This document shows positions 1 through 64,000 of a stretch of DNA of 64,000 bases, in pieces (the stretch's first letter is position 1; every line of letters begins with the position of its first letter). The DNA comes from Patescibacteria group bacterium (lineage in GTDB: Bacteria; Bacteroidota; Ignavibacteria; Kapaibacteriales; Kapaibacteriaceae). Both the position numbers and the translations under genes were made by a program. The notes beneath the pieces are model-generated. The model was not told the DNA's origin, did not search any database, and was given only the letters and a program-made list of their open reading frames with translations. The DNA lies in the NCBI GenBank assembly GCA_044376225.1, contig JBILLF010000002.1, positions 24,192 through 88,191 on the forward strand, read 5' to 3'.

Positions 1-706
1 GCTCGTAAAGGCCAACCTCCGCTTCGTGGTTTCGGTGGCGAAGCAGTATCAGAATCAGGGTCTGTCACTTGGTGACCTCATCAACGAAGGCAACCTTGGA
101 CTCATCAAGGCTGCCAAGCGTTTCGATGAAACACGGGGCTTCAAGTTCATCTCCTACGCCGTGTGGTGGATCCGCCAGAGCATCCTTCAGGCGCTGGCCG
201 AGCAGTCACGTATCGTGCGCCTGCCGCTTAATCGCGTCGGCGCCCTAAATAAGATCGGCAAGAAGTTCTCCGAACTCGAACAGCAGTACGAGCGCGAACC
301 AACGGCTGCCGAGCTGGCTGAGCAGTTGGAAATGTCGATCGCCGAGATCTCTGAAACGATCAAGATCAGCGGACGCCACCTCTCGGTGGATGCCCCATTT
401 GTGCAGGGTGAAGACAACCGACTGCTTGACATTCTCCCAAATGATCAACAGCCGCCTCCAGACAGTGAGCTGATGCGCGAATCGCTTCGTGTTGAAGTGC
501 AGCAGGTGCTTAACACCCTGAGTGAGCGTGAAGCCGAAGTGATCCGACTGTACTTCGGACTTGATGACCAGCAGGCACTGACGTTGGAAGAGATCGGCGA
601 GAAGTTCAATCTCACTCGCGAACGCGTTCGTCAGATCAAGGAAAAGGCGATCCGACGCCTACGTCACGCCTCACGCAGCAAAGCACTACGCACCTATCTC
701 GGCTAA
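1..706 (+). CDS. rpoD: RNA polymerase sigma-70 factor (primary RpoD/SigA-like), 3' portion; the gene starts upstream of the window
   Basis: The reading frame is open from nt 2. The translation [42 protein letters not shown]...[12 protein letters not shown]...RLPLNRV...[30 protein letters not shown] matches sigma-70 regions 2.x, 3 and 4. Confidence 0.8.
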
Positions 707-745
707 TGGGCTTGCCCAGCCGGCAAAGTGCGCGACGCGTCGAGT

Positions 746-1294
746 ATGAGTACGTACGATGAATACCTCGGTGTGGTAACACGCTCGCACGGACTCGACG
801 GCACCGTCGTTCTGAGCGATGTTGTGGCTCCCCCTTCACCACTGCGCCCAGGACAACACGTTGCGATCGGATTTTCTCGAGACTTTGCGACGCCCCATCG
901 CGTGGTGGCGTTCAGTTGTACCGAGTTCCGGACCACTCTGCGTTTGGCAGACATAACATCTGCTGAGGCCACAGGCCCTCTGCTCGATCAGGCCGTGTAT
1001 TTCTGCGCCAACGATCTTGGGATGGACTCGTCACTTCGATACCGGATCGGTGATGTTGAAGGATGTGCTGTCGTTGACGAGACCGGAGAGCACCTCGGCA
1101 CAGTCACTGATGTCTGGCTGATGCCGGCCAATGATGTGTGGGTTGTGACAACGACCTCTGGTACAACGATCCCCCTACCGGTGATCGACGACGTGATCCT
1201 TTCGGTCGACCTGGCGCAACGATGTATAAAAGTTCGCCTTCTGCCAGGTCTTCGTGACATCGATGCTCTCACCTCTGAGCGCGACGATGACTGA
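746..1294 (+). CDS. rimM: 16S rRNA processing protein RimM (PRC barrel)
   Basis: An N-terminal glycine-rich region (YLGVVTRSHGLDGTVVL) is followed by a PRC-barrel-like C-terminus. The gene sits immediately upstream of trmD, overlapping it. An alternative start is at 728. Confidence 0.7.
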   Translation: MSTYDEYLGVVTRSHGLDGTVVLSDVVAPPSPLRPGQHVAIGFSRDFATPHRVVAFSCTEFRTTLRLADITSAEATGPLLDQAVYFCANDLGMDSSLRYRIGDVEGCAVVDETGEHLGTVTDVWLMPANDVWVVTTTSGTTIPLPVIDDVILSVDLAQRCIKVRLLPGLRDIDALTSERDDD

Positions 1295-1994
1295 GCCGAA
1301 GATCCGAATTGACATAGTCTGCGTTGTCCCGCAGATACTCGAGTCTGTGGTGTCCACATCGATCCTAGGCCGAGCGCGACAGCGGGGAATCGCCGAGATC
1401 GTCCTGCACAATCTGCATGACTATGCCACGGACACATTTCGGCATATTGACGACTCACCCTATGGCGGCGGTGCCGGCATGATCATCCAGTGCGAGCCGG
1501 TGTTTACCTGCATCGAAGCGTTGAAGGCACAGCGCGCCTATGATGAGGTGGTCTATCTGTGTCCTGACGGCGAGCAGCTTACACAGTCGATGTGTAACGA
1601 CCTCTCTTTGAGCTCATCACTGATTCTGCTGTGTGGTCATTATAAGGGAATTGACCAGCGTATTCGAGACATCCTCGTCACTCGTGAGATCTCCGTGGGC
1701 GATTATGTGCTTACCGGCGGCGAGATCGCTGCAGCGGTCTTGACGGATGCCATCGTGCGGCTTGTCCCGGGTGTTGTAGGTGATGCGGAGAGCGTGCTTG
1801 AAGACTCCTTTATGCATGGCCTGCTGGACGCGCCACACTACACCAAGCCAGCAGACTTCCGCGGACATAGAGTCCCCGAGGCTCTTCTCTCCGGCAACCA
1901 TGCTCGCATTCGGGAATGGCGAAACGAACAAGCCCTCGAGAAAACCCGTCTGCGACGTCCTGATCTTCTCCCGGGAATAGGAGATCACGAGTGA
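1287..1994 (+). CDS. trmD: tRNA (guanine37-N1)-methyltransferase TrmD
   Basis: IRIDIVCVVPQI...SPYGGGAGMI...LCGHYKGIDQRI...VGDYVLTGGEIAAAVLTDAIVRLVPGV are TrmD SPOUT motifs. The ATG overlaps the rimM stop (GATGACTGA). Confidence 0.85.
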   Translation: MTEPKIRIDIVCVVPQILESVVSTSILGRARQRGIAEIVLHNLHDYATDTFRHIDDSPYGGGAGMIIQCEPVFTCIEALKAQRAYDEVVYLCPDGEQLTQSMCNDLSLSSSLILLCGHYKGIDQRIRDILVTREISVGDYVLTGGEIAAAVLTDAIVRLVPGVVGDAESVLEDSFMHGLLDAPHYTKPADFRGHRVPEALLSGNHARIREWRNEQALEKTRLRRPDLLPGIGDHE

Positions 1995-2851
1995 ACATCG
2001 AGACAGTTGTTTCGATACCCAATCGTCACGGTGACATACTCAACACAACCGTGACGCTTCCTGATGCATCGATCCGCAGAGCCCCTTTGATGATCATCCT
2101 TCATGGACACAGGGGCTTCCGCAACTACGGCTTTTTACCGTGGATCGCTCAAGGTGCCAGCCAGTGTGGTATGATTGCACTACGCATGTGCTTCTCCTTA
2201 AATGGCATGAACAACACGTCGTGGCGTGTTGAAAAGCCTGACGATTTCGCACGCAACACTCTTACACGTGAGGTTGATGACGTCCATGACCTTATGTCGG
2301 CCCTCATTACGCATGAGTTGTTTGAGCCGATTCGTGACCGATGGGACGGACGCCTTTTCATCGTCGGTCACTCGCGCGGCGGTGGAATTGCTCAGGTGGC
2401 AGCGGCCGAACTCGTCTCATCAGATTACCACCCATTCGAAGATCTTCGAGTTACGGGGCTCAACTCGGTCGGCACGTGGACTCGGTGGACGCCTCGTCAG
2501 GCCCAGGAGTGGAAGAGTGCAGGATTTGTTGACACCGTCAATCAACGCACCGGCCAGACCCTGCGGATAAATGCGACGTTCGTAGATGATATAGAGCAGA
2601 ATGCCGCACGGCTTTCTCTGGAGAATTCCGTCAGGATCCTCGGTCACCGGCTGTTGTTTATCCATGCTGCACAGGATCTAACCGTACCATTGGGTGAGGT
2701 CCGCCGTCTGGTGACTGCCGCGAACTCTGGGGCGCATCTTCAGGTGATCGAAAACACCACGCATACGTTCGGCATGACGCACCCGGTGGAGCGGATCACA
2801 CCCGGGTTTCTCGAAACATTCAACGCATTGATGGAGTGGACGGCATCGTGA
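1991..2851 (+). CDS. alpha/beta-fold hydrolase (serine hydrolase, GHSRGG nucleophile elbow)
   Basis: GxSxG motif (IVGHSRGGGIAQ). The length is about 286 aa. The GTG start overlaps the trmD stop (GTGA). Confidence 0.6.
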   Translation: MNIETVVSIPNRHGDILNTTVTLPDASIRRAPLMIILHGHRGFRNYGFLPWIAQGASQCGMIALRMCFSLNGMNNTSWRVEKPDDFARNTLTREVDDVHDLMSALITHELFEPIRDRWDGRLFIVGHSRGGGIAQVAAAELVSSDYHPFEDLRVTGLNSVGTWTRWTPRQAQEWKSAGFVDTVNQRTGQTLRINATFVDDIEQNAARLSLENSVRILGHRLLFIHAAQDLTVPLGEVRRLVTAANSGAHLQVIENTTHTFGMTHPVERITPGFLETFNALMEWTAS

Positions 2852-3285
2852 ACCGCAATCGTCTTCTGATTCGATCTGCTATTCTATGTACGCTTGTGCT
2901 CTGCGGCTGCGAGCTCTTTGTGATAGGCTCAGCGAAGCGGTCTAAAGCACCAATCGAGCGGAGCCAGCGCACGTCTGCCGGTGTTGTGCATGTGTTTAAA
3001 GCCGAGCTCGACAGTGGCAACACCACGGCAGCGACGGAGGTGATGGTCAATGCCTCTGGTCGCCCACTGCTCGCCGTTGAAAAGTACGAACTGGCAGACG
3101 ATCTGGTGCGCTGGCGTTCCGTCATGGCCGGTGTGCCAATCTCAGACACGGAAGTGGACACGCTTGCCGAAGGAGTTCATGACGTGACCATTACACTCGA
3201 CTATATCCGTCGCATGCGTTTTACTACGATGCGCAGAGACAATCAGTGGTGGATCACCAAGATCACGGATCTGCAGCGCCGTTGA
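2836..3285 (+). CDS. small hypothetical secreted or lipoprotein-like protein
   Basis: The N-terminus has a hydrophobic signal-like segment with Cys residues (LCTLVLCGCELF). I recognise no family. The start is GTG-type. Confidence 0.35.
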   Translation: MDGIVNRNRLLIRSAILCTLVLCGCELFVIGSAKRSKAPIERSQRTSAGVVHVFKAELDSGNTTAATEVMVNASGRPLLAVEKYELADDLVRWRSVMAGVPISDTEVDTLAEGVHDVTITLDYIRRMRFTTMRRDNQWWITKITDLQRR

Positions 3286-3331
3286 GAATGCCTGCTGGTT
3301 TACTGTAACCGAGTCTCGGCTCAGATATTCC

Positions 3332-4672
3332 TTATCGGACAACCGTCACCGGCACCGTAGTGACGCCCGCGGCCGAGCTCACCGATGCCATATACACTCC
3401 GCTCGGCAGCGTTGCGGTTTCCAGCCAGACCGTCGTTGTCAGGTCCGGGCGCGCAACGGTGGCGTGCGATGGAATCACTGACCGACCTGCCGCATCGCGG
3501 AGGACAACCTCGACTGTACCTGCGTGTTTCGATGTCACATCAATGCGCACTCGATCGGTAGCAGGATTTGGATAGGCTTCAAGACGCACAACGGTCGGAA
3601 GCTCCTCGTCGACAGAAGTTGCCGAACCATGACGCATGACGAATTCACCAACTGGAGCGATGTACTCGTCTCCGCTACGCGTAATTATAACAGCACGCGA
3701 AGCGCCGTCATCATTGCGGAACCCGTCGCGAACCTTGGTCCATGTTGCTCCGTAGTCGGTACTACGAAAAGGTCCGGAGACCTTCTCAACTGTGGCCAGA
3801 ATCAAGCCGTTCGCTCCGATAGCGATCGAGGATACTCGGTTGTTGGTAATGTCGTTGTTATCCCATCCGTTGGTTAAGTACGACCACGATTCACCGTCAT
3901 TGGTAGACTTCATGACGACTGCATTCTTGGTCTTGGTCGAGGCCGCGAGGGAGTTTCTGCCGACATAGAGGTGCCCCTTTTCGTCATAGGCCATCGTCTT
4001 AAACGCATCATCACTCTCTCCCGACGAAGGGTCGGAGTCAATACGTGTCCATGACGCTCCAAAGTTGCTTGAGCGGTAAAGCCCCTTGTTGTAACTCACG
4101 AGCACAAAGAACTTGTCAGAGTTTGGCGTCATGTACGCACCAAAGATGGACGAAATGGCGCTTGGAAGTGTTGACTTTGGAACTTCCGTGAATGTCTCAC
4201 CGCCATCGTCAGAGCGCCGCAGTAGGAGTGCAGTCGTTCCGCCGTCATAACCGAGAAGAATCCTCAGCTTGCCATTGGGGAGCTTCTTCAAATCAAAGAA
4301 GATGCGGGCATTCTGGACGATATCAGGAATGTTGATGTCGAGCTGTTTCCAGGTTACGCCGTCGTCATCAGATCGATAGAGGCCTCGTCCATTAACGGTC
4401 ATATAGATCACGTCGTTGTCGGTCACCCGTATCTGCGAGATCGTGTAAAAGTTGATGCCGTCATCGATCCCCTGATCGAAGGGCTCCCACGTCTGCCCCT
4501 TGTCGGTGGTCCGATAGACCTTGCTGTACTCAGTTCCAGCAAAGACATGCCCCTTGGAGTTTGATGCAAGAGCAACGGTCGGAGCTGCCGGGCCAGTGGT
4601 CTCAGTCCAATACTGCGCAAAGGCCGCTGATGACAAGACAACTGAGAGCGCAACGGTACAGAGAAGGCGCAT
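3332..4672 (-). CDS. secreted BNR/Asp-box repeat protein with a T9SS C-terminal sorting domain
   Basis: Signal peptide (MRLLCTVALSVVLSSAAFAQ). Repeated S-x-D-x-G-x-T-W motifs (TTDKGQTWEP, SDDDGVTWKQ, SDDGGETFTE, STNDGESWSY, STDYGATWTK). The C-terminus LEAYPNPATDRVRIDV...GVYMASV is typical of Por-secretion CTDs. Confidence 0.7.
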   Translation of the reverse strand: MRLLCTVALSVVLSSAAFAQYWTETTGPAAPTVALASNSKGHVFAGTEYSKVYRTTDKGQTWEPFDQGIDDGINFYTISQIRVTDNDVIYMTVNGRGLYRSDDDGVTWKQLDINIPDIVQNARIFFDLKKLPNGKLRILLGYDGGTTALLLRRSDDGGETFTEVPKSTLPSAISSIFGAYMTPNSDKFFVLVSYNKGLYRSSNFGASWTRIDSDPSSGESDDAFKTMAYDEKGHLYVGRNSLAASTKTKNAVVMKSTNDGESWSYLTNGWDNNDITNNRVSSIAIGANGLILATVEKVSGPFRSTDYGATWTKVRDGFRNDDGASRAVIITRSGDEYIAPVGEFVMRHGSATSVDEELPTVVRLEAYPNPATDRVRIDVTSKHAGTVEVVLRDAAGRSVIPSHATVARPDLTTTVWLETATLPSGVYMASVSSAAGVTTVPVTVVR

Positions 4673-4778
4673 GTGGATCCTTGAACGAAGTTCGAACTTG
4701 ACGACAACACCCACCATTATGATGGGTTATGTTTGTGTCGCTTGGAATTTACCACTTTTTCGGGAGCAGGCAGGGGGC

Positions 4779-6209
4779 ATGCACATTCACTTTATCGGTG
4801 TTGGCGGCACGGCCATGGGTTCAGTTGCGGTAGCCTGCAGAATGCAGGGGCACCACGTTACTGGGAGTGACGGACCGGTGTACGAGCCAATGCGATCAGT
4901 GCTGGATTCAGCAGGCATCGACCGCCGTGAAGGATTCAGTGCTGAGACCGTACATGATCTACACCCTGATCTCACGGTTGTCGGTAATGCTATCAGCCGC
5001 GGCAACCCAGAACTTGAATACGTTCTCGATGAGCGTCAAGAGATGACGTCGATGGCCGAACTCGTCGGACGACTATTCATCTCCAAGAACACCTCGATCG
5101 TCTGTTGCGGAACGCATGGCAAGACCACGACGTCGAGCATGACAGCATGGCTCTTTGAACATGCAGGCCGACGACCTGGTTTCCTCATTGGTGGGGTACC
5201 GGGCAACTTCGACGTGGGGTGCCGTCCGGTGCCTTCCGGGGTGCACGACACGCATGCCGGCGTCTTTGTCAGCGAAGGCGACGAATATGACACAGCCTTC
5301 TTTGACAAACGCAGCAAGTTTGTTCACTACCGCCCGACGATCGCCGTGATCAACAACCTCGAATTCGATCATGCCGATATCTTCGAAGACCTTGAGGCCA
5401 TCATCCGCTCATTCCGGCAGATGGTACGTATCATTCCGCGCTCTGGCGTCGTGGTAGTCAATGCCGATGACGCCAACGCTCTGCGCGCGGCAGAGGGCTC
5501 TCCAACGCGGGTGGAGACACTGGGCTTGGCAGATTCCGCGACATGGAGAATTCATGATGTTGTCGAAATGCTCGATGCCACACAGTGGTCACTCTCCTAC
5601 AACGGTTCGCTCTATGGTCGCTTTTTGCTGCCCATGCCGGGCATACACAATGTTCGCAACGCCTGCATGGCTGTTGCATCGACATTCCACGCCGGACTGA
5701 CAGCTCGCGAGCAGGAACTAGCCATGCCGCTGTTCGTCGCGCCAAAGCGTCGACTCGAAGTGCTTGGAACATGGCAGGGAGCAACGGTTCTGGACGATTT
5801 CGCCCATCACCCAACGGCGATCGCCGCGACCATTGAGGCACTACGACAGAAGTACCCTTCAGCTCAGATCCATGTGGTCTTTGAGCCTCGCTCCAACACG
5901 ACTACGCGCAACTTCTTCCAGACCGAACTCAGCCGATGTTTTGATGGGGCCGCAAGTGTCTGCCTTGGGCCGGTCAACCGACCCGAGCGTTATGCCGAAC
6001 ATGAACGTCTCGATACGGCACGCCTCGTGCGTGAGATCTCACAACGTGGGGTAATTGCCACGTCGATTGATGCACAACGTGCGACTGACCCCTCATGGGG
6101 CAGAGACGCCATGGACGTGCTCCTACGCCATGTTTGCCCCGGTGACGTTGTTGCTATTCTCAGCAATGGTGATGTTGGCGGATTGCGCCGGATGCTCACC
6201 CAACAATAG
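4779..6209 (+). CDS. mpl: UDP-N-acetylmuramate:L-alanyl-gamma-D-glutamyl-meso-diaminopimelate ligase (Mpl; Mur ligase family)
   Basis: The N-terminus MHIHFIGVGGTAMGSVAVACRMQGHHVTGSD begins directly at the Rossmann motif, as in Mpl rather than MurC. Mur-ligase ATP-binding GTHGKTTTS is present. The longer six-frame ORF (from 4521) would overlap the divergent upstream gene. Confidence 0.75.
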   Translation: MHIHFIGVGGTAMGSVAVACRMQGHHVTGSDGPVYEPMRSVLDSAGIDRREGFSAETVHDLHPDLTVVGNAISRGNPELEYVLDERQEMTSMAELVGRLFISKNTSIVCCGTHGKTTTSSMTAWLFEHAGRRPGFLIGGVPGNFDVGCRPVPSGVHDTHAGVFVSEGDEYDTAFFDKRSKFVHYRPTIAVINNLEFDHADIFEDLEAIIRSFRQMVRIIPRSGVVVVNADDANALRAAEGSPTRVETLGLADSATWRIHDVVEMLDATQWSLSYNGSLYGRFLLPMPGIHNVRNACMAVASTFHAGLTAREQELAMPLFVAPKRRLEVLGTWQGATVLDDFAHHPTAIAATIEALRQKYPSAQIHVVFEPRSNTTTRNFFQTELSRCFDGAASVCLGPVNRPERYAEHERLDTARLVREISQRGVIATSIDAQRATDPSWGRDAMDVLLRHVCPGDVVAILSNGDVGGLRRMLTQQ

Positions 6210-6223
6210 ATGGTGCAAGCCCC

Positions 6224-9200
6224 CTAGCGCTGTATCCAGATCTTTCGCAGAACGGGTTCTGCATCGGAGTTGGATGTGGTGTTGACCACGCGAAGGTAGT
6301 AGAGTCCGGGCACAAGCGAGCGCCCATTATCCAGTCGTAAATCCCACTCGATTCCGCCGACGGCTGCCGTTGTGACCAGAGTTGCAAGGGGCGTAAATGC
6401 GGCATCGAGAACTTCAATACTCGACGATGCTGGCAGCCCCGCAATCGTCAGCGTGGTGTGCTCGTTGAGCCTCAGCGGCTGGGGATAGGCATACACCTGG
6501 CCCAGATCTTGTGCAACGACTGTAAAGAGCAGCGACGAGCCGATTCCCGTCGATATGACTTCTCCATTCGTGCCGACAATGTCACGTGCAGTGATCTTGT
6601 ATGGCGTACCACGAGCCACAAGCGGCTGATCAGTTGAAAGGATCAGATCAACGGTGCTGTCATTCACGGCATTCACCGCGCTGATACTGCCGGCCGGAGT
6701 TAGCCGATAGCTCTCAGTCCTTAGTGCCGTTTGCGTGACAGACCTGCTAAAGGTGGCACGCAGGGACAGTGGCGAGAGAACTCGGATCGAACTGAGCACG
6801 ATCTCCTGAACAGACGAAGGGTCCTGCGTGAGTCGAAACCGAAGAGTCGTCGCAGGCACATCGAGCCCCGTAACGGTCCGAAGGCCATTCAGGTCAACCT
6901 CCAGAGTGTCCGGAGCCACCAGCGCAGGAAGCGTAATGACAAGATCGCGAAGTGTGCGGGCGACAATCGAGCGAGCGCTAAGAGGCATGCCGGATCGATC
7001 ACGTGCAACGACCTGCGACCGATACAGTTTTGAAACATCCAAGTCATCGGAGGCGATCACGCGAAGCTGCACACCAGTAACGCACTCATTTGATGTAACG
7101 CTGTCTCGATCGCCAATGATGCGGATGGTGTCGTCATCTCGAAAGACCGTCACAACATTCGAGGATTCACTCAGTATGTCCGGGGCCTGAACGACGGCGC
7201 GCACGGCAAAACGGACCACAGGACCATCGAGATCGGTGTGCGCGATTACACTTCGAGCACCGAACGTCCCAGGCATTCGTCTCAGGGGGGCCGTTGGAAG
7301 ACCCTGCAGAACGAGGCATTCTGTGCCTGCTGAGGCAGTGAACCAGTCCAGGACAACACTGTCACGCAGCCAACGTGCTTTCAGCGACATCGGTGCCGCG
7401 ACGCGCGGCGTAGTTAGTGCCTCTGTGAATGAGAACGATGTCATGGCACCGATCTCATCAACCGTCACGCCATAACCGAGCTCATTTCGTCCATTGCCGT
7501 CGAAGTCATGAATCAAAAACCGCGGCGAGGCAGCGTCATTGATGAAGCGCTTACACGTGATCACCGTGTCCGCGCCGAGTGCATTGCGGCCAAAGACGTA
7601 CAATCGAGGGAATGCGCAGATCACGATTTCCTGGCCCGGTTGATCATCAAGCTGGCCGATGGCTACCCCGTTGCGATATCCTATCCCATAGCGAACGCCG
7701 GCCACGCGCTCCTGCCAGAATGATGCGAATGCATTATCACCCGTCGAGCTCAGGGCCGTGTATGTCCAAACAGAACGTCCGTAATCGCCATTGGCATCGG
7801 GGTCGGTCCTGTCAGGTACACCGAAAAGGACATCTGGCTTTCCGTCACCGGTCACATCCCCAACGGCAACGAACCCCGAGCCCCCTACCCCGGTGGAGGT
7901 GAGCGTATGCGTGACAACGAACGAGGCTCCGGTCCATTCGGCTATGACAAGATCACCATCGTTGTCACCAAAAGCGATTTCCAAACGGCCGTCTCCATCG
8001 AAGTCTCCCGATCCGATACTGATCTCATCAACGCGGTTGGAGGCATTGCCTTCGGCCGGTGGCGTCGGATTCGCGACGGACCCCAAAAGCCGGAATGTCG
8101 AGCCCGTGAATGTAAGCACCTGTAGCCCGTCATCGGACAGGGCTAGGATCTCCTCCCGCCCGTCCCCATCAATGTCGGCCATGCCGGCGGCATTAAGTTC
8201 ACCGCTCGTATCGGCATAGACTACTCTGGTAAAGGGGCTGGAGTCTTTCACAGCTTGCTCGAGCAGCACAACCTTGCCGACGGTATGTACAAGCAGGTCT
8301 GTCAGGCCATTACCGTTAGCATCACCCAGTGCGCGAGGGATGTACACATCCGGCACCGAGTCACGAGTTTGCCACCGACCTTCCACGTACTGACGCGTTA
8401 CGAGTCCGCCAAAGCTACCTCGCCAAAGGTCACTCATCACCACCGTCGGGTGGCCGTCGCCATAAAGATCTCGGACATCGTTGAGAACGTAGCCAGTCCA
8501 TGATACGGGGTTCAGACTCCGCCAGTGCGCATCAGCGCCGGCAGCACGCATGTTCGGGGCGAACGTAATAGCAGTGTCAAGTATCGACCCGAGCTGCGTT
8601 GTGCATCGTAACGCCAGAGTCCGATCGGAGAGGGATCGAACAGTGTCCGGGACCACCATCGAGTGTACACGGCTACGTCTGAGAGACTGAGCAAGAATGC
8701 CCCCAATGGAATCGGGAGCGTCTCGCAGCTCACAGGCGCAGGGTTGCGAAAGCGTAGCCGTCACCACAGAAGTCCGACGCTCGGCGAGCCATACCGGCAC
8801 AACCTCGACTGAGCGCCAGGCAAGCGGCACGGGTGGCTGAACGCGCAGACGACGCAGCACGTCGAGCGGCCGACCATCACTGCTCGTCACCCGTAGTCTC
8901 AGCGTCAGCACAGCGCTGTCGGTCGGTGGAATGCTCACCCTGCCCAGTAGACCGTCACGTACTGCTGTAGAACCACCTCCGATGGTCGTCCACGAGCGCG
9001 GAGCTAGGCCTTCACCCCAGGCAAGTTCGTAGCCGGCAAAGCTCGAGAGCATTGTGCTACCGACTACGTCAAGCTGTGACGTTTTGGAAGGATCGATTTC
9101 AGACTCATTCCGAGGCGACGTGATTTCAACGCGGCTCCACGGTCCATCCTCAAGCACTCGGTCAGCCTGCACCAGGCCGGCTCCGAAGAGATCGTCCCAA

Positions 9201-10489
9201 CCGGGAGGCCCGAGGTCGAGTGACCGTTGCTGCAGCGTCGCACGTACGGATGATAGCGGCATATCGGCAAATCGTTCGCGCATCAATGCCACGGTGGCCG
9301 CCACATAGGGGGCAGAGAACGACGTTCCATTCACAGCCCTGTAGCGGCTTGACACGGACGTTGTCACCACGGCCTGACCCGGCGCACACAGGGCCACCAG
9401 AGCGCCGGAAGAGGAAAATGGTGAACGCCGGTTTTCGTCGCCCGTTGCCGCAACGGCAATAACTTCATCGTAGCCGGCCGGGAACTGCCGCGAAATCGTA
9501 CCAGTATTGCCAACCGAGGCTACAAGAACACAACCGCGCAGGCTTGCATACCGAACAGCATCGTGCATCAGCGGCGAGTCGGCACCATCACCGAAGCTCA
9601 TATTGATCACGTCCACACCTTGCTGTGCCAGATAGACAATGGCCGAGGCGATGTTATCCTCTTCGCCATTGCCCGTCGCGTCAAAAGCTCTAACCATGCG
9701 AAGCCGCGCATCGTAAGCCAGTCCGGCAATTCCTTTCCTGTTGTTCGGCGTGGCAGCGATGACGCCTGCTACAAGCGTTCCATGACCTTGTTCATCAAAA
9801 GGTATAGGGTCGAACGTCCGATCATCACCAAGATTACGAACCGACTGGTTCACCACGTCCACGCCGATGACGTCATCTACCACGCCGTTGGCATCATTAT
9901 CGAGGCCATCAAGGTCTCCGGCAATTCCTCCAAGTGTATCCGTATGCGGCCACGGCTCAAAACGCTGATTACCATTGCGATCCTCCTTCGCTGAGATATC
10001 CAGAGCGTCGATCAGATCTTCATGCGTCCAGTCAATGCCGGTATCGATGATCCCTACAACGATACCTTTACCAGTGGCGCGTTTCCATGCACCGGATGCA
10101 CCGATGCGATGCAAGGCATACTGCCGGTCAGCCAGGGAGTCATCCGTCAGAGCCCCCTCATGAAGCTTGAATCGCATCAGGGGGCGAACCATCTCCACGC
10201 CTTCACCCGAGGCAACGACGGAGGGGTCTATGCCCTCGGGCACCTCGATGACGACATAGCGTCCGAGCCGACGTAGTAGATCTCGTTCCTCGGATGACTG
10301 CGCCTGATCAAGGGCCTTCGAGCCTGTCATCGAGAGTGGCATCACGCGCGCCGCGGGCATGCCGCGCAGGGCCGCCGGCATGATGTCACCCGTGAGTCGT
10401 ATCAGCAGCCGCTGCTGCGCATGAAGGACTGTTGGAGTGCCGAGTACGGTGGCCGCAAGTAGAAGGATGATTCGGGAGAGGGTTTTCAC
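6224..10489 (-). CDS. secreted subtilisin-like serine protease (peptidase S8) with FG-GAP/VCBS-like repeats and a T9SS C-terminal domain
   Basis: Signal peptide. S8 catalytic motifs are present: DTGID (Asp), HGTLVAG (His) and GTSFSAPYVAA (Ser). Further in there are Asp/Gly-rich repeats (DGDGREE, DFDGDGRLE, DVTGDGKPD). The C-terminus GLYYLRVV...RKIWIQR looks like a Por CTD. Confidence 0.75.
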   Translation of the reverse strand: MKTLSRIILLLAATVLGTPTVLHAQQRLLIRLTGDIMPAALRGMPAARVMPLSMTGSKALDQAQSSEERDLLRRLGRYVVIEVPEGIDPSVVASGEGVEMVRPLMRFKLHEGALTDDSLADRQYALHRIGASGAWKRATGKGIVVGIIDTGIDWTHEDLIDALDISAKEDRNGNQRFEPWPHTDTLGGIAGDLDGLDNDANGVVDDVIGVDVVNQSVRNLGDDRTFDPIPFDEQGHGTLVAGVIAATPNNRKGIAGLAYDARLRMVRAFDATGNGEEDNIASAIVYLAQQGVDVINMSFGDGADSPLMHDAVRYASLRGCVLVASVGNTGTISRQFPAGYDEVIAVAATGDENRRSPFSSSGALVALCAPGQAVVTTSVSSRYRAVNGTSFSAPYVAATVALMRERFADMPLSSVRATLQQRSLDLGPPGWDDLFGAGLVQADRVLEDGPWSRVEITSPRNESEIDPSKTSQLDVVGSTMLSSFAGYELAWGEGLAPRSWTTIGGGSTAVRDGLLGRVSIPPTDSAVLTLRLRVTSSDGRPLDVLRRLRVQPPVPLAWRSVEVVPVWLAERRTSVVTATLSQPCACELRDAPDSIGGILAQSLRRSRVHSMVVPDTVRSLSDRTLALRCTTQLGSILDTAITFAPNMRAAGADAHWRSLNPVSWTGYVLNDVRDLYGDGHPTVVMSDLWRGSFGGLVTRQYVEGRWQTRDSVPDVYIPRALGDANGNGLTDLLVHTVGKVVLLEQAVKDSSPFTRVVYADTSGELNAAGMADIDGDGREEILALSDDGLQVLTFTGSTFRLLGSVANPTPPAEGNASNRVDEISIGSGDFDGDGRLEIAFGDNDGDLVIAEWTGASFVVTHTLTSTGVGGSGFVAVGDVTGDGKPDVLFGVPDRTDPDANGDYGRSVWTYTALSSTGDNAFASFWQERVAGVRYGIGYRNGVAIGQLDDQPGQEIVICAFPRLYVFGRNALGADTVITCKRFINDAASPRFLIHDFDGNGRNELGYGVTVDEIGAMTSFSFTEALTTPRVAAPMSLKARWLRDSVVLDWFTASAGTECLVLQGLPTAPLRRMPGTFGARSVIAHTDLDGPVVRFAVRAVVQAPDILSESSNVVTVFRDDDTIRIIGDRDSVTSNECVTGVQLRVIASDDLDVSKLYRSQVVARDRSGMPLSARSIVARTLRDLVITLPALVAPDTLEVDLNGLRTVTGLDVPATTLRFRLTQDPSSVQEIVLSSIRVLSPLSLRATFSRSVTQTALRTESYRLTPAGSISAVNAVNDSTVDLILSTDQPLVARGTPYKITARDIVGTNGEVISTGIGSSLLFTVVAQDLGQVYAYPQPLRLNEHTTLTIAGLPASSSIEVLDAAFTPLATLVTTAAVGGIEWDLRLDNGRSLVPGLYYLRVVNTTSNSDAEPVLRKIWIQR

Positions 10490-10498
10490 ACGCGTGTC

Positions 10499-13150
10499 CT
10501 ACAGTCCATGATCGGCGAGATCCCGACGCGCAAAGGCCAACGCCACGCGCAACGTCGGCAGGTCAACATCCTGTGTGAGGTGTTCACGAACATGACGCAG
10601 TTTGGCATAGCGGTGAAATCGGACATAGTCAAGCACTGTGGCATAGAGTTCATCATCGACAAGTCGTCCGCGTTCAGTAATAGTTCCCTGCTCAACAAGG
10701 TCCTCGATCAGCCGAGCCATGGCCGCCGGCCCCGTGTTGGCATCACGCACAAGGTCAGCTAATGTTGTGCCTGGCCGGCTCAGCAACTCCGCAACCTCCG
10801 GTGGTACGGACCGACCCGATGTTCGAGGGGAGACGGCCCCAACGGCACGCAAGGTCGCGAGTACATCCGCCCCATGGCGGGCGATGAAGAGTCCGCTGCC
10901 GTGTTCGCCCGGACGTAGCTCAGCAAATGTCTGCGGAGCATCGTGTGCCAGTTTCTCGAGTTCGGCATCCGTGGCCAGTGACTGTTCTCCGACGCCAGTT
11001 GCACTGGCAAGTCGCTCACGCATCGCAGCGAGGGAATCAAAACGTTCACGGTGCAAGTCTGGGGCATTCATCGCCTGCGATGTCCGTGTGTTGCGGCGCA
11101 GATCAAGCGGTCGAACAGTATGGTCGATCTGCTGAAGACCTTCTTCTGTGGCTCCGATCACAGGATACAGATCAGCGGTTCGAACCAGCCATCCCCTGTC
11201 CAGTGCCTCGTCGATCGCCTCTAGCACCTCGGCTTTGCTACGATCGGCAACTGCGCCCCAGCATTGCGCCCTATCGAGACGATACTCACGTACCTTGTCT
11301 GCGAGTACACCTCGCACAACATCGGTCACAACATTGCGTCCGAATCGCCCCCTAAGCTGCCATGCGGCGCTAATCACGGCACGAATCACTGGTGTCTGAC
11401 GGGTTGAAAGTGCTTTCGACGGAGTGCTGACAAGACATGACGAGCAGCGACCACAGCGAAGCGTGCCTGTGGCATCTCCAAAGTAGGAGAGGATGTAGTT
11501 CTGTTTGCATTGACGCGTCTCGGCGTAGCCGATCATAACATCGAGCTTGGCGATGGCTCTCTGCCGACGTTCGGCAATTGCTGCATGGTCGATTGGCAGA
11601 CTGGCTGCCGGCTGACGCGGACCAAGAACCAGAATGCCCCCTCCCGATTGCGGGGAACGGTAGCGAATCATCTGAGAAAGGTGCATGGCCGACAATGCAG
11701 CAGCAAGTTCTGCAGCGGCCACATCGCTGCGGCGCAGCATCTCTGTCAGGGGCAACTCTACTTCGCTGCCGACGGCAATCTGCTGCAACCGACGGACGAT
11801 CAGCTCAGTCGCCATACGCCGCTCCACAGGTGCGGCGGCAAGGTACTCGTCGAGCCGTGCATGCGTCGTGCGAAGCTCCACACGAGCCTGTCCGATGGCT
11901 GACGTTCTGACGATCAACCCGGCTCGCTCGAGAGCCGCTAGAGCGCCACTGGCCTGCGCAACGGAGATGTGCAGACCCGCCGCAAGACTTGTTGCATCGG
12001 CCATGACGGGGTCAGTCCCCGTTACTCCAATGGGTACGGTCAGACGCTGCGTGACAGCGCCGTATACATCCTGAATTGTTTTCGGCTCGGGATATGTACC
12101 GGCAATGAAAAAATCCATCAGCCGACGGTCTTCAGACTGGTAGAGCAGAATACAGTCCGCCGGCTTACCATCACGGCCAGCCCGGCCTGCCTCCTGGTAG
12201 TATGCTTCAACGGTCTGGGTAAGATCACAGTGAATGACGCTACGAACATTCGCTTTGTCGATCCCCATGCCGAAGGCATTTGTGGCCACCAGCACATCGA
12301 GATCTCCCGAGATAAACCTGTCCTGCACCTCTGCACGCCGCTGCGGCATGAGACCGGCGTGATAAGCTTCAACGCGGACCGCACGCTTGCGGAGTTCATC
12401 GGCGATCGTTTCGACACGGCGTCGTGAGCCACAGTAAATGATCGTACTTGCTCCAGGATTCGACCGCACGTATCGCGTAATGAACTCGACCTTTGATGCT
12501 GTCACCTCAACCTGAAAGGTCAGGTTAGGACGGTGGAACCCACGGACGATATCTAGGTGCTGCTTCAGGCCGAGAGCGACGGCAATATCCTGGCGGACAT
12601 CTGGCGTGGCTGTTGCCGTGAGCGCAACCATGGGGACGCGAGATCGAACATCAAAGATCGTTGGTATGCGTCGGTAGCTTGGCCGAAAATCATGTCCCCA
12701 TTCACTGACGCAGTGTGCTTCATCAATGGCCAGTAAGCTCAGCGGTATTGGCTGTAATGCCCGACGAAACGAGGCCGATTCAAGACGCTCAGGGGCCACG
12801 TACAGCAGTTTGAGCTTCCCGGCCTGGGCCTGGCGAAGGGTAGTATTAATCACCTCGTCTGGCATTCCAGAATGAATACAGGCAGCGGCAACGCCTCGCT
12901 CAGCAAGACGCTGGGTCTGATCCTGCATCAAGGCGATAAGGGGCGAGATGACGAGTGTTGTGTGCGGAAAGATCAGAGCTGGGACTTGGTAACACAGTGA
13001 CTTTCCGCCTCCGGTTGGCAGCACGCCAACAACGTCGCGACCAGAGAGCACAGCCCGCACGATGTCGTCTTGACCGTCCCGAAAATTCTCATGTCCGAAG
13101 ACATCGCACAGAATGGCTCGTGCACGCTCGAACATGGTCCCGTCCCTCAA
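10499..13150 (-). CDS. recQ: ATP-dependent DNA helicase RecQ (long form with zinc/RQC, HRDC and an extended C-terminal region)
   Basis: FGHENFRDGQ...LPTGGGKSLCYQ (motif I), DEAHCVSEWGHDFRP (DEAH), RQC zinc cluster C...CGRCSSC, and an HRDC-like segment. At 883 aa it is longer than typical RecQ. Confidence 0.8.
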   Translation of the reverse strand: MRDGTMFERARAILCDVFGHENFRDGQDDIVRAVLSGRDVVGVLPTGGGKSLCYQVPALIFPHTTLVISPLIALMQDQTQRLAERGVAAACIHSGMPDEVINTTLRQAQAGKLKLLYVAPERLESASFRRALQPIPLSLLAIDEAHCVSEWGHDFRPSYRRIPTIFDVRSRVPMVALTATATPDVRQDIAVALGLKQHLDIVRGFHRPNLTFQVEVTASKVEFITRYVRSNPGASTIIYCGSRRRVETIADELRKRAVRVEAYHAGLMPQRRAEVQDRFISGDLDVLVATNAFGMGIDKANVRSVIHCDLTQTVEAYYQEAGRAGRDGKPADCILLYQSEDRRLMDFFIAGTYPEPKTIQDVYGAVTQRLTVPIGVTGTDPVMADATSLAAGLHISVAQASGALAALERAGLIVRTSAIGQARVELRTTHARLDEYLAAAPVERRMATELIVRRLQQIAVGSEVELPLTEMLRRSDVAAAELAAALSAMHLSQMIRYRSPQSGGGILVLGPRQPAASLPIDHAAIAERRQRAIAKLDVMIGYAETRQCKQNYILSYFGDATGTLRCGRCSSCLVSTPSKALSTRQTPVIRAVISAAWQLRGRFGRNVVTDVVRGVLADKVREYRLDRAQCWGAVADRSKAEVLEAIDEALDRGWLVRTADLYPVIGATEEGLQQIDHTVRPLDLRRNTRTSQAMNAPDLHRERFDSLAAMRERLASATGVGEQSLATDAELEKLAHDAPQTFAELRPGEHGSGLFIARHGADVLATLRAVGAVSPRTSGRSVPPEVAELLSRPGTTLADLVRDANTGPAAMARLIEDLVEQGTITERGRLVDDELYATVLDYVRFHRYAKLRHVREHLTQDVDLPTLRVALAFARRDLADHGL

Positions 13151-13153
13151 CCG

Positions 13154-14143
13154 TCAGGCGGTGGCTATATGGCCGAGCACGAAGGAGCCCTCATCACGCG
13201 TAGCGCCCAGAACGGTGTCGGCATGGTCAGGATGCACGATCATGATCATGCCCACTCCGAGATTGAAGACGTGTCGCATTTCCTCCTCCTCAATCAGTCC
13301 GGCGTGCTGAACAAGTCGGAAGATCTCGGGAACGTTCCACGAGCCCCATTCAATCTGTAGAGACTGTCCAGGCTGGAGGATCCGAGACGTATTGCCGACG
13401 ATTCCACCGCCTGTGATGTGGGAGAGTCCAGAGATGAGGTCCGCATCAAGAAGCGGCGAGATGACCTTCAAGTATGATGCGTGAACTGCCAGCAGAGCCT
13501 CTGCCACGGTCATGCCGATGGCATCAACGTACTGATCAATGCGATAGGTCGGGAACAGGGCCGCACGAGCCAGAGAAAAGCCGTTGGTATGCAGGCCCGT
13601 CGATGGCAATCCGATCAGCACATCGCCAACGGCCACACGACTGCCGTTCAGGATCTTGGGCTTGTCAACCACACCGACGATCGTGCCGGCAACATCGTAA
13701 TCTCCATCTTTATAGAGTGACGGCATCTCGGCCGTCTCACCGCCAAGCAGGGCTGCACCATTCTGCAGGCAGGCCTCAGCCATGCCTTTGATGACATCAC
13801 GCGCAACACCGCGCTCTAGACGTCCCGTGGCGAAGTAGTCGAGGAAGAAGAGGGGGCGAGCACCGCAGGCGAGAATGTCGTTAACACAGTGATTGACAAG
13901 GCACTGCCCCACCGTATCATGTTTACCAGCCATGATGGCGACATTAAGCTTCGTGCCTACACCATCAGTGCTAGCGACCAGGACCGGGTGCTGATGATCA
14001 GGAAACCGCGCATCAAAAAAGCCACCGAACAGACCGATTTCACTCAGAACACCGGCTGTGCGTGTGGCCTTGACGAAGGGCTTGATGTCATCAACGAGGG
14101 CTTCTCCGGCCTCGATGTCAACACCGGCTGATTTGTAATCCAT
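13154..14143 (-). CDS. purM: phosphoribosylformylglycinamidine cyclo-ligase (AIR synthetase)
   Basis: MDYKSAGVDIEAGE...GIGLFGG...STDGVGTKL are PurM family signatures. Confidence 0.85.
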   Translation of the reverse strand: MDYKSAGVDIEAGEALVDDIKPFVKATRTAGVLSEIGLFGGFFDARFPDHQHPVLVASTDGVGTKLNVAIMAGKHDTVGQCLVNHCVNDILACGARPLFFLDYFATGRLERGVARDVIKGMAEACLQNGAALLGGETAEMPSLYKDGDYDVAGTIVGVVDKPKILNGSRVAVGDVLIGLPSTGLHTNGFSLARAALFPTYRIDQYVDAIGMTVAEALLAVHASYLKVISPLLDADLISGLSHITGGGIVGNTSRILQPGQSLQIEWGSWNVPEIFRLVQHAGLIEEEEMRHVFNLGVGMIMIVHPDHADTVLGATRDEGSFVLGHIATA

Positions 14144-14175
14144 AACTGGGGCAGGTGAAAATGATGCGAACCCGG

Positions 14176-14946
14176 TTATCTGACCGGTTCCCAGTCATCT
14201 GACAGGGAGCGTCCGCGAAACAGAACGCTGAGCGAGTTGATCGCCCATGTCATAAGAACCCGAAAATACCCAAACTTGCGGAACCGTCTTGGAGACTCAT
14301 AGACGAGCAGATCGGGCGCAAAGAGCACACGTCCTTTGATACCGACGCGGGCAAGCAGGTCAAAGTCCTCACCGGCAACGAGGTGATCTTTGTAGCCTCC
14401 CACTGCTTTGAACATCTTAGTCCGGACCACCTGACATTCACCACGTCCGGCCCCTATGCGCAGAACCGTCAGAAGACTGATATAGGCATTGTACACTCGA
14501 TGGAACACCTTATCGGCAAAGCGCTCTTCTTCCGGCCGGAACCGAACATGGCACGAAAGTGCAGAGGCTCTGGCATATGGTCCGCTGCGGTAGGCGAAAC
14601 CCTCGATCACGTCAGTGAACTGCTCGATCGATGCCGGAACCGTATCGCCATTAATGAACACAAGGACCGTTCCGCGGGCAACCTGTGCCCCACAGTTGCG
14701 TCCCTCGGCGATGGTCTGCTTGCGCGGGTCCGTGTGGCGAACAAGCACGTCAGCGTGACGTTCTGCAATCTGCAGAGTCGAATCGGTACTTCCTCCGTCG
14801 CTGATGATCAGCTCGGCCTTGTGGATAAGACGCCACTGCCTGTCAAAGGCCGACAACGTCTGCTCAAGTAGCTTCTCTTCCTGATACGTCGGAACGATGA
14901 TGCTCAAAACGATTCCGTCGCGACCGGCTGCATCGGTGGTGCTCAT
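14176..14946 (-). CDS. family 2 glycosyltransferase
   Basis: LSIIVPTYQEE...DGGSTDST and a DxD-like GDT are GT-A fold signatures. Confidence 0.6.
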   Translation of the reverse strand: MSTTDAAGRDGIVLSIIVPTYQEEKLLEQTLSAFDRQWRLIHKAELIISDGGSTDSTLQIAERHADVLVRHTDPRKQTIAEGRNCGAQVARGTVLVFINGDTVPASIEQFTDVIEGFAYRSGPYARASALSCHVRFRPEEERFADKVFHRVYNAYISLLTVLRIGAGRGECQVVRTKMFKAVGGYKDHLVAGEDFDLLARVGIKGRVLFAPDLLVYESPRRFRKFGYFRVLMTWAINSLSVLFRGRSLSDDWEPVR

Positions 14947-15923
14947 ATCGGCACCACAATGGCAAAGGGATACAGGACGCCGAATCGGACCCCGTCATCG
15001 CCGAACTCTAGTGTCGGCCCGGGAAGCCGGATGTAGTTCAACCCCTGTCGAATGTAGTTAAGGGCGCCAATTGATGACTCGGGTATGATCTTGAGCCAGT
15101 CGTAATCCAGGCCAATCATCATGCGCCTTTTGACCGGCAGCATGGGTCCGTCGGGCAGAGAACTCCGCACCTCATAGTCCCGGCAGCCGTATCCGATACT
15201 GATGGTCATCCAATCAGGCCAGTGCGCTGCCCACCTCGCAGGCAACATGTTCTCGATGTTGAAGTTCAGCCAGAACGTCGTCGCGTTGTAATCATCAAAA
15301 ATTGTCAGGGGGCGCTCAGTCGTTGCCCGATCACCTACCAGAGGAGCCGGCACATAACTCCAGCGCGGGGTCACATTCTGCAGCTCGGGAACAAAATTCC
15401 GGACGGCGTAGAACGTGGCACCAGCGAGATTCGAAAGAGCATCCGATGGAGAGAAGCCCCATGTGACAGCATAGCCGTCCTGTATCTCAACCATGGTCAT
15501 GTAGGCAAGGCCAAAGGATGCACCCAACCACGTCGACGCGGTATAGTCGAAGCCGCATTCCATCAAGGCATCCCCCATGATAGTACTCATGGTAAAGCCA
15601 GTGAAGAAATGTCCAGCTTTATCCAGGTAACGTGAGTAGTCCCCGTCTTCCTGAACGTGAAAAGCCCCTCCGCGCTGCCACCACGAGCTAGACATCTGCG
15701 CCTGTAGACCGACGATCAGCCCGGTATAGGCAGCGCCGATAACAGCAGTCGGTATAATCTGAATATCCGTAACCCGGCGCGGCGTACCACCCGTAAATGT
15801 GTACCTGGGCCTACCGGCATCGGTGAACTCTGTCCGAGACAGGTACAGCGAGTCGTTGGTCTGTGCCGACGCCGGATACCCGGCCACAATCAGCAAGCAG
15901 AGCAGTACACTACATCTCATCAA
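14943..15923 (-). CDS. hypothetical secreted protein (signal peptide; Trp/Tyr-rich, possibly outer-membrane associated)
   Basis: N-terminal signal peptide MMRCSVLLCLLIVAGYPASAQ. I recognise no catalytic motif. It overlaps the neighbouring genes on both sides by 4-14 nt. Confidence 0.4.
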   Translation of the reverse strand: MMRCSVLLCLLIVAGYPASAQTNDSLYLSRTEFTDAGRPRYTFTGGTPRRVTDIQIIPTAVIGAAYTGLIVGLQAQMSSSWWQRGGAFHVQEDGDYSRYLDKAGHFFTGFTMSTIMGDALMECGFDYTASTWLGASFGLAYMTMVEIQDGYAVTWGFSPSDALSNLAGATFYAVRNFVPELQNVTPRWSYVPAPLVGDRATTERPLTIFDDYNATTFWLNFNIENMLPARWAAHWPDWMTISIGYGCRDYEVRSSLPDGPMLPVKRRMMIGLDYDWLKIIPESSIGALNYIRQGLNYIRLPGPTLEFGDDGVRFGVLYPFAIVVPI

Positions 15924-17268
15924 CCTGAACGCTCATATTCACGACGCTCTTGTCGAGAAGAGCCGGAAAGTATGCCACGACGTCGCTGGGCTTCGGACGT
16001 CCGCCGGAGAACCCAGTCACGCTCGGCGGACCTGTCAAGATTAGCGGTGCGATCTCCTTCGCAAAGGCTTCAACGCTGCGCTTGTCATGTCCACGAACGC
16101 CGATTCGCATCATCACTTCATTTGGAACGATTGGCTGTGCGATCGAACCGTGACAGGCGTTCATACCGACGTACTCCGTGCGGATCTCATCAAATGAGAG
16201 CCCCAGCATTTCAAGTCTCTGGCGGAGGATCCGGTCAGCAGCCTGGGCCTTCTCGTAGGCATCAGGTGCGGAATACGTCAGCGAACCAAAGGCAACGAAT
16301 CCATCAAGGTATGATGCACTGACCTTGTAGGTTGGGGTAAACGGTCGGCCCTTGATCCCGAAGACCCGCACACGATCGTGGCCGAGATCCTCGAGACAGA
16401 TCGACGAAAAGTCAGCAATACAGTCGGGTGTGATGTAGGCTGTTGGATCGCCAATCTCGTACATCAGCTGTTCACTGACTGTCTCTCGACTTACCCGGCC
16501 TCCGGTTCCTTCATGCTTGGTCACCACGAACGTCCCATCTGGATAGGCCTCAATGATGGGGAAACCAACATCTGCCATGTTCGGCAGCGACCGCCAATCA
16601 CCGAGGAAGTTTCCTCCGCTGGCCTGCGCACCACACTCGTTGATGTGTCCGGCCACGGTACCTGCCGCCAGCAGATCCCAGTCGTGCTCGCCCCACCCGA
16701 ACTCATGGATCATCGGCGCAAGCGTAAGACCCGTGTCGGTAGTGCGCCCCGTGATGATGATCTGCGCACCGGCACGCAGAGCCTCGACCACCGGCCAGGC
16801 ACCCGTGTACACGTTCGCGCTGAGGAGCTTATCCTTCACCGCGGAAATCGGCTCACCCGTCTCCATGTGCCGAAGCTCATGTCCGTCAGAAACCAGTGCG
16901 TCAATTTCCGGCAGGATATCGTCGCCGAGGACCACGCCAATCTTCAAACCGGTAATTCCGAGCTTGCGAGCTACTTCAAAGATGCGGTCACGGGCGGCCA
17001 GCGGGTTGACTCCGCCACCGTTGGTAATAAGCGTGATACCTTTTTCTACAATCGTAGGTAGGATCTGCTCACAGACATCGATCAGGTCCTTGGCGTACCC
17101 AAGTTCCGGATTGCGCATGCGCTGCTTCTGCAGGATCGACATTGTCACTTCAGCAAGGTAATCCATGACGAGGTAGTCAATCGGACCACGCGTGACTTGT
17201 TCATAGGGGGCTTTCTGGAGATCGCCCCAGAAGCCCTGCCCCGAAGCAATACGTATAGAGTTCTTCAT
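15910..17268 (-). CDS. AtuA-like protein (DUF1446 family; acyclic terpene utilisation AtuA homologue)
   Basis: The N-terminus IRIASGQGFWGD and the overall length (about 450 aa) match DUF1446/AtuA-like proteins. Confidence 0.55.
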   Translation of the reverse strand: MKNSIRIASGQGFWGDLQKAPYEQVTRGPIDYLVMDYLAEVTMSILQKQRMRNPELGYAKDLIDVCEQILPTIVEKGITLITNGGGVNPLAARDRIFEVARKLGITGLKIGVVLGDDILPEIDALVSDGHELRHMETGEPISAVKDKLLSANVYTGAWPVVEALRAGAQIIITGRTTDTGLTLAPMIHEFGWGEHDWDLLAAGTVAGHINECGAQASGGNFLGDWRSLPNMADVGFPIIEAYPDGTFVVTKHEGTGGRVSRETVSEQLMYEIGDPTAYITPDCIADFSSICLEDLGHDRVRVFGIKGRPFTPTYKVSASYLDGFVAFGSLTYSAPDAYEKAQAADRILRQRLEMLGLSFDEIRTEYVGMNACHGSIAQPIVPNEVMMRIGVRGHDKRSVEAFAKEIAPLILTGPPSVTGFSGGRPKPSDVVAYFPALLDKSVVNMSVQVDEM

Positions 17269-17278
17269 GTGCTGTTGT

Positions 17279-17857
17279 TTAGTCCTGCCCCGCTGAAGGG
17301 CCATTCTCGTGGATCACGGCTGACGTTGACTGACGAAGACGAAGTGCGACAATTTCCCGACGGAACGGGAAAATACGAAAGGCCACGCGCTGACCCTGCC
17401 CGTGAGTGAGTTGAATGGTGACCCAGAACCGGGCGCGGCGAAACTCCACGTCGGTGAGCTCGTCGTACAGCACCACGATTGGACCTGGGCGCACAAGCGG
17501 CCGGACGACAATACTCTGAGTACGAAGGCGCGTGCGCTGGAAACGCAAGCGCAGAAGGATCTGGAGCATCTGTACGCCCCCTACCAGAGGGAGGGCATAC
17601 CGAAACACCGTTGGGGGCTGGGCATTGTAGCATACGATGCCGATACCAGCTGTGACCAGCAAACCGAGCAGCGACAGCAGAATTCCCGGAGCACTATACA
17701 GCAGAAGAAGGTCTTCACCGGATCGACGCCTGCGCAGTTCGAGATCATCCAATACTTGCCGGAAGGCCAGGGCGCCGAAGAGCAACACGGAAAAGGCGAA
17801 GGCCACATACGCCCCATGCTGGAACACAGTCCAGTGATCGTATTCAGTAAACATCAT
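17279..17857 (-). CDS. membrane protein with two N-terminal TM helices and a C-terminal bacterial PH-like (YdbS/YdbT-type) domain
   Basis: Two hydrophobic segments (AYVAFAFSVLLFGALAF and LLSLLGLLVTAGIGIV) are followed by a soluble region of about 110 aa. Its stop lies 8 nt from the AtuA-like start. Confidence 0.4.
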   Translation of the reverse strand: MMFTEYDHWTVFQHGAYVAFAFSVLLFGALAFRQVLDDLELRRRRSGEDLLLLYSAPGILLSLLGLLVTAGIGIVCYNAQPPTVFRYALPLVGGVQMLQILLRLRFQRTRLRTQSIVVRPLVRPGPIVVLYDELTDVEFRRARFWVTIQLTHGQGQRVAFRIFPFRREIVALRLRQSTSAVIHENGPSAGQD

Positions 17858-17945
17858 TTCGTTACATTTTTTTGGTATCGCAAGAGGTGTTTTCCATCAT
17901 ATTTGTGCTGACTCTTCCTCTTTTGAACACGATCCATCCACGGTC

Positions 17946-18968
17946 ATGGATCAACTCGCGCAACGGTTACACCAGGAACGCCTTCGTCGCGGCCTTACTA
18001 CCTTCGAGCTCGCCGAGAGAACGAAGATACGGGAACCGTACATCCAGGCGCTTGAGTCAGGGACCTACAACGTTCTTCCTTCCGTTTACGTTCGCTCATT
18101 CATCCGCACCCTCGGCACCGAGCTTGGCATTGCGCAACCGGAAGTCTCCCGCCTCATCGCACAGTGTATCGATGCTACCGGCGGAGCAACCTCCACACGT
18201 CATCAACAGAGTTCCGACGCTGCATCTGTGGTCACCGCAGGGGAGAAATCACCTGACCCATTGCTCACCTTCATTGACGAAACCCGTTCAATGGTCAAAC
18301 AGCGGAGTGCTGAGCTCACAACGTTGGTCTTGCGTGACGCTCGGAAAAGACGTTTGATCGCAATCGGTTTGGTCGTCCTAGCCGCATCCGTTTGGTGGTA
18401 TTGGAACAGTTCACGAAACACTCCCGCTACATCGGTTCCTCCCGAAATTGTAGACATCTCAAATGCGGCCGAACAAGACAGTCTTATCCTGACGGCAATA
18501 GCAACAGACACCGCAGAACTCACACTTACCATTGATGGAGTACGTAGCTTCAAGACGATGCTGCTTCCAGAGACTGACTACCGCTGGAGTGCGATCAAAC
18601 GCTTTACGATAAGCAACATTTTTAATGCAGGTGCATTACAGTTTTCTAGGGATGGCAAGCCCCTTCCTGTTTACGGGAAACGGGGCGAAGTACTGCGCGA
18701 ACTCGTGATTACTCGCACCGAGGTTACTGCTTCGAACTCTTCGGTCAAGGTTCTTACACCGGCCAGTACCGAATCCATGCGTAGGGACTCCATACGGGAA
18801 CAACAGCGCAGAGATTCCATCCGTGCGGTGCGTAAAAAGGAAGATGCCAAGCGCAAAGAGGAGGTCGGTGCACGACGGCCACAACGGGCTAAGAGTGCAG
18901 CGAAATCACGACGCAATCGTCAGAATGAGGCACCTATTCTGCGTCCGCCTCCGAGAGCTGTTCGCTAG
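17946..18968 (+). CDS. rodZ: RodZ-like cytoskeleton protein (HTH XRE domain, single TM, C-terminal DUF4115-like domain, basic Arg/Lys-rich tail)
   Basis: N-terminal helix-turn-helix (LRRGLTTFELAERTKIREPYIQALESG), one TM segment (LIAIGLVVLAASVWWYW) and a periplasmic C-terminal domain. Confidence 0.55.
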   Translation: MDQLAQRLHQERLRRGLTTFELAERTKIREPYIQALESGTYNVLPSVYVRSFIRTLGTELGIAQPEVSRLIAQCIDATGGATSTRHQQSSDAASVVTAGEKSPDPLLTFIDETRSMVKQRSAELTTLVLRDARKRRLIAIGLVVLAASVWWYWNSSRNTPATSVPPEIVDISNAAEQDSLILTAIATDTAELTLTIDGVRSFKTMLLPETDYRWSAIKRFTISNIFNAGALQFSRDGKPLPVYGKRGEVLRELVITRTEVTASNSSVKVLTPASTESMRRDSIREQQRRDSIRAVRKKEDAKRKEEVGARRPQRAKSAAKSRRNRQNEAPILRPPPRAVR

Positions 18969-18988
18969 TAAAGGTTACGTAGAGTGAT

Positions 18989-19969
18989 CTACCCTGCCAT
19001 CTGAGCACGGACTACGTCGTGCAAACGAATTACGCCCTGTAGAGTGTTTGCTCCCACATCAACGACAGGTAGTACCGAAATAGCGCGCTCTTGCGTCTCC
19101 ATCTTTTGCAATGCTTCATACAGCGAGGCATTACACTCTATGGTAGTGGGCGTCATGGTCATCACCTGGTCAACGCTCATTGACGACAACACCGCACCGC
19201 GTTCTACGAGCCGACGCACATCGCCATCTGTTAGAATTCCACACAGTCTGTTTTCGTCCCCCACCACGCATACTATCCCGAGAGCATGCTTGTCAAGCAT
19301 GTGAACAGCTGCCTCCAGGGTAGCCCCCTTTGAAACGACTGGTAGTTGACCTCCAGAATGCATGTGATCGTCCACGCAAAATCTCAGGAGTGATCCAATC
19401 GAGCCGTTTGGATGCGTTTTCGAAAGGACTTCTAATGTGTCTGGTTTTGCATGGGCAACAGCCATTACCAACAAATCCGCCACAATCATCGCGGCTGTCG
19501 TACTTGCCGTCGGAAGAATATTCATTCTGTCATACTCCTGATCAATAGGAGCAAGAAGTGTGATGTTCGAACGCTTTGAGATCGTTGATCCTCGGCGCGC
19601 AGTTACACAGATAACTGCTCCATTATCTTCAGGCAGAACCTCGATGAGGTTGATCAATTCACGAGTATCACCACTCTTCGAAAACACCACCAGCACAGCC
19701 CCATTGGCTACCGCTCCAAGATCACCATGCATTGCATCAACTGCGTGAATGAATGTAGCTGGAACTCCGAGACTCGTAAGAGATGCGGCAAACTTTCGCG
19801 CAACAAAACCCGACTTCCCGATCCCCGACGTAACGATCGAGGATGCCGCAAGTATCGAATCAACTGCGCGTGCGAACTCCTCGTCGAGGTTCTGTTCGAT
19901 AAGATCAATTGAGCGCCGTTGAAGCCTTAGTGCTTCACGCACATCATTGGTAAGTGGCGACAGATTCAT
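18989..19969 (-). CDS. kdsD: arabinose-5-phosphate isomerase (KpsF/GutQ/KdsD family: SIS domain plus tandem CBS domains)
   Basis: SIS motif (VTSGIGKSGFVARKFAASLTSLGVPATFIH...VFSKSGDTRE) and C-terminal CBS pair. Confidence 0.75.
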   Translation of the reverse strand: MNLSPLTNDVREALRLQRRSIDLIEQNLDEEFARAVDSILAASSIVTSGIGKSGFVARKFAASLTSLGVPATFIHAVDAMHGDLGAVANGAVLVVFSKSGDTRELINLIEVLPEDNGAVICVTARRGSTISKRSNITLLAPIDQEYDRMNILPTASTTAAMIVADLLVMAVAHAKPDTLEVLSKTHPNGSIGSLLRFCVDDHMHSGGQLPVVSKGATLEAAVHMLDKHALGIVCVVGDENRLCGILTDGDVRRLVERGAVLSSMSVDQVMTMTPTTIECNASLYEALQKMETQERAISVLPVVDVGANTLQGVIRLHDVVRAQMAG

Positions 19970-19989
19970 AGCTACGAATATGTGCAGAA

Positions 19990-20027
19990 AATGAAAAGCC
20001 CCCGACGCTGAAGCGCCGAGGGCTTTA
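19990..20027 (-). terminator. rho-independent terminator candidate for the 20050..24765 gene (minus strand)
   Basis: Hairpin AAAAGCCC...GGGCTTT. Read on the minus strand it is followed by TTTTCATTTTCT. Confidence 0.5.
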
Positions 20028-20049
20028 TGATTGCTACGCTGATAGCGGT

Positions 20050-23000
20050 TTAGCGGACAATCGTGAGGGTCTTCGACAGTACTGTCTCACCAACCGTGAG
20101 CTTGTACATGTATGAACCGCTTGCGACATCCACACCATCTTCACCACGACCATCCCATTCAACTGCATATGGCGTCTGCTGTCCTGCAACAACGTTGTTG
20201 TAGACAGTCTTGACGACATTGCCCATGAGGTCATACACCTCAAGCTTGACCTTCGAGCTTGATGGGATCGTGAATGTGAAGGTTGTCTTTCCAGCCGATG
20301 GATTCGGGAAGCTGCTGTTGAGAGCAACTTCAGAGGCTGAACCGAATTCGACACTGACAATGTTCGAGAAGTTCATCGAACCGCTGGCATCAACTTGACG
20401 CAGACGGTACTCGTACGATGTGCCCGATGTTACATCGGCATCAAAGTACTTGTAGTTCTTGGTCGTGTTAGAGTTTCCAGCACCGTTGACGAATCCTACA
20501 GATTTCCATGGATTCTCGGCGTTCGATGTTTCGTCGGTACATGTGAGAGAAGCCTTGCCAGTGAGATTCGTGACTTCCTTGACTGCGCGGCGCTCAACAT
20601 GGAATCCAACGTTATTCTTCTCACTCGCTGTCTCCCAGAAGATATCGACGCCAGCAGCACGACCACGAGCATCGAAGAAGGACAGTTCAACCGGTGCATT
20701 ATCGCAAGGAACAAAGATTGGCGGATTCGAGAATGAACGGTTGCCGAAGAAAGGACGCAGGAGTGGAATCCACGATCCACGTGTGAAGGTGGCATAACCG
20801 AGGCTCGTTCCCATAGCGTCGAGGTGTGCATAACCAGGGTTACCGATCGTTGGAGTGAATGGTACCCAGTCACCGCTGAAACGCGTCAATTCATATGCAA
20901 AGCGGTTGTCATTGAGCAGCGATCCGGCACGGTTACGCACGCGGAAGTTCTTGTCAACGAGCAGTGAGCGGTTTCCAAGACCGAACGTCGGAACGTCGGA
21001 GTAGAGCGTTGTTACAAGTCCCATACGGGTTTCAGAAGCACCAAGCTCGTAACCTTCCGTACCCATCTGAGCTACCGAAGCCCAATAGTCCCCAGGAGCA
21101 ATAACCACTGGTGTTGCAAGCAGATATGTCACATACTTACCAAACTGGGGCTCTGTAAATGCACCGGTTTCATCTTCACCGCGACGGCGAAGAATCGTCG
21201 AGTTAGCAACACGCTCGTCACCTGGCAGACCGCCTTGGTCACGATACAGAGAGAAGGAGATGTTCAACACGTCCTGGTTGAGTTCTGCCCAGAATGCCTG
21301 ATAGCCAGCGAGTGTGTCCTGTGAGAACAGTGTAAATCGCATTGCGATCTGACCAGAAGCATTACCTGCATCTGCACCGGTACCGTTGTCAACGCCTGCA
21401 GGGAAAGTGCCCCACGTTGAACCAGCCGTGTACTGAACGGTTGGACCGGTCAAGCTCGACTGCCATCCCGATGCACGTGCTCCAAGTGAGTTACCGCCAT
21501 GATTAAGACCCTTACCGGTAATACCCGTGAACTGAAGCTTCGGCACGTCGTTGACCGGATTGCTTGGATTCGTTTCGTAGGCAAACGAAGGACCAAACGT
21601 CATACGGAACATCGTGAACGTAGAGTCGTTCAGCGTGTCAAGGTCGTTGCCAGGGAAGAAGATACGTCCAGTGACCTTGTAGTTACCAGGTGTAGTTGTA
21701 CGGAAGTTGGCATCTGGGAACGGAAGGATCACTTCGCGATTACCAGCTAGCGTTGGAACCGTGATGCTACGGCAATAGATCTGCTGATCTTCATTACCAT
21801 CTGGCTTGATCTGGAGACGAACTGAGAAAGCCGGAGCGGCAATGTTCGTATTGTTCGAAAGCTTCACACGGATAGGCACGCGTGTGGCCTGCGAAGCAGG
21901 AGCCATCGTGTATGGCCAGATCAGCTGGATGTTGCTGAACTCAATGTCTGTGACTTCGTCAGGATAAAGCAGCTTGACGTTGTCGATGAAGAAGGCATCT
22001 TCGTCATCCGACGGCGCTGGTGGCTGCGAGTTCATAACACAGCTCGCACGAATGCGGAAGCGGAAGTTACGTGCGCCTTCGTTGACCCAGCGAAGAACGG
22101 TGTCAGGAATAGGAACAGTGATCTTGTAGTACTCTGCATCCTTACCATCGTCAAACAGATCTTCGCGAAGACCACCGAGTGGTGGGGTAGCTGTGTTGTT
22201 CAGCTGCAGGTTGTAGTCAGCAAGGTCGAAACCACGGGCTGATCCACCACCACCCCAGATTCGGAATGGTTGCATGTACGCTGTTCCGCGTGACTGGTAG
22301 TCAAGAATCCAGTTCTGGATGTTCGTGATTCCCGTGATACCATCGCTTGAAGGGCGAGCAAACTCAACGAATACTTGGTCTGGATTGCGGTAGCCCGGCG
22401 TAAAGCCATTTACCGCAAGCATGTTGACGCGGTGCTCAGGTCCGATGAGACGATTGTCCGAGAAACCGCGACCAATGTTTGTAAGCTTACCAGAACGCTG
22501 ATAGGAGATCGACAGAACGGCGCGCTTGCGGCGGACGAGGTTGATTGGGAACGAGCGGATCTCATCGCCACCGTACTGACCTGCTGGAGGAATGTCCACG
22601 TTAGCAAGGTTCCAACGGTTGAGCTTGATAACTGGTGACTTCAAACGGAAGATGTCTGCATTGGCTGCAGCATACTCACCCCGTGGTGGTGGTGGGTTGT
22701 TTGTTGCCTCGTCACCATCAACAACTTCAGCTTCAATGTTCACCCACTTGAGGACCGAAGGCATAGCAGCACCACCGATGAGGTGGTACTCGTTGACGTC
22801 ATCAGAGAACGATGTGAGACGACGCATCGAGAAGATGCGGATACTAGTTGTATCGTCAAACGGCCACTGATCACCGATAGGCTGATTGAGAGAGTCCTTC
22901 GGCTCAGCAATCACCGTTGTAAGGAGACGACCGATTTGGTCATCGATAAACGGATTTGGCTCAAACGGCGGGAAGATCACCTTGATGAACTCGTACGGAA

Positions 23001-24765
23001 GTACGAATGTGCCCGCAGGCTGGTATGGCTGGTTCACACCGTTGATGTCACAGCGGAACACTTGCGAGATGTTCGTATCACGCAGAGCGGCGTCAGTGAC
23101 AGCACGCGAGGTGTTGTACACGATCTTGCCAGTAGCTTCATTAACGATCCGGAAACGCACGCGGAAGTTCGTACCCTGTGGTACGTAGTTCACGCCTTGT
23201 GGGCCCTGAATATCGTTGGTCAGACTCTGTACGATAGCAACCGGTTGGATAGCACCAAGACGGTCTTCACCGGCAAGCAATTCGTAGTTGTTGGCGTTAG
23301 CTGGAGGCACAACCACCGAGAAAGCGAGGTTGGCGTTGTTGTTCTGCTGGCGCACACGGTACGACACGTTGATAACGCGAAGTGTGTTGCGGAACTGCTT
23401 GAACTTGATTGCAAGGAAGTCCTTCGGCACAGTGTTGTCATCGTTACGTGTGCTGATCGCACGAACGCCACCGACAGGATCGGTGTCAACGTTGTACAAG
23501 TACTCTGTGCTTTGAATGTACTTCGGAGTATTGAAGTCCAGAGTCGTAACGGTAGGCATCACCGAAGGGAAACCCGACCAGCTCAGACGACGTGCTGGGC
23601 CCGTCACTCCAACCGTTGAGTTACAGCGCATCCACACTGTTGCAGGGTGCGGCTGCAGTGCCGTACGCGGAGCCAGACCTGAGAAACGCTCATACTGAAC
23701 CGTGACAGAACTGTCGTTGCGGTTAAGCGTAACCTGCAGCGAGAAGCGATAGTGCTCACCAGCATTTGGACGGTTGTTGGCAACGAACGTTACATTCCAA
23801 GTGATACCACCAACACGAGCGGTCTTTGCACCGATCGGCGTCAGGTTGACGTAGTAAATCACCAGCTTGTCGTTCGACGGCGAGCGCTTGTAATACACGC
23901 GTGAGAAGTCATCAACAGCGTTATCGCCCGAGTTGTATACAGAAACCTGGAGGTCATCCCACGCTGGCGCAATCAGCTGAGGAAGAGTCGAACCCCAAAC
24001 AGCCGACAGTCCTGCAGCGTCAAGCATACGGTTGGTCGTTGTGCGGATACCACCCGTTGCCGTCGTTGGAGAACCACCGCATGCTACATTGTTAAAGCCC
24101 CAGTTATCCGCAGTGGCATCAGCCATTCCGTCGCCGGAACGAGCGCGCGTATCATCGGACATCGGATCGTAGGCCGAAATCACGCCCGGACGCACTTCCA
24201 GTGAGGTGCGGGCTACTGGGTAACCGAATTGGTCAATCGTGTAGAAATATCGGCGGTTTGACAGCGCGATCAGACCGTTCGTCGAAACGTAGAACGAGTC
24301 CTGACGGACTCCGTTGAAGAAGAACGGGAATCCGATCGAGATCGGCCCTGCAAAAGCGTTATCAGTAGAGTCACGTGCATCTCCCGGGTTGCGGAAGAAT
24401 GCCCATCCACCGTAGACGTTCTGGGTCGGATCTGTCCAGTACGAATTCGGAAGCTGCTTCGCACCGGAAACAATACGGCGCCAAGTGCCGGGCTCGGTCA
24501 GGGTGTCGACAAACTGCGACGGGTCCGGACGCCAGAAGTCTGGTGCTTCGTCGTCCGAATCCACGAAGTAGTATCCCGTGGAAATGGCAGGGTTTGTGCG
24601 TGCGTTAGGTCCCGTTGCTGTGAACGGTTGTGGATATGACGCAACGGGGTTGCGCTGCCCACTCTTACGCAACACGTCCTCGCCATCCTTACCATCGGCA
24701 GCCATCGCCAGCGTAACGCCGACAAGCCCCATCGTGAGTACAAGGAATAGCAGTCTGCGGTTCAT
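20050..24765 (-). CDS. very large (about 1571 aa) secreted protein of unknown function with a T9SS C-terminal sorting domain
   Basis: Signal peptide MNRRLLFLVLTMGLVGVTLAMA. There is no catalytic motif I recognise. The C-terminus ALNSSFPNPSAGKTTFTFTI...KVKLEVYDLMGNVVKTV...SGSYMYKLTVGETVLSKTLTIVR is a classical Por CTD. An upstream in-frame ATG at 24813 is possible. Confidence 0.65.
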   Translation of the reverse strand: MNRRLLFLVLTMGLVGVTLAMAADGKDGEDVLRKSGQRNPVASYPQPFTATGPNARTNPAISTGYYFVDSDDEAPDFWRPDPSQFVDTLTEPGTWRRIVSGAKQLPNSYWTDPTQNVYGGWAFFRNPGDARDSTDNAFAGPISIGFPFFFNGVRQDSFYVSTNGLIALSNRRYFYTIDQFGYPVARTSLEVRPGVISAYDPMSDDTRARSGDGMADATADNWGFNNVACGGSPTTATGGIRTTTNRMLDAAGLSAVWGSTLPQLIAPAWDDLQVSVYNSGDNAVDDFSRVYYKRSPSNDKLVIYYVNLTPIGAKTARVGGITWNVTFVANNRPNAGEHYRFSLQVTLNRNDSSVTVQYERFSGLAPRTALQPHPATVWMRCNSTVGVTGPARRLSWSGFPSVMPTVTTLDFNTPKYIQSTEYLYNVDTDPVGGVRAISTRNDDNTVPKDFLAIKFKQFRNTLRVINVSYRVRQQNNNANLAFSVVVPPANANNYELLAGEDRLGAIQPVAIVQSLTNDIQGPQGVNYVPQGTNFRVRFRIVNEATGKIVYNTSRAVTDAALRDTNISQVFRCDINGVNQPYQPAGTFVLPYEFIKVIFPPFEPNPFIDDQIGRLLTTVIAEPKDSLNQPIGDQWPFDDTTSIRIFSMRRLTSFSDDVNEYHLIGGAAMPSVLKWVNIEAEVVDGDEATNNPPPPRGEYAAANADIFRLKSPVIKLNRWNLANVDIPPAGQYGGDEIRSFPINLVRRKRAVLSISYQRSGKLTNIGRGFSDNRLIGPEHRVNMLAVNGFTPGYRNPDQVFVEFARPSSDGITGITNIQNWILDYQSRGTAYMQPFRIWGGGGSARGFDLADYNLQLNNTATPPLGGLREDLFDDGKDAEYYKITVPIPDTVLRWVNEGARNFRFRIRASCVMNSQPPAPSDDEDAFFIDNVKLLYPDEVTDIEFSNIQLIWPYTMAPASQATRVPIRVKLSNNTNIAAPAFSVRLQIKPDGNEDQQIYCRSITVPTLAGNREVILPFPDANFRTTTPGNYKVTGRIFFPGNDLDTLNDSTFTMFRMTFGPSFAYETNPSNPVNDVPKLQFTGITGKGLNHGGNSLGARASGWQSSLTGPTVQYTAGSTWGTFPAGVDNGTGADAGNASGQIAMRFTLFSQDTLAGYQAFWAELNQDVLNISFSLYRDQGGLPGDERVANSTILRRRGEDETGAFTEPQFGKYVTYLLATPVVIAPGDYWASVAQMGTEGYELGASETRMGLVTTLYSDVPTFGLGNRSLLVDKNFRVRNRAGSLLNDNRFAYELTRFSGDWVPFTPTIGNPGYAHLDAMGTSLGYATFTRGSWIPLLRPFFGNRSFSNPPIFVPCDNAPVELSFFDARGRAAGVDIFWETASEKNNVGFHVERRAVKEVTNLTGKASLTCTDETSNAENPWKSVGFVNGAGNSNTTKNYKYFDADVTSGTSYEYRLRQVDASGSMNFSNIVSVEFGSASEVALNSSFPNPSAGKTTFTFTIPSSSKVKLEVYDLMGNVVKTVYNNVVAGQQTPYAVEWDGRGEDGVDVASGSYMYKLTVGETVLSKTLTIVR

Positions 24766-24983
24766 GCAAACCTCAAAGAAACTGTGATGAAGTATGTGTT
24801 TTTGGTTTCTCATTCTGTGCTCGACGTAGCTCTGTTCGGATCAATAACAACACGGAAGGTAATTCGTTACATGCGTACGAATACACTCCTCCCGAAAGAG
24901 CATCGGACAATATTCTGATTTTAGGTGAATTAGTCAAACAATTTTTGTCCCCAAATGGCATTCGGTAGAAATTTGGGTGGTCA

Positions 24984-25610
24984 TCAGTCAGCCCCCTGCC
25001 ATGGCACGGAATCCACCAGTCCCCCACCGCCCAAGATGGCCCTGCAGAATGCCTCGAGCGCTCTCGGGTAAAGATCATGTTCGAGGTGCTTAACCCTCTG
25101 CTGAAGGACCTCGGCAGAGGGATGATCGGCAAGCGGGAGGCTTTGCTGGGCGAGAATAGCCCCCTCGTCATAATCAGCGGTTACCCTGTGGACGGTTGCT
25201 CCGGTGACGGTCTCACCGGCTGCAAGTACGGCACGATGCACATGAAGCCCATACATTCCAACCCCGCCGTATTTGGGGAGAAGAGCCGGATGTACGTTCA
25301 GCACGTTGCCGTTGAGCATAACAATGGTGCTCTCCGGCAGTTTGCGCATGAACCCGGCCAGCGCCAGCACCCCGACAGAATGCTCTGTCAGCTTCTGCTC
25401 AAGGACCGATGCCCAATCTTCGGCTGGCAGGACGATCCATTCGACGTTATGCCGGCGCGCAACGTCGAGAATTCCGGCATCAGCCCTCGTTGATAGAACG
25501 AGCCGGACTCTGTAAGGGGCTTCGGGGCGCAATCCGTGACGGATAAGCGCATCTGCATTGGAGCCAGCACCACCTCCAAGAATTGCCACCTCGATGGGCA
25601 CTCGGTACAT
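24984..25610 (-). CDS. purN: phosphoribosylglycinamide formyltransferase
   Basis: Formyl-transferase N-domain motifs (ILGGGAGSNADALI...NVHPALLPKYGG...H). It is adjacent to metH. Confidence 0.75.
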   Translation of the reverse strand: MYRVPIEVAILGGGAGSNADALIRHGLRPEAPYRVRLVLSTRADAGILDVARRHNVEWIVLPAEDWASVLEQKLTEHSVGVLALAGFMRKLPESTIVMLNGNVLNVHPALLPKYGGVGMYGLHVHRAVLAAGETVTGATVHRVTADYDEGAILAQQSLPLADHPSAEVLQQRVKHLEHDLYPRALEAFCRAILGGGGLVDSVPWQGAD

Positions 25611-29278
<3,668 letters not shown>

Positions 29279-29279
<1 letters not shown>

Positions 29280-29992
29280 TAGCGCAAATCTACGGTGTAT
29301 CCAATGATGCGGACGGTCGATTCGGTGATGCTGTAGCGAATTCGTGAGCGCTCAACGGAGAGGACGTAGGTGCCGTCTTCATCAGCACGGATGCGACGGT
29401 ATGGATGCGGCAACGGGTCGGCCGACAGGACCCGCTCGACGTATGTACGATGATCGGCTTGCACAGCACTAGCATCGAACTCCCAGATAACCTCAAACGG
29501 CTTTGCATCGATTTCATCCATCCACGGCAGCGCGCTTTCGGGGAAGGCATCGGCATAGGCCACATAGGGCTTGATGTCAAGGACCGGCGTCCCATCGAGC
29601 AGGTCGGTGTCTTCAACATGCAGAATGCGTCCACTGATGCCCAGCAACCGAACGCAGCTGAGACCGATCGGATTAGGTCGATGGGGCGATCGTGTTGCAA
29701 AGACACCACGTTTAGTGCGCCCTCGCGGAGGCTGAACAAGCGGCTTCCAGTGATTCACCCGGTCGAACACTGTGACCAGCCAGATCCGGTCGCAGCCGTC
29801 GAGGTCGCGCAGGGCCTGCTCAAAGTTCAGCCCAGCGTGCAGTTCAACGGTAGCCACCTGATGAGATTCGTCCCAACCAGTCTGGCGTGCTGCATTGTAG
29901 GGTTTCTGCGCTGATGTCCGAACCACACCGATGGGGCGCATGGTAAACACGGTTTGCTCTTCGAACGGCTCCGCTGGTACTTCGTTACTCAT
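29279..29992 (-). CDS. trmO: TsaA/YaeB-family tRNA (adenine37-N6)-methyltransferase TrmO-like protein with a C-terminal extension
   Basis: MRPIGVVRT...DIKPY is the TsaA beta-barrel signature. Its stop overlaps the metH start. An alternative start is at about 29941. Confidence 0.6.
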
Positions 29993-30009
29993 AGCTGTGC
30001 CGAGCCCCT

Positions 30010-30762
30010 TTACCAGGCCGAACCGATTGTCATGGAAATGATCAATCCGCCGAAGTCCGTGATCGGACTGAATCGCATACTTTCCAAGCCCTGGCCACCA
30101 AATGGCACGGTGTAGTACTTGAGATTCACGCCTACCTGGTTCCCTTTGCCAACAGGGCCGAACACGGCACCAAATCCTACCATCGCCCCGGGCCGAACGT
30201 AGGTGGTTGAGTAACCGAAGGATTCGAAGAATTCATAGAACCGTATGGGTGAACCGTAGTTGTCATAGTCGATATATGGGGTCCTGACGATCGTAGCAGC
30301 CACACCCCCAAAGGTCACAAACGGCCGAAAGGTCTCCTGCAGGGACTCTCGAAACAGACGGTACTGGATCGATACAGTCATCGGTATCATCAGCAGACGG
30401 TTGACCTTCTCGGCGACAACCAGCATGGTACCGTTCAGGAGTGCATTCTCAAACTCATCCGTGTTTCTACGTCCCGTAATAAAGGCATCGAAGTTCAAGG
30501 TCACCCCTGAGCCGATCTCGATCCCATAGTAGCCACCCACTGCCCAGCCGCTGGGGGAAAACAACAATGACATTCCAGCACTGTTGTAGGCTACGGCATG
30601 ATTCGTGACATCGTCAAGTAAGGGGCGAACCGGCCGAAACATGATCGTCGTGTCTGTTACCGGTAGGTCTCCACCGGTGACCTGGGCCTGCGCTGGAGAC
30701 AGAATGCAGACCATCACAAACAGGCCGATCAGTGCCGATTTGGCGAAAAATGATTCGATCAT
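30010..30762 (-). CDS. hypothetical outer-membrane beta-barrel-like protein
   Basis: Signal peptide (ALIGLFVMVCILSPAQAQ). Alternating hydrophobic/Gly/Tyr-rich strands and an aromatic C-terminus (TIGSAW). Confidence 0.4.
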   Translation of the reverse strand: MIESFFAKSALIGLFVMVCILSPAQAQVTGGDLPVTDTTIMFRPVRPLLDDVTNHAVAYNSAGMSLLFSPSGWAVGGYYGIEIGSGVTLNFDAFITGRRNTDEFENALLNGTMLVVAEKVNRLLMIPMTVSIQYRLFRESLQETFRPFVTFGGVAATIVRTPYIDYDNYGSPIRFYEFFESFGYSTTYVRPGAMVGFGAVFGPVGKGNQVGVNLKYYTVPFGGQGLESMRFSPITDFGGLIISMTIGSAW

Positions 30763-30853
30763 GGTTGGAATAGGTAGGGTCACTGACGCAAATCTACGAC
30801 CGACGTCCATGTGGATAACATTGCTAATCCTTTCATTTTCCGTAGCTTAGTGG

Positions 30854-31684
30854 TTGATGACCGTGGATGACTTACAGCGTACCCTTCAAGCGGCCTTCCC
30901 CCTGGAAAGCGCCATGCCCGGCGATAACGTCGGGCTGCAGATTCGAGGTACATCCAAAACCGTGCAATCAGCCTTGTGCTGCATGGAAGTCACGGATGAC
31001 GTTGTGAGCGAGGCAAATGAGCTCGGCGTTGAGGCGATCATAACGTTTCACCCGCTCATTTATTCGCCCCTTACCAGACTTGACGGAAGTGACCGCGTTA
31101 GCCGGCTTGTATTGCGATGCATTCAGTCAGATCTCTCGGTCTATTGTGTCCACACGGCCTTTGACGCGCATCCGCGCGGCACGAACAGACTGCTTGCCGA
31201 CAAACTAGGACTTACAGCAATTCGGACGATCGATCCAAACCCGCGTGTGCAAATCGAGGCCGACGTTGAAGTGGGCATGGGGCTACTCGCCTCTTGCGAT
31301 CTCGACTTTGACGAACTCCTAGCGCGCGTGACTGCGGTGTGCGGCCCTTCCCTGCGGTACAGCCCAGCCCCAAAGCAACAGGTTCGCACGGTAGCACTTG
31401 TGGCCGGAAGTGGTATGTCATTCTATGACAAGGTCGTCGGCACCGCTGATGTCTTCATCACGGCGGATGTGAAGTATCACGCATTTCATGCCGCCACCGG
31501 CAGGATCGGCCTGATCGATGCCGGACACTACGAAATGGAACAGTTTGTTGCCAAGGGCATGGCCCAAGAGCTTGAAAGGCACACCAGTTCGTTTAAGATC
31601 CACGTCAGCAGCGTCTGCCCAAATCCGGTCAGGTACGGCCTGCCTCAAAACGTCAGTGAAATAGCATTTTCAGAGATCTCCTAA
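30854..31684 (+). CDS. Nif3-family dinuclear metal-centre protein (YqfO/YbgI-like)
   Basis: The N-terminus NVGLQIRG...VEAIITFHPLIY, the C-terminal GHYEME and the length (about 276 aa) match the NIF3 family. Confidence 0.7.
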   Translation: MMTVDDLQRTLQAAFPLESAMPGDNVGLQIRGTSKTVQSALCCMEVTDDVVSEANELGVEAIITFHPLIYSPLTRLDGSDRVSRLVLRCIQSDLSVYCVHTAFDAHPRGTNRLLADKLGLTAIRTIDPNPRVQIEADVEVGMGLLASCDLDFDELLARVTAVCGPSLRYSPAPKQQVRTVALVAGSGMSFYDKVVGTADVFITADVKYHAFHAATGRIGLIDAGHYEMEQFVAKGMAQELERHTSSFKIHVSSVCPNPVRYGLPQNVSEIAFSEIS

Positions 31685-31704
31685 CATCATCTACCGGAGC
31701 ACGC

Positions 31705-32448
31705 ATGGAACAACAACTCCAACTTCTTGCCCAACTAGCCGCCGTCGATGCCGAGCTTGACGAGTTGCACGACGAACTTGGCGACCTACCCGTCGAGGTG
31801 AAGAAGATCGAGAAGGTGGTGCGCACGAAACAGGACGCCGTTGACGCGACCAAGGCCGCCCTCGAGGAGCTCCATCAATTGCGGAGCACAGCGCATGTGA
31901 CCATGCAGGAAAGTCATGACAAGGAGCAGAAGCTGGCTCAACAGCAGTTCCAGGTCAAGAACAACCGTGAGTTTGATGCCATCACCAAGGAGATCGATCA
32001 CCTCAAGCAGCAACGCGCTGACCTTGAAGAGCGGCTCCGCACGGCCGGCGTGACAGAGGAAAACCTCACTGCCACGCTTACTCAGCAGCAGGCCGAACTC
32101 GACGAGGTTCACGAGAAATTGGTCGAAAAGCAGAAGTCCCTTGAGGCCATGTCTGGCGACCAAAACGAGGACCTGAAGAAGTTCATTGCTCTTCGCCTGC
32201 AGATCATCGCCAAACTCGATGACACACTCGAGGCCGAGTATGAGCGCATACGCACGTTTCACAGTGAAGCCGCCGTGGCCCTTCGCAAGAACTCCTGCAG
32301 CGGATGCTACTCTGCGATTCCGTCGCAGCGCATCATGGAGATGAAGTACCAGCGCGATCGTCTCTACACCTGCGAGGCCTGCGGCAGAATCCTCTTCACC
32401 GAGGATGTCGCCGTGGACATCGAGCAGCTTCTCGAGGCCGGCTCATGA
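31705..32448 (+). CDS. zinc-ribbon/coiled-coil protein (DUF164-like C4 zinc ribbon), usual partner of Nif3
   Basis: Long coiled-coil region and C-terminal CSGCYSAIP...CEACGRILF (CxxC...CxxC). Conserved Nif3 neighbour. Confidence 0.6.
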   Translation: MEQQLQLLAQLAAVDAELDELHDELGDLPVEVKKIEKVVRTKQDAVDATKAALEELHQLRSTAHVTMQESHDKEQKLAQQQFQVKNNREFDAITKEIDHLKQQRADLEERLRTAGVTEENLTATLTQQQAELDEVHEKLVEKQKSLEAMSGDQNEDLKKFIALRLQIIAKLDDTLEAEYERIRTFHSEAAVALRKNSCSGCYSAIPSQRIMEMKYQRDRLYTCEACGRILFTEDVAVDIEQLLEAGS

Positions 32449-32496
32449 GTCAGCCAGTGGTTAGCCCCGTGGCCACACAATTGAAATGACAACAAT

Positions 32497-32955
32497 CGTA
32501 GTGTCGGGGATTCCGGGCAGTCGCTGCCTCGGAGGCTTCGGCCTTCGGACAGAGGAAAGTCCGAACTCCGCAGAACAGTGCGCTTCCTAACTGGAAGGTG
32601 TCAAGCCGGTCGACCCTCGGGAGGCTGTCGAGACAACGGAAAGTGCAGCAGAAAGATACCGCCGATGGTCCGTGCCTGCACGGACACAGGTAAGGGTGAA
32701 ATGGTGGGGTAAGAGCCCACCGGTCAGCGGGTGACCGTTTGGCCCGGTAAACCCCGCACGGAGCAAGATCAAGCAGAGCGCCGGACGTTTCGGCGTCGGA
32801 TGGCTGTTCGTCATCCTACGCCCTCGCAAGGGGGCGAACGTCGCTCGGGTAGATCGCTAGAGGTCGGTGGTGACACCGATCCCAGAAAAATGGCTGCCTC
32901 CCCGCCGTTACTGGTGGGAAGACAGAATTCGGCTTACAGGGATCTCCGGTCTACG
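32497..32955 (+). ncRNA. rnpB: RNase P RNA (bacterial type A), boundaries +/- about 15 nt
   Basis: Sense-strand motifs read directly on the + strand: GAGGAAAGTCCGAAC (P4 5' strand), CAGAACAG, GGTAAGGGTGAAATGGTGGGGTAAGAGCCCACC, GGTAAACCCCGCACGGAGCAAG, and ACAGAATTCGGCTTAC (P4 3' strand). It lies in a 560-nt non-coding gap after the zinc-ribbon gene. Confidence 0.85.
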
Positions 32956-33008
32956 ATTTGTTGCGCGTCCATAGTTTTGCACCACGTTGCATTCACGGGA
33001 ATACTCTC

Positions 33009-33506
33009 ATGAACTCACTTCGCCTGTCGCTTATCATCTTCGGTTTCTTTGCGCTGTCGCTGGCAGCTGCAGCGCAGGTCCGGGTTGTGGTGCTTCCATT
33101 CCGGAACATGGCCCACGACATCAAGTACAATCCCTGGAACTACCAGTTTGCCGACTCGCTGCGATCAGCCCTACTAGAAGCAGATCCGAGCGGAACGACG
33201 TACCAGATCGTCCCGGCCGACAGTGTGGAGCTGGCCTTAGCGGATCTCAACCTCGATCCTGATAATCCGCAGTACGAATCTGATATGTGGAAGGCCGTTC
33301 GAAACCTTAAAGCCCAAAAGGCTGTTCAAGGCAACTTCCAGCTCCGCGGCGATCGCGTGCTGATCAACTGCTACATCTACGACATGGAATCGATGCTATC
33401 CGACGCAACCAATCAGGCCAAGGATATCTACAAATCCCCTACGACGTACCTCGAAGCCATCCGCCCGATCGTCAAGCGTATTCGTCCAGGACTTTCACCA
33501 CAGTGA
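33009..33506 (+). CDS. hypothetical secreted protein
   Basis: Signal peptide MNSLRLSLIIFGFFALSLAAAAQ. No family recognised. Confidence 0.45.
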   Translation: MNSLRLSLIIFGFFALSLAAAAQVRVVVLPFRNMAHDIKYNPWNYQFADSLRSALLEADPSGTTYQIVPADSVELALADLNLDPDNPQYESDMWKAVRNLKAQKAVQGNFQLRGDRVLINCYIYDMESMLSDATNQAKDIYKSPTTYLEAIRPIVKRIRPGLSPQ

Positions 33507-33524
33507 CCGACAAGAACACGACCA

Positions 33525-34403
33525 ATGACCTTTGACCTGCCCGTCATCCAGACCCCCGAACATACCTCAGCGCGACGCCCTGAGTGGCTGAAGGTACGCG
33601 CTCCTGGCGGAGATGATTACGCCCGCATCAAATCGATGATGCGCTCCAAAGCACTTCATACGGTATGTGAGGAAGCCCGCTGTCCGAATATCTCGGAGTG
33701 CTGGAACGCCGGCACGGCCACATTCATGATCCATGGAGATACATGTACTCGGTCATGCGGTTTCTGTGCCGTAAAGACCGGACGCCCCCTACCTGTCGAT
33801 CACGATGAGCCAAGACGGGTTGCGGAGGCTGTGGCTGCAATGAACCTCAAGCATGCCGTTATTACGTCCGTCAACCGCGACGAGCTCAAAGACGGTGGCT
33901 CGGTCATCTGGGCTGAAACGATCCTTGCCGTGCGTCAGGCCTCCCCTGAGACAACCATCGAGGTGCTGATCCCAGACTTCAAAGGTAATCTCGAAAACCT
34001 GCAGCGTATTGTTGACGCCCGGCCGGATGTGTTGAATCATAACACCGAAACCGTTCCGCGCCTCTACAAGCATGTGCGTCCTCAGGGTCGGTTTCAATGG
34101 ACCCTCGAGGTTCTCCGCAGAGCGAAAGATCTCGGGATGCGCACCAAGACTGGGATCATGCTGGGCCTTGGCGAAACGCCGTCGGAGATCCTCGATACGA
34201 TGGTCGAACTTGCCAACGTCGATGTCGATGTGCTGACGCTCGGACAGTACCTACAGCCGACCAAGAATCACCTCCCGGTGGACCGATTCGTACACCCTGA
34301 TGAATTCAAACACTACGAAGTCGAGGGTTTACGTATGGGCTTTGACGTCGTAGAGTCGGGACCGCTGGTCCGCAGCTCCTACCACGCCGAGCGCCACGTC
34401 TGA
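33525..34403 (+). CDS. lipA: lipoyl synthase
   Basis: CEEARCPNISEC (auxiliary cluster) and radical-SAM CTRSCGFC motifs. Confidence 0.9.
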   Translation: MTFDLPVIQTPEHTSARRPEWLKVRAPGGDDYARIKSMMRSKALHTVCEEARCPNISECWNAGTATFMIHGDTCTRSCGFCAVKTGRPLPVDHDEPRRVAEAVAAMNLKHAVITSVNRDELKDGGSVIWAETILAVRQASPETTIEVLIPDFKGNLENLQRIVDARPDVLNHNTETVPRLYKHVRPQGRFQWTLEVLRRAKDLGMRTKTGIMLGLGETPSEILDTMVELANVDVDVLTLGQYLQPTKNHLPVDRFVHPDEFKHYEVEGLRMGFDVVESGPLVRSSYHAERHV

Positions 34404-35170
34404 TGCGATATACGGTCCTCGGCAGCGGCACTTCAACGGGTGTGCCCACGGTGGCCTGTGAATGTGCGACCTGTACAAGCTCTGATCCCCGTGACAAACG
34501 GCTGAGAACATCGTTGATGGTGGAAAGCGAGTCGACGCGAGTCATCATCGATACGTCATCAGACTTCCGAGCGCAGATGCTTGCCCACAGCGTGCTTGAG
34601 ATTGACGGTGTTGTTTACACCCATCATCACTTCGACCATATCGGTGGATTCGACGATCTCCGTCCCTACGCCTTCCGGCGCGGCGTATCGGTACCAGTCT
34701 ATGCGATGGCGGAGACAATTGGAGTGCTACGTTCGACGTTTCCCTACGCCTTTGGACTCGTTGAATCGACTGGAGCATCGATCCCGAATGTCGAGCTCCA
34801 TACGATTACAGAAGATCCATTCTCGGTCGGCGATATCGACATCCTGCCAATTCCACTTCGCCACGGACAGCGCATGCGAGTCAATGGCTATCGAATCGGC
34901 GCTGTTGCCTACTGTACCGACACGAACCACATCCCTGCAACCTCAATGCAGCTTCTGGAGGACCTTGACGTGCTCATCCTCGATGGTCTGCGATGGGAAC
35001 CACATCCAACGCATTTCATGATCGAGGAGTCGTTGGAGATTATCGACCGCCTTCGTCCAAAGCGCACCTACCTGACGCATATCGCCCACCAGATACTTCA
35101 CGCCATCGATTCCGAGAAACTACCCCCGTCTGTGCAGTTCTGCTACGACGGTCTCGTTATCACGTCGTAG
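34403..35170 (+). CDS. MBL-fold metallo-hydrolase (PhnP/GPMC-like)
   Basis: HHHFDHIGG metallo-beta-lactamase motif. The start overlaps the lipA stop (TGATG). Confidence 0.65.
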   Translation: MRYTVLGSGTSTGVPTVACECATCTSSDPRDKRLRTSLMVESESTRVIIDTSSDFRAQMLAHSVLEIDGVVYTHHHFDHIGGFDDLRPYAFRRGVSVPVYAMAETIGVLRSTFPYAFGLVESTGASIPNVELHTITEDPFSVGDIDILPIPLRHGQRMRVNGYRIGAVAYCTDTNHIPATSMQLLEDLDVLILDGLRWEPHPTHFMIEESLEIIDRLRPKRTYLTHIAHQILHAIDSEKLPPSVQFCYDGLVITS

Positions 35171-36182
35171 GATCAGCGTCGTTCGTTTCGTGATTCTCTT
35201 CGAGATTCACGTCGTTACGCTCTGGCTCGCCAACTTCATCAATAGGCGCTACAGCGGCCTCGTCAACCGGATCTGCGTCCGCCTCCTCGACAACGTCCTC
35301 GGACTCATCGGACGACGTTTCCCAGTAGGCACCGGAGGTGGCCTCCGTTGTGTCCTGCGACGATGCCGGCGATGTAGCGCCGGCCGTGGGGAGTTCACCC
35401 TCAAGCAGCAGCGCTAGCTGCTTGCGCAGCGTACGATGATCAGTCTGGATGGAGAACGATTCATCGGTGTCAATCATGGTCGTGGTAGTCTTGAGAAGGT
35501 CGTCAATCTCGCGCAGCTTCGGAAGATCTGAAAGCGAATTCAAGCCGAACACACGGAGGAACTCCTCGCTCGTGCCATACAGCAGAGGCTTACCAGGTGA
35601 CTCCGAACGCCCCACCATACCGGCTAGCCCCTTCTCTACCAGAGAATTGACAACTTCACTTGAATTGACACCACGAATGGCATCGATCTCGCCCTTGGTG
35701 ATGGGTTGACGGTACGCGATGATCGCGACCGTCTCGAGCGCAGCCTGTGTCAAACGTTTCCGGTTCTTGGCCTTGAGCAAACGCTGCACCAGCATGCCAT
35801 GCTGCGGCGTGGTAGCAAACTGAAAGCCACCGGCGATCTTCACGATGCGGTATGGACGTGCTGCAGTTTCGAGATTGGTGTTGATCTCTTCGACGAGTTC
35901 GTCAAAGTAGCCCTTGGGCACATCGAACGACGGAACAACGAGCTCAGCCACAGGCGTCATCGTCTCCCCTTCAAGCGGCAACGCCTGTTGTCCAGGCGAC
36001 TGATGCGAAGGGTCCTCAAGCACAAGAATCCGATGAAGCATTCGCCAGGTAAGGGGCTCTTCACTTGCAAAAATGAGGGCTTCTAGTGCGCTGCACTGAT
36101 CGTTACGGTCGAGCGTAAAAAAGTACGGCAGCTCGCGCGTCTGCATGTCCCGCTGCAGTGCCTGCTGTTCTAGTTCGGTCAT
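35160..36182 (-). CDS. scpB: segregation and condensation protein B with an acidic C-terminal tail
   Basis: Winged-helix ScpB region (ALEALIFASEEPL...TVAIIAYRQPITKGEIDAIRGVNSSEVVNSLVEKGL). It lies immediately downstream of scpA. Confidence 0.7.
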   Translation of the reverse strand: MTELEQQALQRDMQTRELPYFFTLDRNDQCSALEALIFASEEPLTWRMLHRILVLEDPSHQSPGQQALPLEGETMTPVAELVVPSFDVPKGYFDELVEEINTNLETAARPYRIVKIAGGFQFATTPQHGMLVQRLLKAKNRKRLTQAALETVAIIAYRQPITKGEIDAIRGVNSSEVVNSLVEKGLAGMVGRSESPGKPLLYGTSEEFLRVFGLNSLSDLPKLREIDDLLKTTTTMIDTDESFSIQTDHRTLRKQLALLLEGELPTAGATSPASSQDTTEATSGAYWETSSDESEDVVEEADADPVDEAAVAPIDEVGEPERNDVNLEENHETNDADPTT

Positions 36183-36988
36183 TCGAGTTTTCCTTCGTGT
36201 TGATCTTCCGTCGGTTCGGTCTGCGTGTCGGCAGCCTCACCGGTGGAACGTTCGGCAATAATGATATCATCGTGGCGCACGTCCTGCCGGATCATGATTC
36301 GCTGATTCTTGGCCAACTCCAGAAGCGCCAGAAACGTCACCACGATATGCAATCGTGAAAGTCCAACAACAAGGGCGAACAACGAGGCCGATGATGACGA
36401 CTTCAGCACATGCATGATCTCCTCAGACTTTTCTTCGACTGAGATTGGAAACTGTGCAACGATATGCGGATCTGCCTGCTCAGGAGCCTTGTCGATGGCA
36501 CGCTTGAGCGCTTTGAGAAGATCGAACAGCGTCGCATTGCGATACGCCCCGGTCTCGGCAGCGTGGATCTCTTCGGCCTCGAAAAGTTGACGGTAGAGAA
36601 CGTACTTCTGATTTTCAGCCGAAAGCATCAACGAGTCAGATGCCTCCCGGAACCGCTTGTACTCAAGCAGTCGCTTGACCAATTCAGCCCGCGGATCAGA
36701 TTCATCGATCTCACCAAGTGCCGTGGCGGCTGACTCCTGACGCGGCAAAAGCATCTGGGCCTTGATCTGCACCAGCATAGAGGCCATGACCACGAACTCA
36801 CCGGCAAGCTCCAGATCCAGGAACTCTAGTACTTTAACGTATTCGAGGAACTCCTGTGTGATCGATGCGATCGGGATGTCATAAATATCCAGCTCGTCCC
36901 TCTTAATGAAGAAGAGCAGGAGGTCGAGAGGACCTTCGAAATTCTGTAGACGAACGCTGTACATCCGGTTACTGATTCTCCCATTCAT
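36179..36988 (-). CDS. scpA: segregation and condensation protein A
   Basis: FEGPLDLLLFFIKRDELDIYDIPIASITQEFLEY is the ScpA signature. Start is approximate (alternative at 37021). It overlaps the alr 3' end. Confidence 0.7.
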   Translation of the reverse strand: MNGRISNRMYSVRLQNFEGPLDLLLFFIKRDELDIYDIPIASITQEFLEYVKVLEFLDLELAGEFVVMASMLVQIKAQMLLPRQESAATALGEIDESDPRAELVKRLLEYKRFREASDSLMLSAENQKYVLYRQLFEAEEIHAAETGAYRNATLFDLLKALKRAIDKAPEQADPHIVAQFPISVEEKSEEIMHVLKSSSSASLFALVVGLSRLHIVVTFLALLELAKNQRIMIRQDVRHDDIIIAERSTGEAADTQTEPTEDQHEGKLE

Positions 36989-38153
36989 GGCCCTGCGCAA
37001 TTCGGGCCAATCGTCCAACATACTCTCGCGGCACCCGGCCGGAGAAGGCCGTCGTGATCTCGTACGGTATCGTTCCAGCCCACGCGGCGAGCTCGACGGC
37101 ATCGATGCTTTCGACGTGTCGCCCTGGATGGGATTGGCGCCCCAACAAGATGACCTCGTCGCCGATTTCAACATCGGCATCACCAACATCAACCATCAAC
37201 TCATCCATGCAGATACTACCGACTACTCGGCAGCGCCGTCCACCGATGAGACACTCCGCGTGACCGGAAAGACTCCGCAAGTACCCGTCGCCATAACCGA
37301 TCGGCACCGTGACGATCGTCGTTTCCTCCGTGACCATGTACCGACGTCCGTAACTGACGGTCTCACCGGGCCAGGCCCGACGTTTTGAAACAACACGGGA
37401 ACGGACCGACATGACCGGACGGAGCGTCATTTCATCGCTGGTAGCATGCGCATAGCCGTAGATGGCTATGCCCGGACGAACAAGCGTGAAATGGGTTTCC
37501 GACGACTGCCACAACGCACCGGTATTGGCCGCGTGCACCCACACAAAGCTACACCCGTCATCGACGAGTTTTCGGTGCGTTTGCTCGAAGGTGGATAACT
37601 GCTCGTGCAGAAATGCACTTCCCGGCTCATCCGACGTGGCAAAGTGTGTGCAAAGCCCATCGAGCGTTACCCCCGGTAGTGAACGGATCACACGCGCGGC
37701 CTCGACGGCATCCCGTGGGCGAAAACCTTCGCGCAGCATTCCAGTGTCGATGTACAGGTGCACCGAGACCAGCCGGGAATACATCTGCGCTGCTTCCGAA
37801 AGGGCACGCAACTGCTCGAGGTCGCACCCCACCGTGATCAGATCATGCATCACAACAACACCAACCTCGTGGGTTTCAACTGGCGTGAGTACGAGGATTG
37901 GACATGTGATCCCGCTCCGACGAAGTGCCACGGCCTCATCGACAAAAGCAACGCCAAGGACATCAATCCCCAATTCGACGAGAGCTCGGGCGATCGGCCT
38001 CATGCCGTGACCATAGGAGTTTGCCTTGACCATGCCAAGGACAGCCTTGCCATCAGCACGCGATCGCACACGTGAGAGGTTCCATTCCAGCGCATCAAGG
38101 TCGATGACGGCATGCGTAGATCTCATGCGGCACCCCCTGAGGCATCTGCCCAT
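36969..38153 (-). CDS. alr: alanine racemase
   Basis: VKANSYGHG (PLP lysine motif). The C-terminal domain carries the conserved ...VSYG... segment. An alternative start at about 38126 would abut the ansA stop. Confidence 0.8.
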   Translation of the reverse strand: MGRCLRGCRMRSTHAVIDLDALEWNLSRVRSRADGKAVLGMVKANSYGHGMRPIARALVELGIDVLGVAFVDEAVALRRSGITCPILVLTPVETHEVGVVVMHDLITVGCDLEQLRALSEAAQMYSRLVSVHLYIDTGMLREGFRPRDAVEAARVIRSLPGVTLDGLCTHFATSDEPGSAFLHEQLSTFEQTHRKLVDDGCSFVWVHAANTGALWQSSETHFTLVRPGIAIYGYAHATSDEMTLRPVMSVRSRVVSKRRAWPGETVSYGRRYMVTEETTIVTVPIGYGDGYLRSLSGHAECLIGGRRCRVVGSICMDELMVDVGDADVEIGDEVILLGRQSHPGRHVESIDAVELAAWAGTIPYEITTAFSGRVPREYVGRLARIAQGHEWENQ

Positions 38154-39145
38154 TCGAAGGACCGCTTGATCTCTTCACGTGTAAGACCAGCGCCAAGTGC
38201 ACAGAGGAGCTTGATACGGGCCTTCTGACCATTGAGGTAGTCGGCAAAGATCACACCGGCCTCATGCAAATGCCGTCCAGCCCCCTCGTAAGCATATATG
38301 TGCTCGACGCGCCCCACAGGACAGCGCGAGACCAACACAACTGGTATTCCATCACCTACCGCCTCCTTGAGCGCATAGTACACGGGTGGCGTGACGTTAC
38401 CCACGCCAAAGGCCTCAATGACCATACCGGCCACGTCGCGGCTGCGGACAAGTTCGATCAGCAGTGAATCCATTCCCGCGTACGACTTCAGCAGTGGCAC
38501 AAATGCAGGAAGGTCCTTTACGGAATATGTTTCTCGATGAAAGGGGGCTCGGTGGATGAACACGACGCCGTTGGAGATGCGTCCGACCGGACCGAAGTCG
38601 AAACTGGCAAACGTCGAGAGCTCCTGGGTGTCGGTCTTGGACGTCTCTGACGCGGCCGTGATGACCCCACCGAGACATACCAGAACGCCCAGACCTCTGG
38701 CAGCAGCGCTGGCGGCTACGGTAACGGCATCTCGCAGATTCCGTGGACCATCCCAGTCTGGCTCGCTACTGTTGCGCATGGCACCAATCACGATGATGGG
38801 CTTCTCGGTCCGAACCGAGCAATCCAGAAAGTAGGCGGTCTCCTCAAGTGTGTCAGTTCCATGCGTCAGAACGACCCCGTCAACAGACTCGTCAGCCACA
38901 TAGCTGGCAACGATCCGCGAAAGTTCGAGCATTCGGTCAGTAGTGATATGGGGTCCAGGGAACGTCCCGTACTCATGGACCATGATATCGGCTACCGAGC
39001 GTATACCTGGTATGCGCGAAAGGATCTCGCCCCCCGACATGCTTGGCACCACCCCACCCCATTCCGCATCGAGCGTGGAGGCGATGGTACCACCGGTGAA
39101 GATGATGACGATTCGTGATTTTGCTGTTTCTGGCACGGAGTTCAT
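38123..39145 (-). CDS. ansA: L-asparaginase
   Basis: IVIIFTGGTIAS (Thr nucleophile motif) and GTDT motif (LTHGTDTLEETAYFL). Confidence 0.75.
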   Translation of the reverse strand: MNSVPETAKSRIVIIFTGGTIASTLDAEWGGVVPSMSGGEILSRIPGIRSVADIMVHEYGTFPGPHITTDRMLELSRIVASYVADESVDGVVLTHGTDTLEETAYFLDCSVRTEKPIIVIGAMRNSSEPDWDGPRNLRDAVTVAASAAARGLGVLVCLGGVITAASETSKTDTQELSTFASFDFGPVGRISNGVVFIHRAPFHRETYSVKDLPAFVPLLKSYAGMDSLLIELVRSRDVAGMVIEAFGVGNVTPPVYYALKEAVGDGIPVVLVSRCPVGRVEHIYAYEGAGRHLHEAGVIFADYLNGQKARIKLLCALGAGLTREEIKRSFEWADASGGAA

Positions 39146-39196
39146 TCGGCTATTGCGACCGCGAAGATAGGGGCATGGTTCGTAGTTTTGTAGCCC

Positions 39197-40339
39197 ATGA
39201 TCACGGCCAATCCCCATCTGCAGAACATTTCAGCGTACACACCCGGTGCGACGCCGGAGCAGATAAAAGCACAATTCGGGCTCGAGCACGTTGAAAAGCT
39301 TGCCTCGAACGAAAATCCGCTTGGGTGTTCGTCCGTCGCACGCGATGCTGCTATCAGAGCTCTCGACCAGGTTCAACTCTACAACGATGGTGGACACGCT
39401 CTGCGGCTCCGACTGGCGGCCTTTCATGGGGTTGATGCTGATTCTATCAGCGTTCATAACGGTAGCGATGCGATCATCCACCAGATCATGAGGACCTTTC
39501 TTCTGCCGGGCCAGACCGCATTGAGTAGTGCCGGAACATTTGTGAGCTTTCCCATTGCGGTGGCTGCTGCTGGCAGAGAGTGCCGCACCGTTCCCCTGTC
39601 GTCGGACTATCGCTACGATACAACGGCACTTGCCGATGCCATTGATGAGACAACAAAGGTGATCTACATCGCCAACCCAAACAACCCGACGGGCACACAC
39701 ATTGAATCGGTAGAACTCGAAGCACTCCTTGATCGGGTGCCCGATACAGTTCTCGTTGTGCTTGATGAGGCCTATATCGAATACGGCAGGCATTTGCATC
39801 CGGAGACCTACCCCACCGATGCACATGCGGTTCGTCCCAACGTCATTCGTCTTCGCACATTTTCGAAGGCCTATGGTCTGGCCTCCCTGCGAATCGGCTA
39901 TGCGATCGGTGATCCCGATGTCATCCAGTGGCTCAATCGGACAAAGCTCCCGTTTGACCCAAACGGCATCGGCTGCGCCGCCGCGATCGCTGCGCTTGAT
40001 GATCAAGACTTTGTGCGTCAAACCGTGGAGCTCAATTCCGAGTGCCTTGCCGTTATGGCATCGGCAGCTCGGCAGGCCGGTTTTCACGTCGCTCGTCCGA
40101 GCGCCAACTTCATCATGATCGATCTGGGGTCTGCCGATCGGGCAAAGGCCTTTCATCGATCACTTCTCGAAGGGGGCTTTATCAGTCGCCCCCTGACGGC
40201 ATTCGGACTACCCGGATGCGTCCGCATCAGCACTGGAACTCTTGAGCAGTCCCGGGCTCTGTCTGACCTACTTCTTCAGCTCGGCATGTTCGAAGAGTCC
40301 GTTGCCAAAACATCCACTCACCACCAACCTGTTGTCTGA
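39197..40339 (+). CDS. class I/II PLP aminotransferase (HisC family; probably aromatic/tyrosine or histidinol-phosphate aminotransferase)
   Basis: LASNENPLG...NPNNPTG...TFSKAYGLASLRIGY are HisC-family motifs. It lies directly upstream of hppD. Confidence 0.7.
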   Translation: MITANPHLQNISAYTPGATPEQIKAQFGLEHVEKLASNENPLGCSSVARDAAIRALDQVQLYNDGGHALRLRLAAFHGVDADSISVHNGSDAIIHQIMRTFLLPGQTALSSAGTFVSFPIAVAAAGRECRTVPLSSDYRYDTTALADAIDETTKVIYIANPNNPTGTHIESVELEALLDRVPDTVLVVLDEAYIEYGRHLHPETYPTDAHAVRPNVIRLRTFSKAYGLASLRIGYAIGDPDVIQWLNRTKLPFDPNGIGCAAAIAALDDQDFVRQTVELNSECLAVMASAARQAGFHVARPSANFIMIDLGSADRAKAFHRSLLEGGFISRPLTAFGLPGCVRISTGTLEQSRALSDLLLQLGMFEESVAKTSTHHQPVV

Positions 40340-40340
40340 A

Positions 40341-41441
40341 ATGAACGCAACGGAAGACTTTCTGCCGCTCAACGGCACCGATCACATCGAGATTTACTGC
40401 GGTAACGCGAAGCAGTCATCGTACTTCTACCGGACAGCGTTCGGGTTTCAGCTTGTGGCCTACTCCGGACCTGAAACGGGCGTGCGTGACCGTGCATCGT
40501 ATGTGCTGCAGCAGGACAAGTTCCGTTTGGTGCTTACCACGCCGATGCACCCGGATGGCCCCATCACCGAACACATTGCTAAGCATGGTGATGGTGTGAA
40601 GGTTTTAGCCCTGTGGGTCGATGACGCGAGGGCATCATGGCAGGCAACCACCGCGCGCGGAGCTGTCAGCGTTCAGGAGCCAACCGTTCTAACCGACGAG
40701 CATGGCGAGGTCGTCGTTGCGTCGATCAAAACCTACGGTGACACGATCCACACGTTCGTCGAGCGCAAGAACTACCTTGGCGCATTCATGCCCGGTTACA
40801 AGGCTATGGATGACGGCTACAAGACCGAACCTGTTGGACTTATGTACGTCGATCACTGCGTCGGCAATGTTGAGCTTGGACAAATGAACTCCTGGGTGAA
40901 GTTCTACGAAGATGTCCTCGGATTCAAACTACTCATCACGTTCGATGACAGCGACATCTCCACCGAGTACTCAGCTCTCATGTCGAAGGTCGTCTCCAAC
41001 GGCTCCGGCTACGTGAAGTTCCCGATCAACGAGCCTGCACAGGGTAAAAAGAAGAGTCAGATCGAAGAGTATCTCGATTTCTATCACGGATCTGGTGTTC
41101 AGCACATCGCCGTGGCAACCAACGATATCCTGCACACGGTTGGGGAACTGCGCCGCAGGGGCGTTCAGTTTCTCAACGTACCGAACACGTATTACGATGA
41201 TCTGATCGAGCGCGTCGGTACCATTGATGAGAACATCAATGACCTACGCGACCTCAACATCCTTGTTGACCGTGATGATGAGGGATACCTGCTACAGATC
41301 TTCACCAAGCCCGTCGAAGACCGTCCCACATTGTTCTTCGAAATCATTCAGCGCCGTGGCGCACGCTCCTTTGGAAAAGGTAATTTCAAGGCCCTGTTCG
41401 AATCTATCGAGCGCGAGCAGGCCCTAAGAGGTAACTTGTAA
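40341..41441 (+). CDS. hppD: 4-hydroxyphenylpyruvate dioxygenase
   Basis: Two VOC modules, the HIA (His) motif, and a C-terminus EIIQRRG...FGKGNFKALFESIEREQ typical of HPPD. The ATG sits 1 nt after the aminotransferase stop. Confidence 0.8.
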   Translation: MNATEDFLPLNGTDHIEIYCGNAKQSSYFYRTAFGFQLVAYSGPETGVRDRASYVLQQDKFRLVLTTPMHPDGPITEHIAKHGDGVKVLALWVDDARASWQATTARGAVSVQEPTVLTDEHGEVVVASIKTYGDTIHTFVERKNYLGAFMPGYKAMDDGYKTEPVGLMYVDHCVGNVELGQMNSWVKFYEDVLGFKLLITFDDSDISTEYSALMSKVVSNGSGYVKFPINEPAQGKKKSQIEEYLDFYHGSGVQHIAVATNDILHTVGELRRRGVQFLNVPNTYYDDLIERVGTIDENINDLRDLNILVDRDDEGYLLQIFTKPVEDRPTLFFEIIQRRGARSFGKGNFKALFESIEREQALRGNL

Positions 41442-41476
41442 TCCACCATCAGTTGTTCCACCACCAACGCCGTCGT

Positions 41477-42931
41477 ATGGCTTCATCAGCAAAAAAGGGA
41501 TCGGCTCTGGCCTCCCACTTCCCCGGGCATAACCCGTTCCTCGAATCGGTCAATGCCTATTTCGATAAGGCCGCAGCGATCATGGACGTCCCGAAGGGGC
41601 TCCTTGAGCAGATCCGCGTCTGCAACTCGGTCTATTACATGCAATTCCCTGTCCGCATCAAGGGCGGCATCCAGGTGATCCAGGCATGGCGTGCCGAGCA
41701 TAGCCATCACAAGCTGCCCACAAAGGGTGGTATCCGCTATGCCATGACGGTGGACCAGGACGAAGTGCAAGCCCTGGCAGCACTGATGACCTACAAGTGT
41801 GCCGTGGTCGACGTGCCATTCGGTGGTGGCAAGGGTGGCATTCGCATTGACCCGAAGCAGTACACCGAAGAAGAACTCGAGCGCATCACGCGCCGCTACA
41901 CCGCCGAACTCATCAAGAAGAACTTCATCGGCGCTTCGGTTGACGTTCCAGCTCCGGACTACGGCACTGGCCCTCGTGAGATGGCATGGATCGCCGACAC
42001 CTACCAGTCCATGGTCAAGGACGACATCAACGCCCTTGGCTGCGTTACCGGTAAGCCGGTTGGTCAGGGTGGCGTGCGTGGTCGTACGGCAGCCACCGGT
42101 CGAGGTCTGTTCTTCGCCGTGCGCGAGGCGGTCAACGATCCAAAGCTCATGAAGAAGATGAAGATGACCACGGGTCTTTCCGACAAGCGCGTCATTGTGC
42201 AAGGTTTCGGCAACGTGGGCTACTATGCTGCCAAGTTCCTTTATGAGGCCGGAGCAACAGTCGTGGGCGTGATCGAGTGGGACGGCGCTGTCGTCAACCC
42301 GAAGGGTATCGACATCAATGCCCTGCAGACGCACCGTTTAGCCAAGGGATCGATCACCGGTTTTGCCGGTGCCAAGACGATCAAGGATGGCAACAGCGTT
42401 CTTGAGTACGATTGCGACATTCTCGTTCCTGCCGCCCTGGAGTCACAGATCCATAAAGGCAATGCCTCCAAGATCAAAGCTAAGATCATTGCCGAGGGTG
42501 CCAACGGGCCAATCACCTCGGAAGCTGAACCGATCCTGCTGAAAAAGGGCATTCTGGTCATGCCAGACATGTTCGTAAATGCAGGTGGCGTTGTGGTTTC
42601 CTACTTTGAATGGCTGAAGAATCTTTCGCACGTGCGCTTTGGTCGCATGGATAAGCGCTTTGAAGAAGGGTCCAACCTGCGCATCGTTGATACAGTGGAG
42701 CGCCTGACCGGTAAGAGTCTCACACTAGCAGAGCGTCAGGTCATCGCTCGTGGAGCCGACGAAGAGGATCTTGTGAATTCTGGTCTCGAGGATACGATGA
42801 TCAGCTCATATCATACAATCGGCGAGATCTACTTCGGTAATCCGAAGGTCAAGGACATGCGCACAGCAGCCTTCGTGAGCTCGATCGACAAGATCGCAAC
42901 GTCATACTTGTCGCTGGGCATCTTCCCATAA
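41477..42931 (+). CDS. gdhA: NAD(P)-specific glutamate dehydrogenase
   Basis: KCAVVDVPFGGGKGG (catalytic Lys region) and GFGNVG Rossmann motif. An alternative start is at 41453. Confidence 0.85.
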   Translation: MASSAKKGSALASHFPGHNPFLESVNAYFDKAAAIMDVPKGLLEQIRVCNSVYYMQFPVRIKGGIQVIQAWRAEHSHHKLPTKGGIRYAMTVDQDEVQALAALMTYKCAVVDVPFGGGKGGIRIDPKQYTEEELERITRRYTAELIKKNFIGASVDVPAPDYGTGPREMAWIADTYQSMVKDDINALGCVTGKPVGQGGVRGRTAATGRGLFFAVREAVNDPKLMKKMKMTTGLSDKRVIVQGFGNVGYYAAKFLYEAGATVVGVIEWDGAVVNPKGIDINALQTHRLAKGSITGFAGAKTIKDGNSVLEYDCDILVPAALESQIHKGNASKIKAKIIAEGANGPITSEAEPILLKKGILVMPDMFVNAGGVVVSYFEWLKNLSHVRFGRMDKRFEEGSNLRIVDTVERLTGKSLTLAERQVIARGADEEDLVNSGLEDTMISSYHTIGEIYFGNPKVKDMRTAAFVSSIDKIATSYLSLGIFP

Positions 42932-42958
42932 GGCCAATACATTTGGTTGAAATGCAAA

Positions 42959-42993
42959 CGCCGCACCGGAGATAATCCGGTGCGGCGTTTTTC
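42959..42993. terminator. bidirectional rho-independent terminator between gdhA (+) and the Ig-repeat gene (-)
   Basis: A perfect 12-bp stem CGCCGCACCGGA / TCCGGTGCGGCG with a GATAA loop, followed by TTTTTC. An A-tract lies upstream. Confidence 0.75.
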
Positions 42994-43009
42994 TATTCTT
43001 CAGCGTTGA

Positions 43010-45457
43010 TCAGTGGAGGATAAGCTTCCGAATCGTGCGTCCACTATGTGACCCATCGATCGACAGAACGTAGAGGCCACCCGCAACAACAGCTCCGCGC
43101 AGATCGCGCCGGTCCCAGCGCAGCTCGCCACTGCCATGGATCTGTCCTATGCGTTCTCCAGCTGCCGTGAACACCGTCACGGACAGATCTTCGTTGTCGA
43201 GCCCCTTAACAGTCACCTCGCCAGCGGCGGGATTTGGATACACTCGGATAGACGTGGCGTCTGAAGACTCGTCATCCGCATCTACACTGGTCACCTCCGT
43301 ACGGGCCACAACAAAGGTCACCAGACCATAATCCGTGCTGATACCAACAAGACCGTCTTCCCCACTCTCCTGTGTTGTTTCGATACAGAGTGAAAACTTG
43401 TCGCCCTGTTTGAGATCGATCGGTGTATCAGGAAATGGTGAGAGGCTCCAAGTCGCAGCCGATGGGCCAGACAGGCGAATTCCGGTGATCCGCGTTGCCT
43501 CGCACGGCATAGGGACAGACTCATTACAAATGCGCTCACCAAACTTACCCTTGGCAAACCAAAGTGTATCGCGATTGAACTGCAGCGACGGTGTTCCTTC
43601 GCCTGAGACCGTCAGCGTCTGCGACCCGATGTTCGTAAAGAACGTAATCTTGGCTGTGAACGGACCGGGATCCTTAGGTAGAATACGAAGCTGAAGATCA
43701 CGCCGCTCATTCACATCTAATGTGAAGGGAGCTGTAAGATTCAACACTTCAACCTTGACGATCGGCTCTGCAGAGAAGGAGGTGACAACAACTGGAGAGC
43801 CACCCTCATTCACAAGCATGCCTGTAAATGTGGTGTCACGCGAAAGACAGGCTACCCACGGCGCGAGCGCCAATGATGATGACGCGAGGACCAGCTTACC
43901 CGGCCCAGCGACGGAAACAATCTTGACCGTGCATGTTCTCGAGGAAACCGTGTCGCACTTGTTAAACACCGCACACCGGTACACACCGCTATCTGCTTTT
44001 GTTACCCCGGCAATGCGCAAAATTCGATCCTTACCCGAGGGCACAATTGCACCATCACGGTACCATTGGTACACGAGCGATTCTCCACTGGCCTCCATCG
44101 ACAGGACAAGCGTGTCACCGACACGGAGAGATCGGTCGATAGGTTGCGTGCGGACCTGCGGGAGCTCAGTCACATCAAGCTTCGCCTCCGACGATGTAAC
44201 GCTCGGTGAACACGAGCCTTCAATGCGACAGCTGTAGCTTGCCTCGTCGAACAATTCAGCCCGTGCGAACCGTAAGATCGGAAGTGTGTCCTCAGGCATC
44301 GGCGAGCCATTCTTTAGCCATTGATATCGAAGATCCGAGCCCGTGGCAGCAACGGAAAAAGATACACTGTCGCCATCGCAAATAGCCCGCGGCAGGGGCT
44401 GACGAGTGATCTGTGGTCGTTCACCAATGGTCACCTGCACTTCATTGGAATTGACGCTAGTCGAACAAGCGAAGATCACGCATTGATAAACGCCTGCCTC
44501 GGCCTGCGTCACCTGATTGATCGTCAATACGGGGTTTGTGCCCCCGGGGATATCTACACCATTGCGGCGCCAGCGGTAAACCACATTCGATCCTGTCGAA
44601 GACACCGTAAGGGTAAGGGGCTTGCCAGCGCAAACGAACGTTGGCTGCGGCTGTAGTGTGATGTTGGGTCCAGCCTGAATTGTAATGGCAGCCGTCCGAG
44701 TTATCTCCTCCTGCGTGGTCGCATCGACCATGCGAATGATATAATTGCCGGCCGGCACCGATGCCGGGATTTCGTACACGGTGGAGAGTCCAGATGCAGC
44801 GGTGGTATTGATCACCTCGGTGGTCTGGAAATTGTCACGCGACATTTCTACTCGAACCAAACCCAGCCCCGTCTGCTGCCATTCGACATCGACACGCGTC
44901 CCGGTACAGAATGATGCGCCGGCAACAGGCTTCGTGAAGTTCGCTCCAGTAACCGTGATGTTGATGTTCCCCGTAACGGCCCAGTCGTCTGCATCAGAAT
45001 CATTCCCGTCGCCATTGACGGCATTACCGACTCCAGCGAAATTGTACACCCCGTGAGCAGCAGGAGCGGTCCATTGAAAACCAAACCGTGCACCGTTGCC
45101 ACCAAAGGCCGTCGTCTGCGTGTGTGTAAGCTCACCCGCACGGATTTGCGTGTTGGGCCCCGGCGTGAACGTACCGACGTTACCCGTGCCGCTTCGGAAC
45201 GCAAGATTAAACCCCGCGTTTCTTAGCTGGCCGTGGTTCACGACGAACGTGTAGGCATTCACTGAGCCCGTCTTGACAGTTCGTGGGCCCTCGAGCAGAA
45301 CGTTGGTATTGGCGGAAGCTCCACCATGACAACCACCACACCCGACGACGTATGACCCCGTTTTACCCCCACTGTTTGCCAGGGTAATCGCCGGGACGAT
45401 TATGGCAGCCACAGCGACCGTCGTGAGTATGCGACAAAGCGATCGTGAAATCTTCAT
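43010..45457 (-). CDS. secreted multi-Ig-like (I-set/Ig-like repeat) protein with an N-terminal CxxCH-containing domain and a T9SS C-terminal sorting domain
   Basis: Signal peptide. GCGGCHGG near the N-terminus. At least four repeats of about 90 aa carry the Ig-like pattern (YRWRRNGVDIPGG...AGVYQCV; YQWLKNGSPMPED...SYSCRI; YQWYRDGAIVPSG...SGVYRCAV). The C-terminus IRVYPNPAAGEVTV...GLYVLSI is a Por CTD. Confidence 0.6.
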   Translation of the reverse strand: MKISRSLCRILTTVAVAAIIVPAITLANSGGKTGSYVVGCGGCHGGASANTNVLLEGPRTVKTGSVNAYTFVVNHGQLRNAGFNLAFRSGTGNVGTFTPGPNTQIRAGELTHTQTTAFGGNGARFGFQWTAPAAHGVYNFAGVGNAVNGDGNDSDADDWAVTGNINITVTGANFTKPVAGASFCTGTRVDVEWQQTGLGLVRVEMSRDNFQTTEVINTTAASGLSTVYEIPASVPAGNYIIRMVDATTQEEITRTAAITIQAGPNITLQPQPTFVCAGKPLTLTVSSTGSNVVYRWRRNGVDIPGGTNPVLTINQVTQAEAGVYQCVIFACSTSVNSNEVQVTIGERPQITRQPLPRAICDGDSVSFSVAATGSDLRYQWLKNGSPMPEDTLPILRFARAELFDEASYSCRIEGSCSPSVTSSEAKLDVTELPQVRTQPIDRSLRVGDTLVLSMEASGESLVYQWYRDGAIVPSGKDRILRIAGVTKADSGVYRCAVFNKCDTVSSRTCTVKIVSVAGPGKLVLASSSLALAPWVACLSRDTTFTGMLVNEGGSPVVVTSFSAEPIVKVEVLNLTAPFTLDVNERRDLQLRILPKDPGPFTAKITFFTNIGSQTLTVSGEGTPSLQFNRDTLWFAKGKFGERICNESVPMPCEATRITGIRLSGPSAATWSLSPFPDTPIDLKQGDKFSLCIETTQESGEDGLVGISTDYGLVTFVVARTEVTSVDADDESSDATSIRVYPNPAAGEVTVKGLDNEDLSVTVFTAAGERIGQIHGSGELRWDRRDLRGAVVAGGLYVLSIDGSHSGRTIRKLILH

Positions 45458-45511
45458 GACAATCTTTCCTTTCTTCGACAGATTGGGCCCAAAATAGCGC
45501 GGGCCAATGCA

Positions 45512-45535
45512 AAACCATTGGCCCGTGCATAAAGG
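45512..45535. repeat. perfect palindrome/hairpin GGGCCAATG-CAAAAC-CATTGGCCC in the yceI / Ig-gene intergenic region
   Basis: 9-bp perfect inverted repeat with a 6-nt loop. A second overlapping imperfect inverted repeat (TTGGGCCC...GGGCCAA) lies just upstream. Confidence 0.5.
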
Positions 45536-45553
45536 TTTCGGTTGAGAACAGAA

Positions 45554-46198
45554 TTAGGAATTTGAGAAGAGCTTGGCCTTGACGGCGATGGTCTCTCCAA
45601 TACTGCGCCCAACAACACCAGCCTTGCCCGTGATGCTGTGATCTGCCAGTCCAACGGTAAAGCTCGCTTCGATCATAGCAAGATTACCTGATGCCCGCTT
45701 CTTCGTTTCAGCAGATTCCGGAAGGTACGTGATGCTGATGGTAGCCGTGCTGGGCTTGGTCACGCCATGACACGTAAACGATCCAACAGCTGTCGCCGTA
45801 ACAACACTGCGGCCATCCTTGGTGGTAACCTTAACGTCCTTCAGTGACTTTACATCAAAGTTGATCGTCGGGTACTCATTGGCGTCGAGCCACATCGCAT
45901 CGTACATATGTTCATCGCGCTTGCTGTTTGCTGTCTTCATCGTCAACACCTTAACAGTGATGGTTCCCGAGGTCGCCTCGAGATTCGCTGCATCGAGCAT
46001 GAACGACCCGTCAACTCCGTCGGCGTTCCCGGTCATCTTCTCCATCGGTGCGTCTGAGACGAATTCAATGGCATTCTTTCCCACCGCATTGTTGAGTGTG
46101 TACTTCTTTGCTCCGCCGGCCGCACCGGGAATGGATGTTGCTGTCGAAATGGTCACGACGGCAACGAGTGCCGTCAAGGTCATGAGAGCTGTTCGCAT
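45554..46198 (-). CDS. YceI-like periplasmic polyisoprenoid-binding protein
   Basis: Signal peptide MRTALMTLTALVAV. The length and beta-rich pattern with a conserved His (SFTCHGVTK) fit the YceI family. The longer six-frame ORF from 46378 is unlikely because it would overlap iscS. Confidence 0.55.
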   Translation of the reverse strand: MRTALMTLTALVAVVTISTATSIPGAAGGAKKYTLNNAVGKNAIEFVSDAPMEKMTGNADGVDGSFMLDAANLEATSGTITVKVLTMKTANSKRDEHMYDAMWLDANEYPTINFDVKSLKDVKVTTKDGRSVVTATAVGSFTCHGVTKPSTATISITYLPESAETKKRASGNLAMIEASFTVGLADHSITGKAGVVGRSIGETIAVKAKLFSNS

Positions 46199-46235
46199 GG
46201 GAACGGTCTTTCGTGATAGTGAAAAGGGTTGCAGA

Positions 46236-47378
46236 TTATTTATGTGTTGCACCACGCATATTACGCACGATGCTGGCAAGTATTGCACAGGCATCGGCGA
46301 TCTCCTGCTGCGTCGTGTGCGTACTGACCGAGATTCGAACCGCCGCCCGAGATTCAGCGGCTGAACGCCCCATAGCAATCAACACGTGCGATGGCTGCTG
46401 ACTGCCCGAAACGCACGCGCTGCCATTTGAGACGGCAACGCCAGCAATATCCATCGATTGGATGATCGCCTCACCATCGAGTCGGTCAGCATCGAGAAAC
46501 GAGATGTTGAGAATGTTCGGCAGCCCCCCCTGCTCGGGAGTATTCATTCGCACATCCGGGACGTCACGCATGATCAGTTCCCGCGCAGAGGCGATCAGCA
46601 TGGACATGTGTGCGGCACGTTGCTCCAATTCGGCCATGGCACGAGACACCGCTGTGGCAAAGCCTACGATGAGCGCCACGGGCTCGGTACCGGCACGGCG
46701 GTTGCGCTCTTGACCGCCCCCGTGCTGATGGGACTTGAAGTCGAGCCCCTTACGGATGAACATTGCGCCAACACCCTTCGGACCATGGATTTTATGCGCT
46801 GAGAGCGAAAGAAAATCAACACCGAGCTCCTGCACATTAACAGTAACCTTGCCAAAGGACTGCACAGCATCGCTGTGCAATAGAGCCTGCGGAAGTGCGC
46901 GGCGAATCTCGGCAAGGGGCTGAATGATGCCGGTCTCATTGTTGGCATGCATGACGCTAACAAGGTTTGCGGGAGAATCGAACCGACGAAGCGACTCCGG
47001 ATCGATCATGCCGTCCTGGTCAACAGGAATGATCTCAACATGACGTCCAGCGGCCCTCTCAGCCTCGGCAGGATGCAGCACTGCATGATGCTCGGTAGCA
47101 GCAACGACAAGACGTTCGGCTAACCCGGATTCATGAAGCACACTCTTGATAATAGTGTTATTCGACTCGGTGCCGCCGCTTGAAAAGATGATCTCCGCCG
47201 GATGCGCATTAAGAGCCGAAGCAAGGGTAGTGCGGGCCGTCTCAATGGCTACCCGAGCTTTGCGTCCGAGACCGTAAATGCTTGAAGCATTACCATATTG
47301 GTCCGTTAGCCATGGCATCATGGACTCAAGGACATGACCATCAAGGGGCGTCGTGGCGCTGTTATCGAGGTATATCAT
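46236..47378 (-). CDS. iscS: cysteine desulfurase (NifS/IscS class V aminotransferase)
   Basis: MIYLDNSATTP...SAHKIHGPKGVGA (PLP Lys) and catalytic SNGSACVSG loop. Confidence 0.85.
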   Translation of the reverse strand: MIYLDNSATTPLDGHVLESMMPWLTDQYGNASSIYGLGRKARVAIETARTTLASALNAHPAEIIFSSGGTESNNTIIKSVLHESGLAERLVVAATEHHAVLHPAEAERAAGRHVEIIPVDQDGMIDPESLRRFDSPANLVSVMHANNETGIIQPLAEIRRALPQALLHSDAVQSFGKVTVNVQELGVDFLSLSAHKIHGPKGVGAMFIRKGLDFKSHQHGGGQERNRRAGTEPVALIVGFATAVSRAMAELEQRAAHMSMLIASARELIMRDVPDVRMNTPEQGGLPNILNISFLDADRLDGEAIIQSMDIAGVAVSNGSACVSGSQQPSHVLIAMGRSAAESRAAVRISVSTHTTQQEIADACAILASIVRNMRGATHK

Positions 47379-47644
47379 CAGGCTCGACCAAAGCCTTTGT
47401 AGAGGTCGAACTTGGCGCTGTAGAGAACGATGTTCAGATTCTCATCGCGCAGGGTCCCACCCGACGGCGACAGATAGAACGTCCCCGTGCGGCCGGTCGG
47501 CATCTTCGATAGAACCCCCGATTCATCGACAAAGAACGTTACGATCTTGTAGCCGAGATGCTCCGGCGCCGACGCAGCCTGTGCAAGAAGGTTCTCAGGT
47601 GTGTACAGACGCAGATCTGGTTCCATGGGACGGCAAGTTCTCAT
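47378..47644 (-). CDS. small hypothetical protein upstream of iscS
   Basis: About 85 aa with no recognisable motif. I chose this start so that the gene does not run into the divergent secA start. Very uncertain. Confidence 0.25.
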   Translation of the reverse strand: MRTCRPMEPDLRLYTPENLLAQAASAPEHLGYKIVTFFVDESGVLSKMPTGRTGTFYLSPSGGTLRDENLNIVLYSAKFDLYKGFGRA

Positions 47645-47771
47645 TGTGGTGAATTCCCTACGTCGGGCCTCAAAAATAACCAGTAATTTTGCCCCTTCGC
47701 CGAAAGATGTCGGCACGAGGGACCTGCCTCGTTCGTCATTGGCCCATCCTGTCACCAATAGCTGTCACGTC

Positions 47772-50700
47772 ATGCTCAAATTTCTGCAGTCGCTCATCGG
47801 CGGTTCCAAACACGAAAAGGACGTCAAAGAGATTCGACCGATCGTTGACCAGATCAATGGCCACTTCGCCGGACTCTCCTCCCTTTCAGATCAGGACCTT
47901 CGTGCACGTACCGACGAGTTCCGTGATCGCGTCCGCGAGGCCGTTGCAGATCTCAAAGCTGAGGCCGAAGAAATTCGCGAGCGGCTGCGGACTGACATGA
48001 CGATGGACCATGCGGAGCGCTCCGATTTGTATGCTCGACTGAATAGCAACGAGCGCGAACAGTTCGAGGCAACGCAACAGGCCCTAAACGACATCCTCCC
48101 AGAAGCCTTCGCCGTTGTCAAGGAAGCCTGTCGACGCCTGGTCGGACATCGATATATGGTCGTCGGCAATGAGCAGACCTGGGACATGGTCCCCTACGAC
48201 GTGCAGCTCATCGGTGGTATCGTGCTTCACCAGGGTAAGATCGCCGAAATGGGCACGGGCGAAGGTAAGACGCTGGTTTCTACACTGCCCCTGTACCTCA
48301 ATGCCCTAGCCGGACGTGGTGTACACCTGGTCACAGTCAACGACTACCTTGCACGACGTGACCGCGAGTGGATGCGCCCGATCTTCGATTTCTTGGGTGT
48401 GAGCACTGGCTGTATCCAGTCGGACATGCGTCCAGACGATCGCAAAGTGCAGTATGGATCTGACATCACATGGGGAACGAACAATGAGTTCGGCTTTGAC
48501 TATCTGCGCGACAACATGGTCACCGACCCGCAGGATATGGTCCAGCGCGGACACTGGTTTGCCATCGTCGATGAGGTCGATTCCGTTCTGATTGATGAGG
48601 CCCGTACGCCCCTTATCATCTCAGGTCCGGTAACGGCCGGTAGCACAGAGACAGCCTTCGTCGAAATGAAGCCCCGTGTGCAGCGCCTTGTCGATGCACA
48701 GGCACGCTTCGTCAACAGCATCGTGGCCGAAGCCGAGAAGCTCCTCGCCACCGGCTACAAGGAAGACCGAATCAACGCTGGCGTGAATCTTCTGCGAGCC
48801 AACCGCGGCATGCCAAAGCAGAGCAAGCTTCTGAAGATGCTTCAGGAGCCGGATGCGATGAAACTCCTTCGCGACACGGAACTCGACTACCTGCGCGACC
48901 AGGGTCAGCGTATGAACATCATCGATCAGGAGCTCTATTTCACAGTTGATGAAAAGAATCACCAGATCGACATTTCGGATAAGGGGCGAGAACTGCTGAC
49001 CTCGTCGCAGGAAGACCCGGAAATGTTCGTGATCCCCGACATTGCGGCGCAGATGAGCGCCCTTGAAGGTGATGCATCAATTTCTGCTGAGGATAAGACG
49101 CTGCGCCGTGACGATATGATGCGCGTGTTTTCGGATCGTTCAGATCGCATCCACATCGTCAACCAGCTGCTACGTGCCTACACGCTCTACGTCCGTGACG
49201 ACGAATACGTTGTCCAAGACGGAAAGATCAAGATCGTTGATGAGTTCACGGGTCGTATCCTGGAAGGTCGTCGCTATTCAGATGGACTTCACCAGGCCAT
49301 CGAGGCCAAAGAAGGCGTTTTTGTCGAACAGGATACCCAGACCTTTGCCACCGTTACCCTGCAGAACTACTTCCGTCTGTATCACAAGCTAGCTGGCATG
49401 ACCGGTACGGCTGAGACCGAGGCAGCTGAGTTCTGGCAGATCTATACTCTCGACGTTGTGGCAATCCCGACGAACCGTCCCGTGCAGCGCAAGGACCTGG
49501 ATGATTTTATCTACCGCACGAAGCGCGAGAAGTACAACGCCGTGGTCGAGGCCGTGCAGCTTGAGCTTGCGGCCGGACGCGCAGTACTGGTAGGAACCAC
49601 GAGCGTTGAGGTTTCTGAGCTGCTGAGCAAGATGCTCAAGCGGGCCAATGTGCCCCACAACGTGCTCAACGCCAAGCAGCACCAACGTGAGGCTGAGATC
49701 GTGGCCAACGCCGGAAAGAAGGGCGCTGTGATGATCGCAACGAACATGGCCGGTCGTGGTACGGATATCAAGCTCGACGGTGACGTAAAGGAGAAAGGTG
49801 GCCTTGCCATCATTGGTACGGAACGTCACGAAGCCCGCCGCATTGACCGTCAGCTTCGGGGTCGAGCCGGCCGTCAGGGTGACCCGGGATCGTCGCAGTT
49901 CTTCATCTCACTCGAAGACGATCTGATGCGCCTCTTCGGCGGCGAGCGTATCGCTGCCGCCATGCAGCGCATGAAGGTGCCCGAAGGCGAACCGATCCAG
50001 AGCGGCATCGTGACCAAGGCCGTGGAAAATGCCCAGAAGAAGGTTGAAGGCAACAACTTTGGCATCCGCAAGCGCCTGCTCGAATACGACAACGTGATGA
50101 ACCAGCAGCGCGAAGTCATTTACGACCGCCGACGTCACGCTCTGATGGGTGAGCGCCTTCGCAGTGAGATCCTTGAGTATGCGTCCGAGCTATGCGGACA
50201 GTGGTATGACGAACACCACCCGTCGGGTGATCATGATGCCTTCATGAATACGATTCGAGCCAAGATGCTGTGCGAGCCAAGCGTATCGGCACAAAGCTTC
50301 ACGTCGGACAGCAAGGAGCAGGTCATGGAGCGTGTGATGGAAGCCGTCGTTGAGTTCTATGACCGTAAAGAGTCCATGCTCGGACACGACTTCATGTCGC
50401 AGCTTGAGCGTGTGGCCGCCCTGCGCGCTGTGGACGACGAGTGGCGCGAGCACCTGCGCGTGATGGACGACCTCAAGGAGGGGATCTATCTGCGGGCCTA
50501 TGGTCAGAAGGACCCGATCCTGGAGTACAAGCAGGAAGCCTACCGCGTCTTCCTTGAGCTGCTCACGCAGATCAACGAGGCCACAGTATCATTTGCATTC
50601 AAGTACTTCCCGCAATTTGCTGAGCGCGCGGAGCGTCAAGCCCCAACACGTCCTGCGGCAACGGTCGTACCGTCCGTTACGACCTCCACCCCGACGCGTC

Positions 50701-50897
50701 AGCTTCGATTTTCGCATCCGAGCGCCACATCAACCTCGACGCTGGGTGGAGACCCCAATGCTGAGTCGTCACAGTCGGCAAGCACCATCAGGAACGCAGG
50801 ACGTAAGGTTGGACGCAACGAACCGTGTCCGTGCGGATCAGGCATGAAGTTCAAAGCCTGTCACGGGGCTAGCGGAGCAACCACCTACCCGGCCTGA
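47772..50897 (+). CDS. secA: preprotein translocase ATPase SecA
   Basis: MLKFLQSLIGGSKHEKDVKEI N-terminus, Walker A (GTGEGKTLVSTLP), DEVDSVLIDEARTPLIISG, and a C-terminal zinc finger (CPCGSGMKFKACHG). Confidence 0.95.
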   Translation: MLKFLQSLIGGSKHEKDVKEIRPIVDQINGHFAGLSSLSDQDLRARTDEFRDRVREAVADLKAEAEEIRERLRTDMTMDHAERSDLYARLNSNEREQFEATQQALNDILPEAFAVVKEACRRLVGHRYMVVGNEQTWDMVPYDVQLIGGIVLHQGKIAEMGTGEGKTLVSTLPLYLNALAGRGVHLVTVNDYLARRDREWMRPIFDFLGVSTGCIQSDMRPDDRKVQYGSDITWGTNNEFGFDYLRDNMVTDPQDMVQRGHWFAIVDEVDSVLIDEARTPLIISGPVTAGSTETAFVEMKPRVQRLVDAQARFVNSIVAEAEKLLATGYKEDRINAGVNLLRANRGMPKQSKLLKMLQEPDAMKLLRDTELDYLRDQGQRMNIIDQELYFTVDEKNHQIDISDKGRELLTSSQEDPEMFVIPDIAAQMSALEGDASISAEDKTLRRDDMMRVFSDRSDRIHIVNQLLRAYTLYVRDDEYVVQDGKIKIVDEFTGRILEGRRYSDGLHQAIEAKEGVFVEQDTQTFATVTLQNYFRLYHKLAGMTGTAETEAAEFWQIYTLDVVAIPTNRPVQRKDLDDFIYRTKREKYNAVVEAVQLELAAGRAVLVGTTSVEVSELLSKMLKRANVPHNVLNAKQHQREAEIVANAGKKGAVMIATNMAGRGTDIKLDGDVKEKGGLAIIGTERHEARRIDRQLRGRAGRQGDPGSSQFFISLEDDLMRLFGGERIAAAMQRMKVPEGEPIQSGIVTKAVENAQKKVEGNNFGIRKRLLEYDNVMNQQREVIYDRRRHALMGERLRSEILEYASELCGQWYDEHHPSGDHDAFMNTIRAKMLCEPSVSAQSFTSDSKEQVMERVMEAVVEFYDRKESMLGHDFMSQLERVAALRAVDDEWREHLRVMDDLKEGIYLRAYGQKDPILEYKQEAYRVFLELLTQINEATVSFAFKYFPQFAERAERQAPTRPAATVVPSVTTSTPTRQLRFSHPSATSTSTLGGDPNAESSQSASTIRNAGRKVGRNEPCPCGSGMKFKACHGASGATTYPA

Positions 50898-50904
50898 TGC
50901 AACG

Positions 50905-52065
50905 TTAGTTGACGCTGTCCCCTTCGCGAAGATTCTCGGAGGGGTGCTGCACAATGTGGTCTCCGACATCGAGTCCAGACGCGACAACCGTCATTAGCGC
51001 GCTCCGTGCACCGAGTGTCACAGAGCGCCGGCGAATGATGCCGGCTTCAACCACCAGCACGTGCCACTGATCAGCATCTCGAAGAAGCGCACCGAGTGGG
51101 ATACAAAGCGCATGTTCTGATCTCTCCGTAATGATGGCCGCTTCGACGCGATATCCGTCACCGAGCCCAGGTGGACGGGCCGCGATATCGGCGATAACAT
51201 TGACGCGCTGTTCCTCGATTCCGAGCGAGCTTACCCGTGTGCGGGCCGACGGTTCAACGCGTCGTACCGTTGCCCGGACGATGGAGTTCCCTCCCCATCC
51301 ATCGAGGTTGACGCTCATGCCTGGACGGATCTTGACGGCATCGATACTGAGTACATCGATCACCACTTCAGCCTGAGACGTGTCGCCTAGTTCTACGATC
51401 GGTGTACCGGCCAGGACGGTGCGTTCGGACTGTTCGTGACACCTTAGCACAACGCCTGATGTTGGTGCACGCACAGAAACACGCTGACCGGGTCGGCCGG
51501 CTAGAATGGCCAGGACGGCTTTGGATTCAAAGCCTATGGCCCGCTCACGCTCGCGCAGGGCATCGGCCTCACGTTGCAGCTGCTCATAGGCATCGCGGGC
51601 ATTCTCGGCCTGCTCGCGCGTAACGGCTCCGGCCAGCTCAAGCCGACTCAGTCGCTCGGTTCTGCGTCTAGCCTGTTCTATCAGGGGGCTCATTGCAGCC
51701 AGGCGCTGATGGATCTCAGCCGATCCGGCACTGATGGAGCCGAAACGAGCCCGGGCTTCGGAACGCTGACGCTCGTCAAGCTCGGGTGGAATGATGGTGC
51801 CGATGATCTGCCCGGCAATGACGCTATCACCGGGTTCGACGCTGAGTCGTTCGAGGACGCCGGTAGCCGGCATGGCCACAACGAACCGTTCGCGAGCGCG
51901 CACAATACCGTCGGCCTCGACCGTGGTCTCAAGATCCTGCTGTCGAACCACTACCTGCTCAACACGAATTGGTCGTGGCAGCAACGCTACGATGATCGCG
52001 GCAATGACGACAACGATCGTGATGATCCAGCCAAGATATCGGGGACGTCGTAGCTTCATCATCAC
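50905..52065 (-). CDS. HlyD/MacA-family periplasmic adaptor (membrane fusion protein)
   Basis: N-terminal TM anchor, long coiled-coil (ENARDAYEQLQREADALRERE) and a beta-barrel/lipoyl-like C-terminal region. It starts at the stop of the ABC permease. Confidence 0.7.
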   Translation of the reverse strand: MMMKLRRPRYLGWIITIVVVIAAIIVALLPRPIRVEQVVVRQQDLETTVEADGIVRARERFVVAMPATGVLERLSVEPGDSVIAGQIIGTIIPPELDERQRSEARARFGSISAGSAEIHQRLAAMSPLIEQARRRTERLSRLELAGAVTREQAENARDAYEQLQREADALRERERAIGFESKAVLAILAGRPGQRVSVRAPTSGVVLRCHEQSERTVLAGTPIVELGDTSQAEVVIDVLSIDAVKIRPGMSVNLDGWGGNSIVRATVRRVEPSARTRVSSLGIEEQRVNVIADIAARPPGLGDGYRVEAAIITERSEHALCIPLGALLRDADQWHVLVVEAGIIRRRSVTLGARSALMTVVASGLDVGDHIVQHPSENLREGDSVN

Positions 52066-54425
52066 TCACGGGATTTGAGAACGGCGATCATGTCAAGTCG
52101 GGCTATCCGACGACGGATAAACCCGCCGGTTACGAGCGCAACGGCGAGGATCAGTGCGGCACTGATGCCGAGGTTGCGCAGACTGATGGCAAAGGGAAAT
52201 CGAAACAGATCTGTAGCAATCAGCGAAGGCATCCACATCGACCACATGATGCCCCCTAGCATGCCGATCGGCAAAGCAACGAGCGTGATCACGAATTGTT
52301 CGCCCAATAGGATCACAGTAACGTCACGATTCGAGAAGCCAAGCACGCGCAGGCTTGCAAGTTCATTGCCCCGCTCGCTAAGTGCAATGCGTGCGTTGTT
52401 AAACACCACGCCGAAGGCGATGAGCGAGGCAAAGAACACAATGTAGAAATTTGAAATGTCCATGAATTGCAGATAGCTCTCATCGAAGCTACGCATGGCC
52501 CGCTCGCGCATCACCACACCTGACATTGACGGGAGCCTCTTGACGGCGCGGTAAAACTCCCCCATCAGTGCCGGATCGATCTGCAGGTATGCTCCACTGA
52601 TGCTCCCTTGCTCGCGCAGCATTGCACGCAGCACACCTGGTGAGACATAGACCTGCACGCCCATCATGTCGTCGATCAGTGACGTGACAGCCACCGTGAA
52701 TGATCGACGTTCTTCGTCGATCTGACGCAGCCCGATTGTGTCACCAATGCCAAACCCCATCATTTTGGCCATGTACGCCGAACAGGCCACACCGTAGGTT
52801 GGGACCGGCTGAGGCCACCCCTTCATCGACGTCACGCGATGGAGCTCCGGGTACTCAACACCGGCCACTATGGCGGTGCGCTTGGTGGTGGAGCCGACGA
52901 TCACATCCACAGGGATCGCACGAAAGGGTTCGACAGACATTACTCCAGGTAAAGCCGCCAGATCATGCACTGCCCGGTGCGAGCGCGGCGTCATGAATGT
53001 TACCATGGCATCCTCACGAGCAACGCGATGGAACTGTACCGTCAGAATTGTCTCAAACATTTCCATGAAGTAGCGTCCAAGAACAAGCAACGACATTGCC
53101 AGGGCGATCGCCAGTAGGCTCACCACCGCACGCACCGGCCGACGCAGCACGTTGCGAACGATCATCGACGTTAGGGGGCTGAAACGGCGTGTAAGACCGC
53201 TGCGTTCGAGCAGCCCGCCGCGATACGACCGCGGTGCTTCGGGTCGCATGGCCTCTGCCGGTGGCAACCGCACGATGGCTCGAACCGCCGCTATCGCGCC
53301 AAGTGAAGCCGCCAGAAGACTCAGCAGAATAGCGCCAAGGATCACGAGAACAGGTACGTCAAACTCCAGCACCGGTAGCCGGTAGAAGTCTAGGTACATC
53401 CTGACAAGCCTGACACCGATGAAAATGCCACCGGCCAGGCCCAGCACGGTGCCACCGGCTACGGCCACCACGGCAAAGCCCACGTAGTGTAGCGAGATAC
53501 GTCCATTGCCGTACCCAAATGCCTTGAGAATGGCGATCGTCGAACGCTGCGTAGTAACGAAACGTAGCAGCGAGATATTCAGCAGAAAGATCGCCACACC
53601 GAGAAAGATCGCCGGAACGATAAGGGCCGTGAGCGACAGCTGTCGGATCTCATCACTGAGGAACTTGTGCGACTGCTGATCGTCTCGCGCAATGGCACCG
53701 GTACTTCCATACGGACGAAGCAGCACATCAAGCCGGTCAATGATTCCTGTCTTTGACGCGCCCGGTACCAGGTCGAATGAAGCGCTGTTCCAGGCACCCG
53801 ACAAGTCATAGAGCGTACCAAGAGCCCCCTGCTCCATCCACATCACCGCAAATCGCTTGTTGTCGATCATCATCGAGCCCGGAACAAGCTCCAACACCCA
53901 TTCCGGAGAGAGTGCCGTGGCAACGATGCGAAGGGGCTTCCAGCGCCCATTGATCACGGCATTGACCGTGTCACCCTCATGAAATCCATTGGCCAGTGCA
54001 AAGGCGTAAGAGACGATCACTTCGTCATCAGTGTGGGGCGTGAGCCAGCGACCGGAGCGCAGGCTCAGCCGATTGACAGGGGGCTGACCTGATCCAGGGA
54101 TTCCGGTGATGATGCCCGTTGCCGGCTCTGCCAGACCAGGGATATCGATCACCACATTGGCCACAACACGAAGGTCGACGTTCGTTACGCCGCTGATCTG
54201 AGCCAGACGCGAGCGCAGCTCAAGTGGCGCCCGGCGCACCTGCGCCCAGACGTCACCAAAGTTCGTTTCGTCGTAGTAGGTGCGCTGCGACAGCACCAGC
54301 GAAGCATGCGTGCTTTGGAAGGCAACGTAATTGGCAATACCGGCGGCGATCACCAGAATGATGGCGATCATCTGGCCGCGCATGTGACGGACCTCGCGCA
54401 GGAGCTTGATGGTCAAAATCGACAC
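52062..54425 (-). CDS. ABC transporter permease with duplicated FtsX domains (YbbP/MacB-like, about 790-820 aa)
   Basis: Two FtsX-type 4-TM modules separated by large periplasmic domains. Start uncertain (GTG about 54425 or ATG 54383). It is 3' of the ATPase gene. Confidence 0.7.
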   Translation of the reverse strand: MSILTIKLLREVRHMRGQMIAIILVIAAGIANYVAFQSTHASLVLSQRTYYDETNFGDVWAQVRRAPLELRSRLAQISGVTNVDLRVVANVVIDIPGLAEPATGIITGIPGSGQPPVNRLSLRSGRWLTPHTDDEVIVSYAFALANGFHEGDTVNAVINGRWKPLRIVATALSPEWVLELVPGSMMIDNKRFAVMWMEQGALGTLYDLSGAWNSASFDLVPGASKTGIIDRLDVLLRPYGSTGAIARDDQQSHKFLSDEIRQLSLTALIVPAIFLGVAIFLLNISLLRFVTTQRSTIAILKAFGYGNGRISLHYVGFAVVAVAGGTVLGLAGGIFIGVRLVRMYLDFYRLPVLEFDVPVLVILGAILLSLLAASLGAIAAVRAIVRLPPAEAMRPEAPRSYRGGLLERSGLTRRFSPLTSMIVRNVLRRPVRAVVSLLAIALAMSLLVLGRYFMEMFETILTVQFHRVAREDAMVTFMTPRSHRAVHDLAALPGVMSVEPFRAIPVDVIVGSTTKRTAIVAGVEYPELHRVTSMKGWPQPVPTYGVACSAYMAKMMGFGIGDTIGLRQIDEERRSFTVAVTSLIDDMMGVQVYVSPGVLRAMLREQGSISGAYLQIDPALMGEFYRAVKRLPSMSGVVMRERAMRSFDESYLQFMDISNFYIVFFASLIAFGVVFNNARIALSERGNELASLRVLGFSNRDVTVILLGEQFVITLVALPIGMLGGIMWSMWMPSLIATDLFRFPFAISLRNLGISAALILAVALVTGGFIRRRIARLDMIAVLKSRE

Positions 54426-54429
54426 AGCA

Positions 54430-55155
54430 TCACCATGAGAGTTCACGGGGCTGCTTGCGCTGCGTCGGGGAATACTCCTGCACGATCGTACCACTGCGCA
54501 TACGCAGCACCCGGTCGGCCATGTCCGCAATACTAGCGTTGTGTGTGATCAGCGCTACCGTCGCGTCGAGTTCACGATGTACCAGGTCGATCACCTCCAG
54601 CACGATGATGCCTGTCTCGAAGTCCAATGCGCCCGTGGGCTCGTCACAGAGAAGAACGTCTGGACGTTTGGCAATGGCACGGGCGATGGCAACCCGCTGC
54701 TGCTCGCCCCCTGACATCTGAGACGGGAAGTGATGCATGCGGTCGGCCAAGCCCACGAGGTCAAGTGCCGTTCGTGCATCCATCGGCTCTTCAACGAGAT
54801 CGGTCACCAGCTGCACGTTCTCAAGTGCCGTCAGACTTGGGATGATGTTGTAGAACTGGAACACGAAGCCCACCGAGTGACGTCGGAACCTGGTCAGCGC
54901 TGCCTCATCAGCATGAGTCAGATCCGTCTCCCGATACCGAACGCTGCCGGATGTGGGCACATCGAGCCCACCGAGGATGTTCAGCAAGGTGGACTTACCA
55001 CTTCCCGAAGCACCGAGGATCACCAGGAGCTCGGACTCATGGATTGTCAGCGACACATCGCTAAGGGCTACAACCTCTAGCTCGCCCATCGAATAGGATT
55101 TCGTGACGTGGCTGACGTCAAAAAGGACAGGGCGGCCGGAGTGATCCTGATGCAT
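54430..55155 (-). CDS. ABC transporter ATP-binding protein (MacB/LolD/YbbA-like)
   Basis: Walker [10 protein letters not shown], signature [14 protein letters not shown] and Walker [12 protein letters not shown]. Confidence 0.9.
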
Positions 55156-55182
55156 ACTATTCCGTCCATGCCACCCAGGGGC

Positions 55183-55962
55183 CTACATCGAGTGAATCTG
55201 CACGTCACCATGATGGTCGATGGCCACATAGGTCGATGGCTTATCGGTCCAGCATCCGGAGTTGACGTACGTGACATCATCGATTTGCTTGATCCCGGGC
55301 ATGTGCGTGTGACCGCAATGAACCACCTGAGCCTGATGCCTGCGGCGTCCATGTCCAGCTGCATCGTGTGCAATCTTGTCGCTCAGGCGCAGCCACTTCT
55401 TGCTGGTGCGCTTTACCCAGCGGCTCACGCGGTGGTGCGGATCGATGCGCTGCAGCAGCAGATACAGCCATGAGGCGATGGCCGTGATGGTCACATGTTT
55501 GGTGATCCATCGGTCAAACTGGTGTCCATGAATGGCCAGATGACGCTTGCCCGCAACCGTAAAGACGATCTCTTCATGCACCGGTACTCCCAGAAGGTGC
55601 GTCAGGATCTCGGCCACACCACCGTCATGATTGCCCACCACCCAGACCACGTCTACGCCCCGACGTGGATTTGACAGACGTCGCAACAGCGACAGAACCT
55701 TCCAGTCATCCTTGGTAAGACGCCTGAAGTTGAGATCGTCAAAGACATCGCCGTTGAGGATCAGGCGTTTGTAGATGTGCGTCTTGAGCATCATCACCAG
55801 CGCCTTTGAGCGGGCAACATCCGAACCCAGGTGCAGGTCGGAGATGATGATGGTGTCCACGTCAAGAGGCACGGCAAGATGAAGGTCAATCCGCTCGCGC
55901 TCACTGACCTCGACGTCTACGATGATATCATCATCGATGTCATAGTCGGCGACGGAACGCAT
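55183..55962 (-). CDS. calcineurin-like metallophosphoesterase (LpxH-like UDP-2,3-diacylglucosamine diphosphatase family)
   Basis: IISDLHLG, GDVFD and GNHD are metallophosphoesterase motifs I-III. Start uncertain (55962 or 55998). Confidence 0.6.
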   Translation of the reverse strand: MRSVADYDIDDDIIVDVEVSERERIDLHLAVPLDVDTIIISDLHLGSDVARSKALVMMLKTHIYKRLILNGDVFDDLNFRRLTKDDWKVLSLLRRLSNPRRGVDVVWVVGNHDGGVAEILTHLLGVPVHEEIVFTVAGKRHLAIHGHQFDRWITKHVTITAIASWLYLLLQRIDPHHRVSRWVKRTSKKWLRLSDKIAHDAAGHGRRRHQAQVVHCGHTHMPGIKQIDDVTYVNSGCWTDKPSTYVAIDHHGDVQIHSM

Positions 55963-56704
55963 GGATGTGCTGTCGGAAATATCCCGTGGGGAAGTCATCA
56001 TGGAGTCCGTATCGAGTAGGCTTTTCCGTTTCTGGTAAATAGGCAGTAGCAAACAGCCAGTCCCAGATGGCAAGCTTGGTCGAGAAGTTGCGATTATGCG
56101 AACGGGGATCGTCGGCATGGTGCCAGCGGTGCATCTCCGGACCGTTGATCACGCGTTGCAGACGTCCCGTGCGCACGTCAATATTCGAATGGATGTACAT
56201 GCCCCAAATGGCATCAATGGCCCCCTTTATCACGGCTACCTCCGGTGAGGCCAGCAGCACGATCGGGAGGAACTCTACCGTCTGGTTGATGAGGATCTCA
56301 AGACTGTGCGAGCGTGATCCGCTAAGCCAGTCCACATCGGTGGTTGAATGATGAGCCTCGTGAATTCGCCACAGCAGTGCATTCGAGTGTTGCCAGCGAT
56401 GGAACCAGTAGATGTAAAAGTCGTGCACCAGAAGAAACACCACCATCTGCGCCGCCAGTGGCTGCGAGCGCAGAAACACAAGGCGGCTCAGGCCGCTCTG
56501 CTGGTCAATCCAGCCGATGAGGGCAAAGATCACCAGACCCAGCACGTAGCTCTGGGCGATGGCGTACAGGCCCAGATCGGTCATGAACCCACTCCTGAAA
56601 AGGGGCTGACCCGACGTGTAGGGAAACAGCCGTTCAAGGACGACCAGCAGGCCCCCTGCTAGGATCACCATCGTGGTGCAGACTATTGCCAGCGACAGCT
56701 CCAT
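55940..56704 (-). CDS. fatty acid hydroxylase superfamily integral-membrane di-iron enzyme (sterol-desaturase-like)
   Basis: Multiple TM segments plus three histidine boxes (HRWQH, HEAHH, HRWHH). Confidence 0.7.
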   Translation of the reverse strand: MELSLAIVCTTMVILAGGLLVVLERLFPYTSGQPLFRSGFMTDLGLYAIAQSYVLGLVIFALIGWIDQQSGLSRLVFLRSQPLAAQMVVFLLVHDFYIYWFHRWQHSNALLWRIHEAHHSTTDVDWLSGSRSHSLEILINQTVEFLPIVLLASPEVAVIKGAIDAIWGMYIHSNIDVRTGRLQRVINGPEMHRWHHADDPRSHNRNFSTKLAIWDWLFATAYLPETEKPTRYGLHDDFPTGYFRQHIHAFRRRL

Positions 56705-56707
56705 ACC

Positions 56708-57607
56708 TTAGGCTTCTCCTCGGACCGATGACGAAACACGACGAAGCTTCGACCGCACGCCCAGCTCACTGTCATACAGGCGCTTGACACCGTCGCCCAG
56801 TGAGCGCTCGATCTCGCGGATATCGCGAATCATGCGCTCGAGTCCGGCAATCTCTACGCTGGCGGCTTGGTCAGTTCCCCACATAGCCCGGTCGAGAGTG
56901 ATATGTCGCTCAACGAACCGCGCACCGAGGGCAACGGCGGCATACGTCGTAGCAAGCCCCACCTCGTGCCCGCTATAGCCGATGATGCGGTTCGGGTAGC
57001 GAGCCTGTAGGGTATTGATCATCCGGAGGTTGAGTTCATCCGAGGCACAGGGATAGGCCGAAGTTGCGTGGGCGATCAGCAGGTTCGCATCGGTCAGTGA
57101 TTCGACAGCCTGATCGATTTCCTCCGTCGTGGACATGCCGGTGGAGATCATCAGCGGCTTGCCTGTTGATGCCATGACACGAAGTAGTCCAAGGTCAGTT
57201 AGTGATGCCGATGCTGCCTTGTAAAAAGGCACATCAAAGTTTGCCTCCATAAAGGCCAGCGCCTCCTCATCCCAGCATGACACAGTCCAGTCGATACCAA
57301 GATCCCGGCACAGTGCGTCAATAAGGCGATAGTCCTCTTCGTCGAATTCCACCTTGTAGCGATAGTCGATGTAGGTCATGCGTCCCCACGGCGTGTCACG
57401 CTCGATCATCCATTGATCACGCGGCACACACAGCTCCGGGGTACGCTTCTGAAACTTCACACAAGACGCGCCGACGCGTGCCGCGCCGCGAATCATCTCA
57501 CGGGCGATATCAAGAGATCCGTTATGGTTGATGCCAATCTCGGCGATGACATAGACTGGCTGATCTGCGCCAATGGCTGGCTTGGTCGTCGATGGTTGAA
57601 TGCTCAT
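56708..57607 (-). CDS. NeuB-family PEP-condensing synthase (sialic/ulosonic acid synthase-like), short form lacking a C-terminal SAF domain
   Basis: VYVIAEIGINHNGSLDIAREMIRGAARVGASCVKFQ is the NeuB TIM-barrel N-terminal signature. At 299 aa it lacks the C-terminal antifreeze-like domain. Confidence 0.65.
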   Translation of the reverse strand: MSIQPSTTKPAIGADQPVYVIAEIGINHNGSLDIAREMIRGAARVGASCVKFQKRTPELCVPRDQWMIERDTPWGRMTYIDYRYKVEFDEEDYRLIDALCRDLGIDWTVSCWDEEALAFMEANFDVPFYKAASASLTDLGLLRVMASTGKPLMISTGMSTTEEIDQAVESLTDANLLIAHATSAYPCASDELNLRMINTLQARYPNRIIGYSGHEVGLATTYAAVALGARFVERHITLDRAMWGTDQAASVEIAGLERMIRDIREIERSLGDGVKRLYDSELGVRSKLRRVSSSVRGEA

Positions 57608-57684
57608 GCGAAGCTCCCTGAAAGATGATTGGTTCCCATCATGAATGCTGTAGAGTCGTCAGGTCAATTGCCGGTTGGCGCAGG

Positions 57685-58494
57685 TCACCAGGCCGTCCAG
57701 CCGCCGTCGACAAGAAGATTGTGTCCGGTCATGTAGGCCGAGGCATCGCTGGCAAGAAACACGAGCGCACCGCGATAGTCCGTTGGGTCAGCCATGCGTC
57801 CAAGCGGCGTGCGCTCGGAATAGAGTTTCTGGAAATGCTCGTTCTGATTGTTGGCCACACCGCCCGGTGAGAGCGTATTGGCACGTACACCTGACCCAGC
57901 CCAGTATGTAGCCAGAAACTTGGTCAGCATCACTACCGCCCCCTTCGAGGCTGGATAGGCAGCACTCTTGTAGAACGACTGTGAGCCATCGGGACGCTGG
58001 TAGAGCCGCTGATCTGGGGCCACAACGCCGTAGGTCGAGGCGATGTTGATGATCGAGCCTCTTCTGGTCTCGGCCATATGCGTGCCGATGATCTGGCTTG
58101 TCAGGAACACTCCGGTGACGTTGACATCAAGCACCTTGCGAAACAGCGTCAGCGGATAGCTCTCAAAGGCCGACGGTGCGCCCCCGGAAAGGGGTGCTTC
58201 GACCATGTCATTCATGGCGGCATTATTGACCAGAATATCAATGTGTCCATGTTCGCGCAGGACCATCTCGCGTAGATCGACAATTCCCTCGGCATCGGTA
58301 ACATCGAGTGCAACACCCATGTGGTGAGCACCCAGTTCCTGCGCCACGTCGCGAGCCGCATGACCATCGAGGTCACAGGCCACAACCGTTGCACCGGCAG
58401 CGGCGAGAGCCACGCAGTGCTGACGTCCCAATAGACCCGCTGCACCAGTGACCACCGCTACGCGGTCTTCAAGCGAAAAGATGTTTTGCATCAC
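57685..58494 (-). CDS. short-chain dehydrogenase/reductase (SDR)
   Basis: VVTGAAGLLG (TGxxxGxG), NNAA, and catalytic YxxxK (YPASK). Confidence 0.8.
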   Translation of the reverse strand: MMQNIFSLEDRVAVVTGAAGLLGRQHCVALAAAGATVVACDLDGHAARDVAQELGAHHMGVALDVTDAEGIVDLREMVLREHGHIDILVNNAAMNDMVEAPLSGGAPSAFESYPLTLFRKVLDVNVTGVFLTSQIIGTHMAETRRGSIINIASTYGVVAPDQRLYQRPDGSQSFYKSAAYPASKGAVVMLTKFLATYWAGSGVRANTLSPGGVANNQNEHFQKLYSERTPLGRMADPTDYRGALVFLASDASAYMTGHNLLVDGGWTAW

Positions 58495-59822
58495 TTGTGC
58501 TCCATCGCAACACGCGGCTTAGTGTTGAAGGCACCCGTCTTGCGGAATACCGGCTCAACGCATCGGCCGCGCAGTGCCAATGGCAGTGTTCCCATGCGGA
58601 TGTGTTCATGTAGCATCGGCAATACGTCGGCATAGACATCAAGCGTGAACTCGATGTCTGCAAGCGTGTGTGCCGCACTCAGCGTGTGAAAGCCATTCCA
58701 TAGAATTCCGTACCGGAGCAGTTCCTGCTGCACAAACGAACGCATCATCAGCGGGTCCGCAGACGCGTCCGAAAAGGCCATCATTGTGCGGGCCCCAAGC
58801 CCCTTGACCGTGGCGTAACTCATGTCGTTGGAGGCAAGGATCAAGCGAATACCCTCGCGGAGTTCATCACCCAATAGCTCCATTCGCTGCAGAACCTCAC
58901 CATCGAGCAGGCGGTGTAACGTGGCCTTGGCAGCGGCAAGTGATAGTGCTTCGCCACCGAAGGTCGTAAAGAAGAATACATCCTTCTCGAGCAGACGCAT
59001 GATCTCGGCCTTGCCCGTCAGCACTGATAGCGGCATGCCATTGGCAACGGCCTTTGAGAAGCAGGCAAGGTCAGCCTGAACGCCAAATCGCATCTGCGCA
59101 CCGCCCGGAGAGATCCGAAAGCCAGTCCACATTTCGTCGAAGATCAAGACGATACCACGCTGATTGCAGAGTTCGCGCAGCTCCTGAAGGAAGTCCTCCT
59201 TCGGTTCGTCAAAGACCATCGGCTCAAGGATGATTGCCGCTGTATCAGAATCGAGCGCATCATAGACGCTCTGCATGTCGTTATAGCTGAAGGTGTAGGT
59301 CAGGTCTCGCACAGCCTGTGGGATTCCCATGGCGCGGTCCGTGGTGGCGATGTACCAGTCGTGCCAGCCATGATACCCGCAGCACAGCACCGTAGAACGT
59401 CCTGTATAGGCACGAGCCAATCGCACCGCAGCCGATGTGACATCGCATCCTGTCTTGGAAAAGCGCACATGCTCGGCATTGGGAACAATACCATGGATAA
59501 GCTCGGCAACTTCTACTTCCAGTGGGTGCATCAGCGAAAACGTTATGCCGTCATGAAGCTGCTGCTCGATGGCCCGATTGACGCCGGCATCGGCATAGCC
59601 AAGAATGAGCGGACCGATCGCCATGGCGTAATCGAGGTAACGGTTATCGTCAACATCCCAGAGGTAAGCCCCCTTTCCGCGTTGGGCAAAGACAGGCGCT
59701 ACGCCGCGCACGTGCTGACCAGGTCCTTTGGCGAGGGTCTGCGTCTGTGCCGGGATGAGTCGCTCGGCTCGCTTAAGAAGCTCTTGGGATCGCTGGATCG
59801 GTGGATATGTTGGCTCACGCAT
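58491..59822 (-). CDS. class III PLP aminotransferase (glutamate-1-semialdehyde aminomutase-like)
   Basis: GSA-AT-like fold with the PLP lysine in the FSKAVANGMP context. The length (about 440 aa) fits. It overlaps the flanking genes by 4-8 nt. Confidence 0.7.
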   Translation of the reverse strand: MREPTYPPIQRSQELLKRAERLIPAQTQTLAKGPGQHVRGVAPVFAQRGKGAYLWDVDDNRYLDYAMAIGPLILGYADAGVNRAIEQQLHDGITFSLMHPLEVEVAELIHGIVPNAEHVRFSKTGCDVTSAAVRLARAYTGRSTVLCCGYHGWHDWYIATTDRAMGIPQAVRDLTYTFSYNDMQSVYDALDSDTAAIILEPMVFDEPKEDFLQELRELCNQRGIVLIFDEMWTGFRISPGGAQMRFGVQADLACFSKAVANGMPLSVLTGKAEIMRLLEKDVFFFTTFGGEALSLAAAKATLHRLLDGEVLQRMELLGDELREGIRLILASNDMSYATVKGLGARTMMAFSDASADPLMMRSFVQQELLRYGILWNGFHTLSAAHTLADIEFTLDVYADVLPMLHEHIRMGTLPLALRGRCVEPVFRKTGAFNTKPRVAMEHK

Positions 59823-60783
59823 GGGTAACCTCGCTTTGTGGTGAAAGGGGCTGGCTGACGCCATGAACGATATCGGCAAAGCGCTCGCGGATGCGATGAG
59901 CCAGTGCCGGGGCGCTCATGCGCTCATTCTCAAGCACGTCGTTAAGACGTCCAGGCCGGAACCACGTCGGAAAGCCAATAGTCAGCACCGGCGCAGCAAT
60001 ACGATTCGCCATGAGCGTCTCGGCAACGATGCTGGCAAGGCCCCCTGTGAGAAAATGATCTTCGACGGTAACAACGAGCTCGCTTGTTCGGGCGGCGTCG
60101 AGGATTGCTTCAACGTCAACGGGCTTGAGCGTGCGCATATTCACTACGCGCACATGCATGTCTTCCCTACGGAGCTCGTCGGCCGCTTCGATACACAGCC
60201 TTGTCATGAAGCCATACGTAAGGATCGTTACGTTCGGGCGGTGCAGCGAAGCACCACGAACAGCCACTGCCCTACCGGGCTCGAATGGCACTCTGTCGAT
60301 CGGCAGCTCCGGAGCATTGAGATAGCGGACGTACCAGGGACGACGGGATTCGAGCAGCACGCGCATACCATCGACAAACTCCTGTTCGTCGCAGGGACAG
60401 AACACACCTACGTTCGGCAGGCCTCGCATGATCGATACGTCCTCAATAGCCTGGTGAGTGGGACCATTACCGTCACTGAGAATGCCTGCAACCATGCCCA
60501 CCATGATCACCGGGGCGTTGGCAATAGCTACATCATCGCGGATGAATTCAAAGGCTCTCATCGTGATGAAGGCCGCCAGCGCATGCGTCACCACGACCCG
60601 ACCGCGCACGGCCATTCCGGCTGCCATGCCGATCATTGTTTGCTCAGCAATACCGACGTCTATAAATCGGTCGCCCAGCATCGGCGGTACAGTTCGCATA
60701 TGTCCACGGTTTTCGGCCGTGATCACCACGAGGCGCTCATCGCGCGATGCTGTATCTAGGAGCAGAGTTTCGTAAGCGTTCAT
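59815..60783 (-). CDS. transketolase, C-terminal (pyrimidine-binding) subunit of a split transketolase
   Basis: GIAEQTMIGMAAGMA...GPTHQ are motifs of the transketolase Pyr and C-terminal domains. It is a separate ORF immediately after the N-terminal subunit. Confidence 0.75.
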   Translation of the reverse strand: MNAYETLLLDTASRDERLVVITAENRGHMRTVPPMLGDRFIDVGIAEQTMIGMAAGMAVRGRVVVTHALAAFITMRAFEFIRDDVAIANAPVIMVGMVAGILSDGNGPTHQAIEDVSIMRGLPNVGVFCPCDEQEFVDGMRVLLESRRPWYVRYLNAPELPIDRVPFEPGRAVAVRGASLHRPNVTILTYGFMTRLCIEAADELRREDMHVRVVNMRTLKPVDVEAILDAARTSELVVTVEDHFLTGGLASIVAETLMANRIAAPVLTIGFPTWFRPGRLNDVLENERMSAPALAHRIRERFADIVHGVSQPLSPQSEVTHA

Positions 60784-61637
60784 CGTACGATCAAGGTTTC
60801 TGAGGTGAGTGTTGCACGCGCATGGCCATTGAGCTCTTCGATGAGAGCCTGTGTCTCTTCGGCACTGAAGTTGCAGAACCAGCGGTCGGCTCTCTCTTCG
60901 ATACTTGGCAGCCCCTTACCGCGACGTGTATCGGCAATGACCACGGTGGGACTTCCCGAGTTCAGTTGCAACGAGCTGAAGCACGCGTCAAGCGAATTCA
61001 TATCATGGCCATTGGCGTAAACAGCATTCCAGCCGAAGGCCCGAAACTTCTCGGGAAGGGGCTCAAGCGGCACCAGCTCTTCGGTGCGCACATTTGCCTG
61101 GAAGTGATTACGATCTATCACGGCGATGAGATTGTCCAGACTCAGCGCCGAGGCTACCAGACAGGCCTCCCAGACGCTTCCCTCGTTGAGTTCACCATCG
61201 CCCATAATGACCACAACGCGTGTCGATAGGCCCTTCATCCGAGCATCAAGGGCCATTCCCATACCGACGCTGAGAAGATGACCCAGCGAGCCGGAGTGAA
61301 ACTCCACCCCCGAAACATTGCGGTTTGGATGCCAATAGAGATCGTCGTTCACCGAAAGGTGGTGCTTAAGCCGTTCTTTGCTGATGAAGCCTCGCTCGGC
61401 CAGCACACCATAGAGAGCCGGCACGTCGTGCCCCTTGGAGAGTAGCAGAATGTCGCGGTCTTCGGCGTGCACTGTCAGCGGCGAGATGTTCAGGAAGCGC
61501 CAGTACAGGTATACGAGCAGATCCGCGCACGACAGAGACGCTCCAATGAAGCAGCCGCCGTCGGTGGACATCCGCACGATGTGCTCGCGCACACGAAGGG
61601 CGGCGCTTTGGAGTTCTTCGACCTCGGCAGACGTCAT
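60780..61637 (-). CDS. transketolase, N-terminal (thiamine-diphosphate-binding) subunit
   Basis: SKGHDVPALYGVL...GSLGHLLSVGMGMAL...VIMGDGELNEGSVWEA is the ThDP-binding motif. Confidence 0.75.
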   Translation of the reverse strand: MTSAEVEELQSAALRVREHIVRMSTDGGCFIGASLSCADLLVYLYWRFLNISPLTVHAEDRDILLLSKGHDVPALYGVLAERGFISKERLKHHLSVNDDLYWHPNRNVSGVEFHSGSLGHLLSVGMGMALDARMKGLSTRVVVIMGDGELNEGSVWEACLVASALSLDNLIAVIDRNHFQANVRTEELVPLEPLPEKFRAFGWNAVYANGHDMNSLDACFSSLQLNSGSPTVVIADTRRGKGLPSIEERADRWFCNFSAEETQALIEELNGHARATLTSETLIVR

Positions 61638-62425
61638 GAAGCGATCCTCGGTGGTGATTGCAAATAGCTTTGATACCAGCTCTGTCCACGCAACTGCTGA
61701 TTGATGAGGTCGATCTCGGGATGCGCGTCAAGAAACGCCAGAACGTCCTCGCACCGAAAGCGAGGGTTCGCCCAGTAAAGCGCGTCATAAACGGCCCGGA
61801 TCAGAACGTAATCTTCGGGATGATCGATGGTCCAGCGGTGGCGTGCCTCGAGCAACTGACCATCTGGACGCTCCACATTCCGCATGGTGATGTATGGGTT
61901 ATTCTCCCACATCCATGGAGTCGTATGCTCGCGTTCATGCGGTCTACTGGCCGTTGCCCAGGCCCGGTGAAGAGCAAGCATCGTCATCACTTCGACGTCA
62001 TTCCCATCAGGCCATGTGCCGGGGTGCAGATTACTGGCGTAGTCCACCCACGGATACTCCAGCAGGAAGGACTCAATGACCATGTCGATCACGGCCGGGT
62101 CGATGAGTGGACAGTCAGTCGGGATCTTGACAACCACATCGGCATCAACCATCTGAGCTGCCCAGAAATGCCGGTCAAGCAGATCCGTAGGATGCCCGCG
62201 ATAAACACGGTATCCGGCAATGTGGCATAGGTCGGCGATCTCATCGTCTTGAGCAAGCGTGGTGGTGGCCACGATCACATGCTTGGCGTAGCGAGCCATT
62301 GTGACGCGCTCAAGAAAACGAAGAAGAAGGGGCTCTCCGGCAAGTGGCAGCAGGACTTTGCCGGAGAGACGGGTTGACCCCGTGCGAGCCTGGCAGATAA
62401 TGGCCACCTTGGGTTGATGATTCAC
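61634..62425 (-). CDS. CMP-sugar-type cytidylyltransferase (CTP_transf_3; acylneuraminate/Kdo cytidylyltransferase or SpsF/PseF-like)
   Basis: KVAIICQARTGSTRLSGKVLLPLAGEPLL is the N-terminal nucleotide-binding signature of the SpsF/NeuA/KdsB family. Confidence 0.65.
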   Translation of the reverse strand: MNHQPKVAIICQARTGSTRLSGKVLLPLAGEPLLLRFLERVTMARYAKHVIVATTTLAQDDEIADLCHIAGYRVYRGHPTDLLDRHFWAAQMVDADVVVKIPTDCPLIDPAVIDMVIESFLLEYPWVDYASNLHPGTWPDGNDVEVMTMLALHRAWATASRPHEREHTTPWMWENNPYITMRNVERPDGQLLEARHRWTIDHPEDYVLIRAVYDALYWANPRFRCEDVLAFLDAHPEIDLINQQLRGQSWYQSYLQSPPRIAS

Positions 62426-63432
62426 ACGGCCTCCCGCAGATGATAGGAACGGCGCTCTGGAAGCATCAGACCGCGCTCATGGAGAACTTCTGTGCAGACC
62501 TCGGCGATACTCGCTGCCGAACGTCCGCCATTCTGAATCGGACACATACGGCGCAGCTCCTCCATCGGGAAGTCGCTATAGACTTCCTTGCCTAGGGCAA
62601 TGCCCACGTACACACATGAAGAGAACTTGGTAATGAGTGTCTGGCAATGTGCGATCATCGGATTGATGTCGCGGCCGTGATATACCAGCGCATTAGGAGC
62701 CCAGCGGTCGATCTCGCGTCGTGCACGGTCAACGACCTCGTTCGGATGAAGCTTGAAGATCAGCTGACGTCCATCGGCAATGCGCAGGGCATTGAGTATC
62801 GTTTGACGACGGTCCTCGAGCTTGAATGTCTCGCGCGCGTCGCTGGTGGCAACGAGCACGAAGTCGCTGTGATCGAACGGGACTTCGCGATAGCGCTCAC
62901 AGTTATCGAAGTTTGGGATGCCCGTAACACGCAGTTTGCGACCATCAGCCCCTTTCCGTCGGAAGTGGTCCGCGTAGCCTTCGGATGCCACGCACATGTA
63001 TCGATAGGCATTTGAGAGTCCGAAGGTCGACGTCGAGGCAAGGTATCGTGGCAGACCCAGCTTCATCACCGCACGGTACATGAAGTTCTCGGGATCGGTC
63101 ATGCCCTCCTGCACCAGCACGATCGGACGGTTGCGGATGTTCTGCTGCAACATCAGATCGCTGCAGGTCACCACGAGGTCATAATCGAGCTCGCTGCCAA
63201 ACTCATCGATGCGGCACAGATTAGCGCGCAGCACCTGGCGTGCGCGTTCACGGTGGCGGTTGCCCACAATGGTCCACTCTAGCAGACCGGAGCGTGCAGC
63301 CGCCTCCAAAAGTCCGTCGGCATAGTGCGGGGCAAAGCGGCACTCGTGTTCCGACAGATGACGGGCGATCTCGACCATCATCGTGGTTTGATTTACCGAG
63401 CCGCAGATAAAGAGAATGTTACACCGTTGCAT
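62422..63432 (-). CDS. Capsule_synth (KpsS/KpsC/LpsZ)-like protein, a putative CMP-ulosonic-acid glycosyltransferase; first gene of the operon
   Basis: About 336 aa with a Rossmann-like N-terminus (ILFICGS). The segment LIFKLHPNEV resembles the conserved HP motif of KpsS/KpsC beta-Kdo transferases. Assignment by motif recollection only. Confidence 0.35.
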   Translation of the reverse strand: MQRCNILFICGSVNQTTMMVEIARHLSEHECRFAPHYADGLLEAAARSGLLEWTIVGNRHRERARQVLRANLCRIDEFGSELDYDLVVTCSDLMLQQNIRNRPIVLVQEGMTDPENFMYRAVMKLGLPRYLASTSTFGLSNAYRYMCVASEGYADHFRRKGADGRKLRVTGIPNFDNCERYREVPFDHSDFVLVATSDARETFKLEDRRQTILNALRIADGRQLIFKLHPNEVVDRARREIDRWAPNALVYHGRDINPMIAHCQTLITKFSSCVYVGIALGKEVYSDFPMEELRRMCPIQNGGRSAASIAEVCTEVLHERGLMLPERRSYHLREAV

Positions 63433-63454
63433 TACGATGCAAACATCATTAGCG

Positions 63455-63474
63455 GGCGTTACGCAGGCGTTACG
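63455..63474. promoter_or_regulatory. tandem direct repeat GGCGTTACG x2 (11-bp spacing) in the upstream region of the 63432->50905 operon
   Basis: The two exact 9-mers, at 63455-63463 and 63466-63474, are 20-50 nt upstream of the first operon ATG on the minus strand. Confidence 0.3.
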
Positions 63475-63522
63475 GCAAAATCAATCCTGCGCAACATAGG
63501 CGCACTTGTCGTAAAGATGTCG

Positions 63523-64000
63523 TTATGGGGCTGACCATTCGCGGCGCGTAAGCACCGACGAATCGGTAAGAGCCTTCATAAAGGCTACGATATCAGCCAT
63601 TTCGGCATCGCTCAGACCAAGCTTCCTTACCCGCTTGTCCTTGTTGTTGAAGGGCGTGCCGCCATCGTTGTAGTGCGCCACCACTTGCTCAAGGGTGGTA
63701 AGGGGCCCCTTATCACTATCACCCGATGCCATGTATGGAGGCGTGAGCGCAACATTGCGCAGCGATGGCGTCTTAAAGAGCCCTTCATCACGCGGATCCT
63801 TCGTCACATTATACCGACCGCGGTCGAAGTAGTGATTGAACAGCCCCACGTTCTGGAAAAGGTCGTTGGTAAGATCCTGTCCGCCGTGGCAGGCCCCGCA
63901 CATGGTCTTGGCACTAAAGAAAAGGTTCATGCCGCGACGTTCCTGATCACTGAGTGCTTGATGTTCACCGAGCAGATATCGATCATACCGACTGTTAGCA
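63523..64000 (-). CDS. di-haem cytochrome c peroxidase (CCP/MauG family), C-terminal part; the gene continues beyond the window end
   Basis: C-terminal haem domain MCGACHGG (CxxCH), followed by FKTPSLRNVALTPPYM, the conserved CCP motif. The reading frame is open to the window edge. Confidence 0.7.
   Translation of the reverse strand, partial: ANSRYDRYLLGEHQALSDQERRGMNLFFSAKTMCGACHGGQDLTNDLFQNVGLFNHYFDRGRYNVTKDPRDEGLFKTPSLRNVALTPPYMASGDSDKGPLTTLEQVVAHYNDGGTPFNNKDKRVRKLGLSDAEMADIVAFMKALTDSSVLTRREWSAP

Follow-up and report, generated by a model that had tools for sequence, protein, structure and literature searches.

A conserved protein family with a predicted GT-B fold at the head of a putative amino-ulosonic acid operon: a possible CMP-sugar acid transferase acting on membrane lipids

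The question raised by this locus is which reaction is carried out by the protein whose gene appears to lead an operon in the 64,000-nucleotide stretch of DNA that we analyzed (the window). Little is known about transferases for CMP-activated sugar acids beyond sialic acid and Kdo, and every family of this kind that has been recognized has provided tools for glycoengineering and a means of reading bacterial surface chemistry from genomes. The first-pass annotation of the window had read the protein, tentatively, as a KpsS/KpsC-type GT107 enzyme, that is, a retaining beta-Kdo transferase with an Asp nucleophile.

The gene itself was as that annotation described it. On the minus strand, an open reading frame of 336 amino acids runs from an ATG at 63432 to a TGA at 62422–62424. 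It shares the four nucleotides GTGA (62422–62425) with the downstream cytidylyltransferase gene, which starts with GTG at 62425; the same 4-nt overlap was found in the gene calls of a Nitrospirota locus (L003) and a Methylomagnum plasmid (L085). The KLHP motif (K227-L228-H229-P230, reverse complement AAG CTT CAT CCG) and the Rossmann-like N-terminus that had been pointed out are both present, the latter in an AlphaFold2 model with beta1 at residues 5–9, a helix at 13–24, and beta2 at 30–34. The reading frame is not a chance one: an identical protein is on record, and a search at E ≤ 1e-3 brought up over 5500 homologues. Its upstream neighbor, 90 nt away on the same strand, is a fragment of a CxxCH cytochrome (63523–63930 and beyond). 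A single weak terminator-like hairpin lies upstream of the gene (63504–63488), and a promoter and terminator scan gave sites no more numerous than in shuffled sequence. Coordinates of the gene, its motifs, and the operon are given in Table 1.

Table 1. The gene under study, its proposed functional motifs, and the genes of its operon; fractions give the loci in which the gene was found
Feature	Position	Strand	Basis or proposed role
336-aa protein of predicted GT-B fold, unnamed family	62422..63432	-	ORF, AlphaFold2 model, homologues, profile comparison
Q108-E109-G110 motif in the N-terminal domain, immediately following strand beta4	63103..63111	-	E109 proposed as catalytic base
T196-S-D-A-R-E201 motif in the C-terminal domain, following its first strand	62830..62847	-	counterpart of TagF 'PTFR'
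KLHP (K227-P230) in the C-terminal domain, following a beta strand	62743..62754	-	proposed binding/stabilizing of the CMP phosphate leaving group
K269-F-S-S272 within 'LITKFSS'	62617..62628	-	counterpart of TagF-like 'LITDYSS'; Cps3D profile match and hhalign
KdsB/NeuA-type (SpsF-like) cytidylyltransferase, 263 aa, 4-nt overlap with the gene under study	61634..62425	-	PF02348, 1.9e-19
Split transketolase, N-terminal (ThDP-binding) subunit	60780..61637	-	PF00456, 6.9e-28; 64/79 loci
Split transketolase, C-terminal subunit	59815..60783	-	PF02779 and PF02780; 58/75 loci
Class-III aminotransferase (GSA-aminomutase-like)	58491..59822	-	PF00202, 4.5e-50; 68/71 loci
Short-chain dehydrogenase/reductase (SDR)	57685..58494	-	PF13561 and PF00106; 62/68 loci
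NeuB-family PEP-condensing ulosonic acid synthase, 299 aa	56708..57607	-	PF03102, 1.7e-70; 60/66 loci
Membrane di-iron fatty-acid/lipid hydroxylase (OlsE-like)	55940..56704	-	PF04116, 5.6e-30; 39/61 loci
Metallophosphoesterase	55183..56118	-	PF12850 and PF00149; true start probably downstream of 56118

The family occurs in at least 586 species, among Ignavibacteria, Kapabacteria, and Nitrospirota and on a methanotroph plasmid; cultured carriers include Melioribacter, Rosettibacter primus, Ignavibacterium album, and Methylomagnum ishizawai. It has no Pfam or NCBIfam model, its members are labeled 'hypothetical protein' everywhere, and the window protein itself gave no Pfam match at E ≤ 0.01. 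Literature searches on the operon gene combination, ulosonic-acid lipids, nonulosonic acids of Ignavibacteria, and Chlorobi glycosphingolipid found neither the family nor its gene cassette described. Thirty-five homologues aligned with the window protein were 52–76% identical to it, across phyla. The HP and Q-E-G motifs were invariant in all 35, as were S197, D198, R200, E201, and T202. Among 33 cluster representatives, Q108 was invariant and HP was kept in 27, down to approximately 31% identity. E109 and HP varied together: all 27 representatives with HP had E109, and four of the six without HP lacked it. A second, HP-less paralogue was sought in 85 fetched loci, and none was found.

Membership in GT107 did not hold up. 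The Capsule_synth model (PF05159) matched none of the 35 members at E ≤ 1, compared with 350.8 and 303.8 bits for the positive controls, E. coli KpsC and KpsS, and hhalign gave 16% with KpsC and 11% with KpsS, the position of HP being all that the sequences had in common. GT107 enzymes have an invariant QXXXD whose Asp is the nucleophile, approximately 30–35 residues before HP (PMC10148158). The loop of the window protein that sits where KpsC and KpsS carry this motif reads A195-T-S-D-A-R-E201 and has no Gln; when the protein is aligned with KpsS, a gap and A-T stand opposite QVYND. The sole invariant Q...D of the family, Q108xxxxD113, is in the other domain and has a different spacing. The points in favor of GT107 are the HP motif, with KLHP aligned on KVHP of T. 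dismutans KpsC and KHHP of E. coli KpsS, a weak phmmer match to KpsC (6mgb) across the HP region (E 0.46), and linkage to a KdsB-like gene. The HP motif is common to many other CMP-dependent GT-B families, and therefore is not diagnostic of GT107. We rejected the assignment and regard a retaining GT107 mechanism as extremely improbable here.

A better match was found to an unrelated GT-B family. The AlphaFold2 model (pLDDT 86, pTM 0.84) has two Rossmann-like alpha/beta domains, and the predicted fold is GT-B. In hhalign, the family profile matched a profile of six TagF-like sequences at 96.7% (E 3.4e-10) over 148 columns, covering residues 140–292; single TagF-like sequences gave 43–89% probability, and Cps3D (8qoy) was matched among PDB profiles at E 4e-4. 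The T196–E201 loop aligned to 'APTFR' of TagF-like proteins, and KLHP aligned with their HP as it did with those of KpsC and KpsS. We conclude from these profile comparisons that the family is homologous to the TagF-like CDP-glycerol phosphotransferases and probably descended from the TagF/TagB lineage. The TagF-like model PF04464 gave sub-threshold matches in 26 of the 35 members (best 2e-7), and the window protein was not listed for it even at E ≤ 1; relative to the cut-off of 22.1 bits, one relative (P0122) scored 15.4, and a genuine TagF-like protein scored 255.9.

All matches of the family to named families were under the curated cut-offs. Two of these took in all or nearly all members at E ≤ 0.1, TIGR04396 ('surface carbohydrate biosynthesis protein') in 35 of 35 (best 1.7e-12) and BFO_1060 (NF046086) in 33 of 35 (best 2.8e-8). 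The window protein scored 22.5 bits against a cut-off of 125 for the former and 15.4 against 200 for the latter, and both matches were limited to the region of the HP motif (residues 219–273). Judged by sequence, these nonulosonic-acid-transferase-like families are its nearest curated relatives. In T. forsythia, BFO_1060 members are genetically required for transfer of Pse/Leg (PMC5420450). Family members also gave weak matches to models for MGDG and diglucosyl-DAG synthases.

TagF-like enzymes have two conserved catalytic histidines, H444 and H584 in TagF (PMC5974469). The second is present in the window protein (H229); the first, in W-H-G, aligns with Q108-E109-G110 and is thus replaced by Glu, in a relaxed hhalign alignment that is of low confidence at this point. 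In GT-B sialyltransferases, a D/E-D/E-G motif and an HP motif are essential by mutagenesis (E153...H278), and HP stabilizes the CMP phosphate leaving group (PMC2169525). The spacing from E109-G110 to H229-P230 is 120 residues, and that from E153-G154 to H278-P279 of NmB-polyST is 125; the first position of the motif in the window protein is Gln, neither Asp nor Glu. E. coli K1 NeuS gave 3.2% with the family profile, that is, no detectable homology, and PF07388 (the NeuS family) matched 1 of the 35 members, at E 0.019.

The operon gave context for the donor. A CTP_transf_3 gene followed the family gene in 80 of 80 loci. In the window this cytidylyltransferase matched KdsB models below threshold, and its best PDB match was 6oew (2.4e-38), with KdsB structures next. 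It is of the KdsB/NeuA type, whereas genuine TagF genes are paired with the TagD/TarI type; the real TagF genes in two of the loci (L092 and L093) adjoin IspD/TarI-type enzymes. Because of this partner, the donor is probably a CMP-glycoside and not a CDP-alcohol. The NeuB, aminotransferase, and SDR genes were each present in more than 90% of loci. The NeuB-family protein lacks the C-terminal SAF domain, falls under the NeuB and PseI equivalog cut-offs, and matches PseI, SpsE, and the 290-aa 6ncs in the PDB; PDB matches of the aminotransferase were to GSAM and sugar C-6' aminotransferases. For the latter gene we chose the ATG at 59822 (443 aa) over the TTG at 59879, because it does not overlap the transketolase gene and homologues are 443–448 aa long. 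The hydroxylase matched the OlsE model NF052566 at 6.5e-35, under its cut-off, and is absent from the Nitrospirota versions of the operon. In 41 of 68 loci the SDR and NeuB genes flank a HAD gene, and the metallophosphoesterase is restricted to the clade of the window (8 of 59 loci); the latter possibly replaces the KdsC-like HAD phosphatase of most other versions. That a phosphatase and transketolase are conserved suggests precursors of the sugar-phosphate and not the UDP-sugar kind. Among the conserved core genes surveyed (cytidylyltransferase, transketolase subunits, aminotransferase, SDR, phosphatase, NeuB, and hydroxylase), there was no other candidate transferase.

Several observations link the family to membrane lipids. 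In three independent cluster representatives the domain is fused to LPG_synthase_TM (MprF-type, PF03706), in one it is fused to a FA_desaturase-like domain, and other relatives have N-terminal TM anchors. Five of 76 loci have a free-standing LPG_synthase_TM gene immediately upstream, and the OlsE-like hydroxylase gene found downstream in 39 of 61 is a further link. The Methylomagnum operon is followed by LplT, an OlsB-type PF13444 acyltransferase, and a PF01553 acyltransferase, and that of another locus (L025) by FabG, FabH, an MFS transporter, and an acyl-AMP ligase. In the window there is no flippase-like (LPG_synthase_TM) gene, and the part at 30.8–55.2 kb, which was searched for lipid genes such as serine palmitoyltransferase, contained only housekeeping genes and an exporter of the MacB type. 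Linkage to a lipid acceptor is thus by guilt by association; the LPG_synthase_TM fusion suggests that a head group is added on the cytoplasmic side and then flipped.

Taken together, the sialyltransferase-type motif pair and the position of the gene in the operon make attachment of the sugar acid to a membrane lipid the most likely outcome. The window protein is plausibly, although still tentatively, a CMP-(amino)ulosonic acid transferase with a lipid acceptor. The more general suggestion of the first-pass annotation, transfer of a CMP-activated sugar onto a lipid or glycan, was thereby strengthened, since an HP-containing GT-B protein, a coupled cytidylyltransferase, a NeuB operon, and lipid genes all fit it; its assignment to GT107 was not. 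The fold, the homology to TagF-like proteins, the conservation and co-variation of the motifs, the strict gene linkage, and the membrane-domain fusions rest on the results above; in the scheme that follows, we infer the donor and the lipid acceptor, the stereochemistry, and what each catalytic residue does. The sugar acid made by the pathway would be a 3-deoxy-2-ulosonic acid with an amino substituent. It would be built, aminated, and dephosphorylated by the NeuB-like synthase together with SDR, class-III aminotransferase, transketolase, and phosphatase, and the KdsB/NeuA-type cytidylyltransferase would then activate it with CMP. The CMP-sugar would be held in the C-terminal domain of the transferase, its phosphate gripped by H229 of KLHP, the T-S-D-x-R-E loop, and the F-S-S loop. 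E109 of the Q-E-G loop may serve as general base on the acceptor hydroxyl, in an inverting, sialyltransferase-like transfer. The acceptor would most likely be a membrane lipid at the cytoplasmic face (a phospholipid, an aminolipid, or another hydroxylated lipid), and the product would then be flipped outward.

The same CMP-ulosonic acid chemistry could instead be directed at a glycan, whether the core or O-antigen of LPS, the primer of a capsule, or a glycan attached to protein, as with the BFO_1060-type Pse/Leg transferases of T. forsythia. The closest curated families act in surface-carbohydrate contexts, the Methylomagnum operon adjoins GT2, GT4, and GT39 genes, and the window protein has neither a TM segment nor a flippase partner. 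However, annotated loci usually lie amid unrelated genes and lack Wzx/Wzy or polysaccharide ABC export, and the fusions and neighbors are of lipid type (LPG_synthase_TM, FA_hydroxylase, FA_desaturase, LplT, and OlsB/OlsA-like acyltransferases); we consider a glycan acceptor unlikely. It is quite improbable that the protein is a genuine TagF-like phosphotransferase, which would move X-phosphate to a hydroxyl from a CDP-donor supplied by the neighboring cytidylyltransferase, making a phosphodiester and releasing CMP. Its sole statistically solid homology is to TagF-like proteins, and TGIPNFD, TSDxRE, KLHP, and LITKFSS parallel their GYPRxD, PTFR, HP, and LITDYSS; but the first of the two defining histidines is Glu, the partner cytidylyltransferase is of the KdsB/NeuA type (PF02348), in an operon with a NeuB-type synthase, unlike the IspD/TarI-type enzymes beside the real TagF genes of L092 and L093, and the PF04464 scores seen were below the cut-off.

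The remaining alternative is a NeuC/WecB-like NDP-sugar 2-epimerase or hydrolase that feeds an aldose to the NeuB-like synthase. Weak PF02350 matches occurred in 35 of 35 members (best 2.5e-6), with the window protein at 14.1 bits against a cut-off of 30.6, and 'VTCSDL' and 'VQEGMTDPEN' resemble, partly by eye, the GD and HxEaG/PEE regions of epimerases. The top Foldseek matches were UDP-GlcNAc and UDP-ManNAc3NAcA 2-epimerases; because the UDP-GlcNAc 2-epimerases rank only slightly above TagF and Bcs3 (1e-9 versus 1e-7, TM approximately 0.5–0.55), fold alone cannot separate transferase from epimerase. E. coli NeuC, however, gave 2.3% with the family profile, far less than single TagF-like sequences, and the NeuC NCBIfam model touched 1 of 35 members, versus all 35 for TIGR04396. 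The acidic residues of NeuC also did not all fall on invariant residues: D92 is opposite the Asp of the NeuC GD, but the Glu of its 'GGE' is two columns off E109. Fusions to flippase-like and desaturase-like domains and TM anchors would be unexpected for a soluble epimerase, the precursors suggested by the operon are not of the UDP-sugar type, and the pathway would be left without any transferase for its CMP-sugar. We consider an epimerase quite improbable; the preferred reading is still transfer of a CMP-activated (amino)ulosonic acid to a lipid.

A broader interpretation, possible but on balance doubtful, is that a new glycosyltransferase family, with a TagF scaffold and a sialyltransferase-type Glu/His pair, heads an undescribed pathway of 7–9 genes for a new amino-ulosonic acid derived from sugar phosphates (split transketolase, SDR, class-III aminotransferase, SAF-less NeuB, phosphatase, and CMP synthetase) that ends in unrecognized acidic amino-glycolipids of Ignavibacteria, Kapabacteria, Nitrospirota, and some methanotrophs. 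The aminoglycosphingolipid reported from Chlorobium limicola, with a sugar that is putatively of the neuraminic-acid type, might belong to this class. The existence of the lipid is cited in PMC11762602. A conserved family is locked here to a complete biosynthetic cassette that is as little studied as the family. Should the lipid reading be true, a whole class of membrane lipids has been overlooked in the environmentally abundant Ignavibacteria, Kapabacteria, and Nitrospirota, and a TagF phosphotransferase scaffold was turned into a glycosyltransferase by a swap of the catalytic base. With several cultured carriers, the question is directly testable.

With KpsS and KpsC the window protein shares the HP motif and linkage to a KdsB-type CMP-sugar synthetase. 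KpsS puts a CMP-activated ulosonic acid onto phosphatidylglycerol, and the window protein is predicted to place such a sugar on a membrane lipid as well; its architecture is that of an ordinary GT-B, whereas the beta-Kdo transferase fold is highly modified, and its predicted mechanism is inverting rather than double displacement. The TagF/TagB-like proteins (PF04464; S. epidermidis TagF, A. pleuropneumoniae Cps3D, and Hib Bcs3) have a similar GT-B-like fold, the loops GxPxxD, (P)T-x-R-D/E, HP, and LIT-x-[FY]-S-S, and a cytidine-nucleotide donor from which CMP is released, as predicted here; at 336 aa the window protein is much shorter, and it differs from them in the Q-E-G Glu, subject to the weak alignment there. 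BFO_1060 (NF046086, with the T. forsythia transferases of Pse and Leg derivatives, Tanf_01245/TFUB4_00887) and TIGR04396 are likewise TagB-like GT-B proteins with both sialyltransferase motifs that act with CMP-nonulosonic acids, as the window protein is predicted to do. They are approximately 100 aa longer and have a protein-linked glycan as acceptor, whereas the context of the window protein points to a lipid.

The GT-B sialyltransferases (GT38 polysialyltransferases, GT52, and GT80 PmST1) resemble the window protein in an acidic residue plus Gly behind a strand of the N-domain, with HP approximately 120–125 residues on, and probably in a CMP-ulosonic acid donor; they differ in the first motif position, Gln here, and in the lack of detectable homology to NeuS. 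The UDP-GlcNAc 2-epimerases (PF02350; WecB and NeuC) provide the best global fold match and weak profile matches at residues 145–258, but their DSGG-QEE nucleotide loop is replaced by a TagF-type FSS loop, and it is the relatives of the window protein that are fused to membrane domains. In MprF, the Lys-PG synthase domain is C-terminal to the LPG_synthase_TM domain. Three relatives of the window protein have the same arrangement, with the domain studied here in the place of the synthase domain; the two catalytic domains are unrelated, and the window protein itself is unfused.

The reading frame at the head of the cassette is a real gene: the identical protein has already been recorded, and its homologues number more than 5500. 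The features described for it in the first-pass annotation were all recovered: the open reading frame, the KLHP motif, the 4-nt overlap with the next gene, and a Rossmann-like N-terminus. The overlap consists of the four bases GTGA, shared by the target stop codon and the GTG start of a PF02348 cytidylyltransferase gene, and it is also seen in the genes called for a Nitrospirota locus (L003) and for a Methylomagnum plasmid (L085). The AlphaFold2 model, made with 35 homologues as input (pLDDT 86, pTM 0.84), has two Rossmann-like alpha/beta domains and opens with beta(5-9)-alpha(13-24)-beta(30-34). Its lowest-confidence part, residues 100-140 (pLDDT 68-74), is hydrophobic and basic ('FMYRAVMKLGLPRYLASTSTFGL') and rich in invariant residues (P114, P128, R129, Y130, T134, G138, and S140); this part could form a mobile lid, or an interfacial element that binds the membrane or the acceptor. 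Upstream of the target lies a gene represented by a C-terminal fragment with a CxxCH (CGACH) haem-binding motif. By eye, its stretch 'FKTPSLRNVALTPPYM' looks like di-haem cytochrome c peroxidase/MauG proteins; a Pfam search of the fragment at 1e-5 gave no match.

Coordinates of the target gene, its surroundings in the window, and features of three homologous loci
Feature	Position	Strand	Remark
Target ORF	ATG 63432 to TGA 62422-62424	minus	336 aa
K227-L-H-P230	62743-62754	minus	read off the sequence
Target residues 100-140	about 63013-63135		lowest model confidence
Upstream haem-binding fragment	63523-64000	minus	runs off window end
Cassette	55183-62425	minus	GTG start at 62425
Aminotransferase ORF	58491-59879		TTG start 59879; ATG 59822 gives 443 aa
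Metallophosphoesterase ORF	55183-56118		overlaps hydroxylase gene by 179 nt
MacB/LolCDE-type exporter	50905-55155	minus	directly 3' of cassette
ABC ATPase	54430-55155	minus
FtsX-type permease	52062-54530	minus	822 aa
HlyD-type adaptor	50905-52065	minus
L003, KdsC-like HAD phosphatase	15888-16388		between SDR and NeuB
L025, N6/N4 DNA methylase	11272-11952	opposite to target homologue	Thermochlorobacteriaceae MAG
L085, cassette region	11992-22533		plasmid pRS11DPr1, NZ_AP019784.1

The first-pass annotation had tentatively placed the protein with the KpsS/KpsC beta-Kdo transferases (GT107), and this assignment failed. A Pfam search gave no match for the target, and none of the 35 family members matched PF05159 at E<=1; against that model, KpsC and KpsS of E. 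coli UTI89 reached 351 and 304 bits in the same library. KpsC (6mgb) was found by phmmer in the PDB at E=0.46 only, over the HP region, and hhalign of the target family gave 16% for KpsC and 11% for KpsS. The defining mark of GT107 and GT99 is an invariant QXXXD, in which Asp serves as the covalent nucleophile, and HP is shared by GT-B enzymes that depend on CMP-sialic acid (PMC10148158). The equivalent loop reads A-T-S-D-A-R-E in the target family, with KpsS QVYND aligned to a gap. HP is the sole feature in common with KpsS and KpsC.

With one genome scanned for each species, at least 586 species encoded a relative. The 80 fetched loci came mainly from Ignavibacteria (Ignavibacterium, Melioribacter, Rosettibacter), Kapabacteria, other Bacteroidota/Chlorobi-type MAGs, and Nitrospirota (Thermodesulfovibrionales, Dissulfurispiraceae); a tblastn search of plasmids contributed the Methylomagnum ishizawai megaplasmid. 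The cassette occurs in the window and in loci L001, L003, L005-L083, and L085. Gene frequencies were counted over those loci whose sequence extended far enough upstream or downstream. The cytidylyltransferase was the next same-strand gene in 80/80 loci (in L025 after one opposite-strand gene), and was accompanied by a class-III aminotransferase (68/71), an SDR (62/68), a NeuB-like synthase (60/66), the N subunit of a split transketolase (64/79), a KdsC-like HAD phosphatase (41/68), an OlsE-like FA_hydroxylase (39/61), and, in the window's clade only, a metallophosphoesterase (8/59). The cytidylyltransferase is of the KdsB/NeuA type (best PDB match the uncharacterised cytidylyltransferase 6oew, 2e-38, then KdsB structures), the NeuB-like protein has no SAF domain, as in the 290-aa structure 6ncs, and the aminotransferase is similar to GSA aminomutases and sugar C-6' aminotransferases. 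Genuine TagF genes adjoin IspD/TarI-type cytidylyltransferases, whereas the target adjoins a KdsB/NeuA-type one. From this gene content and this contrast, the cassette looks like a pathway from sugar phosphates to a CMP-activated, aminated 3-deoxy-2-ulosonic acid, with the target as the sole transferase candidate in its conserved core. A description of the cassette was not found in the searchable literature. Its logic resembles that of the aminoDAHP branch of rifamycin biosynthesis, which comprises an oxidoreductase, a transaminase, a phosphatase, a split transketolase, and a PEP-condensing enzyme.

The transketolase pair is absent from about 15 of 79 loci, for example in Melioribacter and Rosettibacter. 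In the window's clade there is no HAD gene between SDR and NeuB, and the metallophosphoesterase follows the hydroxylase instead, which looks like a non-orthologous replacement of the pathway's phosphatase; neither gene is present in 14 of 59 long loci. The mechanical starts of the aminotransferase and metallophosphoesterase ORFs are probably too far upstream, the former lying within the transketolase gene; its internal ATG gives a homologue-like protein. The exporter is on the same strand as the cassette, the closest relatives (L005-L007, L009, L010) have its ATPase and permease in the same place, and it may export the cassette product. The plasmid of 274 kb carrying L085 belongs to a cultured gammaproteobacterial methanotroph, tractable for testing the pathway; its cassette, preceded by GT2, GT4, and GT39 genes, points to horizontal transfer from one phylum to another. 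Contig-truncated loci aside, only in L025 is the target homologue split from the cytidylyltransferase, and there MarR, FabG, FabH, an MFS transporter, and an acyl-AMP ligase stand where the remaining sugar pathway would be adjacent.

Across the 35 close homologues, these motifs did not vary: G-S-x-N-Q-T after beta1, L-V-Q108-E109-G110-M-T-D-P after beta4, C-V-A-S-x-G-Y, V-T-G-I-P-N-F-D, T-S-D-x-R-E-T, K-L-H229-P-N-E, S271 of 'LITKFSS', and P-x-Q-N. In the AlphaFold2 model, each of them sits at the C-terminal end of a predicted strand. TagF-like enzymes rely on two histidines, H444 and H584 (PMC5974469). A relaxed hhalign alignment put KLHP on the second of these and, with low confidence there, Q-E-G on the W-H-G of the first, which would therefore be Glu in the target. 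An acidic residue-Gly pair followed about 125 residues later by HP is essential by mutagenesis in GT-B sialyltransferases, as in NmB-polyST (E153/G154 and H278/P279); in PmST1 the second acidic residue touches the acceptor and H311 the CMP phosphate (PMC2169525). In the target, E109 and H229 are 120 residues apart. Among 33 representatives, down to 31% identity, E109 was present in all 27 that keep HP; HP was lost in six, of which four had lost E109 too. Because E109 and HP co-vary, the two residues appear to act together. The motif pair, its spacing, and this co-variation suggest an inverting, sialyltransferase-like transfer, in which E109 would serve as base and H229 would act on the leaving CMP. 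The six representatives without HP (P0155, P0156, P0160, P0168, P0172, P0176) are divergent (31-38% identity), four reading QN or QD in place of QE, and could be paralogues that are inactive or re-purposed; the 85 fetched loci showed no second copy of the family.

The family is compact, with only 1146 matches at E<=1e-3 and 174 at E<=1e-30 among 1.84 billion 50%-identity representatives, and every source annotates it, without a name, as 'hypothetical protein'. Foldseek against the PDB returned generic GT-B folds, with UDP-GlcNAc-type 2-epimerases on top (about 1e-9, TM about 0.55), then HepE, the Hib polymerase Bcs3 with CMP, and TagF (about 1e-7). Sequence profiles are more discriminating than these fold matches. 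The epimerase model PF02350 was hit sub-threshold in 35/35 members (best 2.5e-6) and PF04464, the TagF-like family, in 26/35 (best 2e-7). The only significant match of the family profile in the PDB was the TagF-like polymerase Cps3D (E 4e-4, over 'LITxFSS...'). A 67-sequence family profile matched a profile of six annotated TagF-like plasmid genes, one confirmed against PF04464 at 256 bits, with 96.7% probability (E 3.4e-10, residues 140-292). Like-for-like single-sequence comparisons gave 43-89% for TagF-likes, 25% for NeuE, 16% for KpsC, 11% for KpsS, 3% for NeuS, and 2% for NeuC. The top NCBIfam models, all matched below their curated cut-offs, were TIGR04396 'surface carbohydrate biosynthesis protein' (35/35, best 1.7e-12) and NF046086 'BFO_1060 family glycosyltransferase' (33/35, best 2.8e-8), followed by diglucosyl-diacylglycerol synthase models (14/35); the NeuC model matched 1/35. 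With fold and PF02350 on one side and these NeuC figures on the other, a NeuC-like epimerase or hydrolase is improbable. A true TagF-type phosphotransferase using a CDP donor agrees with the profile matches and disagrees with the cytidylyltransferase type next door; we regard it as improbable. BFO_1060 and Tanf_01245 of T. forsythia, genetically required to add Pse or Leg derivatives, have been described as TagB-like GT-B proteins with sialyltransferase D/E-D/E-G and HP motifs (PMC5420450). We conclude that the target belongs to an uncharacterised GT-B family from the TagF/TagB lineage, with a sialyltransferase-type Glu/His pair.

A membrane lipid is favoured as the acceptor by several independent findings, which amount to association and not to proof. 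In homologue representatives P0122, P0125, and P0127 an N-terminal PF03706 LPG_synthase_TM domain (MprF-type flippase-like module) is fused to the target domain, and P0126 is a fragment of this architecture; P0130 has a C-terminal FA_desaturase-like membrane domain, and P0124, P0128, and P0149 have N-terminal hydrophobic anchors. A stand-alone LPG_synthase_TM gene lies immediately upstream in 5/76 loci (L025, L059, L063, L067, L035). The Methylomagnum operon runs on into LplT, a PF13444 (OlsB-type) N-acyltransferase, and a PF01553 (OlsA-type) acyltransferase, the L025 operon runs on into the FabG, FabH, transporter, and acyl-AMP ligase genes named above, and the OlsE-like lipid hydroxylase lies 3' of NeuB in the window and in most Bacteroidota-type loci. 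The window itself has neither a target fusion nor a flippase-like gene. Most probably the target is a transferase for a CMP-activated amino-ulosonic acid. Transfer of this sugar acid to a membrane lipid is our leading, if tentative, reading; transfer to a glycan, the kind of role suggested by the T. forsythia proteins, seems unlikely. In P0132 the C-terminal half of a class-III aminotransferase precedes the target domain, which could be a true fusion or a missed stop codon.

The family is widespread, unnamed, and tightly tied to an unstudied pathway, and it can be tested in cultured organisms. Its predicted role has a functional likeness in KpsS, and the protein itself lies outside GT107.
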